The notes under the pieces: generated by a model
Told to the model about the DNA's origin: nothing
Database searches by the model: none
Seen by the model: only the letters and a program-made list of their open reading frames with translations
In this document: positions 1 to 58,105 of the stretch, piece after piece
How positions within the stretch are numbered: position 1 is the first letter of the stretch
Layout: each line of letters starts with the position of its first letter
IMG/VR virus record: IMGVR_UViG_3300025712_000001
Strand: one strand, 5' to 3'
Origin: a virus
Length of the DNA: 58,105 nt
Position numbers and translations under genes: made by a program

Positions 1-127
1 AATGTTTCTAAAGCAATAGCTGTTGCCATAACTGTATCATCATGACAGCCAGGTGCTGCTTCAGTCTTACCTGATTCTGTAGCAATATAATCTCTTATTT
101 CTTGTATCATTATTTTAGATGGTATTA
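1..127. repeat. 127-bp terminal overlap, identical to 57979..58105
   Basis: Both copies start aatgtttctaaagcaatagc and end ttttagatggtatta. I compared them base by base at both ends. Confidence 0.95.
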
Positions 128-1577
128 ATATATCATCATTCTCTATAGCATTCTTAAGGTTACCTATTATATGTGGCTTAGTTACCTGTGTAGTTCTAAA
201 GCCAACAACAGTTCCTTCTTCTTTTGATATAGAAGATATTTTAGTCTGTCTATATAAGTTTACATAATTCATTTGAGTAAGTCTAGATAATGTGGCTACA
301 CCCATCGAGTTACTTTCAACTGTTAATAAAGCGTTGTTATAGTATCTACCTAGATAAAACAACAAATCACCAAACTTACTAGGGTCTAGATAATTATCTC
401 TAAACAAAGCAATTACTCTTCTTTCTGTATCTAAAACTACAGCACTAGAGTAATCTTGGCCAACCCCTAAAGCTACATCTGCAGCTATAACATAGTTGTT
501 ATCCCAATCAGGATAATCCCATATATGTAGTTTACCTTCACTAGAAGTATCCCACGTACATGCATCATAATCAAAATTCATTTTCTTTTCTGGTTCTACC
601 GCTACAAGCTTAGCTGTCTTCTCTGCATTAAACACAGAAGAGCCAGCCGTAATAAACGCTTCATCAGGAGACGCTGGGTATTCCTGGCGGAACTTTAGTT
701 CCCCACCTTCAGCAATCTTCAACCGACGCCAGTAGAGTTGATCATTAGTTAAATCATAATCCTCTACCAGTAGTTCCTCTTCTGAGGAGCGTTCAAAACC
801 TTCCGGAGCTTCTCTACAATATTCTGGTGTATTATACCACGGAAGAAATAACGGGAGATAATCATTCTCTCCTGCTACAGCACCTTTCCATAACCTATAA
901 AATTCTCCCTTAGCACCATTAGCCGTAGACTCAATGATAACCTCAGTACCTGGAGCTTCTGATATACCCTGAAACAATCCAGCTAGAATTTTCTCATCGT
1001 GTATCCAGAATGCAACTTCAGATAGATGCGCAATTGTTGGAGTTGTACCTCGTCCCGCTTCGGGTGCACCTGCCGTGTATAGTCTGTAAGAACCCACTGG
1101 CCTATCGCCCGCATCATTCTTAGGAAAGTGTGGAGCAGAAATAACGATTTCCTTTGCATTGGACTTCACCTCATCAGGTCTATACTCAGGATTCATATTC
1201 TTTATAATATTTCTACTCATTGTAAACAAGGCATCCGAAGTAGCACTATCATGTGCCATAACTACAGATCGTGCATGGGGAGTATAGTATGTTTTCCAAA
1301 ATACTCTACCCGCACAATAAGTCGATATGCCTTGCTGTCGAGCCTTCAAGATAATAGCGCGGACCTTACCGGTCTCCGCTAACTGCTTATCCAATGCTTT
1401 TGTGATTTCATCTTGACACGCGTTAAAATTAAAATCAACAAAGCCAGCTCTAGCATCTTTTGTTATAATCTTTATATTATCTTTAGCAAAGCTAGTGAAG
1501 TCACTTTCATATTGTTTAAGCTTAGCTCTTTTCTGCTTTTCTTCTAGCAGCTTTAATAGCTTCTTTCTATCTTTCAT
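1..1577 (-). CDS. terL: Terminase large subunit, first 525 codons (the CDS runs off the window start and continues at 57888..57978 because the record is circularised)
   Basis: Absent from the ORF track because this piece has no stop. My minus-strand translation from ATG 1577 (SD GAGGA upstream) stays open to base 1: MKDRKKLLKLLEEKQ...ILKARQQGISTY (Walker-A-like)...TIAHLSEVAFW...VIAADVALGVGQDYSSAVVLD (RNaseH-type nuclease)...GCHDDTVMATAIA. 91 + 1577 nt gives 556 codons in frame with ORF 57888..58088. Confidence 0.9.
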   Translation of the reverse strand, partial: MKDRKKLLKLLEEKQKRAKLKQYESDFTSFAKDNIKIITKDARAGFVDFNFNACQDEITKALDKQLAETGKVRAIILKARQQGISTYCAGRVFWKTYYTPHARSVVMAHDSATSDALFTMSRNIIKNMNPEYRPDEVKSNAKEIVISAPHFPKNDAGDRPVGSYRLYTAGAPEAGRGTTPTIAHLSEVAFWIHDEKILAGLFQGISEAPGTEVIIESTANGAKGEFYRLWKGAVAGENDYLPLFLPWYNTPEYCREAPEGFERSSEEELLVEDYDLTNDQLYWRRLKIAEGGELKFRQEYPASPDEAFITAGSSVFNAEKTAKLVAVEPEKKMNFDYDACTWDTSSEGKLHIWDYPDWDNNYVIAADVALGVGQDYSSAVVLDTERRVIALFRDNYLDPSKFGDLLFYLGRYYNNALLTVESNSMGVATLSRLTQMNYVNLYRQTKISSISKEEGTVVGFRTTQVTKPHIIGNLKNAIENDDILIPSKIMIQEIRDYIATESGKTEAAPGCHDDTVMATAIALET

Positions 1578-1597
1578 AATAAGTCCTCATAACCTTA

Positions 1598-1615
1598 CTT
1601 TAAGGGGACATTCTA
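1598..1615 (-). promoter_or_regulatory. T7-promoter-like 18-mer, copy A, 21 nt upstream of the terL ATG
   Basis: The minus strand reads TAGAATGTCCCCTTAAAG. It matches consensus TWRAATGTCYCCTWWAAG, shared with 1642..1659, 7089..7106 and 39740..39757. Confidence 0.45.
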
Positions 1616-1641
1616 GGATAAAAGCAATAGAACCTTTAATT

Positions 1642-1659
1642 TTAAATGTCTCCTTTAAG
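1642..1659 (+). promoter_or_regulatory. T7-promoter-like 18-mer, copy B, pointing into the rightward arm
   Basis: TTAAATGTCTCCTTTAAG followed by AGGGGAAG. It forms an imperfect inverted repeat with copy A, giving a divergent pair. Confidence 0.4.
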
Positions 1660-1820
1660 AGGGGAAGAACATAAGCCCTGTATATATACTCCTATATCTA
1701 AGGATTACTACTAGGTCTAAGAGGATTTAGTAGGGCCTTGAGAGCTAAGGGTAAGCTTGAGATTAAGTAAATTAAACCTAAATATATATATACCACCTTT
1801 TTATTTTAATACCCCCTATT

Positions 1821-1869
1821 TCTCTATATAATCTTTCTATATAATCTCTAAGATCTCTTATAATCTTAT
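1821..1869 (+). promoter_or_regulatory. Cluster of three perfect TATAAT hexamers inside short direct repeats (candidate host-type early promoters or origin-like region)
   Basis: TCTATATAATCT occurs twice (1823..1834, 1836..1847), with a variant at 1855..1869. TATAAT sits at 1827, 1840 and 1859. The -35 matches are weak. Confidence 0.25.
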
Positions 1870-2044
1870 AGCTTCTATAAAAATACCCAAGAGTATTTTT
1901 TAAATAGTATCTTAAACTAACCTATTTAATTTACCAAGTAGTTTACTTGTAGTACATCGTGTAGAATCTATTAATAACTACCGACGTCCAAGCTTTCTAC
2001 CAGTAACTAAATCAATCTATAAAAACTCATGAAAGGAATATACT

Positions 2045-2185
2045 ATGGATGAACTAGAATTCATATGGCTAGTAATAGAAGTATGGATACTACCTGTTAT
2101 AATAGTAGGTGGTATATCTTTATTTATGATATTGTTTCTATGGCAGATAATATCAATCGCAATAGATCAATACAAAAACCTATAG
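2045..2185 (+). CDS. Small membrane protein, 46 aa (not in ORF track)
   Basis: ATG 2045 follows a GAAAGGA SD. The product MDELEFIWLVIEVWILPVIIVGGISLFMILFLWQIISIAIDQYKNL is hydrophobic. It is the first ORF of the rightward arm. Confidence 0.45.
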   Translation: MDELEFIWLVIEVWILPVIIVGGISLFMILFLWQIISIAIDQYKNL

Positions 2186-2197
2186 AAAGGATAAGTA

Positions 2198-2371
2198 ATG
2201 AAAGATAGAAATGGTAATGTACTACAAGGTATATCAGCACAAGGTAAAGTAAGTAGAAGACAAAAAAGACAGAGACAACAAAAGATATGGCAAACACTTA
2301 CTAATATATCTGTTGTCATAGGTAGTATATGTCTAGTAACAGGTCTTACTTTAATCTTAGCAAGTATTTAA
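2198..2371 (+). CDS. Small protein with a C-terminal transmembrane segment, 57 aa (not in ORF track)
   Basis: ATG 2198 follows a GAAAGGA SD. A basic RRQKRQRQQK stretch precedes the hydrophobic ISVVIGSICLVTGLTLILASI. I counted 58 codons by hand. Confidence 0.5.
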   Translation: MKDRNGNVLQGISAQGKVSRRQKRQRQQKIWQTLTNISVVIGSICLVTGLTLILASI

Positions 2372-2376
2372 AAAAT

Positions 2377-2400
2377 AAAAAACGCCCAAAAGCGTTTTCT
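2377..2400 (+). promoter_or_regulatory. Conserved 23-nt hairpin element, copy 1 of 3 (terminator, processing site or hairpin promoter)
   Basis: AAAAACGCCCAAAAGCGTTTTCT has a 7-bp stem AAAACGC/GCGTTTT. It starts 6 nt after the stop at 2371, and exactly 29 nt separate it from ATG 2430. Confidence 0.5.
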
Positions 2401-2429
2401 TAATAGTATTAATAACAGAAAGGTATAAT

Positions 2430-2693
2430 ATGTGGGATGCAGAATTCAAGAAAGTAATAAAAGATTTACTTAATCTTGCAGATCAAACACAGGCAGATAT
2501 AGATTTTATTGATAATGTGGATTCTGTAGCTGACCTACAAAAGGCAGGATTAATACTAGAAGAAATAGAAGAACATATAGAAGCATTATCACACTACATA
2601 ACAGCTAATAAAATAGTAAGAGATAAACTTGAACAACTCAGTAAAAAGATAGTTGATAAACACTTAGGTAAATCAGGTATCAAATTCCATTAG
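2430..2693 (+). CDS. Hypothetical early protein, 87 aa, acidic and helical
   Basis: ORF track; GAAAGG SD upstream. Confidence 0.6.
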   Translation: MWDAEFKKVIKDLLNLADQTQADIDFIDNVDSVADLQKAGLILEEIEEHIEALSHYITANKIVRDKLEQLSKKIVDKHLGKSGIKFH

Positions 2694-2705
2694 AAAGGAT
2701 ATAAA

Positions 2706-2963
2706 ATGGCTATGATGAAAAGAATGTACGACGAAATGCACGATGCGGTAACTGAAATAGTACAAGAGTCTTGGGACTATGCTGTAGGTGAAGTGCACAC
2801 AATTCGTGATGATGCTACAGATAAAGCTAGAGATCTTATATACGATATAGGTAAAGAAAAAGGTCTTGATCATGATGATGTAGAGTGGCTGTTCAAAGGT
2901 TCAGAATATGAAACAATAGAAGAGTTCATACAAGAACAATTCGATCACTGCTGGGATCTATAA
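2706..2963 (+). CDS. Hypothetical early protein, 85 aa, strongly acidic
   Basis: ORF track; GAAAGGA SD. By my count 24 of 85 residues are D/E against 8 K/R. Confidence 0.6.
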   Translation: MAMMKRMYDEMHDAVTEIVQESWDYAVGEVHTIRDDATDKARDLIYDIGKEKGLDHDDVEWLFKGSEYETIEEFIQEQFDHCWDL

Positions 2964-2965
2964 CT

Positions 2966-2988
2966 AAAAACGCCCGAAAGCGTTTTCT
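2966..2988 (+). promoter_or_regulatory. Conserved 23-nt hairpin element, copy 2 of 3
   Basis: AAAAACGCCCGAAAGCGTTTTCT starts 3 nt after the stop at 2963. It differs from copy 1 only in the loop. Confidence 0.5.
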
Positions 2989-3167
2989 AACTAGTGTAAT
3001 AATTGTAAAATCCTATAGTAAATCTCTATAGTTAATTATATACTTCAACAATAATATTATCTCGTGAAAAGCCATTTAATATTATATAAGTGACCTGAGT
3101 ATGTCATAAACAAAAGTTTAAACTGCTCTCAAAATCAAATCTAAAAACAACTGAAAGGTAATTCCTA

Positions 3168-3659
3168 ATGAATAATTTTGAACCAAGAAACTATAGAATA
3201 GATAATGTAGAACTTAACTGGGCTAAACTAACTAAGCCTGTATCACCATTCGGTCAGCCACAATACGAGCTGCAAATAGCTACTAAGGATAAAGCAATTG
3301 CAAATGACTGGAAAACTAATCACTTAACTGTCAAAGACAAAGACGGTAAATATAGTGTATCACTAAAGCGTAAAGCTCTCAAAGCTGATGGCTCAGAAAA
3401 TGGTGCTCCAAGAGTTGTAGGTGCAGATGCTCAACCAATTGATGCATCATCGCTAGGTAATGAATCTACAGGTAATGTAATTGTATATCAAATGTATTAC
3501 AAAACTGCAGGTCGTGAAGGTATTGCAAGTTCTCTAACTGCTGTACAAGTAACAGACTTCAAAGAATATACAGGTTCAGTAGAATTCGAGCCGATTGTAG
3601 ATATACATGGTGCATCACAAGAATCTGATACTACACAGCAAGCAGAAATAGCATTCTAA
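3168..3659 (+). CDS. ssDNA-binding protein, T7 gp2.5-like (DUF2815-like)
   Basis: 163 aa. The N-terminus (RIDNVELNWAKLTKP...YELQIATKD) recalls gp2.5-type SSBs. The acidic C-terminal tail ends in Phe (QESDTTQQAEIAF), as in T7 gp2.5. The gene sits in a T7-type replication context. Confidence 0.5.
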   Translation: MNNFEPRNYRIDNVELNWAKLTKPVSPFGQPQYELQIATKDKAIANDWKTNHLTVKDKDGKYSVSLKRKALKADGSENGAPRVVGADAQPIDASSLGNESTGNVIVYQMYYKTAGREGIASSLTAVQVTDFKEYTGSVEFEPIVDIHGASQESDTTQQAEIAF

Positions 3660-3724
3660 TGCTTGCTATTTATATAAAGCTGCAACTTATACTATATATT
3701 GCATCAGCGTTAACATAAAATTAT

Positions 3725-3750
3725 AGGCGTCTACAATACTGTAGGCGTCT
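3725..3750 (+). terminator. Hairpin after the SSB gene (candidate attenuator or terminator)
   Basis: AGGCGTCTACA-ATAC-TGTAGGCGTCT, an 11-bp stem with 2 imperfect positions, followed by TT. No long U-tract. Confidence 0.3.
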
Positions 3751-3771
3751 TTAAAACCTGAAAGGTATATC

Positions 3772-4356
3772 ATGGCTACACTAGATTACACAGATAATAG
3801 ATCAACTGACGCATATAAATTTACCATAACCGACAAGTCAGACCCACAATTAGCAAAACTTAAAAGAATGATAGCTAAACGTAATAAAGACATACGCATA
3901 ACTTGTCGTAAATATAATCATAAAGTAAACGATGCATATCCTTTACAACGTGTAACTATGATGGCACGCGGTAAGCGTATAGATAAAGGAGAACCACTCC
4001 ATGGAAATGCAAGAACTAATTTACAGCACAGATTTGCAGAGCGCTATGATGTGTACGTCCATAATGATAGGCATAATTGTGATATCCTTAATGAAGAGAT
4101 AATGACAGGTCTAACAGGTCACCAGCAACGCCTAGTATCTAAATACGAGCGAGATATACGTGACTACAAGCGTATAAATCAAGCTATGTTAAAAGATAGT
4201 GGTATCTATACTTACTACCTCGATGATGTAGAATGCCAAGGTACATATGAAAATATGAAAAAAGAATTATATAATTGCTATGTAACTCACGGTAATGCAT
4301 CACCTAATCGCTTTCATACTATGCTAGACATAGGTTGTTGGCAGCATGCTAGATAA
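3772..4356 (+). CDS. Hypothetical protein, 194 aa
   Basis: ORF track; GAAAGG SD. Confidence 0.6.
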   Translation: MATLDYTDNRSTDAYKFTITDKSDPQLAKLKRMIAKRNKDIRITCRKYNHKVNDAYPLQRVTMMARGKRIDKGEPLHGNARTNLQHRFAERYDVYVHNDRHNCDILNEEIMTGLTGHQQRLVSKYERDIRDYKRINQAMLKDSGIYTYYLDDVECQGTYENMKKELYNCYVTHGNASPNRFHTMLDIGCWQHAR

Positions 4357-4630
4357 TATAATTCACGAAGTTACTATAGATATTGAATTAACAGATCAAG
4401 AATGCATAGATCTTATCAATACAGGCTTATCGATTGATGTACAAATTACCATAACAGAATCAAGACGTATGTTACTATTTAATACAGCCTGTATTGATAC
4501 AACAATAGATTTACTGTCATCATTAAATTTAATAGCATCACTAGTTAAACTTAGAGGCATATACAACTATAATATACATAGTATAGATGATCCTTATAAA
4601 TACGAAATAGCTTTTGAACCAGAGGTATAG
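4346..4630 (+). CDS. Hypothetical protein, 94 aa
   Basis: ORF track; overlaps the upstream stop by 11 nt, suggesting coupling. Confidence 0.5.
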   Translation: MLDNIIHEVTIDIELTDQECIDLINTGLSIDVQITITESRRMLLFNTACIDTTIDLLSSLNLIASLVKLRGIYNYNIHSIDDPYKYEIAFEPEV

Positions 4631-4632
4631 TA

Positions 4633-4806
4633 ATGATAAAAGATAATATAAAAAACGCTGAAAAAGTAGCAGAAAAACTACCAGGTATAATTAATATAAT
4701 GTCTCAAAATATACTAACTAACCTATCTAAAATACGACATCTCGAAGAACGTATTAAAATACTAGAACAACGAGATCTACATCGATCTCAAAATAATAAC
4801 TATTAA
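4633..4806 (+). CDS. Hypothetical protein, 57 aa (not in ORF track)
   Basis: ATG 4633 lies 2 nt after the stop at 4630. The product is MIKDNIKNAEKVAEKLPGIINIMSQNILTNLSKIRHLEERIKILEQRDLHRSQNNNY. I counted 58 codons by hand. Confidence 0.4.
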   Translation: MIKDNIKNAEKVAEKLPGIINIMSQNILTNLSKIRHLEERIKILEQRDLHRSQNNNY

Positions 4807-4863
4807 ATTAATAAAAACTTTTAGAATAGTAACGGCTAAAAGTAAACGAAAGGTAAACGTTCT

Positions 4864-4947
4864 ATGTTAACAGAATTTATGATATTTCTCGGCTATTTCC
4901 TACCAGCTTTGTTTATAGTTCGAGCAATTAATTATTATATGAGGTAA
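4864..4947 (+). CDS. Possible 27-aa hydrophobic peptide (not in ORF track)
   Basis: ATG 4864 follows a GAAAGG SD. The product is MLTEFMIFLGYFLPALFIVRAINYYMR. It ends 3 nt before ATG 4951. Confidence 0.3.
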   Translation: MLTEFMIFLGYFLPALFIVRAINYYMR

Positions 4948-4950
4948 TAT

Positions 4951-5208
4951 ATGACAACTTTACAATTACGAAATGATATAACGTGCACAAACGTAACTAA
5001 CGAAATAAAACTAATAGAAAGTATTACAGAAAACTTAGATTATCTAAGATACTTAGTAACTAAAGATGATGATACAGAAATAGGTATAGCTCAAAGCATA
5101 TTTATATTTCTCAGCAATCAACGTAGCGACATAGAGCGTGAAGACAGACGCGAAGCTATAGAACGTAGAAACTTATTAAATAACGGGTATACGAAAGGAT
5201 CTCACTAA
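4951..5208 (+). CDS. Hypothetical protein, 85 aa
   Basis: ORF track. Confidence 0.55.
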   Translation: MTTLQLRNDITCTNVTNEIKLIESITENLDYLRYLVTKDDDTEIGIAQSIFIFLSNQRSDIEREDRREAIERRNLLNNGYTKGSH

Positions 5209-5639
5209 TGGAAGATTTCATAGAAGAACTAGCTTCAAAAGAATATGTAGCGAAATGTACATTAAAATATGAAAGTCACATGACATCCGCAAGAAAACAT
5301 ATACACGCAGTAAATTCAGTTCTAAGAGAATTATGTGCACATTTAGAAGACGAAGAACTTATAGTAGATATGGATACTATAGACGATGCGTCTTTATTAA
5401 TTCGTAATCAAGTTGTTACTACACTAAACGAAATAGATAATATGGTTCATGATGTAACAGAAGTTGTATATGATGACGAAGTAAATATACTAAGTAAAGA
5501 ACTTAAATTAGCAGAAAATAAAATACAAGAGCAAAAAGAATTTATAAGATCATTCAAGCAATGGAGTGCTTATGAATTCAGTGACTACAAATTAAATGAT
5601 AAATTACCAAACACCCACATAGAAAGGAATATAGTATGA
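5208..5639 (+). CDS. Hypothetical protein, 143 aa, acidic
   Basis: ORF track; TAATG overlap with the upstream gene; GAAAGGA SD. Confidence 0.6.
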   Translation: MEDFIEELASKEYVAKCTLKYESHMTSARKHIHAVNSVLRELCAHLEDEELIVDMDTIDDASLLIRNQVVTTLNEIDNMVHDVTEVVYDDEVNILSKELKLAENKIQEQKEFIRSFKQWSAYEFSDYKLNDKLPNTHIERNIV

Positions 5640-5851
5640 ATGGTACAAAATTAGTAAATAGAATAAGAGCTCCATGGTCAATCAAATTCAAAGATGATAA
5701 ACGATTTCCTATCGGCTCTCACAACTTACGATTTATACGTACGACTAATCGCTGGGGTGAGAAAGGTACTCTAAGTAATAATCGAGGTTATTTAAGAGTA
5801 GCAAGAAACTTTGCTGATGGTAAATTCTGTAGTATAGCAGAAATGTCATGA
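5636..5851 (+). CDS. Hypothetical protein, 71 aa, basic
   Basis: ORF track; ATGA overlap; GAAAGGA SD. Confidence 0.55.
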   Translation: MNGTKLVNRIRAPWSIKFKDDKRFPIGSHNLRFIRTTNRWGEKGTLSNNRGYLRVARNFADGKFCSIAEMS

Positions 5852-5994
5852 CAAGAAGTGAGTTCTTTAATTGGCTTCATACATGTCCATCAGTAGAATG
5901 GATAATTACAGAAACCAAAACAACTGAAAATAATTATGATATCATACAAGTAAGTTTCGCTGTTGATGATAATAATGTCGATGACGGAGCATAA
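5848..5994 (+). CDS. Hypothetical protein, 48 aa (not in ORF track)
   Basis: ATGA overlap with the stop at 5851. The product is MTRSEFFNWLHTCPSVEWIITETKTTENNYDIIQVSFAVDDNNVDDGA. I counted 49 codons. Confidence 0.4.
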   Translation: MTRSEFFNWLHTCPSVEWIITETKTTENNYDIIQVSFAVDDNNVDDGA

Positions 5995-6016
5995 GCAAGG
6001 ATAGGAATTAGAAAAT

Positions 6017-6574
6017 ATGTTAATTGATTTATTCAAAATTGGTATTTACAGAAACCATCTCACGTTAAACAATAAAGAATTAAAAGAATATTGTTATGAT
6101 GTTGAACAAAGCCAAAATGGCGTGAACATTTCTAACAAAGGTGGATTTCATTCTCATGATTTAGATACAAATAACATAAAGATAAAAGAATTTATGAGAC
6201 AAATCACTTCATTTGCAAATGTCTATTCAGAACAAATAGGCTACGGTGAAGTAAAACTTTCTAATATATGGTGTAATATAAATTCTTATAAAGATTATAA
6301 CCAATTGCATTGTCATCCTAATTCAAAAGTATCAGGTGTATATTATGTTAAAACTCCTGAAAATTGTGGTGAGATTGAGTTTCACAGCCCAGCTTATCAT
6401 GTATTAGAACAATCAAGCTTAAGTAGAGCAGATAATCCCTATACATCTATATCTTGGTGGATGCCTGCTGAAGAAAGTATATTATATTTATTTCCTAGTT
6501 GGTTAATGCATTTAGTAAGACCTAATATGAACAAAGAAGAAGAAAGAATATCTTTCTCATTTAATTTAAATTAA
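6017..6574 (+). CDS. 2OG-Fe(II) oxygenase superfamily protein (small cupin type, PF13759/TIGR02466-like)
   Basis: LHCHPNSKVSGVYYV...GEIEFHSP...LFPSWLMHLVRPN...RISFSFN. This pattern is typical of the 2OG oxygenases common in marine phages. Recalled from memory. Confidence 0.7.
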   Translation: MLIDLFKIGIYRNHLTLNNKELKEYCYDVEQSQNGVNISNKGGFHSHDLDTNNIKIKEFMRQITSFANVYSEQIGYGEVKLSNIWCNINSYKDYNQLHCHPNSKVSGVYYVKTPENCGEIEFHSPAYHVLEQSSLSRADNPYTSISWWMPAEESILYLFPSWLMHLVRPNMNKEEERISFSFNLN

Positions 6575-6603
6575 CTTATAAAACGGAATAAAGAATTATA
6601 AAA

Positions 6604-6652
6604 TAAAAAAGCCGCTAAGAATACGTTACGTACTCTTAGCGGCTTATTTGTT
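6604..6652. terminator. Bidirectional rho-independent terminator between convergent genes
   Basis: AAAAAA-GCCGCTAAGAATACG-TTA-CGTACTCTTAGCGGC-TTATTTGTTT. A 15-bp stem (6611..6643) is flanked by an A-run and a T-run. It is homologous to the hairpin at 19369..19403. Confidence 0.75.
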
Positions 6653-6665
6653 TGGCTTTTAAAAT

Positions 6666-7067
6666 CTAACCCACATCCGAAAGTTCCTTTATTTTCCGGT
6701 CTAACTCGTCTTCTGTAAGTTCCGTTGTATCTAAATTCCTAGTAGTCTGATCTACTCTTTGCAGTTTAGGCTGTTCATATTCTGCTAATGCAATAGCTAA
6801 TCTCTCAATAGTATCTTGATCTTCAAGCTGCATAGCTTTAATTAGCTGTACTTTAAGAATCTCAACTGCCGTGGGCATCTCTGTAATTATCTCATCTCTG
6901 ATTTTTCTAAATTCAGAAGCAGATAATTTCATGGACTCCCTAAGTTGCCTGTTCTGTCTTCGTGCTTCCGCACCTTTAGCCTGCATCTCCTTAGCTTTCT
7001 CAGAATCCATATAGGGCTTGAGTTGCTTAAGGGAATTAGGATGCTTGCCGCAGTTCTCGTAACCCAT
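6666..7067 (-). CDS. Terminase-small-subunit-like / DNA-binding protein, 133 aa; the only leftward gene inside the rightward arm
   Basis: The track start at 7079 is a TTG. ATG 7067 has a GGAGG SD. The N-terminus GKHPNSLKQLKP and the pattern LAEYEQPKLQRVDQT recall small terminase families. It carries the same promoter-like 18-mer as terL. Confidence 0.35.
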   Translation of the reverse strand: MGYENCGKHPNSLKQLKPYMDSEKAKEMQAKGAEARRQNRQLRESMKLSASEFRKIRDEIITEMPTAVEILKVQLIKAMQLEDQDTIERLAIALAEYEQPKLQRVDQTTRNLDTTELTEDELDRKIKELSDVG

Positions 7068-7080
7068 GTAAACCTCCAAG

Positions 7081-7109
7081 TTAAGTGTCTTTTAGGAGAC
7101 ATTTAAAAT
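7081..7109 (+). promoter_or_regulatory. Sigma70-like promoter candidate for the rightward operon starting at 7145
   Basis: TTAAGT - 17 nt - TAAAAT, located 36 nt upstream of ATG 7145. It overlaps the leftward 18-mer on the opposite strand. Confidence 0.25.
7089..7106 (-). promoter_or_regulatory. T7-promoter-like 18-mer, copy C, 22 nt upstream of ATG 7067
   Basis: The minus strand reads TTAAATGTCTCCTAAAAG followed by ACACTTAACTTGGAGGTTTACATG. Confidence 0.45.
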
Positions 7110-7144
7110 TTTAACAAACCGGCATCTCGTAAGGAGTGAGAATA

Positions 7145-7276
7145 ATGTATATGACAGAAAAACAGAAAGACGATTACATCTTTAAAGTAGAATGGATTGA
7201 AGATGCTATGAAACACGGGAAAATGACCCGTAAAGAAGCAGAAAATTATTGGTACGATCAAGAATATTGGTATTAA
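7145..7276 (+). CDS. Hypothetical protein, 43 aa (not in ORF track)
   Basis: AAGGAG SD at 7131..7136. The product is MYMTEKQKDDYIFKVEWIEDAMKHGKMTRKEAENYWYDQEYWY. The stop lies 1 nt before ATG 7278. Confidence 0.45.
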   Translation: MYMTEKQKDDYIFKVEWIEDAMKHGKMTRKEAENYWYDQEYWY

Positions 7277-7277
7277 A

Positions 7278-7709
7278 ATGACAGACTACTTAAAGATTAT
7301 AAGAGATACTGAAAAATGGTTCGAGTCCAGAGGAGAACCAATTCCTAACTATCTTTCAGGTAAACAACCAAAAACGCCCGAGAGCGTTTTCTCAATCAAT
7401 AACATTATAAAGGATAAACCTATGGCGAAAGTAACAGCCGTGCAGGTTCTTAAAGAAGCTGCTGAACTTAAGGAAAGAAAGAGTAAAGACTATCAAGGTG
7501 GAATGTGGTCAGAAGAAGATTACTTTCCGTTCGGAGATAAGTCTTATATTCATATGATACATACAAAGTATTTACGTATGAGAAATATAGTTGAAGGCGA
7601 TCAAGAAACGAACTTCGAAGCCTTAGAAGACACGCTCATAGACATGGCAGTATACTGTGCTATGTTCGCAGCATATCTAGAAAATGTTAAAATGGAAAAG
7701 GATAACTAA
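7278..7709 (+). CDS. DUF1599-like nucleotide-modification-associated protein; the functional start may be ATG 7422 (95 aa)
   Basis: KSKDYQGG...YIHMIHTKYLRMRNI resembles DUF1599. Hairpin copy 3 lies in frame inside codons 31-38, and ATG 7422 has its own AAAGGA SD. Confidence 0.55.
   Translation: MTDYLKIIRDTEKWFESRGEPIPNYLSGKQPKTPESVFSINNIIKDKPMAKVTAVQVLKEAAELKERKSKDYQGGMWSEEDYFPFGDKSYIHMIHTKYLRMRNIVEGDQETNFEALEDTLIDMAVYCAMFAAYLENVKMEKDN
7370..7392 (+). promoter_or_regulatory. Conserved 23-nt hairpin element, copy 3 of 3 (inside ORF 7278..7709)
   Basis: AAAAACGCCCGAGAGCGTTTTCT. Exactly 29 nt separate it from ATG 7422, the same spacing as copy 1 to ATG 2430. Confidence 0.5.
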
Positions 7710-8389
7710 TGCTTTTAGTTAAGGACATCAGGAAATTATTCCGAGATGAATACAAACTAAATAGAATAAGAAACGGTACAGTAGAACTACAAGGTGTATC
7801 GTTTAAAGCTGATCTAAGTTCTATATTTGGTATACCTAATAGATATTATATAGACGCAGAATTAAAGTGGTACATATCTAAAGATAGAAAAGTACAAAAG
7901 CTATTTGATATATACGGTAAGACTGTGAAAATATGGAATGATGTCAAGGACATACATGGCGAAGTTAATTCTAACTACGGCTGGTGTATATTCAGTGATG
8001 AAAGAGGTAATCAATTTAGAGCAGCATGTAAAGCTCTGCTTAAAGATAATAATACTAGACAAAGTGTTATGATATATACTACACCTGACATGCATAAAAT
8101 AGCAGGTAAAGACTTCACATGTACTAACGCGCAACAGTTCTTCATTAAAGAAAACAAGCTGCACACAGTAGTACAAATGAGATCTCAAGATGCTGTATAC
8201 GGCTACAATAATGACATAGCGTGGTTTAAATATGTACATGCAGCAATGCTGAATAACCTATTTAAGATAAAGAATCTTAAATTAGGCGATGTAATAATGC
8301 AGATAGGTTCTTTACATGTATATGAAAGACACTTTAAATATTTAGAAGAAAACAATAAACAATTAGCTTTAAACTTAGGAGAACAGTAA
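7709..8389 (+). CDS. Deoxycytidylate 5-hydroxymethyltransferase (T4 gp42-type, thymidylate-synthase fold)
   Basis: ELKWYISKD, EVNSNYGWCIF, FTCTNAQQFF, MRSQDAVYGYNNDIAWFKYV and GSLHVYERHF parallel T4 gp42 as I recall it. Cys138 and Asp169 are 31 residues apart, like gp42 Cys148 and Asp179. Asp occupies the position of the thymidylate synthase Asn. Confidence 0.8.
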   Translation: MLLVKDIRKLFRDEYKLNRIRNGTVELQGVSFKADLSSIFGIPNRYYIDAELKWYISKDRKVQKLFDIYGKTVKIWNDVKDIHGEVNSNYGWCIFSDERGNQFRAACKALLKDNNTRQSVMIYTTPDMHKIAGKDFTCTNAQQFFIKENKLHTVVQMRSQDAVYGYNNDIAWFKYVHAAMLNNLFKIKNLKLGDVIMQIGSLHVYERHFKYLEENNKQLALNLGEQ

Positions 8390-8838
8390 TGCCTTACGTA
8401 ATATACCCTGAAGATCAATGGCATAATACCATAGACTCGTTTCACGATAAGTTTGGTGTGCATGACTGGATTAATGATAAACTAGCTAATAAAGACTATG
8501 ATATTCTTAAAAAGTTCATGGACTTTAGATTAAACTTTTTGAAAGAAGAATTAAATGAAACAGAGAAAGCAATTACAGAAGGCGATGCTAAAGAAATCGT
8601 TGATGGTCTTATTGATCTATGTGTTGTCGCCATTGGAACGTTGGATGCATTTGGCTGCGACGCCCATGGTGCTTGGTCTACCGTCATGGAAGCCAACATG
8701 GAGAAAGACGTTGGTGTTAAACCTTCGAGGCCCAATCCTCTCGGTCTACCTGATCTTATTAAACCTAAAGGTTGGAACGGACCTGACCATACGCACACTA
8801 CAGGAATACTAGAAGAAGTTTATAGAAAGGCAATATAA
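8389..8838 (+). CDS. All-alpha NTP pyrophosphohydrolase (MazG-like; candidate dCTPase analogous to T4 gp56)
   Basis: FRLNFLKEELNETEKA...EIVDGLIDLCVVAIGTLDAFG...VMEANMEK is typical of MazG-like phage NTP-PPases. ATGA-type coupling on both sides. Confidence 0.65.
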   Translation: MPYVIYPEDQWHNTIDSFHDKFGVHDWINDKLANKDYDILKKFMDFRLNFLKEELNETEKAITEGDAKEIVDGLIDLCVVAIGTLDAFGCDAHGAWSTVMEANMEKDVGVKPSRPNPLGLPDLIKPKGWNGPDHTHTTGILEEVYRKAI

Positions 8839-10385
8839 TGAGCCTAAATTCTAAAGAAAAGAAAAACAAAAAAGTAATAGTATTAGGCGGTGGAACTGCG
8901 GGCTGGTTTACAGCTTTATTTGCAAGAAAGTTTTTATCGAATGATATCACTGTGATTGAGAATAGAAAGAAGGGTATTGTAGGAGTGGGGGAAGGAACAA
9001 CTCCGCCTATCATGGACTTTTTAAAGATGTTGGATATCCATCCTTATGAAGTGATAGCGAATACAGGAGGGACATTAAAGAATGGTATTAGTTTTGAGAG
9101 ATGGAATAAAGACAGCGATGATGATGTTTATTTCCATCCATTTAATGACTTAGGACAATACAACAACTTTAGTATGGACAACATATTTTCGCATGGTTGT
9201 AGAGATTATTATATCAAAGAAGTAATTGGTAAAAAATTAGACTTAAAGAAACATTTATGGATATCAAGATTATCTTATGAGAATAGAGTTGACGATACCG
9301 AAACCACTACTGCACTGCATTTTGATACATTTGCGTTAGGCGATTATCTTTCTACTAAAGCAAAAGATAGAGGCATTAAACATATAGATGGAAACTTTGT
9401 TGATGCGGAGTTGGATAAGGATGGGTTTGTAACTAAGGTAACACTTGAAGACGGTAGAAAATATAACTGTGATTTTATTTTTGATTGCACAGGTTTAAGT
9501 AAAACAATTTTAAAAAAGAAATTAGATCAGAAATTTATAAGTTATTCTGATACGTTAGCAATGAAAAAAGCATTGGTGATACCTAAAAAAGAACCAGGTT
9601 ATTTCCCTTATACAAAAGCTATTGCTATGAAATATGGTTGGACGTTTGAAATACCTTTACAATATCGAATAGGTAGAGGTTATATTTTTGATAGTGATTA
9701 TATAAATGAAACTCAAGCTTATGATGAAGTTACTAAGTTTTATAAGGAAGATATTGAAGTCCAAAAAGTTATATCTTTTGATGCGGGTAGGATGGAAAAA
9801 GCCTGGATAAAAAATTGTATAAGTGTAGGGTTAGCACAATCGTTTGTAGAACCATTAGAAGCTACATCTATATGGACAACGATAGAGATGTTAAATCATT
9901 TAAAACATTTTGTAAATTGTTTTGAAAATCACAATGAAGTTTCAATAACAAATTATAATAATGATGTGAACAATATGTTAGACAACATTAAAGATTTTAT
10001 ACGGTTTCATTATATTTCAAATAGAAATGACAGTGATTTTTGGAAAGAGTTCCCCAAAAAATATAAAATGTCTAGTTATATTGAAAATCAAGTAGCTTCA
10101 ATGAAGGCCGGAAACTTACAGTATCGTTGTGTAAAAGATTATTTAGCCGCTTTCGATCTATCGTCTTGGTTAGCAGTAGGTAATGGATTAAATATATTCA
10201 CTGACTATGACAATAATGGATATGAGAATATAAAACCATCGGTTAAAGAAATGAAGTTTCTAATAGATAAGAATATTAAAGAAAGACCTTTAATGAAAGA
10301 CTGGTTAAATAAAAATATAGGCAAAGATCTTAAAGTTCTTAAAGACTTGCATGATAAGGAGGCGCGATATGAACCTAAGTTCTAA
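8838..10385 (+). CDS. Flavin-dependent halogenase family protein (tryptophan halogenase, PF04820-like)
   Basis: VIVLGGGTAGW (FAD site); GVGEGTTP; Lys81 in GTLKNGISFERW (PrnA Lys79 position); GWTFEIPL (WxWxIP with the second W replaced by F); FVEPLEATSI (conserved Glu motif). Confidence 0.85.
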   Translation: MSLNSKEKKNKKVIVLGGGTAGWFTALFARKFLSNDITVIENRKKGIVGVGEGTTPPIMDFLKMLDIHPYEVIANTGGTLKNGISFERWNKDSDDDVYFHPFNDLGQYNNFSMDNIFSHGCRDYYIKEVIGKKLDLKKHLWISRLSYENRVDDTETTTALHFDTFALGDYLSTKAKDRGIKHIDGNFVDAELDKDGFVTKVTLEDGRKYNCDFIFDCTGLSKTILKKKLDQKFISYSDTLAMKKALVIPKKEPGYFPYTKAIAMKYGWTFEIPLQYRIGRGYIFDSDYINETQAYDEVTKFYKEDIEVQKVISFDAGRMEKAWIKNCISVGLAQSFVEPLEATSIWTTIEMLNHLKHFVNCFENHNEVSITNYNNDVNNMLDNIKDFIRFHYISNRNDSDFWKEFPKKYKMSSYIENQVASMKAGNLQYRCVKDYLAAFDLSSWLAVGNGLNIFTDYDNNGYENIKPSVKEMKFLIDKNIKERPLMKDWLNKNIGKDLKVLKDLHDKEARYEPKF

Positions 10386-11121
10386 ACCTTTGATTTTAAA
10401 CTGCTACACTACTGATGCGACAGTTTATAACAACGCTAAGATTAATTATGCTACAAAATTTATGCCCGATTGGTTTAAGAAAACCCCAAATAATGTAACG
10501 CTCAAAGATGGATCGATGGTTGGATCTATAAAAAATTGTCATGGTTTTACAGAAATGTACAGAACAGCTATAGTTATCCCATGTTGGACTGAGTTCACAC
10601 TTGATATACTACATAAAGACGACGAAGAACTTTATAGATGGAGAACAGCCAAAAGTAAATTTGAAGTAGATCCTCACCCACAAGAGCAGTATCAAAAGTT
10701 TGCTGGTAAAGACGGGACATCTATTAAGTTAGTTTCTCCCTGGATGTTTCAATGTGACGAAGAGGTTAATTTTGTGTGGCATCAACCGACATGGAACATG
10801 CGGGATATTTTGGATAAACTTACTCTTTTACCCGCGACAGTAGATTATAATACACAACATGCCACTGAGATAAATTATTTTCTAGTGCGACGAGACTTTG
10901 AAAGACAGGTTGTGTTGAAAGCCCTAGAACCTTTAGTAATGCTTCAAGCTATGGATGCTAGAAAAGTAGAAATAAAAAATCATTTAATAACTCAAGAAGA
11001 AAAAGAGACACGATTTCTTTGGCACTATGAATTAGGTGGTAATAAAGAGACTAGTACTAGAACAAATAGAAATAATCGGATAGCTTTGCAGAAGCGTATT
11101 GAATACCTCAACTCAGAGTAA
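10369..11121 (+). CDS. Conserved hypothetical protein, 250 aa, translationally coupled to the halogenase homologue
   Basis: ATG 10369 lies 6 nt after an AAGGAGG SD, which I prefer over the track start at 10351. It overlaps the halogenase 3' end by 17 nt. Motif NCHGFTEMYRTAIVIPCW; no family recognised. Confidence 0.6.
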   Translation: MNLSSKPLILNCYTTDATVYNNAKINYATKFMPDWFKKTPNNVTLKDGSMVGSIKNCHGFTEMYRTAIVIPCWTEFTLDILHKDDEELYRWRTAKSKFEVDPHPQEQYQKFAGKDGTSIKLVSPWMFQCDEEVNFVWHQPTWNMRDILDKLTLLPATVDYNTQHATEINYFLVRRDFERQVVLKALEPLVMLQAMDARKVEIKNHLITQEEKETRFLWHYELGGNKETSTRTNRNNRIALQKRIEYLNSE

Positions 11122-11155
11122 GAGTAAACAAATTAAAGTAGAAGTGGAAAATAAA

Positions 11156-11674
11156 ATGGAACAAGATAACCCTAATTGGATAACGATACCAGTAACACAG
11201 GAATTTATAGATCAACGCGATGCTCGTGCTGAGAAATATAATCCTCGTGGCAGATCATTAGAAAAGCTGAAGATGGATATCGAATGTGAGATATTCGAGT
11301 GGTGGATGATACATGAAAATAAGTGGGACGACTCAGATCGATGGGAAATCGATGGTGTATGTCCTGTATACGGTAATGTAGATGTTAAGTTTGTAAAGAA
11401 ATGGTACAACGTATCATGCCAAAAGCTTATATACTTATTAAGACAACGCGACATAGTAGAAACTTTCTTATTCTGCGAATGGAAATACAGACCAATGGAT
11501 GGTGTTGCTGATCGACTATTAGTTGATGGTGATACAGTACAGGTCAACGTCTTAGGGGGCTTAGGCTACTGGGATTTAATAGATAGTTTGAAAACCTCTA
11601 AATATAATGGATTCTACGCTGATGTCAAAAGTATACTACGCAAAATGGATGGAGCTGAACAAGATGACAATTGA
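11156..11674 (+). CDS. Hypothetical protein, 172 aa
   Basis: I prefer internal ATG 11156 (MEQDNPNW...) because it does not overlap the upstream gene. The track start is 11099. Confidence 0.5.
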   Translation: MEQDNPNWITIPVTQEFIDQRDARAEKYNPRGRSLEKLKMDIECEIFEWWMIHENKWDDSDRWEIDGVCPVYGNVDVKFVKKWYNVSCQKLIYLLRQRDIVETFLFCEWKYRPMDGVADRLLVDGDTVQVNVLGGLGYWDLIDSLKTSKYNGFYADVKSILRKMDGAEQDDN

Positions 11675-11819
11675 TACTGACTTTATAACACAAAAACCTT
11701 ATGATACTTATACGTGTGAAATATGTAACAAAGAAATTTCTCGCATGTCGATAGATAAATCAGGAGATACATGTCCTATATGTGAGAATGGAAAGGAAAC
11801 AGATGAGACTAACGTTTGA
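11664..11819 (+). CDS. Small zinc-ribbon protein, 51 aa
   Basis: MTIDTDFITQKPYDTYTCEICNKEISRMSIDKSGDTCPICENG has a CxxC...CxxC pattern. The start overlaps the upstream stop. The track start is 11607. Confidence 0.45.
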   Translation: MTIDTDFITQKPYDTYTCEICNKEISRMSIDKSGDTCPICENGKETDETNV

Positions 11820-13632
11820 CATAGAAACAGACGGACTAGATGCTACTAAGATATGGTGTTTAGTCATAGAAAATATTGATACTGGTATGATAATGAAGTA
11901 CACAGATCAATCAGATAAATACCACGGAGATATACTAACAGGCTTAGCAGTTCTACAAAATGCAGAACTACTTGTAGCTCATAACGGTATAGGATTTGAT
12001 GCACTTATGATACTTAATATATACGGTATTGATTTGTATAATATAAAATTCTTTGATACTTGGTTAGCATCTCTTGTACTTAACTACAGACGTCCACATA
12101 AGCATGGACTTGCAGGCTGGGGCGAGCATCTTAAATATCCTAAGTTTCAATTCGATGATTGGACTGGATTCTCAGATGAGATGATGACTTACTGTGTAAG
12201 AGATGTTAAGCTAAACACTGAAGTATTCAAGATACTAGCTAAAGAACTTAATGAACTCGCTGCTAAACAACCTCTTATAAGTAACGGTTTAAGAGCAGAG
12301 ATGGAGACAGCTAAGTTTGATGCTTACTGTAGGCACTATGGCTGGAAGTTTGATATGGAAAGCGGTGCGGCACTTGCAGCTAAGCTTGTCATAGAAATGA
12401 GTGATATCGAAAAAGTTATAGAACCTAATTTACCTGACCTTGTACGTTATAAAGATAAGGTAGCTAAGACTCCTAAGTTTACTAAGAAAGGAGAGTATAC
12501 AGCTACTACAGCTCGTATGCTAACTGAATACTTAAACAGACCTGTAAATACTAAAGACACTCACCTGTTTCCAGCAGGTAAAGAGTTCCAACGTAAGACT
12601 GTAGTTAAATCTACGCTTGGTAATATGGAACAGGTTAAAGAATACTTATATAGTATAGGCTGGGAACCTGATGACTGGAAGGTAGTGAAGACTGCTTATG
12701 GTTGGCAGAAAACTACACCAAAGCTTACATCAACTTCACTTGCTAAGGTAGGTGAGCACGGTGTTCTGATAGATAACTGGACTACATTAAGGTCTCGTAT
12801 GGGTGTAGTGAAAGGTTGGTTCCGTGAACTTAAAAATGGTAGACTACATGGTAAACTATGGGTTGTAGGTACACCGACATTTCGCTGCCGTCATGAAGTC
12901 ATAGCTAATCTACCAGCTGCAACAGCTACGTTAGGTAAAGAGCTACGTCAGTTACTTGTAGCAGAAGAAGGACGTAAGATTGTAGGTGCTGACTCTAGTG
13001 GTAACCAATTCAGATCACTAGCACACTATGTTAATTCACCTGATCTTACTAATCAAATCTTATCTGGTGATATACATCAATATAATGCTGATGTTATAGG
13101 TACAGATAGACGTACAGCTAAGACGTGGATCTATGCATATCTATTTGGTGCAGGTGCAGCTAAGCTAGGTCAAGTACTATCAGGTAAGAAGTCAGCTAAA
13201 GTTGGCACAGAATCAATGGAGAAATATGGTGATGCTATACCAGGATTAAAGGTTCTAAGAGAAAAGATAGAATCTATATGGAAAGTAACATCAGGTCACG
13301 GTAATGTAGAAGGATACATACCAGGTCTTGATGGTCGCCGTGTATATACTCCTCAACCTTATCAAACACTTAACTACTTACTTCAATGCTGCGAAGCTGT
13401 GACTACAAAATCTGCTGTAGCTTATCAGATGAAGAAGATTAAATGTGAAGGCTTAGATGCAGAACCTAGATTATACTATCATGACGAGGTTGCATGGTCT
13501 GTAGCAGATAAAGATGCTGACAGAGTTCTTGAAATACTAGTAGAATCCTTTGCTGAAGGTCCAAAGAAAGTTGGCGTTGATATAATGGCAGGTGAAGGTT
13601 CAATAGGTAATAATTATGCAGAGGTACATTGA
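11803..13632 (+). CDS. DNA polymerase, family A, T7 gp5-like, with 3'-5' exonuclease
   Basis: MRLTFDIETDGL (Exo I); DSSGNQFRSLAHY (motif A); RRTAKTWIYAYLFGAG (motif B); YYHDEVAW (motif C). GAAAGGA SD before ATG 11803. The track start is 11782. Confidence 0.95.
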   Translation: MRLTFDIETDGLDATKIWCLVIENIDTGMIMKYTDQSDKYHGDILTGLAVLQNAELLVAHNGIGFDALMILNIYGIDLYNIKFFDTWLASLVLNYRRPHKHGLAGWGEHLKYPKFQFDDWTGFSDEMMTYCVRDVKLNTEVFKILAKELNELAAKQPLISNGLRAEMETAKFDAYCRHYGWKFDMESGAALAAKLVIEMSDIEKVIEPNLPDLVRYKDKVAKTPKFTKKGEYTATTARMLTEYLNRPVNTKDTHLFPAGKEFQRKTVVKSTLGNMEQVKEYLYSIGWEPDDWKVVKTAYGWQKTTPKLTSTSLAKVGEHGVLIDNWTTLRSRMGVVKGWFRELKNGRLHGKLWVVGTPTFRCRHEVIANLPAATATLGKELRQLLVAEEGRKIVGADSSGNQFRSLAHYVNSPDLTNQILSGDIHQYNADVIGTDRRTAKTWIYAYLFGAGAAKLGQVLSGKKSAKVGTESMEKYGDAIPGLKVLREKIESIWKVTSGHGNVEGYIPGLDGRRVYTPQPYQTLNYLLQCCEAVTTKSAVAYQMKKIKCEGLDAEPRLYYHDEVAWSVADKDADRVLEILVESFAEGPKKVGVDIMAGEGSIGNNYAEVH

Positions 13633-14441
13633 TGACAACTATAAATATGCTTGTTGATGCAGACTCTATCTTCTTTAAGGTAGCGTATGGATCTAAAGAT
13701 GAATCAGATTTGCGTGTACATTATGATAGGTTCTGCCGTAAGATGGAACTTACTATTAAAGATAAACTTGCAAATCCATTTGATGAAGAAGAAAAGTTTA
13801 ATATATTATATGCAGTTAAAGGTCGTGATAATTTCCGTAAAGATTTATATGAACCTTACAAATCTAATAGACCTAAGCTTGATGAAGAAATAAAAGAGAA
13901 GTTAAATTTCTTATTTAATTACTCTGTATCTAAAGGTTCAGTACCAGCTCATGGTATGGAGGCAGATGATCTTGTAGCTATCTGGGCTTATGAAGCTAGA
14001 GAAAGTGACGATCAATATGTTATATGTGGTATAGATAAAGACTTGCTACAGATACCAGGTAATCATTACAACTATAACAAAGATACATGGCAGTTCGTTG
14101 ATGACGATCAAGCCCATAAGTCATTGATGTTACAGTGTTTAACTGGTGACAACACAGATAATATACCAGGACTTAAAGGTATAGGTCCTAAGAAAGCTGA
14201 AAAGATTTTACATGGTGTACCAGCTGAGCGTAGATGGAATGTCGTAAAGAAAACTTGGCGTGAGAATAAAGCCTCGCTTAAACAGCTAGATATAAGCTAT
14301 AAGTTACTACGTATGTTAACAACATGGAAGGACTATGACGATATTAGAACACACCTTTATGGTGAAGCCGTTGTCAGCGAACAACATGACGTACCGCAAC
14401 AAAGCGATAAAGCAGAGGCAGTACATCGACTATCAGAATGA
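13629..14441 (+). CDS. 5'-3' exonuclease / flap endonuclease (T7 gp6-like)
   Basis: MEADDLVA, GIDKDLLQI, and TGDNTDNIPGLKGIGPKKAEK (H3TH motif). Confidence 0.85.
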   Translation: MMTTINMLVDADSIFFKVAYGSKDESDLRVHYDRFCRKMELTIKDKLANPFDEEEKFNILYAVKGRDNFRKDLYEPYKSNRPKLDEEIKEKLNFLFNYSVSKGSVPAHGMEADDLVAIWAYEARESDDQYVICGIDKDLLQIPGNHYNYNKDTWQFVDDDQAHKSLMLQCLTGDNTDNIPGLKGIGPKKAEKILHGVPAERRWNVVKKTWRENKASLKQLDISYKLLRMLTTWKDYDDIRTHLYGEAVVSEQHDVPQQSDKAEAVHRLSE

Positions 14442-14763
14442 ACTACGTGATGAGATCCGAGGGGTTGAATGGCCTTTCGGATCAGATCAAGTAGAATTCT
14501 ATATTGTAGCAGGCTTCTCTAATAGAGCAGCCGATCTCGACAATGTAATCAAACCACTCTTCGATACATATCAAGGAATATTTGAAGAGTTTAATGACAA
14601 TAAGGTATATCATGCAGAACTACACAAAACAATCGTGCCAAGAGGACAAGAGTATATATACGTCAGAGTTGGACGAGTACACGAAAGCAAAATTAAAGAA
14701 GGAGCAGCGCATGCAGAAGAAGCAAGCAAGCTCTATGAGAAGAAGGAAGATACGACAAGCTAA
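14335..14763 (+). CDS. rusA: RusA-family Holliday junction resolvase
   Basis: KPLSANNMTYR and DLDNVIKPLFDTYQGIFEEFNDNKV parallel E. coli RusA PPSNNRYYR and [25 protein letters not shown]. It overlaps the exonuclease gene by 107 nt. Confidence 0.8.
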   Translation: MTILEHTFMVKPLSANNMTYRNKAIKQRQYIDYQNELRDEIRGVEWPFGSDQVEFYIVAGFSNRAADLDNVIKPLFDTYQGIFEEFNDNKVYHAELHKTIVPRGQEYIYVRVGRVHESKIKEGAAHAEEASKLYEKKEDTTS

Positions 14764-14772
14764 AGAAAGGCT

Positions 14773-16410
14773 ATGGAAATGAGTAACTATATACAAACAG
14801 AATGCCCAGAATGTGATTCATCAGATGCATTCACTATTTACGATGATGGTGCACACTGTTTTTCATGTAACTATTCTACAAAGAAAGTGATAAATAATAT
14901 GGATAAAATTAAAGAAATTACTACAGAATTTACAGCTGCTCAAGATAATATACAACAGATAGGAGAGCTAAACAGCTTTGCTATTACAAGTCGTGGTATT
15001 TCTAAGCAAGTTGTAGACTATTTCGGTATAAAAATGGCAGTAAATCCTGATGGTTCAGGTGGTTCTCATTATTATCCGTACACTAGAGATAATAAAGTGG
15101 TAGCTTACAAAGAACGTAGGCTTCCAAAAGACTTTCTTACACACGGAGACTATAAACAATTACAGTTATTCGGTCAAAGTGTAGCAACAAGTGGTAAAAT
15201 AGTTGTTGTAACTGAAGGAGAACTCGATGCTTGTGCAGTTGCTCAGGCATTTATGGATAAATATAACAAAGTATTTCCAGTTGTTTCAATACCGAGCGCT
15301 ACAGGTACCAAGAGTTTACTAGATCATCGCTCTTGGCTGAGACGATTTGAATCAGTGGTGCTACTATTTGACTCAGATGATGCAGGAAATGCAGCAGTTG
15401 AACGTGCAGCTAAGATAATAGGTGCAGGTAAAGTTAAGGTAGGAGACTTACAAGGCTGTAAAGATCCGTGCGAACTACTTACTAAGCATGGGTCATACAG
15501 TATACTACAGGCTATATGGAATGCACAGACATGGTCTCCATCAGGTATAGTAGTAGGTGAACCTATCTGGCGAGAGTTTAAGAACAGACAGACTACCATA
15601 TCAGTACCGTATCCTACATGTTTGCAAGGATTGAATGATAAACTACAAGGAATAAGACACGGTGAAATTACTTTATTTACTTCAGGTACTGGCAGCGGTA
15701 AGTCTACTGTAATTAAAGAGATAGCTCTTGATTTACTTGATAAGACTGATAGTAAAGTAGGACTTATATCTCTCGAAGAAAGTATCGGTGATACTGCAGA
15801 GAAGTTTATAGCTATGTCTCTTCAGAGATCTCCGATGGATATCAAAGGTATTAAAGATGAAGAACTACGCAAAGGATTTGATACTATATTTAAAGATGAA
15901 AGGCTTGTTCTTCTTGACCATCAAGGATCTTGCTCTGATACTTCACTGTTAGATAAGATCGAGTACATGGCTCTCATGGGCTGTAAGTATTTAGTACTAG
16001 ATCACATCACCATTGCTGTATCTGAAGGTTCTGAAGGACGTAGTGGTAACGAAGCAATAGATAAATTGATGAGTGATTTACTTAAGATTGTAAAGAAACA
16101 TGACATATGGCTAGGTCTTATATCACACTTAAGAAAAGCACAAGGTGATAAGAAATCATTCGAAGAAGGTAACATAGCTTCTATCGATGACATCAAAGGC
16201 AGTGGCTCTATCAAACAAATATCATTTGATATTATAGCATTTGCTAGAAACTTAATAGCAGACGACGATATTAAAAGAAATACAATAGAATTTACAGTGC
16301 TTAAGTCTAGGTTTACAGGTCACACAGGTAAGGCTGGTCATGCAACATATAATCCTAATACAGGTAGACTTAGTTTAGGCTATACTGAAGAGGGGTTCAC
16401 AGCTATATAA
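14773..16410 (+). CDS. Bifunctional primase-helicase (T7 gp4-like)
   Basis: Zinc finger CPECDSSDAFTIYDDGAHCFSCNY; TOPRIM VVVTEGELDA and LLFDSDDAGN; Walker A GTGSGKST; Walker B YLVLDHI. Confidence 0.95.
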   Translation: MEMSNYIQTECPECDSSDAFTIYDDGAHCFSCNYSTKKVINNMDKIKEITTEFTAAQDNIQQIGELNSFAITSRGISKQVVDYFGIKMAVNPDGSGGSHYYPYTRDNKVVAYKERRLPKDFLTHGDYKQLQLFGQSVATSGKIVVVTEGELDACAVAQAFMDKYNKVFPVVSIPSATGTKSLLDHRSWLRRFESVVLLFDSDDAGNAAVERAAKIIGAGKVKVGDLQGCKDPCELLTKHGSYSILQAIWNAQTWSPSGIVVGEPIWREFKNRQTTISVPYPTCLQGLNDKLQGIRHGEITLFTSGTGSGKSTVIKEIALDLLDKTDSKVGLISLEESIGDTAEKFIAMSLQRSPMDIKGIKDEELRKGFDTIFKDERLVLLDHQGSCSDTSLLDKIEYMALMGCKYLVLDHITIAVSEGSEGRSGNEAIDKLMSDLLKIVKKHDIWLGLISHLRKAQGDKKSFEEGNIASIDDIKGSGSIKQISFDIIAFARNLIADDDIKRNTIEFTVLKSRFTGHTGKAGHATYNPNTGRLSLGYTEEGFTAI

Positions 16411-16859
16411 TGCCAGATAAAAATAAACTAGACCAGTTATTCATGGACATTACTAATAAGATATCTAATATGTCTCATGATAACGGTACAAAAGTAGGTG
16501 CTATCATTGTTAAAGATGGTAACATATTAAGTATGGGTTACAATGGCATGCCTTCGGGCATGTCTAATAACTGTAAAGATAAACACGGTGTAACTAATAA
16601 AGAAGTTATACACGCAGAGGCTAACGCCATCTGTAAGCTAGCACAAAGTACAAGCTCGTCTAAAGGTGCCACACTATACTGCACGTACTCACCTTGTATT
16701 GAATGTGCTAAACTAATACTGCAAAGCGGTATTGAGAGAGTAATATATGCTAACGATTATCGCGATGTAAACGGTAGAATATTACTAGACGATCAAATTA
16801 AAATAGGTAAGGTACAATATGCAGGATCAACTTCATTATATACAGGAGAAGATACGTAA
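16410..16859 (+). CDS. dCMP deaminase
   Basis: HAEANAI and PCIECAKLI zinc-binding motifs of the cytidine/deoxycytidylate deaminase family. Confidence 0.9.
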   Translation: MPDKNKLDQLFMDITNKISNMSHDNGTKVGAIIVKDGNILSMGYNGMPSGMSNNCKDKHGVTNKEVIHAEANAICKLAQSTSSSKGATLYCTYSPCIECAKLILQSGIERVIYANDYRDVNGRILLDDQIKIGKVQYAGSTSLYTGEDT

Positions 16860-19011
16860 AGCTAAAGCTCATATAGCTTGTAGTCTACTAAAGATGTCTA
16901 CTAGTGCAGACTTACAAGCCTACCTTGTGTTTAGTATGGATACTATTCAACAACACTTCTCACGTAACAGTATACGCGGTAACAAATCATATCAAGGTGA
17001 AGCTAATCTAACTCACTTAAGTACTACTATAGGTACATATATTCTTGATGATATAAATTATTATCATGATGACCTACCACCTTGGGAATGGTTTAAACTA
17101 CGTGTAATGATGGGTGATTTAATGTTAGAAGGATTCTATCAAACACACCAGATAAATATAGGTAAGAATAAGAATGAAGAGTTCGTACCAATGGAAAGTC
17201 TGGATCGTAGTCTTAAAAGAAGTCGTACACATTACATAGTAGTTCCAGAGTTATGGAATCTAGATGTACCTGAAGGTAGTAAAGATCTACTGATAGGTAC
17301 TGATTTCACTAGACCTCTAGACATAGATGATATCATGCAGCCTACTGGCAGACCTGTTATAAAAGGTTGGACAGAACAAAGAACTGCTGAGTTTAAATAC
17401 TATATGCGTAGAGATTTCATTCAGAGTATGAATGTATTACAACAAACTCCTTGGAAAATTAATACCCAAGTTCGTGATATACTACATCGTAATCGCGATA
17501 AAATATTAAATCAACATAAGAAATTTCCAAAGAAATATAAGTCAAAGATTATAGAATTTGATTTAACTATGGCTCGTTCAGATTTAATAGATGATAGAAC
17601 TTTCTATCAATATACTGAAGCAGACTATCGTGGACGTATATACTACACTACACCATTCTTAAACTTTCAAAGTAATGATATAGCTAGAGGTCAGATGCTA
17701 TTCTCTAATGGAAAGCTTATGACAGCAGCAGGTATAAGAAGATTATACATACATATAGCTTGCTGCTACAACGAAACATATCATAAGGATAGTTTACCAG
17801 AGTGGCTAACGACAGACTATAAGCCATACCTTGAGGACGAGGGACTAGAAGATATATCAGTAGATAAGATGACGCTAGACGATCGCGAGGCGTGGACAGA
17901 GAATAACTTAAGACGTATACTAGACATAGCTTACAACCAGACAATAGACTTAACTGCCGAGAAACCTATAACATTTCTTGCTTGTGCATTAGAAATATAC
18001 GATGCAACATCAACTGATGAACCTTGGTACACACATCTACCTATACCTATTGATGGTAGTAATAACGGATGGCAACATCTATGCGCTATGTCTAAAGATA
18101 AAGAAGCTGCTGAACTTGTGGGTATTGTACCTCAGAAAATACAAAAAGATTTCTATGTACAATGCGCTAAGAATTTAATCAGTAGAGTACCTGAATGGTT
18201 TGAAGAAAGGCAGATGCCTATGAAACATATCCGTAAAGGTATTGCTAAACGTGGATCTATGACTCGTGCTTATAGCGCAGGTGCTAAGAAGATTGCAGAG
18301 AATATGTATCTTGATTGTCACGTAGAAGGATACTTAGAACGATACAACATTACTAAAGATGATTGTCAACTGCTAGCTAAGCATTTAGTAAAAGCAATTG
18401 ATGATGTATGTGCTGGTCCGCTACAGACTATGAAGTTTCTACAGAAGATAGCTGAAGCAGAGATTGCTTCTGACTTTGCTAAAGAAACTAAACAAAAATC
18501 TATAAGATGGAAAACACCTAGTGGATTCCCAGTTATATATGAAGCATTCATAGATAATGAATTCAAAGAGAAGGCTATCATAAGCTGCAGTCAAAGAGAA
18601 ATTAAACCTGTTATTAGAAAAGAGGACGGAACAGAAGAAGTAACAGATACTATACGCATACAACATGTTGGCAAAGAGAATACAGACAAACCTAAAATCA
18701 AATCATTTATGTCTGGTATATCTCCTAACTTTGTGCACTCAATGGATGCTGCGCATATGGCTAACGTAATACAACAATGGGATGGAGACTTCGGTGCTAT
18801 CCATGATTCATTCAGCGTACACGCATGTGATGTTGATGAGTTACTGCAGATAATCAAAGATGAGTTCATACATATGTACGATCATAGAAATTACTTTACT
18901 ATTATTGAACGTATGATTATTACAAACTCAGATAATTTTAACTATACACAACCAAGGACAGGATCTTTGGAGATAAGAGAGGTGCAAGACAGTGAATACT
19001 TCTTCGCGTAA
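16819..19011 (+). CDS. Single-subunit DNA-dependent RNA polymerase, T7-like, compact (730 aa)
   Basis: DYRGRIYY (DxxGR); PIPIDGSNNGWQH (motif A); ISPNFVHSMDAAH; IHDSFSVH (motif C). The C-terminus EYFFA parallels T7 DFAFA. Confidence 0.95.
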   Translation: MQDQLHYIQEKIRKAKAHIACSLLKMSTSADLQAYLVFSMDTIQQHFSRNSIRGNKSYQGEANLTHLSTTIGTYILDDINYYHDDLPPWEWFKLRVMMGDLMLEGFYQTHQINIGKNKNEEFVPMESLDRSLKRSRTHYIVVPELWNLDVPEGSKDLLIGTDFTRPLDIDDIMQPTGRPVIKGWTEQRTAEFKYYMRRDFIQSMNVLQQTPWKINTQVRDILHRNRDKILNQHKKFPKKYKSKIIEFDLTMARSDLIDDRTFYQYTEADYRGRIYYTTPFLNFQSNDIARGQMLFSNGKLMTAAGIRRLYIHIACCYNETYHKDSLPEWLTTDYKPYLEDEGLEDISVDKMTLDDREAWTENNLRRILDIAYNQTIDLTAEKPITFLACALEIYDATSTDEPWYTHLPIPIDGSNNGWQHLCAMSKDKEAAELVGIVPQKIQKDFYVQCAKNLISRVPEWFEERQMPMKHIRKGIAKRGSMTRAYSAGAKKIAENMYLDCHVEGYLERYNITKDDCQLLAKHLVKAIDDVCAGPLQTMKFLQKIAEAEIASDFAKETKQKSIRWKTPSGFPVIYEAFIDNEFKEKAIISCSQREIKPVIRKEDGTEEVTDTIRIQHVGKENTDKPKIKSFMSGISPNFVHSMDAAHMANVIQQWDGDFGAIHDSFSVHACDVDELLQIIKDEFIHMYDHRNYFTIIERMIITNSDNFNYTQPRTGSLEIREVQDSEYFFA

Positions 19012-19243
19012 AGGAATACTACCAGTAAGACTAGGTATAGAGCCAGATAATAAAACAGCGTTAAGTGAATTAAAAATGGATCCGACTTTGGCAGACACAA
19101 TGACTGATAGAGAATTAGATTTATTAATAATTGATAACGAATACAATAGAATAATAGATTACTATAACAGTGAGGGTAAGGACGGTAAGCAACCTGCTGG
19201 TATATGGAAAGCTCACGCCATGAAACAAATGAAAGAAAATTAA
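18992..19243 (+). CDS. Hypothetical protein, 83 aa
   Basis: ORF track; the start is uncertain and overlaps the RNAP 3' end by 20 nt. Confidence 0.45.
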   Translation: MNTSSRKGILPVRLGIEPDNKTALSELKMDPTLADTMTDRELDLLIIDNEYNRIIDYYNSEGKDGKQPAGIWKAHAMKQMKEN

Positions 19244-19253
19244 AGGATTATAA

Positions 19254-19364
19254 ATGGAACTGTATATGCCTAGCTGGTGGGAATTGTGGTTGTTAATAGC
19301 TATCACACTTAATACTATAATTAATACAATAGTTTTCTTTCAAGGTAGAAAATTTAAGAAATAA
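19254..19364 (+). CDS. Small membrane peptide, 36 aa (not in ORF track)
   Basis: AAAGGA SD. The product is MELYMPSWWELWLLIAITLNTIINTIVFFQGRKFKK. I counted 37 codons. It is the last ORF of the rightward arm. Confidence 0.4.
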   Translation: MELYMPSWWELWLLIAITLNTIINTIVFFQGRKFKK

Positions 19365-19412
19365 AAAAGCCCCTAAGAATACCGTAATGGTACTCTTAGG
19401 GGCAATTTTTTT
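19362..19412. terminator. Bidirectional rho-independent terminator at the convergence of the two arms
   Basis: AAAAAA-GCCCCTAAGAATACC-GTAAT-GGTACTCTTAGGGGC-AATTTTTTT. The stem is 19369..19403. It is homologous to 6611..6643, with compensatory base changes. Confidence 0.8.
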
Positions 19413-22400
19413 ATCCAATATTTTGAGACGTAAACTTTTGTCTATCTACTTCTTTAAATATCTTAGCTTTATTAGCATTAGTAACTCTTGATAGTTGAGC
19501 ATTTCTAGAACTTAAATTAATATGATCGTTAATTATCTTAGTTATTTCATATATCTCTCTGTTAGTTAAAGATTTTGAATACAGCGGACTAGGTATACCA
19601 GCCTTCTTTATAGCATTTAATATAGACTTTCTTTTTTCGTAAGCCATTAATCCTGTACGATCTTTATAAGCTTCAGTAGTTTCAGGTTGTCTAAGTTTTA
19701 CTAGCTTTGCGTCTGATCCTATACCTTGTATCGCTTTACCCATAGGAGGCACGCTTTGAGATCTTGATATAGCATCAGTAAGATATATGTCTTTGCCAAG
19801 AGTTCCATCCTTTTTAACTACTGTAGTAAATAAGTAAGCAAGACCTTTATGCTCACCCTCTCCTCTTCTAGCAGCTTCCCAATTAACTTTTACATTAGCA
19901 TTAGCTCCTGTCATCTTAGCTTTATAATCTTTTAAAGCTTTAGAATACCATTCATCAGTAACTGAAGTAAGATAACTATGATCTCTTATACTATCAGCCC
20001 AATTTTTATTAGACTCTCTACGTACAGCTTCATAAGAACCAAGATCAGTAACAAAAGCATCAAATATAGGAAGCATAAATGCTCCTTTAGCTCTGTTCTG
20101 TTTAGCTTCTTCAGATATTCTTTTCCAAGAAGCTCCTGTACCTGTGCGAGCAACCATATTTCCATCGTAAGCTTGAACACCAATAGCTTGTATTCTACCT
20201 CCGAAACCGCCAGGACCTAGATCTTCGCGTATAGCAGAGCCAGATACTTTAGAACCGTAGAACTGAGTCGTTATGTTTTGTACTTGACCTGTATCTTCTT
20301 CAGGACTGATCTTATAATTATATGATTTATCAATAAAGCTTTCTTTACCTGCTGCATAAGATTTAAAACCCATAGCATTAGTAAATACTAGTGGTATGTC
20401 TGTCATCTGAGCATACAGTGCATTAGCTTTCATAACTTTACCAGCAGCTATAACGTGATTACTTAAGATATTAAATATAGAATCAACAAGCATTGTATGT
20501 AAGAATAACAAAGCCGCAGGTTGAGAAATTCCATGCTGATTAATTAACATCTGTATTTGTTCAGAAGATTTACCTGTATCTATAACTTCTTTTACATGTT
20601 GCTTAAGTGATTCAATCTCTTGCCCATATCCCATAGTCATAGGAGATTTTTTAAGGAAGATATTCCTATCACCAATAGCTAATTCAAGTAGTTGTTTATA
20701 TACTCCTTGCTGATGTTCTGGATATAGTGTACCTTGAAATTCACTAAACTTAGATAACATATCTGTACCCATAGCATCGCGTAAATCTGGTAAGTCTGTA
20801 GCATAGTAGTCTTGATCTCTTAGTAAACCAGCACGCTGTGCCATTTCATAAACACCAATCAATGCAGCATTAGTAGCAGGACCGTGCGTACGGCCATCAA
20901 TTTCTACAGTTATAGATGTAGAAAACTGTGAATTATTAGCTGCAGCTTTTTCATATTTAGCTAGATCCATATAATAATCAGCATACATAGGAGCTTCTTT
21001 ATCATGACTTGCTAGATCCTTCTTAAGATCAGAGAATTCAGATAGAGGATCTATAGAATACAAGTTACTATTACTAATATCTTGTTTAATAGCATTGATC
21101 TCTTGTAAAGACTTAGCATTACTTAATCTTTGTATATTCTCTTTAGCCTTAGTAACATTGAAATTACTCTCAGCATTAATTAAAGCTTGACCAAAAGTAA
21201 CTGCCTTCCAATAAGAAGAAGATTTATTTCTTCTTTGCTCTTCAAATATTCTCAGGCGTTGTGTTGTAGACAGTTTATCTATAGTCTTAGCATCAGGATC
21301 CGCTGCTACTAGAGGATCTGTCAATATCCTTGCAGCTATTATCTCCTTCCAATTAGTTTCTAATTTACTACTAGATCTAGGTTTAAATGTGAACACGTTA
21401 CCACTACCAACAACACTACGTATTATCTTATGTGATTGTGGATTATATAACGTTTGTTGAACATGAGTACGACCTGTTAAAGCTTGCACAGCATAAGTAA
21501 TGTAGTTAACTTTATCACCGTACCTAGATATAGCTCCTATTAAATTAAACATTTGCTCTCGTTCTTGTTGAACTATTTGCATAGGATCATATTTAGATAT
21601 GACATCATCTAATGCTAAGATTCTATCAGCGTTAGCTTCAGGATCAGCCATGAGATCAGCTAGTTCAACTTCATAAGCTCTCTTCTGTTGCTCTGCTTTT
21701 CTTATTCTTTTCTCACCTACTTCAAACATATCTGCATAGTAATTACTTCCGTTATCAGTATTACCATTAAAGTTTTGTAAGGCTTGCATAGCAAACATTA
21801 AAGATAATGCTTCTCTATTAGGATCACTGATAAGACCTATGCTGTTATAGTTTCTAACTGATTGCTCTATCAAAGACATATCGCCTAAATCTTTATCCAT
21901 AACAGTAGTTCTTTTACGAGTATATCTTTGTCCTTCGTAAGCAAGCTGACCAGTTGGTTGATTCTGAGGAGGTACTTCTTTATTTGCAAACAAAGCTTTG
22001 AAGCTGTTGTTAAGAGTATTAAGATTACTTATACCTTCAGGAGTAAGAATAAAATCTACTTGTCCTTTATCAATACCTGTAGCTGACGCATCTCTATAAA
22101 GCATATTAGGATTAGCTGCGCTATACATTTCTTTACTTAAATCACCGAGTAAAGTAAAAGTTTCTTGAGAAATATTACCTGCATCTTGTACGTAAGTATC
22201 TGTAGGTACTCCATCCATTAAAGCTTTCTGTCTTCTCCAGGTTTCATAAACTTCTTTACCTAAGATAGCACTACCTTTAGACTTAGATATTTTCTTAGGT
22301 CTATATGCTTCAGGCTCAATGTTTTGAATTTCAATATCATTAGGTATAACTTCAAGACTATCGTCAACATCTGAACTAGAATCAGAAGATATTAAAGTAT

Positions 22401-23061
22401 TATAAAGATAACTTTCTACAGATAAGGATAGAACTTTACCTAATTCTGGATCAACTCTAATTGCACCTGTAGCTTCGTCGTATTTACCAGCATCTAATAT
22501 ATCTGGATCAAATAACAAAGAAGTTAAATTAACTCCTGTGATCCCACCCTTTTTAGCAGGTACAAATTTATCCGGTGCAGCTTTACTTCGAGTAGCTTCA
22601 TCAAAGCCTTCACTAATAATTTCACCTTGTTTGTATTCAGTTATAGAAGCATTAAGTCTTTCATTAATAGCTTGACCTGTATCCTGTGCTCTTTGTAATG
22701 CAGCATTCATAGGAGAAGTCTCTGCATAAGAAGAAGGTAGAAGCTCAGCCATGTTTAACTTTTCAGATAAAGCTGAAACTCTTTCACGTTTATATTGCTC
22801 TAACTCCTGGTCATTCATATCAATAGGATCAACTGGATCAGGAGTTGTAAGTGTATCTCCAACAATATCTGTTCTACCTTCATCTAACACAGTATCGATT
22901 TCGCTTGTTGGTTGTGTTTCAATTACAGGTTCAGTATCAATAACCTCTGTAGCTGTAGGCACAAAGTCATATAGTCTACTTCTCATTTCATCGACAGCGT
23001 TTACAACAGGTGTTACACCTGGTGCTACGCTACCTCCGCCTTTACCACCTTTTCCTGCCAT
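19411..23061 (-). CDS. Large virion-operon protein with single-subunit RNA polymerase motifs (candidate N4-like virion RNAP), 1216 aa
   Basis: EIDGRTHGP (D722; T7 motif A is DGSCSG). KKSPMTMGYG (K804..Y812 G813; T7 KRSVMTLAYG). VQAYDGNMV (D966; T7 VHSQDGSHL). PIFDAF (D1001; T7 IHDSF). Spacing A to C is 279 aa versus 275 in T7. It is the last gene of the ejection-protein operon. Confidence 0.55.
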   Translation of the reverse strand: MAGKGGKGGGSVAPGVTPVVNAVDEMRSRLYDFVPTATEVIDTEPVIETQPTSEIDTVLDEGRTDIVGDTLTTPDPVDPIDMNDQELEQYKRERVSALSEKLNMAELLPSSYAETSPMNAALQRAQDTGQAINERLNASITEYKQGEIISEGFDEATRSKAAPDKFVPAKKGGITGVNLTSLLFDPDILDAGKYDEATGAIRVDPELGKVLSLSVESYLYNTLISSDSSSDVDDSLEVIPNDIEIQNIEPEAYRPKKISKSKGSAILGKEVYETWRRQKALMDGVPTDTYVQDAGNISQETFTLLGDLSKEMYSAANPNMLYRDASATGIDKGQVDFILTPEGISNLNTLNNSFKALFANKEVPPQNQPTGQLAYEGQRYTRKRTTVMDKDLGDMSLIEQSVRNYNSIGLISDPNREALSLMFAMQALQNFNGNTDNGSNYYADMFEVGEKRIRKAEQQKRAYEVELADLMADPEANADRILALDDVISKYDPMQIVQQEREQMFNLIGAISRYGDKVNYITYAVQALTGRTHVQQTLYNPQSHKIIRSVVGSGNVFTFKPRSSSKLETNWKEIIAARILTDPLVAADPDAKTIDKLSTTQRLRIFEEQRRNKSSSYWKAVTFGQALINAESNFNVTKAKENIQRLSNAKSLQEINAIKQDISNSNLYSIDPLSEFSDLKKDLASHDKEAPMYADYYMDLAKYEKAAANNSQFSTSITVEIDGRTHGPATNAALIGVYEMAQRAGLLRDQDYYATDLPDLRDAMGTDMLSKFSEFQGTLYPEHQQGVYKQLLELAIGDRNIFLKKSPMTMGYGQEIESLKQHVKEVIDTGKSSEQIQMLINQHGISQPAALLFLHTMLVDSIFNILSNHVIAAGKVMKANALYAQMTDIPLVFTNAMGFKSYAAGKESFIDKSYNYKISPEEDTGQVQNITTQFYGSKVSGSAIREDLGPGGFGGRIQAIGVQAYDGNMVARTGTGASWKRISEEAKQNRAKGAFMLPIFDAFVTDLGSYEAVRRESNKNWADSIRDHSYLTSVTDEWYSKALKDYKAKMTGANANVKVNWEAARRGEGEHKGLAYLFTTVVKKDGTLGKDIYLTDAISRSQSVPPMGKAIQGIGSDAKLVKLRQPETTEAYKDRTGLMAYEKRKSILNAIKKAGIPSPLYSKSLTNREIYEITKIINDHINLSSRNAQLSRVTNANKAKIFKEVDRQKFTSQNIG

Positions 23062-26000
23062 TAGTTATACTCCTTCTTTTTAGGTTTAATCGGTTCGGAT
23101 TTACCGAATATACCTTCAGCAATATTCCTATTAAGTCTATTAAATGGTCCGACAAGTGGAGCAGTTTTTAGAAATGCATACAAACCTTTATCAGGTTGAC
23201 CTTGTATTATTTTTCCTGCGCCAGAATATACACGAGATACATTAGATAATCCTGCTGCTTCTCCAGATAAAGTATTGAAGAACCATTCTGCTGGATTATC
23301 TGATGACTTTTCATAGATAGGATACACAAAGTTAAGAACTCTTTCACCAGTACCTAATAATCCTGATGCACCTATACCTCTTTGTATTTTCTCTACAGGA
23401 TCTAAGTAAGGAGTCGGTTCTCCATATTTAAGTAAATCTTTTAGATACTGAGATAAGAATCCTAAGAATATCATAGTTGTCATAACAGCAAATGCATTAT
23501 ACTTAAGTGATGGGTTACCACGTTTAACGTACTCACCCCACATCTTAGGTATTTGATTAGCTGTAAATGTAGATATAAAACCTTGGAACTGAGTGAACAA
23601 AGCAAGATGCTGGTTCTGATAGAACAAAGGTCTGTTCGCTGTATTAGGAAGTGCAATAGCTATATTAACAAAATTAAACTCTGCGTCAAGCATCATAGTA
23701 TCAAACTCTGCAGTTTGCTGAGGTGACCATGGACCTTGTTGCATGTTAAGATTAACAAGTAAATTTACATTTATACCTAAGTTTCTAAGAAGTTCTTCTG
23801 ATTCTTGCACATCATTATTTTTAGGTACACCAGATTTTCTTTGATCTATTATAGTATCTAAATGATTCATAATATAATCATCTGCTATAGATGCACGTAT
23901 GCTACGCGTATAATCTGTCCATTGTTGCAGACCTATTACTCTAAAATACTTATCTAATAAACGTCTTGATCCATGAGTAGTTTCTGTAGCACCGGTTGTT
24001 TGTGCTGCGCCTACGTCCCAATCAAAGAAGCCGAGAGCTTTTATTCTAGCTTGTCTTTTTTCTTTGCTTAACTGTCTGTTAGTAGAGTTCCATCTTGGGT
24101 CAGTCATAGTAGACCACATAGCTTGCGCTGCTTCTTTAGATGCGTTACGTATCTCTTTAAATATTATATCTGGAGGTATGCTAACTGTTGTAATAGCTAA
24201 TTCAACAAATGAAGATATAGTTGCTAAAGGTAAACCAGCTACAGTAGTCCATACTCCTATATTTTTCTGTATCTTAGAAAGACTAGAAGTTTTAATACGT
24301 TTATAGTTACCTGATTCAGCGTTTAAATAGTCTTGCATTTGTCTTGCTATTCTATTTACTTCCTCTTCAGGTACACCTTCTTTTACAGCATTGTTTAAAT
24401 GGAAAGCAATTTTCTCATTACCGTCACCTAAAAATTCCTGGTATGTAATGAATCTTGAAGCTGACTTAGACGCGTTAGATATATTAATAAAGGCGTCAGT
24501 CTCCATAAACTCTAAGAATTCTTTTCTCTCTGATAAACCTAGCGTACGTCCTCTATGAGAGGCAGGTATAAATTTACCTTCACCTACATTAAAGTCTTGC
24601 TCACTGCTTAAAGTATCTTGATTGAGAATATTATCAGTTAGTGTTGTAGCATCAGACTTACTCATTTTAAATGTAGTCATAAGTCTTTGTATAAACTTTG
24701 CTCTGTTCTTTTCAATAGCAGCTTTATTAAATGATTTGTATTTCATTAGATAATTCTTAAGCTTGCCAACGTTAAAGGCTTTACCATTAGACTTAGCAGC
24801 TTTTTCTTGATCTGCGTATAGCTTTTCACCAAGCATAGTTACATCACTGTAGTACTGTCGTAACCAAGTCTCATGAACTTTTAAATCAGCAGGTAAAGTA
24901 TCCCATTTTATATCGCTACCTGTTTTATCTCCTAACCACATTCCAAAAGAAGTAACTATGGCAGATATACCCGCTTGATCTACTGTTTTGAATCCAGCTT
25001 TCTGTGCGTATTCTGCAGGACTAGAAACTAAATTGCGATACTGAGTTAACAAATGTTTCTTTCTATTTTCAAAGTTAACACCGGAAAACGTACGCTGTAA
25101 GTTTGCTCCGAACATATCAGCAAGTTTACGTAATGAACGAGACTTTTCTTGTAGAGTATCTGAGAATATAAAACGAGTAGATCCTCTCCATAAAGCGGGC
25201 ACAGATTCCCATGCTCGTTTAACTCTTTGCCAAGTATCCATCTCTTTATCAGATGCTGAGCTTTCATTACTACGTTCACTTAAAGATTTATTAGACGCAT
25301 CAATATCTTTTACATTATATTTAGCCTCTATTGCAGAAGCTTGCTCAAGTCTTGATACATAATCACTATCAGTTTCTGGTGCAATTGACATAGTACCATC
25401 TGCTAATATAACACCTCCACTTTTTCTTTGTGGAAGTCTTAAAAAGTCTATTTTCTTTTGATCTCTTTTAGATATAGGTTTAGCTTTAGTACTTTTAAAT
25501 ATATCAATACCTGTTTCTTCATTAAGATCTTGTATAGTAGGTATATAACCATTCTCATTAAGCTCTGCTTCTGCTTGAGCTCCAGCTCTTGATAGTTTAT
25601 TTGGATCCGCTTCAGCTTGTCTCACAGCTATATCAGTCCAAGCTCCTACGTCAATCGCTGTTCCTGGTATAGAAAATCCTGCACCAAGAGTACCACCAGC
25701 TATAGTAGCATTAAGTAATCTATTTTGTAATTCAACAGCATCAAATACTTTATCACTACCTACTACAGCAGCCATATAAGCCGTTGCTTCTTGCATAGCC
25801 TCAGTAACACCCTCTGTTGCTGCTCCTCTGCCTCCTCTCTGAGTAAGAGAGCGTAGTATATTACGAGCTTTAAGTTGTTCTTTAGCTACAGTTGCAGCAG
25901 CTCCTGTTAGTAACGCCGCTTCTTTTCTAGTAGCTTGAGCTACAGCACGACGAGCTTGGTCTATAGTTAATGTATTTCCAGGTTTAGCTAGTAAACCTTT

Positions 26001-27221
26001 AGCTGCTTTCTCAGCAACTTCTTTAGACATTAGAGTACCTGTAATACCTTTTAAACCTAGTCTATCTAATACGGCCTGAGTTATACCAGCAGCAACAGCA
26101 AGTGTAGAACTTTTATTATCACCTTCCATCTCATTCCAAGTTTGACCTGTATACATTGCTACTATCGGTAGCATAGATGCGCCGTAAGTAGGAGCAGCCA
26201 ACGCTGTACCGACCATAGTTGCTCCCATATAAGGCAGAGATACTACAGCATTGTTACCTAAGAATTCAAAGAATTCTCCAATATTTTTTATATCCCAGTC
26301 ATTACCCACAGTATTACCATCTGCATCTAGCTCAGGTTTCAAAGCACTTAATTTTATTTGAGGAGAATCTTCTAGCTTAGCTCGCAGTCTAGTTATATTC
26401 TGCTCTCCGTAGTTTTCCATCCAGTCAAAACCAGTTTTCTCACCAAGCATATCTGCAATACCGTACAGACCTTCCATAGCTCCAGTTGTTCCAACGTCCC
26501 ATGCTGTGCTTAAAGGATGCTTAGAGTCATTCATCAGGTCTCTATCGTTACTACGTATGTCTACTATATCTGTAGAATATGTTTTAGCTAAACGCTTGCG
26601 TGCTTCGTATACCTCTATTGACTCACCTGGTTGACGCTCAGAAAATAAGCTACCTAATTGTTTCTCATTAAGAGCTACTTTCTTTACTAGATCACTATAA
26701 TCTCCTGACTCTGCATCAGTAGCTCTCTTAATTAAGTTAGCACCTACTTCCCAATCAGTCATAGTTTCTGCATATGGTGATTTACTTCTACTCAATTCAC
26801 CAAAAGCTTCTGCTTCTATATCGCTATCAGAGCTATAGATATTTGTTGAGGCTAAACCTTCAGCTACTAGCGTTGATGTAAAATCAGTACCATATTTATC
26901 TGTTAGTCTAACCATTTGTCGACTTCCAGTAGTATCCATCTTAGGACTACCGTCTTCGTTAGTAAGGTAAACTACTTTTGTAAAACCTTTTTCATTAGCT
27001 AATCTAGGTATTATCTCATTAGTCATTGCACCACCAGCGGTACCTTCAGTTACAGTACCGTCTGGTAATACTCTGGATATTTCAGCTGCTTCTAATCCTT
27101 CAATACGAAGTAGCTTATCATCAGGACTTATTAAAGTATCGGGATCAGAGAAAATGAAACCACCACTATCTTTTAAAGTACGATCTGGTAATTCAAAATT
27201 CTTTAAACGACTAGTTCCCAT
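23061..27221 (-). CDS. Large internal virion / ejection protein, 1386 aa
   Basis: Size and position follow the T7 gp15/16 logic. Hydrophobic segments lie near the C-terminus (VWTTVAGLPLATISSFVELAITTV, FAVMTTMIFLGFLSQYL). The N-terminus has a weak staphylococcal-nuclease-like pattern. AAGGAG SD. Confidence 0.5.
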   Translation of the reverse strand: MGTSRLKNFELPDRTLKDSGGFIFSDPDTLISPDDKLLRIEGLEAAEISRVLPDGTVTEGTAGGAMTNEIIPRLANEKGFTKVVYLTNEDGSPKMDTTGSRQMVRLTDKYGTDFTSTLVAEGLASTNIYSSDSDIEAEAFGELSRSKSPYAETMTDWEVGANLIKRATDAESGDYSDLVKKVALNEKQLGSLFSERQPGESIEVYEARKRLAKTYSTDIVDIRSNDRDLMNDSKHPLSTAWDVGTTGAMEGLYGIADMLGEKTGFDWMENYGEQNITRLRAKLEDSPQIKLSALKPELDADGNTVGNDWDIKNIGEFFEFLGNNAVVSLPYMGATMVGTALAAPTYGASMLPIVAMYTGQTWNEMEGDNKSSTLAVAAGITQAVLDRLGLKGITGTLMSKEVAEKAAKGLLAKPGNTLTIDQARRAVAQATRKEAALLTGAAATVAKEQLKARNILRSLTQRGGRGAATEGVTEAMQEATAYMAAVVGSDKVFDAVELQNRLLNATIAGGTLGAGFSIPGTAIDVGAWTDIAVRQAEADPNKLSRAGAQAEAELNENGYIPTIQDLNEETGIDIFKSTKAKPISKRDQKKIDFLRLPQRKSGGVILADGTMSIAPETDSDYVSRLEQASAIEAKYNVKDIDASNKSLSERSNESSASDKEMDTWQRVKRAWESVPALWRGSTRFIFSDTLQEKSRSLRKLADMFGANLQRTFSGVNFENRKKHLLTQYRNLVSSPAEYAQKAGFKTVDQAGISAIVTSFGMWLGDKTGSDIKWDTLPADLKVHETWLRQYYSDVTMLGEKLYADQEKAAKSNGKAFNVGKLKNYLMKYKSFNKAAIEKNRAKFIQRLMTTFKMSKSDATTLTDNILNQDTLSSEQDFNVGEGKFIPASHRGRTLGLSERKEFLEFMETDAFINISNASKSASRFITYQEFLGDGNEKIAFHLNNAVKEGVPEEEVNRIARQMQDYLNAESGNYKRIKTSSLSKIQKNIGVWTTVAGLPLATISSFVELAITTVSIPPDIIFKEIRNASKEAAQAMWSTMTDPRWNSTNRQLSKEKRQARIKALGFFDWDVGAAQTTGATETTHGSRRLLDKYFRVIGLQQWTDYTRSIRASIADDYIMNHLDTIIDQRKSGVPKNNDVQESEELLRNLGINVNLLVNLNMQQGPWSPQQTAEFDTMMLDAEFNFVNIAIALPNTANRPLFYQNQHLALFTQFQGFISTFTANQIPKMWGEYVKRGNPSLKYNAFAVMTTMIFLGFLSQYLKDLLKYGEPTPYLDPVEKIQRGIGASGLLGTGERVLNFVYPIYEKSSDNPAEWFFNTLSGEAAGLSNVSRVYSGAGKIIQGQPDKGLYAFLKTAPLVGPFNRLNRNIAEGIFGKSEPIKPKKKEYN

Positions 27222-27234
27222 TATATAACTCCTT

Positions 27235-30200
27235 TTATTTAGTAGATTTCTTAGTTGGTGTAGGTCCTAAGCCAGACAATTCTCTACGTAACCAAGCCAT
27301 AAATATAGATTCACCTGGTTTAGTATTATTTGTTACTGTTTTATTTATATATTCTGGATTATCTAACATATCTTGATTGAACAAGGCTATGGCATTCTTG
27401 TATTTAAGATCAAGTTGAGATCTACCTTCAAATGTTTTCCATGTTGATATAGGAGATTTACCACTCTTCATGAACTGTTCATTTAATGCTTTTATACGAT
27501 CATCATTAGGAGTCTTTCCATCTAACGGATCAAACAAATTACCTCCTCTATTAGCAGTCTGACGTACTAAAGCGGCATCTAAGAATACTTTAATATCACC
27601 AGGTTCTTTCTCAGGGTTAGCTCGCATATAAGATATCATATTCTCATAAGCAATTTTACTAACACTACCAAGATTAGCTGCATCGAAACCGTAACTCATA
27701 GCCCACTCAGCAGTTTGACCAGCCATAGTTTTCGAACCAGCTGTAAGTCTTGTAGCAGGATGTGTGTCATCTTTGACATCGTTCTTTATCCATTCATCAA
27801 GTTGACCTTCAATTAAATCTGTATTAGTTTTAAGTAATGACGAGTAACCTTTAGATCCTTTAACACGTGAGTCATCTGTTGTCCAGTCCATATTCATAGG
27901 CTGCATATAGCCTGGTTTATTTTTGTCATATGGATTAAGTGTATAGTATTGCTGCTTGACGCCATCAGCTCCAGTCATTTCTACTTTTATTGCCATGTCA
28001 CGTTTGTTAAGCTTAGGATTATAAAATTCTTTTCTATCACCTTTTAACGCATAGCTACTACCAGTTTTAATAGATTTTAAGTCACTTAAATTTCTAGACT
28101 TTTTATATTTCTCAATAGAAGCTGGCGTATACAGTTTAGCTGCAATAGCTTTCTCAACATTCTTAGCATGAGACGCATCTTTATTTTCCATACGTTTAAG
28201 ATAGTACTTACCAGACCAAGCTAGTGAACCGTTATGTGAAGCTCCCATAGCACGAGAGCCTAGATACAAAACAGCCATACGTGCTAGCTCTTCAGTGTCA
28301 AATAGATTACCAAAGTATTTACTAAGAAATGATTTAGTTTTTACAAACTTAGGATTTTTATTTTCTAATGCTTTCTTTACGACACCATCTAAATTAAAAG
28401 ATTCTCCTAATCCTAATTCTGCATTACCTTTCTGTTCAACAGTATTTACGTCAAAGTTTTCAGCACTACCATCATCAAGACTATCTAATCTACTAGTAAG
28501 TGCACCTGAATTTGCTAACTGATCATCAGTTAATCCAAGACCTTCAGTATCTATTATATCATTAGCTGCGGGACCTATATTTACTCCCTTCTTTAGATAA
28601 TTCTGTGTATCTATTTTAGCCGGATCTATATTCTGCCTTTTTGCCCAATCTTCAAATGAAGGGAAGTCAGCAATGCCTAATCTATTAGCATTACGTTTAG
28701 CATCTTTATATTTTAACATTAACTTTTTAGTTTCTTTTTCTGCATCTTTTCGTCTTTTAGTTTCTCTATCTCGCCATCTTCTAGTTTCTGCAGTACCTGT
28801 CTGTGTTGCTTGACCTTTAACTATAGATATTTTTGAATTAATTTCACCTAAGACTTCAGTTGTTTCTTTAGAAACTTGACCGTTAAGTTTAATTTCGTCA
28901 TTAGCTTTATTTGTTAATTCAGCTTTACGCTTATTAAGTTCTTCTAAGCTTGCAGCTGACGGTGGCTGATACTTTGAAAGTTTAATTTCAGAATCGTTAC
29001 CTTTTTGAAAGTCAACAAATGCTTGCATTGTTTCAGTGTCAGCTACACGTCCATAGCTATCAGTAAGTACTCCCTTATCGTCTACTGTATATAACATATT
29101 TGTATCTTTACGGAAGATTACATCACCATTACTAACATTTTGTGGGACTTTTTCTGGTCCGTATACTTTAGAATTTATATCGTATGTATCTTCAATTAAA
29201 TTACTATTAACAGTATTAATACCTCTGACTTCGCTTTCTGGTATATTGTAAAAATTATTACCAGTAATAGGAACTCGCTGACCTAAGCTATTTATCTGCG
29301 TTTGTCTTTGCATACCTGCTTTAGAATCTGCTTCATTAATAACATCTGATGTGCGCGCTTGTTCTGCATCATCATATGGATTACCAAATGCATCATAAAA
29401 CGTAGGATCAATAGGTGCTACGTCTATCTTTGGAGGCATCGTATCTTTTGGAATATTCATAAACTCATCTGCAGATGGTACATCTCCTGGTACGCCTGTG
29501 TAATAATTTTTATTGAATGCATCTTCACGAGCTGAACTATTATTATAAGCAATTCGCAATGCTTCTGCTCTCTCACGTTTAAGTGCATCTATTTTCTCTG
29601 CGTATTTCATAGTTTGTAAACGATCCATACTTAATTTATCAACAGCTCCGAATCTTTCTTCTTGTGCCTCACGTAAACGCTCTGCTTCTTCTTTCTCAAG
29701 TTTATCTTTAATAGTATCTGCCATAGTTTCAAATGTAGGTGCATTAGAATAATTATAAGTTGGCGCTGATCCCGGCATAGGTATTCCGCTTCTGTAGTAA
29801 TCTCTTACTTCATCACCAACAGCGTAGTACTGAGGTACTGGACCACCAGCTTGTCTATATATACTATCAAAGTATCCTTGATCTGCGTTGTAATAATCTA
29901 TATATCTTTTGCGATAGTCTTTACGCAAATCCCTATAACCAGACACAGCATCACGAATAAAGTCTCCGGCCCTGTCGAGAAAACTAGGATCTTCAGTCGC
30001 AACCTCTTGTGCTGAATTTCGGGCCTCTAGTGTTGCTATATCTTTATCTATTTCCTTTAAAGATCTAATAGGTTTACCTAAAGTTTCTTGTGTTATTGCT
30101 GGATACATAGTTTCATCAGCAGCCATCGCTCCTGTTAAATCTATATCTCCGAATTCATTAGGAGCCATTGCTCCTGCTGGATCTACAGGTTCTCGAACAA

Positions 30201-31008
30201 TAAAATCGTTTGCAAACTTTGCACGATTAGGTTGTAAGTCACCTTTATATTTTTCAAAATCTAATCCAAAAATATCAGCTGCTTCTCCTGGCGTTTTAGC
30301 CATATTGATTTTATTTCTAACTGCTCCATACTCATCTGTGTTATCCATTTCAGAAATCATAAAGTCAAGTTGAGTCTTAGCATCTAATGGACTTACATTG
30401 TTATCAGCTGCAAATTTTAAAAGATTGTTATTATCTGTATCGTATCTACCTCCAACTTCATATTGGAATAATCCTCTACCAGGGCCACCTGTATTTTGAT
30501 TAGCCGCTGGATCAAAGTTACTTTCATGTTTAATATTTCCTAAAATACCTTTCGCAGCATTAGAAGTAAAACCTTTAGATATTAAATAAGCATATATTTC
30601 TTGAGGATCCATTGAACTACTTTCATAAGGAACAGTTTGTAATGATACTCTATCTGCTTCTCTACTATCTATAAGATTTTGCATAGCTTCATTATTTCTA
30701 CGTACTGGCTGACCTGCAGCTGCATACATAGCTTCAGACGGATGGTTATGTGGCTCACCATTCTGCATCTTTCTTCCTTCATCATTAATATTCTTTAACA
30801 ATGGTCCATACATATCAGTAGCTTCTTTGTTAATAACAAACTCACCGGGTGTCAGCCATGCAGGTACTGTGTCAGTTCCTTTAGGTTCTCCTGGATGGTT
30901 AGGCATACTCGTCATACCTGGTACTTCCATATCCGCTGATCCCTCAAAGAATTCAAAAGACTTACTATTACCATAACGATCTTTTGTTTCATACTTTTTA
31001 ATCTGCAT
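27235..31008 (-). CDS. Internal virion protein with a peptidoglycan-hydrolase (phage tail lysozyme-type) domain, 1257 aa
   Basis: AAKGILGNIKHESNFDPAANQNTGGPGRGLFQYE...TQLDFMISEM matches the phage tail lysozyme domain pattern. TPGEFVINKEAT motif near the N-terminus; long coiled-coil region. Confidence 0.7.
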   Translation of the reverse strand: MQIKKYETKDRYGNSKSFEFFEGSADMEVPGMTSMPNHPGEPKGTDTVPAWLTPGEFVINKEATDMYGPLLKNINDEGRKMQNGEPHNHPSEAMYAAAGQPVRRNNEAMQNLIDSREADRVSLQTVPYESSSMDPQEIYAYLISKGFTSNAAKGILGNIKHESNFDPAANQNTGGPGRGLFQYEVGGRYDTDNNNLLKFAADNNVSPLDAKTQLDFMISEMDNTDEYGAVRNKINMAKTPGEAADIFGLDFEKYKGDLQPNRAKFANDFIVREPVDPAGAMAPNEFGDIDLTGAMAADETMYPAITQETLGKPIRSLKEIDKDIATLEARNSAQEVATEDPSFLDRAGDFIRDAVSGYRDLRKDYRKRYIDYYNADQGYFDSIYRQAGGPVPQYYAVGDEVRDYYRSGIPMPGSAPTYNYSNAPTFETMADTIKDKLEKEEAERLREAQEERFGAVDKLSMDRLQTMKYAEKIDALKRERAEALRIAYNNSSAREDAFNKNYYTGVPGDVPSADEFMNIPKDTMPPKIDVAPIDPTFYDAFGNPYDDAEQARTSDVINEADSKAGMQRQTQINSLGQRVPITGNNFYNIPESEVRGINTVNSNLIEDTYDINSKVYGPEKVPQNVSNGDVIFRKDTNMLYTVDDKGVLTDSYGRVADTETMQAFVDFQKGNDSEIKLSKYQPPSAASLEELNKRKAELTNKANDEIKLNGQVSKETTEVLGEINSKISIVKGQATQTGTAETRRWRDRETKRRKDAEKETKKLMLKYKDAKRNANRLGIADFPSFEDWAKRQNIDPAKIDTQNYLKKGVNIGPAANDIIDTEGLGLTDDQLANSGALTSRLDSLDDGSAENFDVNTVEQKGNAELGLGESFNLDGVVKKALENKNPKFVKTKSFLSKYFGNLFDTEELARMAVLYLGSRAMGASHNGSLAWSGKYYLKRMENKDASHAKNVEKAIAAKLYTPASIEKYKKSRNLSDLKSIKTGSSYALKGDRKEFYNPKLNKRDMAIKVEMTGADGVKQQYYTLNPYDKNKPGYMQPMNMDWTTDDSRVKGSKGYSSLLKTNTDLIEGQLDEWIKNDVKDDTHPATRLTAGSKTMAGQTAEWAMSYGFDAANLGSVSKIAYENMISYMRANPEKEPGDIKVFLDAALVRQTANRGGNLFDPLDGKTPNDDRIKALNEQFMKSGKSPISTWKTFEGRSQLDLKYKNAIALFNQDMLDNPEYINKTVTNNTKPGESIFMAWLRRELSGLGPTPTKKSTK

Positions 31009-32063
31009 TACTTTCCTCCGGAATTACTATCAGTAGAGTTATCTCCATCATCTGATATAACATCTCCAAACTCATTCATATTTCTTGCGGCTATACGTGA
31101 AGGTACAGATTTTATTTTACCATTTGGTCCACCACCATCAGGTTCTACAATTCTACTTGATTGAAACTTACCTGCTCTACGATCTAATTCTTGCTTAAGT
31201 AACGGAGACATAGTATTTGTTTGAATAGATTCACCAGTAACAGAATCTGTTATAGAACTCATTGTACCACCAGGAGTCATTATACTAATATCCCCTCCTT
31301 TATAATTACCCTCATTATCATAAGTAATAGATGTATCAGAGTCAGCGCCCATTACTCCGAACCCTTCACTCATACGATTTGTTGGTATGATGTCACCAGC
31401 ATTAGATCCAAATACACCTGATGTAGATTTAGGAGTACCTGCTCTTGATCCATCAAAGCCTATATCATATGGAGATACAGGTTTATTATTCATATATGCG
31501 TCACCAGTTTCATTAAAATTATCTTCCATAGAACTAGTATTAGTATTTATTCTACCCGCTATAGTATTCATAGGTGCATTTTCACCACGTAGTCTTGCAG
31601 TTCTAGCTTGTTCTTTTGTCATACCTGGATTTTCATCCATATATTTATACACTGAATTGTCGTAACTACCTAGCGCAGACTCTATCGGTCCCGTGTGGTT
31701 TCTTAATTTACCGTAACTATTTTTTAAAGTATTAAAACCTGTACCAGCATCTTTATATGAAGCTACAGCTCTACCTGTTATAGGGTCGTAAGCTCTTCCT
31801 GTAGAATCAAACACATTACCTTGTGCATCAGTTGTACCTTCATTACCGAATGTATCATTTTTACCTAATCCTAACGGACCTTTAAGAACACTCATACCAG
31901 GAAGTAAGCCTATTGGATTTGATTTACCTCGTTCATAACCTAAGTTAGCTGCTGCATCTTGTCTCGGAGTTGTCTGACCTGTCGGTGTATTATATCTAGG
32001 TACAGAATTCATATCTCTAAAACCTAGCCCCATAGTTTGAGGATTATTAATTGAAGTCACCAT
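31008..32063 (-). CDS. Putative internal virion protein, 351 aa
   Basis: ORF track. Gly/Asn/Thr-rich. Its stop overlaps the start of the downstream 1257-aa gene. Confidence 0.45.
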   Translation of the reverse strand: MVTSINNPQTMGLGFRDMNSVPRYNTPTGQTTPRQDAAANLGYERGKSNPIGLLPGMSVLKGPLGLGKNDTFGNEGTTDAQGNVFDSTGRAYDPITGRAVASYKDAGTGFNTLKNSYGKLRNHTGPIESALGSYDNSVYKYMDENPGMTKEQARTARLRGENAPMNTIAGRINTNTSSMEDNFNETGDAYMNNKPVSPYDIGFDGSRAGTPKSTSGVFGSNAGDIIPTNRMSEGFGVMGADSDTSITYDNEGNYKGGDISIMTPGGTMSSITDSVTGESIQTNTMSPLLKQELDRRAGKFQSSRIVEPDGGGPNGKIKSVPSRIAARNMNEFGDVISDDGDNSTDSNSGGK

Positions 32064-32066
32064 AGG

Positions 32067-32489
32067 TTATCCTCCTTTAGATGCTAATGGTCCGTGATAG
32101 TTTAGCTCAATCTCTTCTGATACTTTACCACCGTGTTGTTTATATCTAACTTTAGAAACATTAGTCATCATAGGAGATAAAGGTCCGCCTACCATACCGC
32201 CGTTATTGAAAAACAGTTTTTTAAATAAAGGTTTAAGAGCTCCTTCATATATACCAGTAGCTGCTACGCCGCCTACAGGTCCCGCCGCAGATGTACCAAT
32301 CATTTTAGCAGTACCTCCGACAAGAGCATCAGTTGCCATCTGCATACCTATCTCTGCACCTTTATCTATAGCTAATTCTTTAAGTAAATTAGGCTGGTCA
32401 GGACTTGACGGGCTAGTAGGATATCTTATCTGTGGTTGTGGCTGAACCATAAGTGGATCTTGTTCAATACCTCTCATATCAACGCCCAT
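32067..32489 (-). CDS. Putative internal virion protein, 140 aa
   Basis: ORF track; operon position. Confidence 0.4.
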   Translation of the reverse strand: MGVDMRGIEQDPLMVQPQPQIRYPTSPSSPDQPNLLKELAIDKGAEIGMQMATDALVGGTAKMIGTSAAGPVGGVAATGIYEGALKPLFKKLFFNNGGMVGGPLSPMMTNVSKVRYKQHGGKVSEEIELNYHGPLASKGG

Positions 32490-33023
32490 TTATTTACCTC
32501 CACCTGTTTCTGTTCTAGTCTGAGGTGCATTACCTAAGTAACCAAAGTATCTACTTGCAGCTTTATGAGGTGCGTCTTTTTTCTCTTGCTCAAAAGATCT
32601 ATATTGATTACCAGCTTCACCCATTGCTGCCAATCCTCTAGCTGTAGTTTCTTGTCGATCTTTCATATTACGGAATGATTGATCTGCAATAGCAGAAGCC
32701 ATAGCTCTATCGTTACGTGCTGAGCCTAAGCCACCACCGAAAGATGCTGCACCACTTGCTGAACCTATCATATTACGCATATCGCGATTGTTAGCCGCAG
32801 TCATATCGTATTTGCCTCTACCTAATATAGCATCTCTTGATTCACCTTCTCCACGTAGTAACGCTTCTTTTTGAAGTCGATCCATATCAGCTATAGTAGC
32901 ATCAGGATTAGCTACATCAGCTGTATATTTATCTGTAACGTCACTAAGTACTTTCTCTAAATACGGTTTAAACTCTTCATCTATACCAGTACTAACTGTC
33001 TTTGTTCCACCGCCACTACCCAT
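32490..33023 (-). CDS. Putative internal virion protein, 177 aa
   Basis: I prefer ATG 33023 (MGSGGGTKTV) because AAGGAGG lies 9 nt upstream. The track start at 33095 would overlap the upstream gene by 80 nt. Confidence 0.45.
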   Translation of the reverse strand: MGSGGGTKTVSTGIDEEFKPYLEKVLSDVTDKYTADVANPDATIADMDRLQKEALLRGEGESRDAILGRGKYDMTAANNRDMRNMIGSASGAASFGGGLGSARNDRAMASAIADQSFRNMKDRQETTARGLAAMGEAGNQYRSFEQEKKDAPHKAASRYFGYLGNAPQTRTETGGGK

Positions 33024-33519
33024 GTTGCTCAACCTCCTTTTTATTCTTATCCATATTAATTTCTCCATGAACTGAAAAGTAAAGCTCAGCTCCATATTTT
33101 ACATTTAATAGCTTAGCATATTGATGTGAGTTGTGTTCAGATCGTATTGAATCAGCACGCCATCTAGTTCCACCATGAGTTTTAGTATGTGCTATCATAG
33201 CATCAAACAATTTAGTAACAGTAAACGGAGTGCTTAAACTCTCATCCATAATACAATCTTTTACGTCCATTGTAGTAACACCGTTATAGTAACTGTTAAA
33301 AGTTGTAGCTAAAAGAAATCCTATTAGCTTGTTATCTTTATATTCACCAACAGCAAAATAATTTGGATCACCGTCTTTTTGTTTCTTAACTATATCTAAG
33401 AAAAAGGCTATCCATGTTGCTTCATTTCTTTTATATCCAACAGCATTATGCTTTGCTACATTTTTATTCATAAGTTTTATTACTTCGAATACACTATTGT
33501 CCTCAATAGGTTTTATCAT
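33016..33519 (-). CDS. Hypothetical protein, 167 aa
   Basis: ORF track; ATGA coupling with the upstream small ORF. Confidence 0.5.
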   Translation of the reverse strand: MIKPIEDNSVFEVIKLMNKNVAKHNAVGYKRNEATWIAFFLDIVKKQKDGDPNYFAVGEYKDNKLIGFLLATTFNSYYNGVTTMDVKDCIMDESLSTPFTVTKLFDAMIAHTKTHGGTRWRADSIRSEHNSHQYAKLLNVKYGAELYFSVHGEINMDKNKKEVEQHG

Positions 33520-33683
33520 TTTTCATCTATCCTTACTTTTAAATCTGCAAAGTTTGTTGCACTTCTAATATCCTGTAATAACTTTAAGTTTTGTTCTTGA
33601 AGAATATTAACTTCTCTAACTAATTCAAATAGAGTGTAGTCTAAAGCAGAATCGTTAGTAAGCGGCGCATTAAGAATTGCCAT
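33516..33683 (-). CDS. Small coiled-coil protein, 55 aa (not in ORF track)
   Basis: TAATG overlap with the stop of the 1427-aa gene and ATGA overlap with the next gene. The product is MAILNAPLTNDSALDYTLFELVREVNILQEQNLKLLQDIRSATNFADLKVRIDEK. Confidence 0.45.
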   Translation of the reverse strand: MAILNAPLTNDSALDYTLFELVREVNILQEQNLKLLQDIRSATNFADLKVRIDEK

Positions 33684-36600
33684 TACTTAGCTCCTCCTTT
33701 AGTAACACGTAGTTGTAAACCGGATACATTCCAAGCTCTAGTATTACTACCTGTATAACCAGCTGATGTACTAGCTGCTGCATCATCGATACGATAGTTT
33801 AAGAATCTACCTGTACTTCTTAAGTCAGTTTTATATGAACTACCAACTACAAAATCGTTTACAGTTAACTTATTTCTACGTGCATCAGTTTGTGTATCAT
33901 CTTCTGCAGTCGTGAGATAAGGTAATTCACCTGGGTTATTAGTTGCTCGAGCTCGCACTTGTAAAGTAGCTCTTTGAGGAGTACCACCTACAGTCGCAAT
34001 CGTTCCACCATCTGCCCATAAGGCTAAGCTACCTAAAGTTTCAGTATCAAAGTTAGGAGTAATAGACATTTGTTCTCGTTCAGCATATGATATATAAGCT
34101 GTACCACCAAAGTCATATCCTAAGTCAGCAGCTCGTAACCTGTTAAACAACACACCACTCACATACCCACTCTGTGCGAATATAGGAAATATCTCATTAG
34201 GATTAACTTGAGTATCTGCCCATGATCTAACTATATCAAATGCAGTACTTATAGTAGTCCCAGTATTATCAAATGTGGGCGCTGTTGTCGCAACAGTATT
34301 ACCAATAGCCACTGCTAATATTTGAGCTGTGGTCGGAGCTACTCTTGAAGCTACAACTTCTGTATTAGGAGATAAGCCTGTTACGTAGTTTGCTGCAATT
34401 CCAAATTGTCTAGGATTAATTAATATATTAGTAGGAGCTGATGTACTATCAGGTGTAAGCTCAAGAGCATCTTGTGTGCTAACATCTGTTAGGACTTTAA
34501 GTAAAGCTGTTTGAGTATCAGTAACTGTACCATTAGGTTTAGCTTGCTCTGAGGTATTAGTTCTATCTAAGTCTTTAGCAGGATCATAATATAAATTAAG
34601 ATATGCTGCATCACTAGTTACACCTGAATCACCGTAAGTTGAATCGCTTATACCTGCGGTAAAGTCTGGATCAAGTAATCGACCAGGCCCTTCACCATAG
34701 TGTCTATCAAATATCACACTACTTCCAGATGCTGTATTAATAGTAATTGTAACACGAGTCATCTTAGAAAATATAGATGCTATACCTGCTGTAACAGTAA
34801 TATTACCTGCTACAGAATTAGTAATTAATGGAGATACTAACGTACCTGTACGCGTATCACCTGGCGCAACTGAATAACTAAACTCACCTACAATATCATC
34901 TCGTGATACACTTGTAAAAGTTAATACAGCACCTGCTCTAACTACAGAGAAATGAGCTGTACTAGATGCGCTGGCATTCCATGCAGCTTGTAATGCTGTA
35001 GCAATTTCGGTTGCCGTAACAGAAGCAGTGCTTCCACCAGTATCAGGATCATAAGCAGGGTACGTACTAGTATTATCAAAGTTTACAGTTACTGCTGAAC
35101 CAAGCGGAGGTGTCAACGTGATTGTATCTGTAGTACTAGCTGCTGCTACGCCTGCCCTAGTCTGAGCTTCTGTAAATGTAGAGCTAGCGAATCCTGCAGG
35201 TAATGCACCTATGCTTGTAATAGTTACATCAAAGTTTGATGATTGTAACCCTACCGCCGCAGCAGTAGCTGTTACTAATCCTGTACCTGTAGTAGTAGAC
35301 CAGCTCGCATTACTGTTTATAATAGTACTGATTGCTGCTACAACTGTAGCACGTGTCTGAGTGCCTGTAAGTATTACTGAATCTGTAGTTGTACCGTCTG
35401 GAAATGATACTGTCATCAATGGTTGAGGCTGATTATTGTCAACACCTGTTGTAACAACTGAAACATTAGAAGTTAAGTTACCACCGAATGTAGTCTCTGT
35501 ATATGAAGTACCACTATATGCAGTACTGAATGCTATTGTTAAAGCACCATAATTACCACCGTTTATAGCTGTAAATCGTATGACACCACCACTAGTATCT
35601 ACAGAATATATAGCACTATTACTACCGTTAAACACAGTAATAGCTTGAAGCTTAGTAACAATATCCGCTTGAATCGCTGCTTGATTTGAAAGATTGATTG
35701 CTGTAAGTACTGTTTCGTCAATCGCCGCATGAACACCTGCCACAGCCGGAGCTGTAATTTGCATGGATATAGCAGGGCTAAGAGCGGCTGTTATACCATA
35801 TACACCTACACCTGCTGTAGATGAGGCTATTGTTAAGTTACTTGTCGTCCCTCCTGATATTGCAAAAGTGGATGTAGTGAAAACTCTAGCCCCTGGTTGA
35901 TCTGAGGTAAGTGTCAGTACGTTAGTAGACGCAGTTGCTGTGAAATCAGCAAAAGCGTTGTTATTATTTATATAATCTTTTACAGCTGCTACAAAAGTAG
36001 TCATATTAATTGTAGCGCCATCTGCTTGGTTTGTACCAAGTATAGTGATAGCTGGAAAACTTGCGTTACCTATAGATGCATCACCATTAATAACAGCACT
36101 TGCACCACCATCAAGATATGTAGAACCATCTCTATCATACGTAAACGTAGCTGCAGCAGGGAATGTAAGAGTATTTACTGCGTTAACTACATTTGGACCT
36201 GTCGTACCTGTAACGGTTAAGTCGACTACTTCAAGCACATCAGTTGTAAAGTTACTGAATGTACCAACCGCAACTGTTTTAATTGCTTTAGTACCTATTG
36301 TAGCTTTAGGTGTTGAACCATTTATAGTTACAGCTTGAGTTTCGCGTCTACCTACATTTGTATAACCAGCATTACCTGAATTACCTGTGATAGCTATCGT
36401 AGCTGTAGGGACACCTCCACCTTTAATAGGTCCTGTACCTCCGGATACTACATTATTAAGGTCTCTTATAGTCCATGTATTGTCTCTATAGTTCCATAGT
36501 AATGCTTCATCACACTCACCTCTGAACGAAGCTAGTGTAGGATAGCATACCCATATCTCATTCTCATGATGGTTAAGTAGTGTAAACATCTTAGCTTCAT

Positions 36601-37966
36601 GTATAGGGTTTAAATTATTATAAAAGTATTCTCTTATCTTACCATCAGATAAAGATTGTATATTTCCTGGGTTACCTGAAAAAGTATAGAGATCATTGTT
36701 ACCCACAACGAAATGTTTACCATCATATTCCATAACTGAGCCACGGCTTAAGCAACCATACTCATCAGTAACTGGACCGAACTGCACAGGTATATTAACA
36801 TTACCTGTTAGTCTCATAACGTGTATACTATTTGTACTATAGATATACATGTTACCTTGTAATGATTTCATTTCAGTAATAACGTTTGTTTCAGATAATG
36901 TAAATTCATCAGCTGTACTAACGCCAGCTGCAAACGGATCCCAGTTATTAGGTACAGCGCCTGGCACTGCTACATCTGATGTCTTAACAACACCTGATAA
37001 TCGTCTAACAACCTCGCCATTGGCACTACTTTTTTCTGTTAAGTCTCCAGCGACTAGTAAACTACCAAATGATTGTATAATACCTGCAGTTACATTAACA
37101 GGTACACGAGATTTTATTTTAACTATAACTTCATTACCATCAGCCATACCACCTATATAACATATAGTTGTATTAGTGGCTGCGTCATTATATAATTGAA
37201 AATTAGTAGCACCGACCGATGGCAGGCTCGTGTAAGCTGGTAAAGCACCTGGCACAAAGTTGGCTGTGTTTACAGTACCTGAACCTGCTGGCGTACCTAC
37301 TTGTGCAGTTCTTGCAGCGGCTGCTACAGTAACTTCAACAGATGTATTTACAAAATCTACTTTTTGTCCTAAATCAAATGTTAGTATGTTACCTGTACTA
37401 AATGTATCTGTAATAACAGTAGAGTTAACATCATACCCATCCCAGCCAGGTAACTCAGCTAATACTAGATTAGCGATATTAGTATTACCTGGAGTATCTA
37501 ATATATAATGTGGTCTGTCAATTCCATTATTAATAATAAAAGCAAATCCACCTGAGAATATAGTGTGCTGCCAGCCTGTAATAGTAAACGTAAATCCGTT
37601 TGTCATAGCAGCAGGTGTTATATCTCGCTTAGTTCCTGTGTGATCTTGCACATATATCTTTTGTCCAACAACTATATTAGCTCTAACATAGTCTACTACC
37701 CATATATAGTAGCAACCAGTAGGAGTTCTGTTAGGACTTTCCCATACAGCGAAGTATCTTACTTGTCCAAAAGTTTCGTTAGCTGGTACTAAATCTTCTG
37801 TGATGTCATTAAGTAATAACTCACCTGATATTTTTCTAACAGCACCGTCTTTAAATCTAACGTTACGTACATCTGTAAATACATTAGGACTTAATGCAAC
37901 TGGAGGAGTATCAATGACCACTCCTTGTGATGCTATATCTGTAACAGAAATAATTTCTTCTGCCAT
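33683..37966 (-). CDS. Tail nozzle / tail tubular protein B-like protein with a large repeat-rich central insertion, 1427 aa
   Basis: The N-terminus (QGVVIDTPPVALSPNVFTDVRNVRFKDGAVRKISG) and C-terminus (RFLNYRI...AWNVSGLQLRVTKGG) resemble podovirus gp12-type proteins. WNYRDNTWTIRD suggests a propeller-like blade. Residues ~500-1200 are Ala/Thr/Gly-rich repeats. Confidence 0.45.
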   Translation of the reverse strand: MAEEIISVTDIASQGVVIDTPPVALSPNVFTDVRNVRFKDGAVRKISGELLLNDITEDLVPANETFGQVRYFAVWESPNRTPTGCYYIWVVDYVRANIVVGQKIYVQDHTGTKRDITPAAMTNGFTFTITGWQHTIFSGGFAFIINNGIDRPHYILDTPGNTNIANLVLAELPGWDGYDVNSTVITDTFSTGNILTFDLGQKVDFVNTSVEVTVAAAARTAQVGTPAGSGTVNTANFVPGALPAYTSLPSVGATNFQLYNDAATNTTICYIGGMADGNEVIVKIKSRVPVNVTAGIIQSFGSLLVAGDLTEKSSANGEVVRRLSGVVKTSDVAVPGAVPNNWDPFAAGVSTADEFTLSETNVITEMKSLQGNMYIYSTNSIHVMRLTGNVNIPVQFGPVTDEYGCLSRGSVMEYDGKHFVVGNNDLYTFSGNPGNIQSLSDGKIREYFYNNLNPIHEAKMFTLLNHHENEIWVCYPTLASFRGECDEALLWNYRDNTWTIRDLNNVVSGGTGPIKGGGVPTATIAITGNSGNAGYTNVGRRETQAVTINGSTPKATIGTKAIKTVAVGTFSNFTTDVLEVVDLTVTGTTGPNVVNAVNTLTFPAAATFTYDRDGSTYLDGGASAVINGDASIGNASFPAITILGTNQADGATINMTTFVAAVKDYINNNNAFADFTATASTNVLTLTSDQPGARVFTTSTFAISGGTTSNLTIASSTAGVGVYGITAALSPAISMQITAPAVAGVHAAIDETVLTAINLSNQAAIQADIVTKLQAITVFNGSNSAIYSVDTSGGVIRFTAINGGNYGALTIAFSTAYSGTSYTETTFGGNLTSNVSVVTTGVDNNQPQPLMTVSFPDGTTTDSVILTGTQTRATVVAAISTIINSNASWSTTTGTGLVTATAAAVGLQSSNFDVTITSIGALPAGFASSTFTEAQTRAGVAAASTTDTITLTPPLGSAVTVNFDNTSTYPAYDPDTGGSTASVTATEIATALQAAWNASASSTAHFSVVRAGAVLTFTSVSRDDIVGEFSYSVAPGDTRTGTLVSPLITNSVAGNITVTAGIASIFSKMTRVTITINTASGSSVIFDRHYGEGPGRLLDPDFTAGISDSTYGDSGVTSDAAYLNLYYDPAKDLDRTNTSEQAKPNGTVTDTQTALLKVLTDVSTQDALELTPDSTSAPTNILINPRQFGIAANYVTGLSPNTEVVASRVAPTTAQILAVAIGNTVATTAPTFDNTGTTISTAFDIVRSWADTQVNPNEIFPIFAQSGYVSGVLFNRLRAADLGYDFGGTAYISYAEREQMSITPNFDTETLGSLALWADGGTIATVGGTPQRATLQVRARATNNPGELPYLTTAEDDTQTDARRNKLTVNDFVVGSSYKTDLRSTGRFLNYRIDDAAASTSAGYTGSNTRAWNVSGLQLRVTKGGAK

Positions 37967-37987
37967 GTCACTCCTCCGTTTTAAATA

Positions 37988-39703
37988 TTAAGAACATTCT
38001 CTTTGTCCAGTTTGAGGGTCTATGAAGCACGCTTCGACTGGTCCCTCTTCTTTTGCCATTTCTACAGTTTCTTCTATAGTATTAAGTATGCCAAATCTTT
38101 TACCTGACATGCGGAATGTAGTGCAGCCTTTTGCCCCACCTTTCCATGCGTCAACATATACTTGTTTAAAGTCTTCATATGAGGTATCATCTCCAACGTT
38201 ACATGTCTTTGAACATGCTGAGTCTACATAATGCTGTGCTAATAATAGAACAGCTAAGTGATCTTGTACCGATATATCGTTTGCTGATCGGCCTTTTACT
38301 CCACGTGCGTATGCATAATCCTCCACGTTTTCCGTTTTAGGACCATCAAACGTTTGAATAATGCGTTCATAAGCATGGCTAAAAGTTGGCTCAATACCAC
38401 CACTAACATTATCAGCCACAAGGCTAATGGTACCAGTGGGAGCGATAGAAATAAGATGGCTATTGCGAATGCCATTTTCACGTATCTCCTTTTTTACAGA
38501 CGCAGGTAAAGTGCGAATGAAGTTTGATTGTAAATATTCTTCCCTATAAAGTGGGAAACATCCCTTAATACCAGCTAGTTTTGCTGATGCTTTATAGCAG
38601 TTGTCTCGTAAACATGCAAATATTTTTTCAGCCCATACGAGGAACTCAGGAGACGCATAAGGCATCCCTAACATTTCCCCTGCATTAGCTAAGCCAGTAA
38701 CGCCAAGCCCCATTCTACGCTTGTCTTTGGCTTCGTCAGACTGCTGCTTGAGTGGGTATATGGTTCTGTCTATAACATTATCCATAGCTTGCACTACAAT
38801 CGGTATATCTTCTTTAAACTGTTTAAAATTAAATGTATTGTCGACTATATATTTGGTTAAATTAAACGAGCCTAAAAGGCACGCACCATAAGGTGGAAGC
38901 GGTTGCTCACCACATGGATTTGTAGCTACTATCTCTTCACAATAGAAAAGATTATTCATCTCACTTATACGGTCAATAAATAATACACCCGGTTCAGCCC
39001 AGTCCCAAGTCGATTCCATAACGGAGTCCCATAGTTCACGCGCTGATATTGTTTTGTATTCGATTCCCTCATAGCTGAGTTGAAAATCATCATTCCCGTC
39101 ATTGGTTAAGGCCTCCATAAATTTGTCAGTGATACCTACACTAATATTAAAACCAGTAAGCTTATCAGAATTACGTTTAGCAGCAATGAATTCCTCAATG
39201 TCCGGGTGATCGATCCTGAGGACACCCATCTGCGCCCCACGTCTGTGTCCCGAGCTAGCGATGGTTTGACACACAGCATCAAAGATACCCATGAAGGATA
39301 TAGGACCGCTAGACTGGCTATCGAGTGATTTAATTTTGTCGCCTCTTGGTCTGATCTTACTAAAATCATAACCAATGCCACCGCCTCTACGCATTGTTTC
39401 AGCTGCTTCACTTGCTTTCTCCATGATACTATGCATGCTATCTTCTATTGTACCTGATACAAAGCAGTTATATGCTGTGGTAATTCTATTAGATCCTACT
39501 GAAGATTGTACTCTACCTGCTGGTAGAAATCGCATTGTACCTAAAATATCTTCCAGACTATACTGATGCTCTTTGTCATCAGCCAAAGCTCTTGCTATTC
39601 TTTTTATTTTATCGTTAAAGCTTTCCCCTTTTTGCCTATACTTCATCTCATCGATCTCTTGTGATAGCGAAGTTACTGGTCCAGGATAGTCTATATTGTG
39701 CAT
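37988..39703 (-). CDS. nrdJ: Ribonucleotide reductase, class II (adenosylcobalamin-dependent) type, 571 aa
   Basis: NPCGEQPLPPYGACLLGSFNL active-site loop; ISIAPTGTISL; C-terminal Cys pair. No beta subunit gene anywhere in the genome. Confidence 0.85.
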   Translation of the reverse strand: MHNIDYPGPVTSLSQEIDEMKYRQKGESFNDKIKRIARALADDKEHQYSLEDILGTMRFLPAGRVQSSVGSNRITTAYNCFVSGTIEDSMHSIMEKASEAAETMRRGGGIGYDFSKIRPRGDKIKSLDSQSSGPISFMGIFDAVCQTIASSGHRRGAQMGVLRIDHPDIEEFIAAKRNSDKLTGFNISVGITDKFMEALTNDGNDDFQLSYEGIEYKTISARELWDSVMESTWDWAEPGVLFIDRISEMNNLFYCEEIVATNPCGEQPLPPYGACLLGSFNLTKYIVDNTFNFKQFKEDIPIVVQAMDNVIDRTIYPLKQQSDEAKDKRRMGLGVTGLANAGEMLGMPYASPEFLVWAEKIFACLRDNCYKASAKLAGIKGCFPLYREEYLQSNFIRTLPASVKKEIRENGIRNSHLISIAPTGTISLVADNVSGGIEPTFSHAYERIIQTFDGPKTENVEDYAYARGVKGRSANDISVQDHLAVLLLAQHYVDSACSKTCNVGDDTSYEDFKQVYVDAWKGGAKGCTTFRMSGKRFGILNTIEETVEMAKEEGPVEACFIDPQTGQRECS

Positions 39704-39739
39704 GTTAATATTCCCCTATTAAATTTGATGTGCCTTCCT

Positions 39740-39757
39740 CTTATAGGAGACATTTAA
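39740..39757 (-). promoter_or_regulatory. T7-promoter-like 18-mer, copy D, 37 nt upstream of the RNR ATG
   Basis: The minus strand reads TTAAATGTCTCCTATAAG followed by AGGAAGG. Confidence 0.45.
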
Positions 39758-39765
39758 TAGGGAGT

Positions 39766-40548
39766 TTATTTACCTAGTAACGGATTAACAAGAGCTTTCT
39801 TTATCTTAGTATCTAGCTCTGATTTTAAACCATCAACAAATTTTCTATTCTCTCTTATCATGTTATCTATAAGCACTTGCGTCTCTGCAATCTTAGCATC
39901 TAATCTATCTACTACTTTATCTCTACGTTCTTCACTACTAGCTATAAGACCTCTAACTATAGTAACGTTATTAGAGCTTGCTTTAGTAATATCTTCAGAT
40001 GATTGTCTATTACGATCGTCTTGTTTTGATAGTTTATCTTCTTGCTCTTCAATTAATTCTCTATTACGTTCATCTTGTTTAGCAAGTCTAGCTTCTTGTT
40101 TATCAATATCACTATTAACTTTATCTATAGATTTATCTAATACATCATTACTGTGTGCTATATCTTGATTCAAGTCCATACGTAAATCGTGTAAGTCTGT
40201 CTGCAGTTTAGCAGCAGTAGCTTTAATACTATTAACTTGCTCGCGTATAACAGCAGATGTAGCATCGTCTATATTTTTTAACGAGGTTAACTCAGTCTCA
40301 AGTATCTCTTGTACTGATATAAATTCTGCTTCAAGTAGTTCAAACTTACCCTCTGTCTTAACCATAAAATTATCTATGTGTGACAAATCAGGTGATACAA
40401 AGTTTGCAATCTTTTCTTCCATGGCGATATAACGTGTATACGCTTCAAAGCCTGCCCATAGCCCACCACCTATTGTACCAAGTAACGGTATAATAAGTAG
40501 CAGTTTGCTGCCGCCTACTTTTATTCCCTTATATTCTACTTCTGCCAT
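39766..40548 (-). CDS. Membrane-anchored coiled-coil protein, 260 aa (i-spanin-like topology)
   Basis: N-terminal TM segment LLLIIPLLGTIGGGLWAGF, then a long coiled coil with an internal repeat KQDERNRELIEEQEDKLSKQDDRNRQ. AAGGAG SD. Confidence 0.5.
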   Translation of the reverse strand: MAEVEYKGIKVGGSKLLLIIPLLGTIGGGLWAGFEAYTRYIAMEEKIANFVSPDLSHIDNFMVKTEGKFELLEAEFISVQEILETELTSLKNIDDATSAVIREQVNSIKATAAKLQTDLHDLRMDLNQDIAHSNDVLDKSIDKVNSDIDKQEARLAKQDERNRELIEEQEDKLSKQDDRNRQSSEDITKASSNNVTIVRGLIASSEERRDKVVDRLDAKIAETQVLIDNMIRENRKFVDGLKSELDTKIKKALVNPLLGK

Positions 40549-40559
40549 AGCAAACTCCT

Positions 40560-42203
40560 TTATTTATATTGCAGATCTATTAGATCACTCATAGTTCCAC
40601 CATCATCAACATACATTAAATATGCTGCGACGTTATTATCTGGGATATTACTATCTGGTAATACCTCGCTTGTAAAGAATCCTTCTATTTCTTTAAATTG
40701 CTTAGATACAAAAAAGCTTTTAGTATCAGCTATAACATTCATAATAATTAAAGTCTTTAACTGATTACCTGAATCATACCTACTTGCGTCGCCCATATCT
40801 TTAACAAGTTTACTGCCAGCTTTCTGCTTAGCAATTTTCTTCTGAACTTTAACAGGCTCTTCTTTTTTATCTACAACTTTAATTTCTTTAGGTTTTTCTT
40901 TAACTTCTTTAATTTCTTCCGTAGGCTCTTCTTTTACTTCTTCCTTTACATCAGGTTCCGGATCATTATTAGGCTCATCCACGGGCTCAGGTTCTGGCTC
41001 TGGTTTAGCTTCTACCTCAGGCTCTGGTTCTGGCTTTACCTCAGTTACCTGCATTTCAGGCTCCGGTTTTTCTACATTAGTAGATGGAGCTATATCAGGC
41101 TCTGGTTGTTTAGGCATATCTGGAGGTGGCATTACTTCTAAATCCATTTCAATTTCAATATCTGATACGTTTATATCTGGCATATCAAATTCAATTTCAA
41201 AATCTGGTAATTCAAATTCCATTTCAAAGTCTACTTCAAATGTAGGCATATCTAATTCTGTTTCAATAGTATCATAAGATATATCTTCATTAGGTTCTAT
41301 TGGTTCAAAATACATATCACCATCTGTAGGTTCTACTATATCGTTATGATCAAATATATCTTTAACGATCTCTATCTCTGTCTCAGTAGCTCCATCATTG
41401 TTATATACGTATTGCTCAACAGTAGTAATTGTTTGTAATACAATAGTACTTATTACATTATATAGTACATTTACACTAACGTCGTCGAATAACGGCCCTA
41501 TCGCTAAGTTAATATCTCGACCACCTATCTCTACTATTATTGTAGTAAGACTATCTGCAAAGTCGAATGCGCCTGTATATTCAGCATAACCTGAATTAAC
41601 ACCAGATGCTGATAGCACGTCAGTTCCTGCAAAGCTTACAGCAGATCCGTTAGTACCTGTGATATGCATGTATATACTATCACTTGAATCTTGCTTATCT
41701 ACTTTTATACTATATGTAGTCTTACCGCCTTTAGTTATATTTAAATCTGATATATCTATAGTCTGTATAAATGTTGAACCCATATTAGGCACACCCATTG
41801 TAGATGTTGTATTACCACTACCGGTTATTGATGCGCACTTATCTGTTCCTAGCGCGCCACATCCTGTGCCACTTGGCATAGAAGCGGGTCCTTCACCGCC
41901 CCAGTCTGAATCCATATCTCCTTCTTTAGTAGAAGCCACAAATCCATTATCACCATCAAGAATATCACCTGAGTCTGTATTAGTAACTGTAACCGTAGTT
42001 GTGTCTACTACAGTAACGGTAGTTGTTAAAGTACCTTGCCCATCATTCTGAGAAGTCTCAGTTATAGTTTCTACAATTGTTTCTAATACAGATGGATCAC
42101 ATAGACCCACAGTACCTGATGGACATGGCTCAGCTGCGTTAGAGGAGTAAGACCATAAGGAGCAAGCCAAGAGGGTTAGCCCAAATACGTTTCTTATCTG
42201 CAT
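40560..42203 (-). CDS. Secreted acidic protein with a Pro-Glu / Pro-Lys linker, 547 aa
   Basis: Signal peptide MQIRNVFGLTLLACSLWSYSSNA-AEP. Tract PEPEPEVEAKPEPEPEPVDEPNNDPEPDVKEEVKEEPTEEIKEVKEKPKEIK. Confidence 0.55.
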   Translation of the reverse strand: MQIRNVFGLTLLACSLWSYSSNAAEPCPSGTVGLCDPSVLETIVETITETSQNDGQGTLTTTVTVVDTTTVTVTNTDSGDILDGDNGFVASTKEGDMDSDWGGEGPASMPSGTGCGALGTDKCASITGSGNTTSTMGVPNMGSTFIQTIDISDLNITKGGKTTYSIKVDKQDSSDSIYMHITGTNGSAVSFAGTDVLSASGVNSGYAEYTGAFDFADSLTTIIVEIGGRDINLAIGPLFDDVSVNVLYNVISTIVLQTITTVEQYVYNNDGATETEIEIVKDIFDHNDIVEPTDGDMYFEPIEPNEDISYDTIETELDMPTFEVDFEMEFELPDFEIEFDMPDINVSDIEIEMDLEVMPPPDMPKQPEPDIAPSTNVEKPEPEMQVTEVKPEPEPEVEAKPEPEPEPVDEPNNDPEPDVKEEVKEEPTEEIKEVKEKPKEIKVVDKKEEPVKVQKKIAKQKAGSKLVKDMGDASRYDSGNQLKTLIIMNVIADTKSFFVSKQFKEIEGFFTSEVLPDSNIPDNNVAAYLMYVDDGGTMSDLIDLQYK

Positions 42204-42819
42204 CTTGAAACTCCCTAGCTTGAGCTCGCGATTGCGCTAAAGCTTCTTTATGTTTATTCTTAAGTTCTTTATCAGCAGCTATTTTATCTAACCGTATTTT
42301 ATCAGCTGCTATAATAGCCTCTTCATCTCTAGCAATTATAGCTATCTCTTCACGTAATCTTATCTCAGATTCTTCAGGTATAAACTCTACGTTCTTTTGC
42401 CACATAAGTTTAGCTTCATCACCGATCTTACCCATAAACGGGCAGGGAGTTCCAGACATCCACATACTATCAAAGACCCTAGGATCTTGACAGAGAGTCG
42501 ATACTGCAGCCACCTTCATACCCATAGCATACAAAGATCTAGACAGCTTAAGTCTTTCACAATTTTTATCAGTGATTGTTATACCACTAGCTATACCTAG
42601 TACCTGTGTCTGTATAGATGCTGCAGCTCCTGACTTACATATATCAGAGTTATTAACTACTACTGAAGGTGCATTAGCTGTAGGCGGTGCTTTATCTGTT
42701 ACAACAGTTGAACTGACTGTATTAGAATCTGCAGACCAAGCTTTCGTTATCATCAGCGGTGTCATAAAGCCTGCAAGTAAAGCTGCAAAGGCTATTGAGA
42801 AAAGTAATTTACGTGTCAT
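42139..42819 (-). CDS. Secreted / periplasmic protein, 226 aa
   Basis: Signal peptide MTRKLLFSIAFAALLAGFMTPLMITKAWS-ADS. The 3' end overlaps the next gene by 65 nt. Confidence 0.5.
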   Translation of the reverse strand: MTRKLLFSIAFAALLAGFMTPLMITKAWSADSNTVSSTVVTDKAPPTANAPSVVVNNSDICKSGAAASIQTQVLGIASGITITDKNCERLKLSRSLYAMGMKVAAVSTLCQDPRVFDSMWMSGTPCPFMGKIGDEAKLMWQKNVEFIPEESEIRLREEIAIIARDEEAIIAADKIRLDKIAADKELKNKHKEALAQSRAQAREFQDADKKRIWANPLGLLLMVLLL

Positions 42820-42820
42820 A

Positions 42821-43252
42821 TTAAAAATCCCTCATTTTGCCTATCTTATTAAGTAGCATTTCCTGCTGTTTCTGTAATTGCTTTTCTTCTGGTCTACGCT
42901 TACGCATACCTAAGTATCCGGTTAAAAACCATATTACTAAGAGTAGTATTCCTATACCTACCATATGCTGCATGAAGTTTGCAATAGCGAAAGTCATAAG
43001 TTCATAAAAAGAATTTATTTCACCATCAGCTCCACCATAATCTGCTACTTGCAGTGGAGCATCATCCATCGCTACTCCTCCCGCAATGGCACCGCCTGCA
43101 GTTATTCCAGCAATGACTACAGGATTCGAAGTTACAGTAGCCGCAACAACCGCTGCTCCAGTAGCGCCAGCGCCCGTAACAATATCTGATAGGTCTAAGC
43201 TCGAGCACGCGGCTAATGTAAGCGTTAACCAAATTAATAACATCCATTTCAT
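42821..43252 (-). CDS. Lipoprotein with a C-terminal transmembrane segment (unimolecular-spanin-like), 143 aa
   Basis: I prefer ATG 43252 (ATGA overlap with the upstream stop). MKWMLLIWLTLTLAAC contains a lipobox. C-terminal TM segment VGIGILLLVIWFLTGYLGM. The track start is 43276. Confidence 0.4.
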   Translation of the reverse strand: MKWMLLIWLTLTLAACSSLDLSDIVTGAGATGAAVVAATVTSNPVVIAGITAGGAIAGGVAMDDAPLQVADYGGADGEINSFYELMTFAIANFMQHMVGIGILLLVIWFLTGYLGMRKRRPEEKQLQKQQEMLLNKIGKMRDF

Positions 43253-43440
43253 ACTCCTTCTCCTAGGCTTATACATTTAAATCCCATAGGAAAATGTAAG
43301 GGTATAGCCCAATTATCTTTAATTTCAGTGGCACGAGTCGCACACTGTTCTATTGTTGTGTAAGGACCTAAGTCATCTTTAATTTGAAAACAATTATAAG
43401 GTGATACAAGTACACATATCAGTAGCACCGCTGTATACAT
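43249..43440 (-). CDS. Small exported Cys-containing protein, 63 aa
   Basis: Internal ATG 43440 forms a TAATG overlap with the upstream stop. The product starts MYTAVLLICVLVSPYNCFQ, which is signal- or TM-like. Confidence 0.4.
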   Translation of the reverse strand: MYTAVLLICVLVSPYNCFQIKDDLGPYTTIEQCATRATEIKDNWAIPLHFPMGFKCISLGEGV

Positions 43441-43670
43441 TATCCACCTATAATCCCTATCAGTCCCATGATTCCCATTTGATCTGCTACTACAAAGACA
43501 GCAGCACCAACAGCAAACCATTTAATTTGTATTAATGTTTTATGAATAGAATATAAAGATACTTTCAATTCTTTTGACACTGAGCGTAACTCTTTTATAG
43601 ATTCATCGTGACGATCTAACGTCCACTCTAATTTATTTATACGGGTTTCTATATCCATCTTATGGTTCAC
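43440..43670 (-). CDS. XhlA-like membrane protein (candidate holin or lysis factor), 76 aa
   Basis: N-terminal coiled coil IETRINKLEWTLDRHDESIKELRSVSKELK, then a C-terminal TM segment WFAVGAAVFVVADQMGIMGLIGIIGG. Confidence 0.4.
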   Translation of the reverse strand: MNHKMDIETRINKLEWTLDRHDESIKELRSVSKELKVSLYSIHKTLIQIKWFAVGAAVFVVADQMGIMGLIGIIGG

Positions 43671-44035
43671 TCCTCATCTTGAGGATTAATTATCCAAGTT
43701 GTCTCTGATTCATCCCAAGCATATTCGTTGTTATCTGAGGGATAAGGTACTGGAGCTTCCCATATACATGTAGTCTCATTTAATACCCAAGAAGGGAACT
43801 TTTTAGGTTCTATAAAAGCATCTCTAGTAGAATCATAAGTGTAATCTATACCAGCAAAATTCTTACGAAAAGTTTTATTGTAAGATGTTTGAACCCAATT
43901 ACCACCTAACAGATCCTTACAGAACTGCACTCCTATTGCCTCTGACTCATTCCCATCTTCATCAAGTATGTCGCTGTTATCTACAACTATTACTCGAGTC
44001 ACTAGGTTGCTTTCTATTTGTGCAAAATGTGCCAT
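43667..44035 (-). CDS. Conserved hypothetical phage protein, 122 aa
   Basis: ORF track; ATGA overlap downstream. Confidence 0.55.
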   Translation of the reverse strand: MAHFAQIESNLVTRVIVVDNSDILDEDGNESEAIGVQFCKDLLGGNWVQTSYNKTFRKNFAGIDYTYDSTRDAFIEPKKFPSWVLNETTCIWEAPVPYPSDNNEYAWDESETTWIINPQDEE

Positions 44036-44043
44036 ATTTCCTC

Positions 44044-45012
44044 CTATTGATACTGATATCTTATCACGACAATTCCAGAGCCACCACTAAAAGATCCGTT
44101 GCTCAGTCGCGCACCACCAGCTCCACCACCAGTGTTTGCTGTACCGTTAGTACCACCATTTGCGCCGCCACCTCTAGCATTTGAACCACGACCGCCGCCG
44201 CCAGAGCCGCCTAATCCGCCACCTTGAGAGGCGTATTCTCCACAACCGCCGCCGCCGCCACCGTAAGTGCTGCCATTTAACCATTGCGAACCATTACCAC
44301 CATAGCCACCACTTGTGGAGGATGAGTTGGAACCAACAGCACTAGCACCACCGCCGCCGCCACCAGTGCCACCTCGCGTACTGACACCACCGTTGTTACC
44401 TTGCCCTGATATACCAGTGCCAACAGTAGAAGATGACGAGCAAGTTCCGCTACCAGAACCCCCATTTTTACCGTGACACGAACCATTCCATGAACTACCG
44501 CCGCCACCACCAGTAGAGGAAGTTCCAAAGGCAGAACTAGCATTACCATTATTACTGTAGTAGCTAGTAGCAGCTGGAGCGCCTGCGCCGATAACCACTG
44601 AGTAACTTGCTACACTCTTAGATTGTGAAGCTAAAGCTTGATAGCCCCCAGCACCAGCACCACTTGAGTTATCTACTGAACTGCCACCACCTCCTGCAAC
44701 TACTACATAATCAATTCCACCACCCGCAGAATTAGCTGCGGTTTGAATGGCAAAAGTTCCTGATCCTGTAAAGGTGTGATATTTGTAGTTTCCAGATGTG
44801 GTTACCGTTCCGCCTGTAGCAGCATAGAAAACCTGATTCTGTGCGCCATGGAAATTTGAGAGAGAAATTGCACCAGACGTGGGTACATTTGTATTATTTG
44901 AAGTGGTATAAGCCCCGCCTCTATAGTATTCACTTAAAGAATGAGGGGCACTGCCACCAAATTCAGCGGCAATCTGCGCTAGTGTTATTGTACCGCTACT
45001 TGGTAAAGCCAT
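44044..45012 (-). CDS. Glycine-rich structural protein, 322 aa
   Basis: The N-terminus GTITLAQIAAEFGGSAPHSLSEYYRGG is followed by long poly-Gly tracts. It lies directly downstream of the fibre genes. Confidence 0.55.
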   Translation of the reverse strand: MALPSSGTITLAQIAAEFGGSAPHSLSEYYRGGAYTTSNNTNVPTSGAISLSNFHGAQNQVFYAATGGTVTTSGNYKYHTFTGSGTFAIQTAANSAGGGIDYVVVAGGGGSSVDNSSGAGAGGYQALASQSKSVASYSVVIGAGAPAATSYYSNNGNASSAFGTSSTGGGGGSSWNGSCHGKNGGSGSGTCSSSSTVGTGISGQGNNGGVSTRGGTGGGGGGASAVGSNSSSTSGGYGGNGSQWLNGSTYGGGGGGCGEYASQGGGLGGSGGGGRGSNARGGGANGGTNGTANTGGGAGGARLSNGSFSGGSGIVVIRYQYQ

Positions 45013-46318
45013 TTTGATTCTCCTCTAATTCTTTAACCTTATCTGAAAGTTCTTTAACAGCTTCTATGAGTAAACCAACCATGTTGCCGTAAGCTACTGC
45101 CATATTATCTTCAGGTGTCTCTCCTAAGACTACAGCTTCGGGCAATACCTTTAATACTTCCTGAGCAATAACACCTGTATGCTTTTCTTGTTTATCTTCT
45201 GAGTCTGTCCTAGTGTATGTGTATCCATTAAGCTGTTCAACTTTAGATAAAGCATCAGGGATGACCTCTAGGTTGTCTTTTATTCTAAGGTCTGAATATG
45301 CAGTTACGTTACCACTAGCAACAACATCACCAGTGACGCCTACCCCAGTATTTGTGGTGTTTATTTTACCTGCGCCATTGTACATAAGGACAGTTTGAGC
45401 ATTTTTTAAACAATAAATAGAATCTTCATAAGCGGGGGACGATCCTGCCGCTCTAATATGTAAAGCATCTGTAAAGTCTATGTAATTATTACTAGCCGCA
45501 TTTAAATTTAACTCACCTGACAAATTTATGTCGCCAGTAGTAGTAAGCGGACCTGTAGTGACTGCACCTGACGCTGCGATTGTAGTTGCAGCCATCTCAC
45601 CTGTGACTGTTACGCCAGTAGCTTTGGTGGCTAGTTTAGTAACATTATCATACCTTAAAGAAACCGCACCGTCTGATGCGCATATGACGTAAACCTCATT
45701 CGCAGCATTTCTGAGGTACAGATCAGTTCCCCGAAGATTCAAGCTACCCGTACCACTATCATGAATATAACTATTACTACCATCGTGATAAATCTCTAAG
45801 TCAGAACCAGTACCAAACAATGCTTTGGCATCGTCAGGCATTGTAATGCCACCATTATGCACAGTAGCCGCAGTTGTGGTTAATACACCTGTTACGAGGG
45901 CAGTGCCATCTATTACAGCGTTGCTTGAGAGGTCCATCGTAGTTGCAGCCATCTCACCTGTGACTGTTACGCCAGTGGCTTTGGTGGCCAGTTTGGTTGC
46001 CCCATTGTGATGCAACATAGCTACGTCACCTTGTTGAGTAATGATATTATCACCAGAAGAGTTCGTAATTAAAACGCTTCCAGTACCACCAGGAGCAACA
46101 ACTACTGTATTATTTCCAGCATTATTACCTTTAACCCAATTATTAGACCCGTCATGATAAATCTGTAAATCATCACCTGCACCAAATGTAGCCTTGTCAT
46201 TATCGCCTAATGCTATTCCGCTACCGGCTGTAATAGCTGCTCCCACATTATCGAGGGCAGTGGTTATCACATCTCCTGAAGATGTCAGGAGGTTAGACAT
46301 TGTTCTTGCTTTACTCAT
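44996..46318 (-). CDS. Tail fibre / spike protein with a C-terminal S74 intramolecular chaperone domain, 440 aa
   Basis: SDLRIKDNLEVIPDALSKVEQLNGYTYTRTD...HTGVIAQEVLKVLPEAVV...AVAYGNMVGLLIEAVKEL. Internal duplication of the LxIYHDGSN...KLATKATGVTVTGEMAATT module. Confidence 0.8.
   Translation of the reverse strand: MSKARTMSNLLTSSGDVITTALDNVGAAITAGSGIALGDNDKATFGAGDDLQIYHDGSNNWVKGNNAGNNTVVVAPGGTGSVLITNSSGDNIITQQGDVAMLHHNGATKLATKATGVTVTGEMAATTMDLSSNAVIDGTALVTGVLTTTAATVHNGGITMPDDAKALFGTGSDLEIYHDGSNSYIHDSGTGSLNLRGTDLYLRNAANEVYVICASDGAVSLRYDNVTKLATKATGVTVTGEMAATTIAASGAVTTGPLTTTGDINLSGELNLNAASNNYIDFTDALHIRAAGSSPAYEDSIYCLKNAQTVLMYNGAGKINTTNTGVGVTGDVVASGNVTAYSDLRIKDNLEVIPDALSKVEQLNGYTYTRTDSEDKQEKHTGVIAQEVLKVLPEAVVLGETPEDNMAVAYGNMVGLLIEAVKELSDKVKELEENQNGFTK
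45582..45997. repeat. Pair of 59-bp direct repeats (45582..45640 and 45939..45997) inside the 440-aa fibre gene
   Basis: GTAGTTGCAGCCATCTCACCTGTGACTGTTACGCCAGT[A/G]GCTTTGGTGGC[T/C]AGTTT[A/G]GT. I found 3 mismatches in 59. Confidence 0.85.
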
Positions 46319-49300
46319 GATGTAACTCCTTTACTTTCTACAGTAGCTTTAAGTTCATCTATTTGAACTTGCTGTTCTTTGATTGCTTCTATTAGTAAAC
46401 CAACCATGTTGCCGTAGGCTACTGCATACTTTCCATCATCCATTGTCATCACAGCTTCTGGAAGAACTTTAATTACTTCCTGTGCAATTACACCTGTCTG
46501 TCGAGTTTCTGGCATTACACCAGTTTCTGCGTCAGGTACGAAATCCGTTCTGTCAAAAGTATAACCACTTAACTGCTTTACTTTATTCAGAGCTTCTGGA
46601 ATTACTTCTATATTTTCCTTAACTCTTTCATCTGAGTAAGCTGTAATATTTCCAGTAGCAGTATAGTTACCTGAAAAATCCCAAGTATGTTTAATAGTAC
46701 TAGCAGACCAACCACCCAGCTCCATCTTATTTGCCGTTGATAATCCAAAGTTTACTGCATAAGCACCACCTCGGTGGAAAGACATCACAGCCGGATATGT
46801 GGTATTACCTCTAACAGAAAAACTATTGTCATTTGCACCCGCTACCGTAGTGCTAGTGGGCGTCTTAGTAACAAGTAGACCTGTCATCGTACCGCCAGTT
46901 TTCATTAAAGCACCAGCGGCAGTCACATTAGTAGCATCAGTCACATCGGCTGAGGCTTCTATTCCGTCGAGTTTAGTTCCGTCAGTCGCTACATCTCGAC
47001 CATCTACTGTACCACTTACAACAACATTGCCTGTGACTTCTAGACCTGTGCCAGTTACACGCATACGTTCTACGTTTCCTGGTGACCAGAAAGCTTGACC
47101 GGTTCCGTCTATTTTATGATATTGTCTATACGCACCTCCACTAATGTCTAATCCGGCTTCAAAAACTGTTGATGCAGTTGCCGCCCAGTTATTTTTAACC
47201 AGTAAACCGTGAGATGAGCTGCTATTAGTTGCGTGATAAACAGTAGCAGCAAAGTTTCCACTTGGCTGTCCAGTAGAATCAGCAGTAGTACCACTCTTTA
47301 CATTAAGTGTATCGGTAGCTGTTTCACCAGTTACGTCTATTCCTGTGGCTGTTGTGGCAATTTTAGCTGCATTGTTGTGATAAAGAGTTACAGCACCATC
47401 AGGAACAAACTGAGCTAGAGGCTCTGAGAAATCTCCATTTAATATTTCAACCTGAGTAGCACTTCCTAGCTGTAGCTTCCCAGTACCAACATCTGCAATT
47501 CTTGAATGAGAACCAGTGTGATATACCTCTAAGTCGGGTGCAGTACCCCACGTACTTTTAACATTATCACCATGGGAAGTTGTACCTGTCATAGTGCCAC
47601 CAGCTTTGGGAAGTGCCGCAGCAGCTAATGTACCTTGAGCAGCTGTAGCATAATCACTAGAATCAAAGGCTTTAACTTGTGCGAGATTTGTAACCTCACT
47701 ATCCATTAAAGCACCAGCCGCAGTTACATTAACTGTGTCTGTGACATCAGCATTAGTTTCTATAGTATCAAGTTTTGTACCATCAGCTGCTACATCTCTT
47801 CCATCGAATGTGCTAGTAGTTGTCACAGCTCCTGTAAGTGCACCACCTGTGGTCGCTAAGAAACCAGTACCAGAGACATAGGCTGCTGTCCAAGCAGAAC
47901 CTGAGTAAACCTTCATTGCAGTATTTGTAGTGTCATACCAGAGCTGGCCAGTTGCAGGTGAAGAGGGAGCTGTACTGCTTTCTCCTCGGTATATATCGTT
48001 AAAAGAAGTTAAGCTTCCAGCACTAGAAGTCGCGCTTGTAGCCGAAGAAGTAGCAGAGTTACTTGCACTAGTTGCTGAAGTAGCCGCATTAGTTGCTGAA
48101 GTTCCTGCCGCCGTTGCAGAAGTAGCAGCGTTAGTCTCTGCTGTTTCCGCATTTGTTTCCGCAGTTTCAGCCGCTGTTTTTGCAGCAGTCGCTTGGGTAA
48201 CCAGAGCATTCAAAGCTGTTTCTTGAGTTGTAGATATCTTAGTTAATATATCAACATATAATACATCACTGACAATAGCTCCTGATGTAAGCGTTATCGT
48301 ATTACCTGATATTGAATAATCTGTTCCGCCACCAATAAGCTTAACACCATTGAGATATGCAAAGACGTTAGCCGCAACATCTATAGACATTGTCCCTGAA
48401 GCATCATCAGTTGTGAATACTGTCTGTCCTGCTGTACAAGTAAACGTATGGTTTGCGATTAATCCTTGAAGGTAAGCTCCTGCAATTTGCCAACTTGCTG
48501 GCGATCCAGCTACATAAACTTTTAATTGTGAGGTTGTAGTATCGTACCACAAATCTCCTACATCTGGTGATGCTGGAGCTGAAGAAGAAGCTACAAATAA
48601 TCCTTGAAATGTTGTTAAGCTTGAAGCTGCATTGGTTGCACTTGTTGAGGCAGATGTAGCACTTGCCGCTGCATTAGTCTCTGCTGTTTCAGCATTTGTC
48701 TCAGCAGTCTCAGCGTTAGTCTCAGCAGTTTCAGCGGCAGTCTTTGAAGCAGCAGCGTTAGTCTCTGAAGTCCCTGCTGCAGTTTCTGAAGCGGCTGCTG
48801 CATTTTTAGATGCTAAAGCAGCTGTCTCACTAGCAGCGGCTGCATTCTTAGATACTAAAGCAGCTGCGGCTTGTGTCGTAGCACTTGCGGCTTGAGTAGT
48901 TGCGGTAGCTGCCGACGCAGTTGCGCTCGTAGCTTGTGTAGTTGCTGTACCAGCTGAGGTTGATGCACTCGATGCACTAGATAATGCAGAGTTAGCGCTT
49001 TGAGCGGCAGTTGTATTTGATGAGCCTGCTGATGTAGCACTACTGGCAGCTGCAGATTGAGAAGCAGCAGCATTAGTAGCTGAAGTTCCTGCTGCAGTCT
49101 CTGAAGCAGCTGCTGCTGTTTGGCTTGCTGTAGCGGCTGCCTGACTAGCTGTTGCGCTAGTCTTAGAAGCTAATGCACTTGCAGCATCTGTTGACGCTGC
49201 TGTAGCTTGTGTAGTCGCTGTTGCGGCTGATGCTGTTGCACTTGTCGCTTGTGTAGTTGCTGTAGTAGCAGATGCTTCCGCATTTGTTGCAGCAGTTTCT

Positions 49301-49425
49301 GCACGGTCAACATCAACTCCAATTATATCAGGGATACCGTCAATTAATGTATCAGTAAACAAACCACCACTAGCAGCGTTATCTGTCGCTCCAGTAAATG
49401 AGCCGGGTCTTGCGGGTGTTGTCAT
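46315..49425 (-). CDS. Long tail fibre with Ala/Thr/Ser-rich coiled region and a C-terminal S74 chaperone domain, 1036 aa
   Basis: SDERVKENIEVIPEALNKVKQLSGYTFDRTD...TGVIAQEVIKVLPEAVM...YAVAYGNMVGLLIEAIKEQ. The module (ETAETNA)n ... LWYDTT...KVY appears twice. Confidence 0.85.
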   Translation of the reverse strand: MTTPARPGSFTGATDNAASGGLFTDTLIDGIPDIIGVDVDRAETAATNAEASATTATTQATSATASAATATTQATAASTDAASALASKTSATASQAAATASQTAAAASETAAGTSATNAAASQSAAASSATSAGSSNTTAAQSANSALSSASSASTSAGTATTQATSATASAATATTQAASATTQAAAALVSKNAAAASETAALASKNAAAASETAAGTSETNAAASKTAAETAETNAETAETNAETAETNAAASATSASTSATNAASSLTTFQGLFVASSSAPASPDVGDLWYDTTTSQLKVYVAGSPASWQIAGAYLQGLIANHTFTCTAGQTVFTTDDASGTMSIDVAANVFAYLNGVKLIGGGTDYSISGNTITLTSGAIVSDVLYVDILTKISTTQETALNALVTQATAAKTAAETAETNAETAETNAATSATAAGTSATNAATSATSASNSATSSATSATSSAGSLTSFNDIYRGESSTAPSSPATGQLWYDTTNTAMKVYSGSAWTAAYVSGTGFLATTGGALTGAVTTTSTFDGRDVAADGTKLDTIETNADVTDTVNVTAAGALMDSEVTNLAQVKAFDSSDYATAAQGTLAAAALPKAGGTMTGTTSHGDNVKSTWGTAPDLEVYHTGSHSRIADVGTGKLQLGSATQVEILNGDFSEPLAQFVPDGAVTLYHNNAAKIATTATGIDVTGETATDTLNVKSGTTADSTGQPSGNFAATVYHATNSSSSHGLLVKNNWAATASTVFEAGLDISGGAYRQYHKIDGTGQAFWSPGNVERMRVTGTGLEVTGNVVVSGTVDGRDVATDGTKLDGIEASADVTDATNVTAAGALMKTGGTMTGLLVTKTPTSTTVAGANDNSFSVRGNTTYPAVMSFHRGGAYAVNFGLSTANKMELGGWSASTIKHTWDFSGNYTATGNITAYSDERVKENIEVIPEALNKVKQLSGYTFDRTDFVPDAETGVMPETRQTGVIAQEVIKVLPEAVMTMDDGKYAVAYGNMVGLLIEAIKEQQVQIDELKATVESKGVTS
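48128..48169. repeat. Two tandem 21-nt coding repeats (ETAETNA units), second cluster
   Basis: GCGTTAGTCTCTGCTGTTTCC / GCATTTGTTTCCGCAGTTTCA on the plus strand. Confidence 0.8.
48671..48733. repeat. Three tandem 21-nt coding repeats (ETAETNA units), first cluster
   Basis: GCATTAGTCTCTGCTGTTTCA / GCATTTGTCTCAGCAGTCTCA / GCGTTAGTCTCAGCAGTTTCA on the plus strand. Confidence 0.85.
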
Positions 49426-50294
49426 TATATTAATCCTCTCCCGTTAAATTGCATTTGATAGTTACCACCTGAAGCATTACGTCTAACGTCTTCATCGTTG
49501 AGCTCACGTATTTCATTCATAAACATTGCTTGATACTTAGCGGCTTGGTCATCTTCTTGGACAAAAGCAAATACCTCTGCTAATGCGCCGAATAATAAAA
49601 TCCTTTCGTTCTCATCTCTGAGCCAGTTAGGTGTAGTATTACCAACAAAGTATCCGTTAGTTTGAACTCCACCTGCTGCTACGGCTTCTGCTTGAGTTGC
49701 AAAGGCTGTAGTAATGGAGTTAATAGTAGAAAACCATAGTCTTCCTGCAGTTGCTACTCCAGAGCTAGATGCCGTTAAAAATCCTGCGTTCCAGTTTAAT
49801 ACTGTTACAGCATACGTAGCATTCAATGCAGGTAATCTACGGTAATAATATAATTCTACAGTACTAGCGTCACTTCCACCTTGTCCAAAGCCTGGGCTAA
49901 ATTTTATAACATTGCGCTCGCGTGTCCAATAATTATAACCTGAGTATACTTCTGCATAGGGATTATTAAATGTTCTTACATTAAGTTTTTCATTAAATAC
50001 TCTAAGCGTTGCACCTGCTGAATCTTTTTCTTTTAGTTGTATAAACTCTACGAGATCATACGGTATTAATATTTCTGTTACGCTAGGCGTAATACCTCCT
50101 GTTGTTGTAGCGGCTTCTAAAATTGTTTTAGAATATACTGCTACATTTTCTAATGGTGGAACTCTGAGAGTTCGATATGCTTTATCTGCTGCATATTTTA
50201 GAGCATCTTGAATTATAGCGTCGCTTACTACTTCATCATCTCTGTTACACCACGAACGCACGAGGGCGACTAGTTGAGTGTAGGTCAATGCCAT
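49425..50294 (-). CDS. Virion structural protein (adaptor or tail-associated?), 289 aa
   Basis: ORF track. It lies between the capsid-proximal small genes and the fibres. The N-terminus is MALTYTQLVALVRSWCNRDD. Function is inferred from position only. Confidence 0.35.
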   Translation of the reverse strand: MALTYTQLVALVRSWCNRDDEVVSDAIIQDALKYAADKAYRTLRVPPLENVAVYSKTILEAATTTGGITPSVTEILIPYDLVEFIQLKEKDSAGATLRVFNEKLNVRTFNNPYAEVYSGYNYWTRERNVIKFSPGFGQGGSDASTVELYYYRRLPALNATYAVTVLNWNAGFLTASSSGVATAGRLWFSTINSITTAFATQAEAVAAGGVQTNGYFVGNTTPNWLRDENERILLFGALAEVFAFVQEDDQAAKYQAMFMNEIRELNDEDVRRNASGGNYQMQFNGRGLI

Positions 50295-50305
50295 AATGGG
50301 TCCTC

Positions 50306-50647
50306 CTAATTATTAACTAGTAAAGAACGGTATTCCATATGTAATATAGTTTTTAATTTTTTAAGATTGTTAGGATCACTCATAAACTCTTGGGAATGTA
50401 GATCTAAATTATGATCCTCAAATATTTTTAAAGCAATTACATCTGGTATCGTAGCTAGCTTTCTGTAACCACCTTTCTTAATACCGAAGTATTCTTGTTT
50501 TTCCCTATCTAGTTTAGCTTGATCTATAAACTTTGATACATCTTGTTGGAAATAACCATGACCTGTTTCCAAATCAAAAGATGCTTCCATACCGTTTTTA
50601 CCGTCCGCTTGTTTTCCGCGGAATTTAATTTCTGATGAATTAGACAT
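50306..50647 (-). CDS. Hypothetical protein, 113 aa
   Basis: ORF track; GGAGAGG SD. Confidence 0.5.
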   Translation of the reverse strand: MSNSSEIKFRGKQADGKNGMEASFDLETGHGYFQQDVSKFIDQAKLDREKQEYFGIKKGGYRKLATIPDVIALKIFEDHNLDLHSQEFMSDPNNLKKLKTILHMEYRSLLVNN

Positions 50648-50663
50648 GTCCTCTCCTACCTAA

Positions 50664-50882
50664 TTAAAAGGGTTCAGTATAAGCTACGAACCTACCTGAC
50701 TTACCTATATATCCCATTTTAGCACCTATCGCTGCAGAGTTTACAGTCGGTGCTGCCCCTGCTGCTACATTTGTATGTGGCTCCCAATGTGTTAACTTAT
50801 ATCCAGTTGCAGTTTGCGCTGTACGCCATATGCATTTCTCGCCGGGGTAAACGTTCCCGTTAGCTAGTTGAAAAACTACCAT
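50664..50882 (-). CDS. Hypothetical protein, 72 aa
   Basis: ORF track; AGGAGG SD. Confidence 0.5.
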   Translation of the reverse strand: MVVFQLANGNVYPGEKCIWRTAQTATGYKLTHWEPHTNVAAGAAPTVNSAAIGAKMGYIGKSGRFVAYTEPF

Positions 50883-50905
50883 CTTATTACCTCCTGGGTT
50901 TTATA

Positions 50906-51196
50906 TTATCTTTTGTTTTGTGCTGGTCCACAGCCGGCTACTTTGCCGCCTCGGCCATAATAGCTTGCAACGTTACCGCCACCTGCTTTATATTCTGTAT
51001 TAAAGGCTCTAGAATTACCTGCGCTTGAACCATACTGTGTTAAGAGAGCTTTATTCTTTTTGTTTTTTAAAGCTTTTCTTAATCTACTAACAGGGCCTTT
51101 TGAGCCACTAGGGGTTACACTTCCAGCTACTAATTTTTTAGCGTCTTTATATTGCTTCATAAAAGATCGTTCATCTTTTTTAGTACTGCTTACCAT
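50906..51196 (-). CDS. Small basic protein, paralogue 1, with a conserved C-terminal YKAGGGNVASYYG.GG.VAGCGPAQNK motif, 96 aa
   Basis: ORF track; GAGG SD. The C-terminal 28 aa are nearly identical to those of 51211..51390. Confidence 0.6.
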   Translation of the reverse strand: MVSSTKKDERSFMKQYKDAKKLVAGSVTPSGSKGPVSRLRKALKNKKNKALLTQYGSSAGNSRAFNTEYKAGGGNVASYYGRGGKVAGCGPAQNKR

Positions 51197-51210
51197 ACTT
51201 CAACCTCTAT

Positions 51211-51390
51211 CTAAGCTTTGTTTTGTGCTGGTCCACAACCAGCTACTCTGCCACCTTTACCGTAATAGCTTGCAACGTTACCACCACCCGCTTTATAGGC
51301 TACATCTTGATCTGTTAGTTTAGCATATGCTTTCGCTTTATCCATACCTTTTTTAGTATATTTAAACTTTTTGTTTCCTACTTTAGGCAT
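51211..51390 (-). CDS. Small basic protein, paralogue 2, 59 aa
   Basis: I prefer ATG 51390 (MPKVGNKKFKY) because it forms a TAATG overlap with the upstream 33-aa ORF. The track start is 51432. Confidence 0.5.
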   Translation of the reverse strand: MPKVGNKKFKYTKKGMDKAKAYAKLTDQDVAYKAGGGNVASYYGKGGRVAGCGPAQNKA

Positions 51391-51491
51391 TATACACCGG
51401 CCACAGGCATCATTGCTTTTGCTACAGACCATATTATAATACAGGCTGCTATTGCTATTATTATATTCTTAGTTGTTAAATACTCTTTCAT
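51390..51491 (-). CDS. Small membrane peptide, 33 aa (not in ORF track)
   Basis: GAGAGG SD 8 nt upstream of ATG 51491. The product is MKEYLTTKNIIIAIAACIIIWSVAKAMMPVAGV. Confidence 0.4.
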   Translation of the reverse strand: MKEYLTTKNIIIAIAACIIIWSVAKAMMPVAGV

Positions 51492-51512
51492 TAATTAACC
51501 TCTCGATTCTAT

Positions 51513-51550
51513 TGAAAAAATATGGAGAGCCTGAATTAACAAGCTCTCCA
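51513..51550 (-). terminator. Rho-independent terminator immediately downstream of the major capsid gene
   Basis: The minus strand reads GGAGAGC-TTGTTAATTCAG-GCTCTCC followed by ATATTTTTTC. Confidence 0.7.
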
Positions 51551-51556
51551 AATGTC

Positions 51557-52684
51557 TTAATTAAGACCGTAGATAGCGCCGCAACCATTAGGGTTACGTA
51601 CTTCTAAAGTACATTCTTCAACCATCATTCCAACAGTTGAGTCACCTTTCTGCCCTACGTCTACTTCCTGCATAGGTCGTAGTGTAGCAACGTTAAACCA
51701 CATTGGATCATAGATCAATGCAGAGAAGTCTGCAACAGGAGTTGTAGCTGCAAGATTCGCATTAGCGCTGTTGGTAAATTGGACACTATTAGCTAAACCC
51801 ATGATGTAGTTTGGAACTACCATTAGATCGCCAAAGTCTGACATGTATACGTCTACTGACTGACGGAGTTTTCCGCTTTCGTCAATATTACGTACAACAC
51901 CAGTATCACTAACCATTAGATCAGAGAAGTCTCTTCGTAGTTTTGGAGACAACATAATCTTAGTAGCTTTACCACCAGCTTCGTAAATCTTTTGCATAAC
52001 TGAATCGACATCAGTTAATGCTAAAGCGCCTTTTGTTGGCTGTGCTGTAGTACCAAGTGTTGATCGTATTGCATGAGTACCTGCACTTACTACATTAGGT
52101 ACACCCCACTCGGAAGTCGCATATACAGTAGTTGCTGAATCATTGATAAATGATTGATACCCACCTGCTGAGCGTGCTGTATTTGGCTGAGCGCCAACAG
52201 CTGCTGATACGTTAAATGAGTGGATCATATCATGCTCAACGTCACGTCGTAATTCTGTACCACGTTTCTTTAACTGATATGCATACTCGTCTGCAACACC
52301 TGCTTGATCGACTGCACGTCTAGTACCTGACACAGCAATAGTTTTACCATTGATTTGTGTGTAGTTACCTAAGCGTGTACGGAACGGTCCAACCGGATCA
52401 AATGCTGCGCCTGTTGCAGGTGTTTGTGCACCTGATCCAGGAGCTATCCAATCTTGACCTTCAGCAATTCGTGAAGAGCCTGGAACCTCTAGTGTGTCTG
52501 TTTGCCATTCATGATAAATAGCGGTTGATTTTGTTTTACCAATAGATGACATGAACGGAGTTTCGTCCCGTGTAATCATAGTGATAAAGTTAGCTAAGTC
52601 TTCTCTTTGAGAGACGTTTGTAGAAGTAGCACGTGCTGGACCTTGTGGTCCACCTGTGATACGTCCGCCGACATTAGTAGTCAT
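51557..52684 (-). CDS. Major capsid protein (HK97 fold; DUF5309/SU10-type N-terminal pattern)
   Basis: REDLANFITMITRDETPFMSSIGKTKSTAIYHEWQTDTL. 375 aa. It follows the scaffold gene, has an AGGAGG SD and is followed by a strong terminator. Confidence 0.8.
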   Translation of the reverse strand: MTTNVGGRITGGPQGPARATSTNVSQREDLANFITMITRDETPFMSSIGKTKSTAIYHEWQTDTLEVPGSSRIAEGQDWIAPGSGAQTPATGAAFDPVGPFRTRLGNYTQINGKTIAVSGTRRAVDQAGVADEYAYQLKKRGTELRRDVEHDMIHSFNVSAAVGAQPNTARSAGGYQSFINDSATTVYATSEWGVPNVVSAGTHAIRSTLGTTAQPTKGALALTDVDSVMQKIYEAGGKATKIMLSPKLRRDFSDLMVSDTGVVRNIDESGKLRQSVDVYMSDFGDLMVVPNYIMGLANSVQFTNSANANLAATTPVADFSALIYDPMWFNVATLRPMQEVDVGQKGDSTVGMMVEECTLEVRNPNGCGAIYGLN

Positions 52685-52704
52685 TATATATACCTCCTAA
52701 GGTA

Positions 52705-53808
52705 TTAAAGATTCAATGAGCGTTCGGCAAGACCTCTTAAAAATCCCTGTTGATCGTCTTCAGATCCTTGTCCACTCAAGACCTTTTGTCTTTGAGCTTC
52801 GTTAGCATCTTGTTTACGCTTAGTTATACTTTTAGCTTTGCGTACAGGAATCTTTTTAGTTGGGGCAGATTTTCTTTTAACAGCGCCTTTTGTCACGCCT
52901 TGTTTAAGTCTACGGTAATCATCGACAAACTTTACAATCACAGGATCAGCTATTGAATCTAATACCTCTGCAGGTATACCTTCAGCTATAGCAAACTCTC
53001 GTATGCTTTGAGCTGTCTTATCATTAAAGTCAGGTATAAGTTCAGGAATCTTTTCATTAAAATTAGTAAGCTGAGCTTGCCAATCTTTCTGTTGAGCTTC
53101 TTGTTCTTGTTCAGTAACTTGCTTTACTAAGGCTTCTCGTTGATTACGAGCTTGCCAGTAGCTTTTCTGAGCTTGTTCACGTTTATCTTTAAGTTCGTTA
53201 ACTTCGTAAGTATCACCGTCTTTTCGCGCTTGATCGATTTGCGCTTCAATATCATGATACTCTTTTGACAATTGCTGTTCATTAGAATACAAGACTGCAG
53301 CAGAAGCTTTTGACATATTGCCAAGTTCTTTTACTTTAGTATCGTAGTCTATGTCCATCTGTTTTCTTGCGTCACCGAGTTCACGACCCTTTTTAGAAAG
53401 ATGTTGTTCAGTAGAGTAACCTTTTATCAAGTCACCAAAAGAAACTTCAGAGTCTTCGCCATCAATTTTGACAATGACCTTAGCTTCTAAGTCTAAATCT
53501 TCAGCGGCAAATGGTTCAGATATATCGGTAGCGGCTTCCGCGGCATCTTCTTCTTCATCATCATTAGCTTCTTCTTCAACTTCTTCTACATCTTCGCTAT
53601 CGGCTTCCTCAGACTGTATTGGGTCTTGGTCGTCTGATTCTTCCGGATCTAACTCTGGAACTTGCTCATCGGGTAGAGATTCTACGAATTCAGAATTACG
53701 TACAATATCAGCCAGCAAATTATCAGCTGTTAAATCAGTATTAACCTCGGCTATAGTATCATCAGTTAAGGTAGAATCTATAGTTGCTTCGGTATTAGTT
53801 TCAGCCAT
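52705..53808 (-). CDS. Scaffolding protein
   Basis: 367 aa with a very acidic N-terminal third, then coiled-coil Gln/Glu/Lys-rich sequence and a basic C-terminus. It lies between the portal and capsid genes. Confidence 0.6.
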   Translation of the reverse strand: MAETNTEATIDSTLTDDTIAEVNTDLTADNLLADIVRNSEFVESLPDEQVPELDPEESDDQDPIQSEEADSEDVEEVEEEANDDEEEDAAEAATDISEPFAAEDLDLEAKVIVKIDGEDSEVSFGDLIKGYSTEQHLSKKGRELGDARKQMDIDYDTKVKELGNMSKASAAVLYSNEQQLSKEYHDIEAQIDQARKDGDTYEVNELKDKREQAQKSYWQARNQREALVKQVTEQEQEAQQKDWQAQLTNFNEKIPELIPDFNDKTAQSIREFAIAEGIPAEVLDSIADPVIVKFVDDYRRLKQGVTKGAVKRKSAPTKKIPVRKAKSITKRKQDANEAQRQKVLSGQGSEDDQQGFLRGLAERSLNL

Positions 53809-54040
53809 TTACCATCTCCTTATTACGGGAAAGGGATTGTGACTTTAACATCTTTGAGTATCGTTCTTGTAGACTATATAAGTCTATAAGTTTATCAGAG
53901 TTAAGTTTAGTTTTACCTGCACTTCTCGATGAATCATACTCAAGTGTGTTTATCATTTCGTCTATATTCTTAGCAAGATGTTCATAATTAATCTCTCGCA
54001 TCTGTTGTGTCCTCCATAAGGTGTGGGATATTTTTCCCAT
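53801..54040 (-). CDS. Hypothetical protein, 79 aa (start possibly at 54001)
   Basis: ORF track; overlaps the upstream gene. Confidence 0.4.
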   Translation of the reverse strand: MGKISHTLWRTQQMREINYEHLAKNIDEMINTLEYDSSRSAGKTKLNSDKLIDLYSLQERYSKMLKSQSLSRNKEMVNG

Positions 54041-54326
54041 ACATCTCGAAGTTTATCATTCTTTCCTTAACACTACCAAGTGCCATTGCAGAAGAGTAGA
54101 GGAACTCTCGAGATTTTGTTTCATGCGGCTCCGTCTTAAGCCACTCTAAAAAGAAGTCAACTAAGACTTCACCATATACTTCATCAAAAAATTCATCTCT
54201 TTCTTTAGCAGCGAAGTGACCCTTTACGTGAGCCATTCGCGCTAATTCTTCTGGATGTGTTTTATGATTACCGTAGGATTTTGTATTTCCCAGCCTCGTC
54301 TCAGCTGTCTTTTTATATTTATCCAT
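53988..54326 (-). CDS. Hypothetical protein, 112 aa
   Basis: ORF track. Confidence 0.5.
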   Translation of the reverse strand: MDKYKKTAETRLGNTKSYGNHKTHPEELARMAHVKGHFAAKERDEFFDEVYGEVLVDFFLEWLKTEPHETKSREFLYSSAMALGSVKERMINFEMYGKNIPHLMEDTTDARD

Positions 54327-54329
54327 TAG

Positions 54330-54632
54330 TTAAACTTTATGATACATATATACACGCTCATCTGTTTGAGCAGAAGTACCGTGTGCTGTTTTAACATTAA
54401 CCATTGTAGCCGCACCATGAGAGCCGGTATGTAAATAGTTAAGATAACTGTTAGCAGGTATTGTATGTGATAGACCTGGTGAGTGATGTGCACCGCCTAT
54501 ATGAAGATCTAAAGTTATTGTTGAATCAGTTTCGTTTACAAACAATACATTTTTATTTCCGCTTGTTGTTGTTACTGCGCCGCCTGCTTGTGCAGCGCCA
54601 ACTCCATCAGCGCCTATAATTACGTGTGCCAT
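54330..54632 (-). CDS. Hypothetical protein, 100 aa
   Basis: ORF track; TAATG overlap with the portal stop. Confidence 0.5.
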   Translation of the reverse strand: MAHVIIGADGVGAAQAGGAVTTTSGNKNVLFVNETDSTITLDLHIGGAHHSPGLSHTIPANSYLNYLHTGSHGAATMVNVKTAHGTSAQTDERVYMYHKV

Positions 54633-56800
54633 TATTGATTTTCTCCTTCGTTATTAGGTTGTAGCAAATTTCGTGACATCATTAAGATCTCACTATATTC
54701 TGGATGAGGCGGTAATGTTGCGCCTTCCTTAGTTGCTTTAATAGTAAGATCTGCCCACTCTTGGAAATGTCTATCGATTGCTACTGCTAATTGCTTAGAG
54801 TTATCATCGACTGTATTCTTTGCCTGAGCGTTAGTGTAATTTACGTTTGCCTCCGCTAAAGCGGTATTCGCTGTAGCTAAACGTTTAGTATTCTCTACAT
54901 CAGCTTGAGCTCCCTCAGATTGCTGCTGTAATGCTTCAGCTGCCTTCTGTTGGAAATCAGGTTGAGTATAATCTTCAAGGAAATCATTACTATCTATATC
55001 CATAGCTTCTATTAACTTAGTAGCTAATACTGCTGGTGCTGCAGGTTTAATTACAGATCCAGCACCTTGTTGATTTAATCCTGGTAGTATCTCTCCACCA
55101 ATCTTAGAAAGCTTTGCTATCTTAGTACTGTTAGAATTTTCACCAATGTCTAGTAGTATTTCTACATCCATAGTCTCTGGTAACAAATCCATATTAACAG
55201 TAGAAAATACACCTGCAAAATTAAAAGTTGTTTTACCTTTCATAGAAGCTTTTAATGTATCATACAAACCAGATATTAATCTTTTATACCCTGTTTCTGC
55301 AAACCTTCTAGCAATATGCTGTATACGTTTTTGAGATGCGCTTTGTACAGCTGATATCTTTTGCTCAGAGTTTCCTGATACATATAGCGTATCATTTAAA
55401 CCTTGCGCAGCTTTAGACATACCAGTAGCTTGTTCTTTAATCATTTGTAAGTGTTCAAGCAAAGGTACAGTACCAGTTGATATAGCTTCAGGCGGCATCT
55501 GGAATACAGCGCCTTGTGGATTACCATTAGTCGGTATGATTTGTTTAGGCTTCATATTCTGCAGTGCAGAAAAGTCTACAACATTAGGATCAGCTAGCTT
55601 AGGTGCATAGTTAGTAAGATAAGTATTTTCTACAAAACCCCTAAGTATAGCAGTCGATGCGAGTGTTGAAGATCTAGTGAAGTCGGCCATTGATAAACCG
55701 TAGTATTCGTGTGGTATATCAATAGGAACAATATCAGCAAGTGGTATACTTGTTGCATCTTCTTCATGTAAGATAGTAGTACCAGCTGATATGATATGTT
55801 TTAATTCTGCAATACCATCACCGTCTCTGTCTACATGTATCCAACATTCCGTAATAGTAACTTCACGTAATGCTTCTAATCCCATCTCTCCAGTATATTG
55901 GTTTGAGCCTTGTGTATATTCTTGCCCTGTTATTTCTTTTCTAGCAGCAACATCTTGCGAATAGCCTAATGAACCTGCCCAAGTTTCTCCATCAAGCTCG
56001 TCCCAATTATCTATAGACTCTGCCATTTCTGGATATAGCTTACGTATCTCAGATCGAGTAAGACTACTTTGAATACCAACAAATGTTGCATCTTCTAATG
56101 TAGTAGCATCTCGAGAAATGCGAAAGTTTTCTGGTGGAACTAACTCTAATTTAATTTTTGATTTGTTAATCTGTTTTCTGCAACGTACGTTTACATAAAC
56201 TAACTCTACTTCTGGCCCTGCTGTTGGATCTTCGCTAGGTTGTACTGCTCTATTTTCAAATTCAAGTGCGCCAACAATTTCGTTACTATCATCAGATAAA
56301 AGTTCATCTAGCTTAGTCTGAGATATCTCGTCATATTCTTCAAATACGTAGTCATAATCCTCTATATAGCCCCAACGTATTACAGAATTCTTCCATAATA
56401 GCGCAGATTTCATCCATTGTTCTAGTATATCCCAACCATTATTCTGTTTAAATATAGTGTAATTTACTAGGGCTCCAGCATCTTTTGCACCCTTAAATGC
56501 GCCAGGTGTATCGTCCCATGGTAGAAATCTACCGATACGCTGGTTGCTTAGAAACAAATCTGACAATACAGCTGTATATGCTTCTACAACTTCTGTAGTA
56601 GACGTATCAACAATAGCTGATACACCTTGTGGTGCTAGATGTGATACAGCTAAACCTGCATATTCGTAGGTAGCTTTAAGTCTTTCACGTGCTAAGTCTG
56701 ATGAATTTAACCAATCGCCTGTAGAGTTCATTACTCCCTGGTCAATTACGTTAATCAGTTCTTCATCAGTTACTTTTTCTTTATATCCATCTGCAGACAT
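54632..56800 (-). CDS. Portal protein
   Basis: 722 aa. It lies between the terL-proximal small genes and the scaffold/capsid genes. The N-terminal pattern RERLKATYEYAG...GVSAIVDTSTTEVVEAYTAVLSDLF is typical of podovirus portals. Confidence 0.8.
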   Translation of the reverse strand: MSADGYKEKVTDEELINVIDQGVMNSTGDWLNSSDLARERLKATYEYAGLAVSHLAPQGVSAIVDTSTTEVVEAYTAVLSDLFLSNQRIGRFLPWDDTPGAFKGAKDAGALVNYTIFKQNNGWDILEQWMKSALLWKNSVIRWGYIEDYDYVFEEYDEISQTKLDELLSDDSNEIVGALEFENRAVQPSEDPTAGPEVELVYVNVRCRKQINKSKIKLELVPPENFRISRDATTLEDATFVGIQSSLTRSEIRKLYPEMAESIDNWDELDGETWAGSLGYSQDVAARKEITGQEYTQGSNQYTGEMGLEALREVTITECWIHVDRDGDGIAELKHIISAGTTILHEEDATSIPLADIVPIDIPHEYYGLSMADFTRSSTLASTAILRGFVENTYLTNYAPKLADPNVVDFSALQNMKPKQIIPTNGNPQGAVFQMPPEAISTGTVPLLEHLQMIKEQATGMSKAAQGLNDTLYVSGNSEQKISAVQSASQKRIQHIARRFAETGYKRLISGLYDTLKASMKGKTTFNFAGVFSTVNMDLLPETMDVEILLDIGENSNSTKIAKLSKIGGEILPGLNQQGAGSVIKPAAPAVLATKLIEAMDIDSNDFLEDYTQPDFQQKAAEALQQQSEGAQADVENTKRLATANTALAEANVNYTNAQAKNTVDDNSKQLAVAIDRHFQEWADLTIKATKEGATLPPHPEYSEILMMSRNLLQPNNEGENQ

Positions 56801-56955
56801 TAGTATTTTCCTCCAGCTGAATATATCTTTTTAGAGTCTTCTAAATTCTTTACATTATACTGGCCTGCTTTAGGTAAAGGTTTCTTATGTGATTCCTTTG
56901 GAGGCTTCTGCTTATGTGTCTGTGCAATAAATCTTGTTTCTTCTTTTTTATTCAT
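56800..56955 (-). CDS. Small basic protein, 51 aa (not in ORF track)
   Basis: GGGAG SD; TAATG overlap with the portal start. The product is MNKKEETRFIAQTHKQKPPKESHKKPLPKAGQYNVKNLEDSKKIYSAGGKY. Confidence 0.4.
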   Translation of the reverse strand: MNKKEETRFIAQTHKQKPPKESHKKPLPKAGQYNVKNLEDSKKIYSAGGKY

Positions 56956-56979
56956 GATCCACTCCCGGGTTCATTCAAT

Positions 56980-57126
56980 CTATGATCGTTTACTTAAAGG
57001 GCCTTTTCTTTTAATTGGCACGCAGTTATCTACTGTCCTGCCACCTTTCTTTTTAGTACCCATACGTTTATATCCTTTCCAGCATGCTTTGCCGTCTACA
57101 CCTTTACTCTTTTTACTTTTTACCAT
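56980..57126 (-). CDS. Small highly basic Cys-containing protein, 48 aa (not in ORF track)
   Basis: MVKSKKSKGVDGKACWKGYKRMGTKKKGGRTVDNCVPIKRKGPLSKRS. The start overlaps the end of the upstream ORF. I counted 49 codons. Confidence 0.45.
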   Translation of the reverse strand: MVKSKKSKGVDGKACWKGYKRMGTKKKGGRTVDNCVPIKRKGPLSKRS

Positions 57127-57392
57127 TTTACTTTATCCGCCCAATAAGCTGCAGATAAAGGACCTCTTGCAATATTAGCTCCGTGTCTTGCTTTAAAAGA
57201 TTTCTGTCTTGCTTTATCTTTTTTACTTGATGGATTAGCTCCTGCACCTGATACTCCTTTTTGTCCGAATCTTATCAATTTCTCTTTACCTCCAGATCTT
57301 GCAAGTACTGCGTGCGATTTAGTTTTATGGTTAGGAGTGCGCTTAGGTTTATTATAACCTGAAAACGTTTCTCCTGATTTTTCTATAGACAT
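57120..57392 (-). CDS. Small basic protein, 90 aa
   Basis: ORF track; AAGAGGA SD. Confidence 0.55.
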   Translation of the reverse strand: MSIEKSGETFSGYNKPKRTPNHKTKSHAVLARSGGKEKLIRFGQKGVSGAGANPSSKKDKARQKSFKARHGANIARGPLSAAYWADKVKW

Positions 57393-57405
57393 TTAATATC
57401 CTCTT

Positions 57406-57717
57406 TTAATCTTTACTATTCATACCTACTGCAGATCCTGTAAGTATAGCACCAAATGCTAAATGAAACAGCCCACCACCCATAAGGGTAAACGGGTTAT
57501 GCTGGCCAGTTAGTTTTTTCATTAATTCCATTTGTACCATAGGTTCTTTTGTAGAGTTTATTATTTCCATGAATTGTGAAATATCAGGTCTATTTATTCC
57601 GTACCATATCGGGACGAACATAAAGTCATAAAAACACACTAGCAGGTACAAACTTAAAGCTGCCCATCTCCATGTCATAGTAGATTTCTGTTGAGCTGTT
57701 AATTCTTTAAAGGACAT
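57406..57717 (-). CDS. Membrane protein with two predicted TM segments, 103 aa
   Basis: WRWAALSLYLLVCFYDFMFVPIWY and GGGLFHLAFGAILTGSAVG. Confidence 0.55.
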   Translation of the reverse strand: MSFKELTAQQKSTMTWRWAALSLYLLVCFYDFMFVPIWYGINRPDISQFMEIINSTKEPMVQMELMKKLTGQHNPFTLMGGGLFHLAFGAILTGSAVGMNSKD

Positions 57718-57718
57718 G

Positions 57719-57820
57719 TTATATACACGGAGGTGTACATTTCATATTGCTTGCTCCAATAAATATAATAGTGACAAACACAAGTAACACAACAGCAATT
57801 ATTATCCATTTATTAAACAT
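57719..57820 (-). CDS. Small membrane peptide, 33 aa (not in ORF track)
   Basis: AAGGAG SD 8 nt upstream. The product is MFNKWIIIAVVLLVFVTIIFIGASNMKCTPPCI. The stop lies 1 nt before ATG 57717. Confidence 0.4.
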   Translation of the reverse strand: MFNKWIIIAVVLLVFVTIIFIGASNMKCTPPCI

Positions 57821-57887
57821 TAGAAATCTCCTTATAGGTGGCGGATTTATCCCCTACTTCCGCCGGAGTAGTGAGGACACTGGAATC

Positions 57888-58105
57888 TTATAGCCACAAA
57901 GTATCATCTTGATCTTCCATTGAAAACTGTTGAGACCACGGTACTTTATTAAGCGTTAGTTTATCATAGTGCGTACGTAATGTTTCTAAAGCAATAGCTG
58001 TTGCCATAACTGTATCATCATGACAGCCAGGTGCTGCTTCAGTCTTACCTGATTCTGTAGCAATATAATCTCTTATTTCTTGTATCATTATTTTAGATGG
58101 TATTA
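57888..58105 (-). CDS. terL: Terminase large subunit, C-terminal end (continuation of 1..1577 across the circular junction)
   Basis: ...IQEIRDYIATESGKTEAAPGCHDDTVMATAIALETLRTHYDKLTLNKVPWSQQFSMEDQDDTLWL ends at a stop at 57888. Bases 57979..58105 duplicate 1..127. Confidence 0.9.
   Translation of the reverse strand, partial: IPSKIMIQEIRDYIATESGKTEAAPGCHDDTVMATAIALETLRTHYDKLTLNKVPWSQQFSMEDQDDTLWL
57979..58105. repeat. 127-bp terminal overlap, identical to 1..127
   Basis: See feature 1..127. Confidence 0.95.

Follow-up and report, generated by a model that had tools for sequence, protein, structure and literature searches.

The window analysed here, a stretch of 58,105 nucleotides, comes from an uncultured marine phage with a podovirus-type genome of about 58 kb that carries a T7-like RNA polymerase and SU10-like structural genes, whereas T4 is a myovirus. 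Between positions 7278 and 11674 it holds six genes on the plus strand, all present at the coordinates given in a first-pass annotation of this DNA. They encode a DUF1599-like protein (7278-7709), a homologue of the gp42-type deoxycytidylate 5-hydroxymethyltransferase (7709-8389), a MazG-like protein (8389-8838), a flavin-dependent halogenase (8838-10385) and two further products, ORF5 (10369-11121) and ORF6 (11156-11674, a start that is backed by homologues). These genes had been described as chained by overlapping or abutting stops and starts, which holds except between ORF5 and ORF6, where 34 nucleotides intervene. A 2OG-Fe(II) oxygenase gene (6017-6574) and a dCMP deaminase gene (16410-16859) lie on the same strand. 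Pfam agrees with the earlier calls for these two genes as well as for the gp42-type, MazG-like and halogenase genes, and a ribonucleotide reductase gene on the minus strand (37988-39703) can now be added. Scans for sigma-70 promoters and terminators between 5800 and 12000 gave results at chance level, and no internal transcription unit could be defined within the stretch of the halogenase and ORF5.

The first gene encodes a protein with the "nucleotide modification associated domain 1" (DUF1599). Its Pfam score (21.6 bits) lies under the gathering score of 25, and the assignment is carried instead by PHROG matches in the range of 1e-13 to 1e-15 (phrog_18404, 3e-15; phrog_1485, 2e-13) and by the 72% amino-acid identity to gp36 of Pelagibacter phage Kolga EXVC016S, which occupies the same position. 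The MazG-like product is an all-alpha NTP pyrophosphohydrolase of the PRA-PH/MazG type (Pfam PRA-PH, 1.4e-8; phrog_671, 1.8e-21) and a candidate dCTPase or dUTPase; in the PDB it comes closest to the MazG-like protein DR2231 (5e-5). The dCMP deaminase (Pfam 7.6e-25; phrog_174, 1e-50) keeps its position in all relatives.

Gene 7709-8389 encodes a protein of 226 amino acids with the thymidylate synthase fold (Pfam Thymidylat_synt, 6.4e-18). The first-pass annotation had read it as an enzyme of the T4 gp42 type, with Cys138 followed by Asp169 at 31 residues, and both the spacing and the assignment are borne out. In a phmmer search of the PDB the protein matched the T4 dCMP hydroxymethylase (1b49) with an E-value of 1e-44 (156 bits), whereas the top thymidylate synthase reached 4.3e-10, and residues Glu51, Cys138 and Asp169 align with Glu60, Cys148 and Asp179 of T4. 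The gp42 proteins of T4-like phages share about 45% identity with it over the full length (975 phage records). Conversely it scores 56 bits with the NCBIfam ThyA equivalog, for which the cut-off is 327, and fails all ThyA equivalogs (at most 56 bits against cut-offs of at least 108 bits). The C-terminal tail of thymidylate synthase, which is required for site closure in hydride transfer, is also absent. Together these features support a gp42-type dCMP hydroxymethylase rather than a thymidylate synthase, the enzyme activity being predicted.

Among 14 IMG/VR loci with a gp42-like gene, DUF1599 is present in 12, MazG in 11 and ORF6 in nine, and these four genes form a conserved module. For ORF6, tblastn against 50,697 phage records gave no match, and neither did Pfam, NCBIfam or PADLOC. 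Its AlphaFold2 model (pLDDT 90.5) resembles the PD-(D/E)xK nucleases, with weak Foldseek matches to Hjc (E=0.024, TM 0.35-0.42), NhoI, DpnI and SwaI, and residues E43, E45, D66, D76-V-K78, Q97 and E108 are invariant in the family. The gene had been proposed as a partner in a halogenase pathway. It occurs without a halogenase in every relative examined, where it is placed directly 3' of MazG, and ORF6 is a core replication-module gene for which a nuclease-like fold is predicted.

The T4 pathway comprises gp42, the dCTPase gp56, the dNMP kinase gp1, the dCMP deaminase cd and nucleases against C-DNA. The module described here is like it in the Glu, Cys and Asp of the gp42 family, the adjacent all-alpha NTP pyrophosphatase, the dCMP deaminase and the nuclease-like gene. 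It is unlike T4 in that a generic MazG-like pyrophosphatase takes the place of gp56, the nuclease-like protein would be a new variant of the PD-(D/E)xK type, a DUF1599-like gene is added, and both a dNMP kinase and a glucosyltransferase are lacking among the ORFs scanned. As the first-pass annotation had stated, no kinase or glycosyltransferase could be recognised: Pfam and PHROGs gave no dNMP kinase family, and no glucosyl- or glycosyltransferase acting on hmC was detected, in a scan that left out the five largest and many of the small ORFs. A Walker-A regular expression was dropped as a kinase test, as it missed even the helicase.

With a gp42-type enzyme in a conserved module, a T4-like route to hm-dCMP is a reasonable prediction, and hmC nucleotide synthesis in this phage would be a pathway of a known kind. 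We hypothesized that the core module replaces dC at the nucleotide level in the T4 fashion. The MazG-like pyrophosphatase would convert dCTP to dCMP, and the gp42-type enzyme, to judge from homology and active-site residues, would hydroxymethylate dCMP at C5 with methylene-tetrahydrofolate as the donor. The dCMP deaminase would give dUMP, like T4 cd, and feed dTMP synthesis, while ORF6 may be a nuclease that attacks host DNA lacking the modification or takes part in recombination. Since no dNMP kinase was found, hm-dCMP would have to be phosphorylated by a host kinase or by one not recognised as such, and hmC in the DNA stays a prediction.

The nearest cultured relatives are Kolga and Roseobacter phage CRP-7, both of which lack the halogenase, ORF5 and ORF6. 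Kolga presents the same gene order as the window (DUF1599, TS-like, MazG, DNA polymerase, exonuclease, primase-helicase), and besides the 72% for DUF1599 the amino-acid identities are 44% for MazG and 49% for primase-helicase. In the TS-like slot Kolga carries an Asp variant of the ThyA type, which shares only 24% identity with its counterpart in the window. Kolga gp33 and gp32 were considered as counterparts of ORF5 and ORF6 and ruled out, gp33 being an SSB-like protein. The ThyA-like Asp variant that occupies the gp42-like slot in relatives could be a dCMP methylase. This has a bearing on whether hmC reaches the DNA at all, as the gp42-like enzyme of the window might likewise make 5-methyl-dCMP, or its product might be neither phosphorylated nor incorporated, so that the module would only manipulate pyrimidine pools. 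The undetected dNMP kinase and glycosyltransferase would be in line with this, and so would the phosphate-binding RR pair, of which a single Arg is kept (TRQ against SRR in T4). We nevertheless regard it as unlikely, given the full-length identity of about 45% to the gp42 family of T4-like phages, the three conserved catalytic residues, the missing thymidylate synthase tail and the fact that, as in T4, a pyrophosphatase and a nuclease-like gene are conserved along with the module. T4 gp42 itself has been characterised, and the family is annotated as dCMP hydroxymethylase. No paper was found that ties a hydroxymethylase to pelagiphages. If the prediction of hmC synthesis is true, widespread uncultured marine podovirus-type phages related to Kolga and CRP-7 replace cytosine through an enzyme of the T4 type while lacking the kinase and the glucosyltransferases of T4, which would bear on the sequencing, restriction and counting of such ocean viruses.

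Gene 8838-10385 encodes a protein of 515 amino acids of the Trp-halogenase family (PF04820, 9.9e-101; 338 bits, cut-off 21). The motifs reported earlier are exact (GGGTAGW at residues 17-23, Lys81, GWTFEIP at 267 and FVEPLEATSI at 336), Lys81 and Glu341 align with Lys79 and Glu346 of PrnA, and the reading frame is unbroken, with all invariant family residues present. The Phe that replaces a Trp of the WxWxIP motif had been taken as a possible sign of different chemistry. The WxFxIP variant is a clade feature common to 26 of the 120 best homologues, and the idea that it marks unusual chemistry specific to this gene was rejected. Active halogenases lacking the canonical WxWxIP motif exist (PMC8407142).

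The closest halogenases outside its own clade (about 64% identity) are found in auxiliary-gene islands of cyanomyoviruses, with a 2OG-Fe(II) oxygenase, haem oxygenase, bilin reductase and T4 neck genes as neighbours, and the homologue in HTVC008M lies between the two terminase subunits with a dioxygenase alongside. Halogenase-like genes have been reported in 20 of 153 cyanophage genomes (PMC10452541), and those of jumbo cyanophages were placed in secondary-metabolite-type clusters (PMC7824862). The protein of the window resembles VirX1 of Syn10, the 'PrnA' of HTVC008M and the homologues of P-SSM2 and S-PM2 in its family and in the conserved Lys and Glu. It also resembles the cyanophage and pelagiphage halogenases in standing alone without a flavin reductase, in the company of a 2OG-Fe(II) oxygenase and in being a variable auxiliary gene. 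It differs from these in its location, being part of a module for replication and nucleotide functions within a small podovirus-type genome, whereas theirs lie in hypervariable islands of myoviruses, and in sequence (only 41% identity to HTVC008M, E=1e-44 to VirX1, WxFxIP and EPLEAT variants). To our knowledge, the natural substrate is known for no phage halogenase.

In blastn, four sister contigs (L023, L024, L031 and L032) align colinearly to the window, with nucleotide identities of 86-98%, apart from two clean gaps. The first (5995-6600, plus strand, with identical borders 5994|6601) covers the 2OG-Fe(II) oxygenase gene, a member of 2OG-FeII_Oxy_5 (PF13759, 1.5e-23) and of TIGR02466 (105 bits, cut-off 62.5). 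The second, of 2.3 kb (8842-11151, plus strand), covers the halogenase and ORF5; in all four sisters window position 8840/8841 is joined straight to 11152, and their MazG/ORF6 junction, TAATGA, is the junction now used by the halogenase. The TS-fold protein of L023 is identical to that of the window. More distant relatives (L020-L022, L025-L030 and L033-L040) are also without the halogenase, and the cassette was found in one genotype only, namely the window and L013, which are 99.96% identical. Because the cassette is absent from near-identical sisters, the halogenase is most likely an optional insertion outside any new DNA-modification pathway.

We consider it probable that a T4-like core module and an unrelated auxiliary cassette stand here side by side. 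The halogenase and ORF5 would have entered exactly where MazG and ORF6 meet, and the 2OG-Fe(II) oxygenase gene would have gone in 2.3 kb upstream, both belonging to a flexible auxiliary-gene set picked up by this strain. The halogenase, catalytically intact as far as its sequence tells, would most likely halogenate a small aromatic metabolite with reduced flavin from the host, and its co-transcription with early/middle genes would merely be the result of the landing site. The single genotype and a GC content slightly under that of the flanks (0.31-0.32 against 0.35-0.38) might instead suggest a recently acquired passenger, functionless in this phage. This is very improbable in view of the intact ORF with all invariant family residues, the precise translational coupling and the co-acquisition of the same three families, which suggests selection for the set. 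The case also calls for caution, as a shared pathway cannot be inferred from membership of an operon among unidirectionally transcribed early/middle genes, a question that comparison of sister strains can settle.

ORF5 had been left without a family. Like ORF6 it has no match in Pfam, NCBIfam or PADLOC; it does belong to phrog_7084 (7e-15), a large family with 1,532 representative clusters. Foldseek gave weak matches to the dUTPase fold (E=5e-4 to 3e-2) with an AlphaFold2 model of only 60.6 pLDDT, which points tentatively to a beta-barrel of the dUTPase/dCTP-deaminase type. Residues P33, C57, W73, H103 and W125 are invariant, and no Asp is conserved. A profile of 55 sequences matched no PDB chain, no member matched Pfam, and tblastn of ORF5 and of its homologue P0139 against the 50,697 phage records gave no match. 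Genes of 212 and 207-215 amino acids that flank the halogenases of cyanomyoviruses were tested and are not homologues of ORF5 or ORF6.

The first-pass annotation had placed the halogenase and the two ORFs in one pathway with the gp42-like enzyme. In that proposal the halogenase-fold enzyme and ORF5, possibly with ORF6, would act on dCMP, hm-dCMP or DNA to give a new cytosine derivative in place of the T4 glucosyltransferases. The reaction is conceivable because hypohalous acids halogenate C5 of cytosine and uracil, although C5 of hm-dCMP is already taken. Translational coupling inside the hmC operon, the unbroken catalytic Lys and Glu and the weak dUTPase-like fold of ORF5 would agree with it, but the four sisters at 86-98% identity lack the cassette while their hmC module is the same or nearly so, ORF6 is everywhere without a halogenase, and ORF5 is also found in phages where TS and MazG genes are missing from its vicinity. 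The halogenase was absent from all 14 gp42-like loci of IMG/VR. An alignment query, used since a single-sequence query gave only one distant locus, yielded 80 IMG/VR halogenase loci, in none of which a TS, MazG, DUF1599 or ORF6 gene lies within 7 kb. The homologues in these loci, like the closest ones of cyanomyoviruses, thus stand outside nucleotide-metabolism modules, an outcome that the annotation had itself named as counting against its proposal. The exception is L014, of a second phage lineage, where a halogenase with 87% identity is found one gene downstream of another gp42-like gene. Halogenase and hmC genes have therefore come to lie close together at least twice, and this independent juxtaposition speaks for the proposal; in L014, however, no ORF5 follows the halogenase. 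We found no paper linking a halogenase to DNA modification. A link of the halogenase to cytosine modification is not supported, and the proposed new derivative is highly improbable.

We also hold it very improbable that the halogenase, perhaps with ORF5, has DNA or a pyrimidine nucleotide as its substrate, dCMP or dUMP being halogenated at C5, for instance. If this were so, strains with the cassette would produce a base that is halogenated or new in some other way, and the cassette would supplement the hmC module as an option, which would explain the same halogenase beside gp42-like genes in two lineages. The L014 juxtaposition and the weak nucleotide-binding (dUTPase/dCTP-deaminase-like) fold of ORF5 were among the points counted against a core module and an unrelated cassette side by side.

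In the 80 halogenase loci, 2OG-FeII_Oxy_5 genes are present in 36 (28 of these genes within 300 bp) and ORF5-family genes in 16. In the auxiliary-gene islands that marine T4-like cyanophages and pelagiphages carry, the families of the halogenase, the 2OG-oxygenase and ORF5 (phrog_7084) travel together, and their recurrent association offers a starting point for finding out what viral halogenases do in nature.

This phage carries a module of the type of gp42, the T4 dCMP hydroxymethylase, which is found in uncultured marine podovirus-type phages and into which, in one strain, an auxiliary gene of a type known from marine phages has been inserted. The six ORFs of the first-pass annotation are all present on the plus strand as described, and the motif positions quoted there are exact. 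Family scans recognised a thymidylate synthase (TS)-fold gene (Thymidylat_synt, 7709-8389, 6.4e-18), a MazG-like gene (PRA-PH/MazG, 8389-8838, 1.4e-8) and a halogenase gene (Trp_halogenase, 8838-10385, 9.9e-101), as well as a 2OG-FeII_Oxy_5 gene (6017-6574) and a dCMP deaminase gene (16410-16859). The DUF1599-like gene (7278-7709) scored 21.6 bits, under the Pfam cut-off of 25; its PHROG matches reach 1e-13 to 1e-15, and at the protein level it is 72% identical to its positional counterpart in Pelagibacter phage Kolga. ORF5 (10369-11121) matched phrog_7084 (7e-15) and ORF6 (11156-11674) matched no family in these scans.

When the TS-fold enzyme was compared with all PDB sequences, the top match was T4 deoxycytidylate hydroxymethylase (1b49, E=1e-44), whereas the best thymidylate synthase reached just 4.3e-10. 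In the 1b49 alignment Glu51, Cys138 and Asp169 correspond to T4 Glu60, Cys148 and Asp179. Moreover, tblastn gave around 45% identity over 93-95% of the length to gp42 of T4-like Aeromonas, Klebsiella and Acinetobacter phages, and the score against the ThyA equivalogs was 56 bits, with cut-offs of 108-405 bits. By its sequence this enzyme is thus a member of the gp42 family, with a presumed hydroxymethylase activity. Among the ORFs scanned, none matched a dNMP kinase or glycosyltransferase family. The MazG-like protein is similar to DR2231, a MazG-like pyrophosphatase, a match that does not fix its specificity. For these reasons the presence of 5-hydroxymethyl-cytosine (hmC) in the phage DNA is given as a prediction, although one that we consider fairly probable.

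In relatives the slot between DUF1599 and MazG is occupied by a different, ThyA-like TS homologue of 261-266 aa (L020:6801-7601, L027:2664-3455 and L029:4758-5549 among the related contigs, and 8430-9215 in Kolga). In this homologue an Asp replaces the substrate-specificity Asn (E. coli Asn177), the motif being 'PSDM' or 'PFDM' where thymidylate synthase has 'PFNI'. Therefore the whole phage group, including the cultured pelagiphage Kolga, may modify cytosine (5-methyl or 5-hydroxymethyl) by means of two non-orthologous enzymes.

Related contigs were found through ORF6 homologues. Two of them, L023 and L024, whose ORF6 is 96% identical, encode the same 143-aa DUF1599-like, 226-aa TS-like and 149-aa MazG proteins followed directly by ORF6, and L023 and the window share an identical TS-like protein. 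By blastn, the colinearity of the window with L023 and L024 (92-98% identity), L031 (92-97%) and L032 (86-91%) is broken only by two clean gaps, 5995-6600, which is the 2OG-oxygenase gene, and 8842-11151, which is the halogenase and ORF5. In the sister genomes the stop of MazG and the start of ORF6 overlap in a TAATGA at the junction, the very sequence from which the halogenase starts in the window. The more distant relatives (L020-L022, L025-L030 and L033-L040) have no halogenase, their gene order being MazG, ORF6 and DNA polymerase, or with ORF6 after the polymerase. Since sister and distant contigs keep MazG and ORF6 without the halogenase and the gaps are clean, ORF6 is a core gene, the halogenase and ORF5 are an accessory cassette, and the 2OG-oxygenase gene is another accessory insertion that this strain carries. 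A GC-rich hairpin with a 17-bp stem followed by a T-run (6609-6645) lies between the 2OG-oxygenase insertion and a lone minus-strand gene (6666-7079); its sequence is kept in L023, which places it at the border of this insertion.

The same separation was found in an IMG/VR census. In 14 gp42-like loci (38-100% identity) the TS-like gene was accompanied by DUF1599 in 12, MazG in 11 and ORF6 in nine, and the halogenase, the ORF5 family and 2OG_Oxy_5 were each found in none. Within 7 kb in 80 halogenase loci, the ORF5 family occurred in 16 and 2OG_Oxy_5 in 36, and TS-like, DUF1599, MazG and ORF6 genes were each absent from all 80. The first-pass annotation had proposed an hmC operon in which the halogenase takes part in a new cytosine-modification pathway. 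The hmC-type enzymology is upheld by the gp42 match; the halogenase pathway is not borne out by the sister contigs and the census, with homologues lying outside nucleotide-metabolism modules, a pattern that the annotation itself had named as counting against its proposal.

The halogenase itself has the flavin motif, and in the alignment its Lys81 and Glu341 occupy the positions of PrnA Lys79 and Glu346. It had been hinted that GWTFEIP marks a different chemistry, but this variant is not peculiar to the gene, as WxFxIP occurs throughout the closest clade and, in total, in 26 of the 120 best homologues. Active halogenases without the canonical motif are known (PMC8407142). Beyond its own cluster (100%), there is one homologue of 87% identity and a next clade of 62-69%, all others being at or below 48%. 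The homologues of about 64% identity are located in T4-like cyanomyovirus islands, next to several 2OG-Fe(II) oxygenases, a haem oxygenase, a bilin reductase and T4 neck genes. The best cultured match is pelagimyophage HTVC008M (41%), in which the halogenase lies between the terminase subunits and adjoins a dioxygenase. The census result, too, agrees with published work that treats the halogenases of phages as auxiliary genes or as genes of secondary metabolism (PMC10452541; PMC7824862).

One contig of 2.8 kb (L014:1-2847) speaks for a functional link between the halogenase and the hmC genes. Here the 87%-identical halogenase lies downstream of a gp42-like gene, of which the contig has the 3' end, and a single gene between the two encodes an uncharacterised 315-aa protein with a 'GDSH' motif. 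Over 24 residues the gp42-like fragment shares 79% identity with the gp42-like genes of contigs L042-L044, which are just 40% identical to that of the window. As the gp42-like gene is a different one, a near-identical halogenase stands beside hmC genes in two lineages. At the nucleotide level L014 resembles the window only within the halogenase ORF, and no ORF5 follows the L014 halogenase. This juxtaposition argues only weakly for a link, because it is one extra case and accessory genes cluster in the early/middle region of small genomes. Mainly on account of it we still give a functional link a slight chance.

The family of ORF5 comprises 1,532 representative clusters; 54 of 55 sampled members matched phrog_7084, and no Pfam or PDB sequence match was obtained. 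Its structural model is poor (pLDDT 60.6). Searches of both structure libraries with this model returned dUTPase/dCTP-deaminase folds (PDB E=5e-4 to 3e-2, and similar values in the viral library, where they rank behind uncharacterised phage proteins of the same family, one from cyanophage S-CAM3). The family conserves Pro33, Cys57, Trp73, His103 and Trp125 and has no dUTPase-type Asp. ORF5 homologues occur in L017, an unrelated phage without halogenase, and as tandem paralogues (L018:7303-8735) in a myovirus island that also carries a halogenase, 2OG-oxygenases and a NUDIX gene. Among the halogenase loci (L045-L124), genes of this family lie beside halogenases, some with overlapping stop/start codons and some as tandem paralogues (e.g. 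L114:6177-6998, L115:8454-9266 and L109:4099-4836). Less than 1 kb from the halogenase we counted 12 of 23 such genes, against 6.2 expected under uniform placement; this modest association is a lead to the function of ORF5. In many of these loci 2OG-FeII_Oxy_5 genes directly adjoin halogenases, 28 of 70 lying less than 300 bp away. Halogenase, 2OG-oxygenase and phrog_7084 suggest themselves as a candidate functional set.

With 28 homologues as input, AlphaFold2 gave a confident model of ORF6 (pLDDT 90.5). Foldseek gave weak matches, all to PD-(D/E)xK nucleases, namely Hjc resolvase (E=0.024), NhoI, DpnI, SwaI and AbaSI, and the invariant E43, E45, D66, D76-V-K78, Q97 and E108 sit on the expected helix and strands of the model. 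From this predicted fold we infer that ORF6 is probably a nuclease; on the model of T4 and T7, it may break down host DNA that is unmodified or take part in recombination. A 70-aa zinc-ribbon-like ORF with two CxxC pairs (11607-11819) overlaps the ends of ORF6 and of the DNA polymerase gene, and a small ORF (51-67 aa) is found at this position in relatives too.

On the minus strand, a terminase-like ORF exceeding 528 aa continues past the start of the window (1-1590 and 57900-58105). An identical 40-residue stretch of it can be read at either end of the window, which shows that the assembly is circular, covers the complete genome and ends in a short overlap. A 99.96%-identical contig originates from marine metagenome JGI 3300009071, whereas the genotypes without the cassette come from samples ERZ23499091, ERZ23498998, IMG 3300000101 and 3300039180. 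The genome encodes a T7-like RNA polymerase, a family A DNA polymerase, a primase-helicase, a gp2.5-like SSB and a RusA-like protein, together with an SU10-like capsid, portal and adaptor. Its ribonucleotide reductase gene (Ribonuc_red_lgC, 4e-111; 37988-39703, minus strand) lies amid late/structural genes, on the arm opposite to the other nucleotide-metabolism genes. Between 44000 and 50000 the GC content rises up to 0.43-0.46, compared with about 0.35 elsewhere; this span holds tail-fibre-like genes (Gly_rich_2, a Peptidase_S74 chaperone and a 1036-aa ORF) and may be a recently exchanged host-recognition module.

Follow-up and report, generated by a model that had tools for sequence, protein, structure and literature searches.

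A divergent second single-subunit RNA polymerase encoded behind the giant virion proteins of a marine phage: a candidate virion RNA polymerase

Genes at the locus

The window, i.e. the whole 58,105-nucleotide stretch of IMG/VR virus record IMGVR_UViG_3300025712_000001, contains two converging gene arms, which meet at the gene analyzed here. The features of this region, together with a further polymerase gene of the same phage, are as follows.

11782-13632, Pol A enzyme of the phage
16819..19011, plus strand, canonical T7-like RNA polymerase (RNAP), 730 aa, 11 Cys (PF00940, E 2.4e-57; phrog_414, E 2.8e-95)
19369..19403, GC-rich hairpin with a 15-bp stem and flanking A and T runs, between the converging arms (terminator scan)
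19411..23061, minus strand, cryptic single-subunit RNAP gene, 1216 aa, candidate virion RNAP
23061..27221, minus strand, Cys-free virion protein, 1386 aa, upstream of the polymerase (phrog_6958 "virion structural protein", E 2.9e-33)
27235..31008, minus strand, Cys-free giant protein, 1257 aa, presumed ejection protein (PF18013 Phage_lysozyme2, E 1.2e-27)
31008..32063, minus strand, Cys-free protein, 351 aa (0 Cys), head of the same gene run

The 1216-aa ORF appears in the ORF listing at the predicted position and length. It begins with an ATG (23059-23061) that has one base in common with the TAA stop codon of the upstream 1386-aa gene (TAATG overlap). The cryptic polymerase gene closes the leftward late arm and converges on the replication arm, of which the T7-like RNAP gene is the last large member. 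The PF00940 match of the latter identifies it as a bona fide T7-like RNAP, as originally predicted. The hairpin between the two genes has 34 nt in common with a second copy at 6609-6645 (family D18), and is likely to be a bidirectional terminator.

Gene order was compared in 80 related IMG/VR contigs, counting a locus only where the contig reaches the genes concerned. The order was (i) the lysozyme-bearing giant protein, (ii) the 1386-aa protein, (iii) the cryptic polymerase and (iv) the convergent T7-like RNAP. In every related locus that extends to it, the 1386-aa gene directly precedes the polymerase gene, the T7-like RNAP accompanies the cryptic polymerase wherever the DNA extends that far, and the 1257-aa gene, whose cell-wall-degrading domain spans aa 136-269 (nt 30202-30603), is syntenic. 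Homologues of the 351-aa protein, which has no PHROG match, are found upstream in only some of these loci. The original prediction had described the phage as T7/phiKMV-like, which is not really the case: its layout resembles that of N4, and its sole cultured relative is the orphan roseophage CRP-7.

Identification of the polymerase

Searches of Pfam, PHROGs, PDB sequences and (by tblastn) GenBank phages gave no match to the cryptic RNAP; the N4 vRNAP Pfam models did not match it, and PF00940 matched neither this protein nor six diverse relatives. The sequence libraries miss the protein because it is so divergent. An exhaustive profile search recovered 254 clusters of relatives of 1100-1300 aa, and the family belongs to a widespread group of uncultured marine phages.

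Five motifs were located on the minus strand. The residue counts given with them come from 138 relatives, which show only about 20% identity.

21469..21483, T/DxxGR-type motif ALTGR, followed by YNPQSHKIIR; R531 (codon 21469-21471) kept in 138/138
20878..20904, motif A, EIDGRTHGP; catalytic Asp D722 (codon 20896-20898) in 138/138, G723 in 137/138
20623..20652, motif B, KKSPMTMGYG, K804 to G813; Y812 and G813 in 138/138, K804 in 137/138
20152..20178, VQAYDGNMV, equivalent of T7 VHSQDGSHL; D966 (codon 20164-20166) in 137/138, Q963 in 122/138
20053..20070, motif C, PIFDAF; catalytic Asp D1001 (codon 20059-20061) in 135/138, the remaining three being gaps

The motif residues are also invariant in alignments of 131 and 64 sequences. 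All five motifs had been predicted with these residues and coordinates, and the spacings of 279 aa between motifs A and C and of 90 aa between motif A and the motif B Tyr likewise agree with the prediction. The T7 strings quoted there match T7 as it stands in the hhalign alignment. The residue counts, and the collinear alignments described next, mark the motifs as more than a chance resemblance.

In profile-profile alignment (hhalign) all of the motif residues fall on the catalytic residues of T7 RNAP in one collinear alignment (D722 on D537, K804 on K631, Y812 on Y639 and D1001 on D812), with the D966 segment aligned to T7 H784-D787. The same residues are also collinear with the catalytic residues of N4 (R531 on R424, D722 on D559, K804 on K670, Y812 on Y678 and D1001 on D951). 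The best profile-profile match was to N4-like vRNAP cores (97.1%, E 4.8e-11, 428 columns), followed by T7-like RNAPs (95.1%, E 3e-8); by these profile scores N4 vRNAP, rather than T7 RNAP, is the nearer match of the family.

The AlphaFold (AF2) model of the protein has a pLDDT of 89.7 and a pTM of 0.89. When it was compared with the PDB by Foldseek, the top 50 matches were all T7, mitochondrial or N4 RNAPs. The best was T7 RNAP (3E2E, E 8.9e-14, target-normalised TM 0.56), and the yeast and human mitochondrial RNAPs (E about 1e-12) and the N4 mini-vRNAP (E 1.5e-11) were also matched, so that both enzymes named in the original prediction, T7 RNAP and N4 mini-vRNAP, are among the structural relatives. 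Among the top 50 BFVD matches, those with names were T7-like RNAPs and pieces of N4-like vRNAPs, with identity of at most 15%.

Residue conservation, profile-profile homology and the predicted fold thus support the presence of a cryptic second single-subunit RNAP. On the basis of the sequence and the model, we conclude that the 1216-aa protein is a DNA-dependent single-subunit RNAP of the T7/N4 right-hand class, which is predicted to be catalytically competent.

Candidate promoter hairpins

Four related hairpins were identified in the early region of the window, all on the plus strand.

1879..1900, plus strand, hairpin 1: 8-bp stem, loop CCAAGA, preceding the first rightward ORF in the divergent intergenic region (family D6)
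2379..2398, plus strand, hairpin 2: 7-bp stem, loop CCAAAA, with a ribosome-binding site and ATG 31 nt past its end
2967..2986, plus strand, hairpin 3: 7-bp stem, loop CCGAAA
7371..7390, plus strand, hairpin 4: 7-bp stem, loop CCGAGA

Only 0.16 such hairpins were expected in the window, and all four lie between 1879 and 7390. Hairpin 4 comes after a small ORF of the minus strand; a ribosome-binding site and ATG lie 31 nt beyond its end, and it is here that the run of genes from thymidylate synthase to RNAP restarts. The early regions of relatives contain 1-5 hairpins each, in all cases on the early-gene strand, and the late and replication regions of 80 relatives, 1.31 Mb in total, contain none. 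They share a covarying stem of 7-8 bp, a conserved 6-nt loop (CCRARA) and a conserved T/A-rich box downstream. Compensatory changes occur at 6 of the 8 stem pairs, a count that is partly built in, since the hairpins were chosen by requiring a stem.

Several observations bear on the role of these elements. The first copies are placed in the divergent intergenic region, with no gene upstream to terminate, and hairpin 1 therefore cannot terminate a plus-strand gene. In more distant relatives no T-run follows the stem, and 20 of 26 hairpins are followed at a distance of 28-68 nt by a ribosome-binding site and ATG. The CCRARA hairpins are confined to one sub-clade; in a second clade the loop differs (TAWC), with 12 such hairpins on the early strand and 1 on the opposite strand. 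The CCRARA hairpins are restricted to the starts of early transcription units. They are candidate promoters, and the likeliest ones for the cryptic RNAP. They could instead act at the RNA level.

Cysteine content and proposed delivery in the virion

None of the 1216 residues of the cryptic polymerase is a cysteine. Cysteine is absent from 125 of 133 family members, and the rest have one at most. The three preceding proteins (1386, 1257 and 351 aa) contain none, and the same is true of 45 of 48 homologues of the 1386-aa protein. N4 gp50 (3500 aa), gp51 and gp52 are likewise Cys-free, as are eight further vRNAP cores of the N4-like type. The phage's capsid, portal and fibre proteins have 1-2 Cys each; 72 related T7-like RNAPs have 7-14, and the phage's own T7-like RNAP falls within this range. 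Because virion proteins are generally poor in cysteine, this signal speaks for a virion protein rather than for an ejected one specifically.

Taken together, the Cys-free proteins, the invariant gene order, the closeness to N4 vRNAP, the gp50-like place of the gene and the hairpins of the early units provide circumstantial support for delivery in the virion, much stronger than what was visible to the original prediction. The cryptic RNAP probably travels in the particle and starts infection as does the giant polymerase of N4. The neighbours of the polymerase showed no detectable similarity to the N- and C-terminal domains of N4 gp50, to gp51 or to gp52, and no HExxH motif was found in any of them.

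Proposed role and alternative explanations

The explanation that we favor, and hold to be fairly probable, is that of a late-made, packaged and ejected RNAP of the N4 type, with early transcription from hairpins and later use of the T7-like RNAP. The cryptic RNAP would be a late product, synthesized alongside the giant internal proteins, the last stop codon of which is overlapped by its start codon, and would be packaged into the capsid. It may then be pushed through the tail unfolded and Cys-free, along with the lysozyme-bearing ejection proteins, and transcribe the rightward (early) arm ahead of any phage gene expression, as does the 3500-aa gp50 of N4. Its likeliest promoters would be the strand-specific DNA hairpins located where the early units begin, and later transcription would pass to the canonical T7-like RNAP, whose gene lies at the far end of this arm. 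Against an injected enzyme it can be argued that the phage has its own T7-like RNAP, and that a scheme as in phiKMV, with host RNAP acting early and phage RNAP late, would suffice. Host RNAP may also be what first transcribes the rightward arm.

With the early arm left to host RNAP and everything else to the T7-like RNAP, as the gene layout would allow, there could also be an active but unpackaged enzyme with a late role in the cytoplasm of the producing cell, such as transcription of special late genes or priming of replication or packaging. An intact fold and active site are what such an enzyme would have. We nevertheless consider this unlikely: avoidance of cysteine is common to the N4 ejection proteins and absent from the cytoplasmic T7-like RNAPs examined, translation of the gene is coupled to that of giant virion proteins and its position is invariant, the N4 virion enzyme is nearer to the family than the T7-like enzymes are, and by the time the last product of the late operon is made, little would be left for it to transcribe. 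It is still less probable that the protein is an RNAP-derived internal or ejection protein that no longer polymerises and has been reused as a scaffold, DNA clamp or genome-pulling motor. Its place among ejection proteins and its lack of cysteine would fit such a role, and in T7, and probably in N4, transcription helps to draw the genome into the cell, which makes a DNA-binding function plausible. However, all residues that catalysis requires (the two metal-binding Asp, Lys and Tyr of motif B, Arg of TxxGR) are invariant at about 20% identity; a scaffold without catalysis is not expected to keep catalytic residues, and genome pulling driven by an RNAP itself needs catalysis.

The same fold might, finally, serve another chemistry, e.g. 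that of a Pol A-type DNA polymerase, a primase-like or an RNA-templated enzyme. Pol A DNA polymerases and T7-like RNAPs have a common palm/fingers/thumb architecture and a motif B ending in YG, and the substrate is not certain from sequence. We regard this as very improbable, as the top 50 structural matches are RNA polymerases with no DNA polymerase among them, motif A reads DG..(H/N)G, the form found in the RNAPs of T7 and N4, motif C is (F/Y)DA and not HDE, and the Tyr equivalent to T7 Y639, which is involved in ribonucleotide selection, is invariant. Moreover, the Pfam model DNA_pol_A does not match the protein, and the phage encodes a Pol A enzyme of its own.

Comparison with known systems

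The N4 comparator of the cryptic RNAP is the central domain of gp50, the mini-vRNAP (residues 998-2103; PDB 2PO4, 3C2P). Motif A is nearly identical in the two (VEADGVTNGP in N4, VEIDGRTHGP here), as is a second stretch (YNPQSAKLVR in N4, YNPQSHKIIR here); all five catalytic or motif residues correspond, the folds match and both proteins lack cysteine. Both polymerases are encoded by the last gene of a run of ejection proteins in a leftward late arm, the N4 gp50 gene standing after gp52 and gp51 (PMC13434306). Candidate hairpin promoters in the early region are a further likeness, but those described here have stems of 7-8 bp and 6-nt loops, whereas N4 promoters have a 5-7-bp stem and a 3-nt loop. 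The size analogy with mini-vRNAP drawn in the original prediction is apt, but the cryptic RNAP is a free-standing protein of 1216 aa and the N4 enzyme is the middle third of one of 3500 aa; no counterpart of the N-terminal domain of gp50, or of its C-terminal HExxH and C2 domains, was found. Motifs A and C are separated by 279 aa in the cryptic RNAP versus 392 in N4, and the phage, with a genome of about 58 kb compared with 70-75 kb, lies outside the Schitoviridae.

The putative ejection proteins resemble gp14/gp15/gp16 of T7 and gp52/gp51/gp50 of N4 in being internal proteins encoded as one run, with a cell-wall hydrolase in one of them (here PF18013) and the largest protein at the end; as in N4, they lack cysteine. 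Here, however, there are three proteins of approximately 1200-1400 aa instead of a small, a medium and a giant one.

The T7 and mitochondrial RNAPs (PF00940) are the top structural matches, with motifs A, B and C and the H784 region collinear, and the A-to-C spacing (279 aa) is close to the 275 aa of T7. The cryptic RNAP differs from them in its low identity (about 12%) and from T7 RNAP in being some 330 aa longer, with extra N- and C-terminal regions, in having no Cys versus 12, and in being encoded in a structural module of a genome that also carries a canonical T7-like RNAP.

In crAss-like phages (phi14:2 gp66) and phiKZ-like jumbo phages the virion contains an RNAP that enters the cell along with the DNA, which makes early transcription independent of the host. 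The strategy that we propose for the cryptic RNAP is the same, but these phages use two-barrel (multisubunit-type) enzymes, in contrast to the right-hand T7/N4 fold found here.

Conserved polymerase motifs in the 1216-aa protein and its homologues

The ORF listing placed the gene of the cryptic polymerase at 19411..23061 on the minus strand (ATG start, 1216 aa), with one base shared between its start codon and the TAA stop codon of the gene for the 1386-aa protein (TAATG overlap). From sequence alone, the product had originally been predicted to be a second single-subunit RNA polymerase (RNAP), and all five motifs on which this prediction relied were located at the expected residues and nucleotide coordinates.

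To retrieve homologues, a profile of six sequences was used in an exhaustive HMMER search (cut-off E<=1e-3), which yielded 254 cluster representatives, including 133 at E<=1e-30. The members of this family are mostly 1100-1300 aa long and are most strongly conserved in the region extending from motif A to motif C. Residue conservation was counted in a 138-sequence alignment, whose members are approx. 20% identical to the window protein.

Conservation of polymerase residues in the 138-sequence family alignment
R531, 138 of 138 sequences
D722, 138 of 138 sequences
G723, 137 of 138 sequences
K804, 137 of 138 sequences
M808, 135 of 138 sequences
Y812 and G813, 138 of 138 sequences
D966, 137 of 138 sequences
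D1001, 135 of 138 sequences (gaps in the remaining three)

The original prediction proposed the conservation of its motifs among homologues as a test, and the outcome was clearly in its favour: R531, D722, K804, Y812 and D1001 show little or no variation (n=138) and follow one another in T7-like order. The same pattern of conservation was confirmed in two further alignments of the family. The family consensus contains 'DGKTNG' at motif A, 'K..MT.GYG' at motif B, the segment 'P.PVQS.DAATV' and 'IYDAFK' at motif C; judged by these signatures, it reads like an RNA polymerase of the T7/N4 type, not like a Pol A DNA polymerase.

Profile and structural homology with single-subunit RNA polymerases

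A 131-sequence profile of the family was compared locally, by hhalign, with an alignment of 75 T7-like RNAPs (the T7 enzyme, that of the window, CRP-7 gp30 and 72 encoded on related contigs). The two matched with 95.1% probability (E 3e-8, 309 columns) and were in register at motif A, motif B, the H784 region and motif C, with D722, K804, Y812 and D1001 of the cryptic polymerase aligned to T7 D537, K631, Y639 and D812. The best score of the family, above that for the T7-like enzymes, was obtained with nine central domains of N4-like virion RNAPs (vRNAPs) (97.1%, E 4.8e-11, 428 columns), where R531, D722, K804, Y812 and D1001 correspond to R424, D559, K670, Y678 and D951 of the N4 mini-vRNAP. 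The local similarity to N4 is striking ('VEIDGRTHGP' vs 'VEADGVTNGP'; 'YNPQSHKIIR' vs 'YNPQSAKLVR'). The control comparison, of N4-like with T7-like enzymes, was weaker (79%, E 1.6e-5), and the family therefore scores higher against each of these two groups than they do against one another.

Residues 77-1216 were modelled with AlphaFold2 from an alignment of 64 sequences; the model was confident (mean pLDDT 89.7, pTM 0.89) and has the right-hand fold of the T7 and mitochondrial RNAPs (palm, fingers and thumb plus an N-terminal domain). The top 50 matches of this model in a Foldseek search of the PDB were all single-subunit RNA polymerases. They included both enzymes against which the original prediction had proposed a structure search, namely T7 RNAP (3E2E; E 8.9e-14, probability 1.00) and the N4 mini-vRNAP (2PO4; 1.5e-11), as well as the yeast and human mitochondrial RNAPs (~1e-12). 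In the top 50 from a search of predicted viral structures, the matches that carry a name were T7-like RNAPs and pieces of N4-like vRNAPs, all of <=15% identity, and the best matches in the UniProt-derived viral structure library included no close relative.

Two other types of polymerase were considered. Assignment to the family A DNA polymerases was rejected: there was no match to PF00476, motif C has the form (F/Y)DA and not HDE, and motif A has the form DG..(H/N)G. The phage has a separate gene for its genuine Pol A enzyme, at 11782-13632. The double-psi beta-barrel of the two-barrel RNAPs (crAss-like gp66, YonO and the multisubunit type) did not occur among the Foldseek PDB top 50. The identification of a second single-subunit RNAP, in contrast, is supported at high confidence by the conserved motifs, by profile homology and by the matches of the predicted fold. 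We regard it as almost certain that the gene and its polymerase fold are real and that the active site is intact.

Detection by standard annotation

Scans of the window protein against Pfam and PHROGs gave no match. It did not match PF00940 at E<=1, nor did six diverse relatives at E<=0.01; the same Pfam search assigned the neighbouring 730-aa gene (16819..19011, plus strand) to PF00940 at E 2.4e-57 and, together with a phrog_414 match (E 2.8e-95), bore out its earlier reading as a T7-like RNAP. The Pfam models of N4 vRNAP (PF21769, PF21894, PF21624 and PF21867) did not detect the window protein, and the scan of the six relatives, all of them long, gave no Pfam match at all. No match to any PDB sequence was obtained by phmmer with the single sequence or with the 6- and 131-sequence profiles, and tblastn with the window protein and two distant relatives found no polymerase homologue in 50,697 GenBank phage records.

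A word-indexed search of 5.8 billion proteins retrieved only five close homologues (52-95% identity). Identical copies of the window protein are encoded on 152 contigs (JGI, Logan, ENA and Tara data), where they are always labelled 'hypothetical protein'.

Genome organization and synteny

The polymerase gene is the last of a run of genes for presumed ejection proteins in the late arm, the position held by N4 gp50. The elements around this locus are as follows.

Elements next to the polymerase gene
19369-19403, strong hairpin terminator at the point where the two arms converge
23061-27221, minus strand, 1386-aa protein, phrog_6958 'virion structural protein' (E 2.9e-33)
27235-31008, minus strand, 1257-aa protein with a Phage_lysozyme2 domain (E 1.2e-27)

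The rightward arm begins near 1900 with small early genes, followed by genes for thymidylate synthase, a Trp-halogenase-like protein, Pol A DNA polymerase, 5'-3' exonuclease, primase-helicase, dCMP deaminase and the T7-like RNAP. The leftward arm includes genes for the portal, scaffold, major capsid protein, fibres, ribonucleotide reductase, a 1427-aa virion protein and small proteins, and ends with those for the 1257-aa Phage_lysozyme2 protein, the 1386-aa virion protein and the cryptic polymerase.

In 80 IMG/VR loci encoding a member of the family, the gene order was constant as far as each contig extends: lysozyme-bearing giant, 1386-aa protein and polymerase, then the convergent genes for T7-like RNAP, primase-helicase and DNA polymerase. 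The T7-like RNAP gene was present in every locus whose DNA extends to that region.

Several further features of the genome were recorded. Bases 1-127 and 57979-58105 match at all 127 positions (100% identity), a sign of an overlap from circular assembly; counted once, the genome measures 57,978 bp. Running off the window at 1..1577 is a minus-strand ORF of >=525 aa, located where a large terminase would be expected. Two GC-rich hairpins, at 6609-6645 and 19369-19403, have stems of 15-17 bp, 34 nt in common and flanking A and T runs; the former closes the early-gene block, the latter lies between the converging arms, and both are likely to be bidirectional terminators. The plus-strand gene at 8838-10385 (515 aa) encodes a full-length Trp_halogenase (PF04820, E 9.9e-101) and sits between the thymidylate synthase and DNA polymerase genes, which is unusual in a phage replication module.

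Two minus-strand tail-fibre genes (44996-46318 and 46315-49425) both encode a terminal Peptidase_S74 intramolecular chaperone domain, and the longer one contains 21-nt-periodic repeats at 48040-49302. The GC content is 0.43-0.46 across 44-50 kb vs ~0.35 elsewhere, which suggests that this fibre region is an exchanged host-recognition module. Just downstream of the capsid gene, two small adjacent minus-strand ORFs (50906-51196 and 51211-51432) have an 81-nt stretch in common (88% identity), which points to a tandem duplication.

Roseophage CRP-7 and other relatives

The nearest cultured phage is the orphan roseophage CRP-7, whose 58,106-bp genome has the same gene order and encodes a T7-like RNAP 34% identical to that of the window. 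The authors of the CRP-7 study noted just one RNAP (PMC6918029), and our literature search found no description of the present polymerase family or of a second RNAP in this phage. The positional equivalent of the cryptic polymerase gene in CRP-7 (L001, MK613349) is:

17859-21566, minus strand, gp33, 1235 aa

Proteins gp33, gp34 and gp35 of CRP-7 are Cys-free. No significant similarity of gp33 to the family was detected with the family HMM or by single-sequence hhalign. A 17-sequence profile of gp33 gave a collinear alignment of 487 columns over the polymerase core (E 0.0022), at a probability of only 12.9%, and the gp33 family contains candidate motifs that are invariant and in order (TTR, E.DAR.SN, R.LVVAGLYGK, QGGDST and IHDA). 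The AlphaFold2 model of a 98%-identical gp33 homologue was mediocre (pLDDT 63.6); its top 12 Foldseek matches in the PDB were T7 and mitochondrial RNAPs, at weak E values (3.8e-3 to 5e-2) and low TM. CRP-7 gp33 is probably a still more divergent member of the family, although this is not established.

One family member of 1463 aa (P0134) carries an extra C-terminal segment (residues 1182-1361), and such extensions are also present in some other members. The P0134 segment had no Pfam match; by tblastn it resembles parts of proteins of Bacillus phage AgentSmith (E 4e-21) and the crAss-like phage cr126_1 (E 4e-11), the latter within a protein annotated 'DUF1768 domain-containing'. It may be an effector fused to an injected protein.

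Evidence bearing on delivery with the virion

The cryptic polymerase contains no Cys in its 1216 residues. The 1386-, 1257- and 351-aa proteins encoded ahead of it are also Cys-free, which together with the polymerase makes a Cys-free run of 4210 residues. Within the family, 125 of the 133 full-length members have no Cys and the others have one. Cysteine is similarly absent from N4 gp50 (0/3500), gp51 and gp52 and from eight other N4-like vRNAP cores. The corresponding counts are 11 for the T7-like RNAP of the window, 12 for T7 RNAP and 7-14 for 72 related T7-like RNAPs; the other enzymes of the window contain 1.1-2.3% Cys. The capsid, portal and fibre proteins of the window, however, are Cys-poor too.

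The lack of Cys, the translational coupling to giant internal proteins, the gp50-like position and the top similarity to N4 vRNAP are best explained by a packaged and ejected enzyme. From this circumstantial evidence, which is tempered by the low Cys content of the capsid, portal and fibre proteins and by the failure to detect similarity between the neighbours and the other ejection components of N4, we infer that the cryptic polymerase is fairly likely to be a virion-delivered early RNAP.

Candidate hairpin promoters

The window contains four 30-nt hairpin elements, all on the plus strand, vs 0.16 expected.

CCRARA hairpins of the window
1879, plus strand, 7-8-bp stem with a CCRARA loop
2379, plus strand, 7-8-bp stem with a CCRARA loop
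2967, plus strand, 7-8-bp stem with a CCRARA loop
7371, plus strand, 7-8-bp stem with a CCRARA loop

The early regions of relatives, located via the thymidylate synthase gene, contain 1-5 hairpins of this type each, always on the early-gene strand. The loop is invariant (mostly CCAAGA), the stems are variable yet complementary, and the hairpin is followed by a conserved box resembling TTATATACA. Compensatory changes were observed in 6 of 8 stem pairs, a count that is inflated because the hairpins were selected by the presence of a stem. CCRARA hairpins were absent from both strands of the late and replication DNA of 80 relatives (1.31 Mb).

The first copies lie in the divergent intergenic region, ahead of any rightward gene, and the last one follows a small opposite-strand ORF. 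A role as intrinsic terminators was rejected, since there is no gene upstream of the first copies and the copies of distant relatives lack a T-run after the stem. The hairpin sites are where transcription units start, not where they end, and 20 of the 26 distinct copies end 28-68 nt upstream of a ribosome-binding site and ATG. There is no excess of sigma-70-like promoter sites (88 vs 88.7 expected). The fourth hairpin (7371-7390) lies inside the plus-strand ORF called at 7278-7709, and a ribosome-binding site and ATG occur 31 nt later (~7422); this ORF was probably called from too early a start.

CCRARA hairpins are missing from most other clades. At least one of these has a family of hairpins with a TAWC loop, of which 12 copies are on the early strand and one is on the opposite strand (at DNA-polymerase loci). 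Examples were found in the early arm of two IMG/VR relatives.

TAWC-type hairpins
L273, 2931-7749, five copies, early-gene strand
L248, 2939-3155, two copies, early-gene strand

The hairpins at these loci have variable stems of 7-9 bp, a TAAC or TATC loop and a conserved TTC..ATA box after the stem. The distribution of the two loop types hints at polymerase-promoter pairs that would be specific to each clade. No recurrent hairpin family was found in CRP-7 or in loci L094-L097, and when IMG/VR was scanned for the hairpin with a 14-mer, chance matches predominated.

The promoters of N4 vRNAP are DNA hairpins extruded by supercoiling (PMC13434306). Taking the above observations together, the chances that the CCRARA hairpins are promoters of the cryptic polymerase seem to us about even. 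Their geometry is unlike that of N4, with a loop of 6 nt instead of the 3 nt of the N4 hairpin promoter.

A different repeated element, the 22-nt motif AAATGTCTCCTWTAAGAGGRRR, occurs twice in the window (0.01 expected), at 1644-1665 (plus strand) in the divergent intergenic region and at 39734-39755 (minus strand) upstream of the gene for ribonucleotide reductase. The motif may serve the T7-like RNAP as a promoter, or it may be an operator.

Implications and comparison with known virion RNA polymerases

It is an evenly balanced proposition that a large, ocean-wide group of podoviruses of ~55-60 kb (CRP-7 type) carries a natural 'mini-vRNAP', i.e. a Cys-free enzyme of ~1200 aa that would be injected with two giant ejection proteins and would read clade-specific DNA-hairpin promoters. 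Few lineages are known to deliver an RNA polymerase with the virion, namely the N4-like, crAss-like and phiKZ-like phages. If the proposition is true, delivery of a phage's own polymerase would not be peculiar to N4-like and crAss-like phages, but would be a common start of infection among marine phages, and the still more divergent CRP-7 gp33 would bring a cultured phage into the family. Were the enzyme a virion RNAP, this strategy would extend to an abundant uncultured group of marine phages, and it would become clear why these phages have two polymerases and why the T7-like enzyme is encoded at the distal end of the early arm. The position of the family, nearer to the T7-like and N4-like enzymes than these are to each other, makes it useful for reconstructing the evolution of single-subunit RNAPs, and a compact polymerase (~1200 aa) whose hairpin promoter is defined would add a new orthogonal tool for transcription.

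A further consequence would be that the 3500-aa gp50 of N4 represents a fused form of ejection proteins kept separate here. A simple fusion of the three genes seen in the window is without sequence support, since hhalign of the neighbour families (1386, 1257, 351, 201 and 140 aa) revealed no similarity to the N- and C-terminal domains of N4 gp50, to gp51 or to gp52, and the HExxH motif is absent from these neighbours.

In N4, gp52, gp51 and gp50 (vRNAP) are ejection proteins (PMC13434306). Their genes end the leftward arm and converge on gp49 and the replication arm, a layout common to N4 and the window, and N4 gp50 and the window protein are alike in having no cysteine. The homology also covers the catalytic core of the N4 enzyme (hhalign 97.1%). 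The cryptic polymerase is remotely homologous to the core of N4 vRNAP and is predicted to work in a similar way. In contrast to gp50, in which an N-terminal domain and a C-terminal HExxH/C2 domain flank the polymerase (~3500 aa in all), it is a stand-alone protein of 1216 aa. Two hallmarks of the gp50 family are thus missing, namely the giant size with three domains and a match to the Pfam models, and the protein also falls outside the PF00940 profile. It is best classed as a compact, free-standing, N4-related candidate virion RNAP, found in a lineage outside the schitoviruses that has a T7-like RNAP as well.
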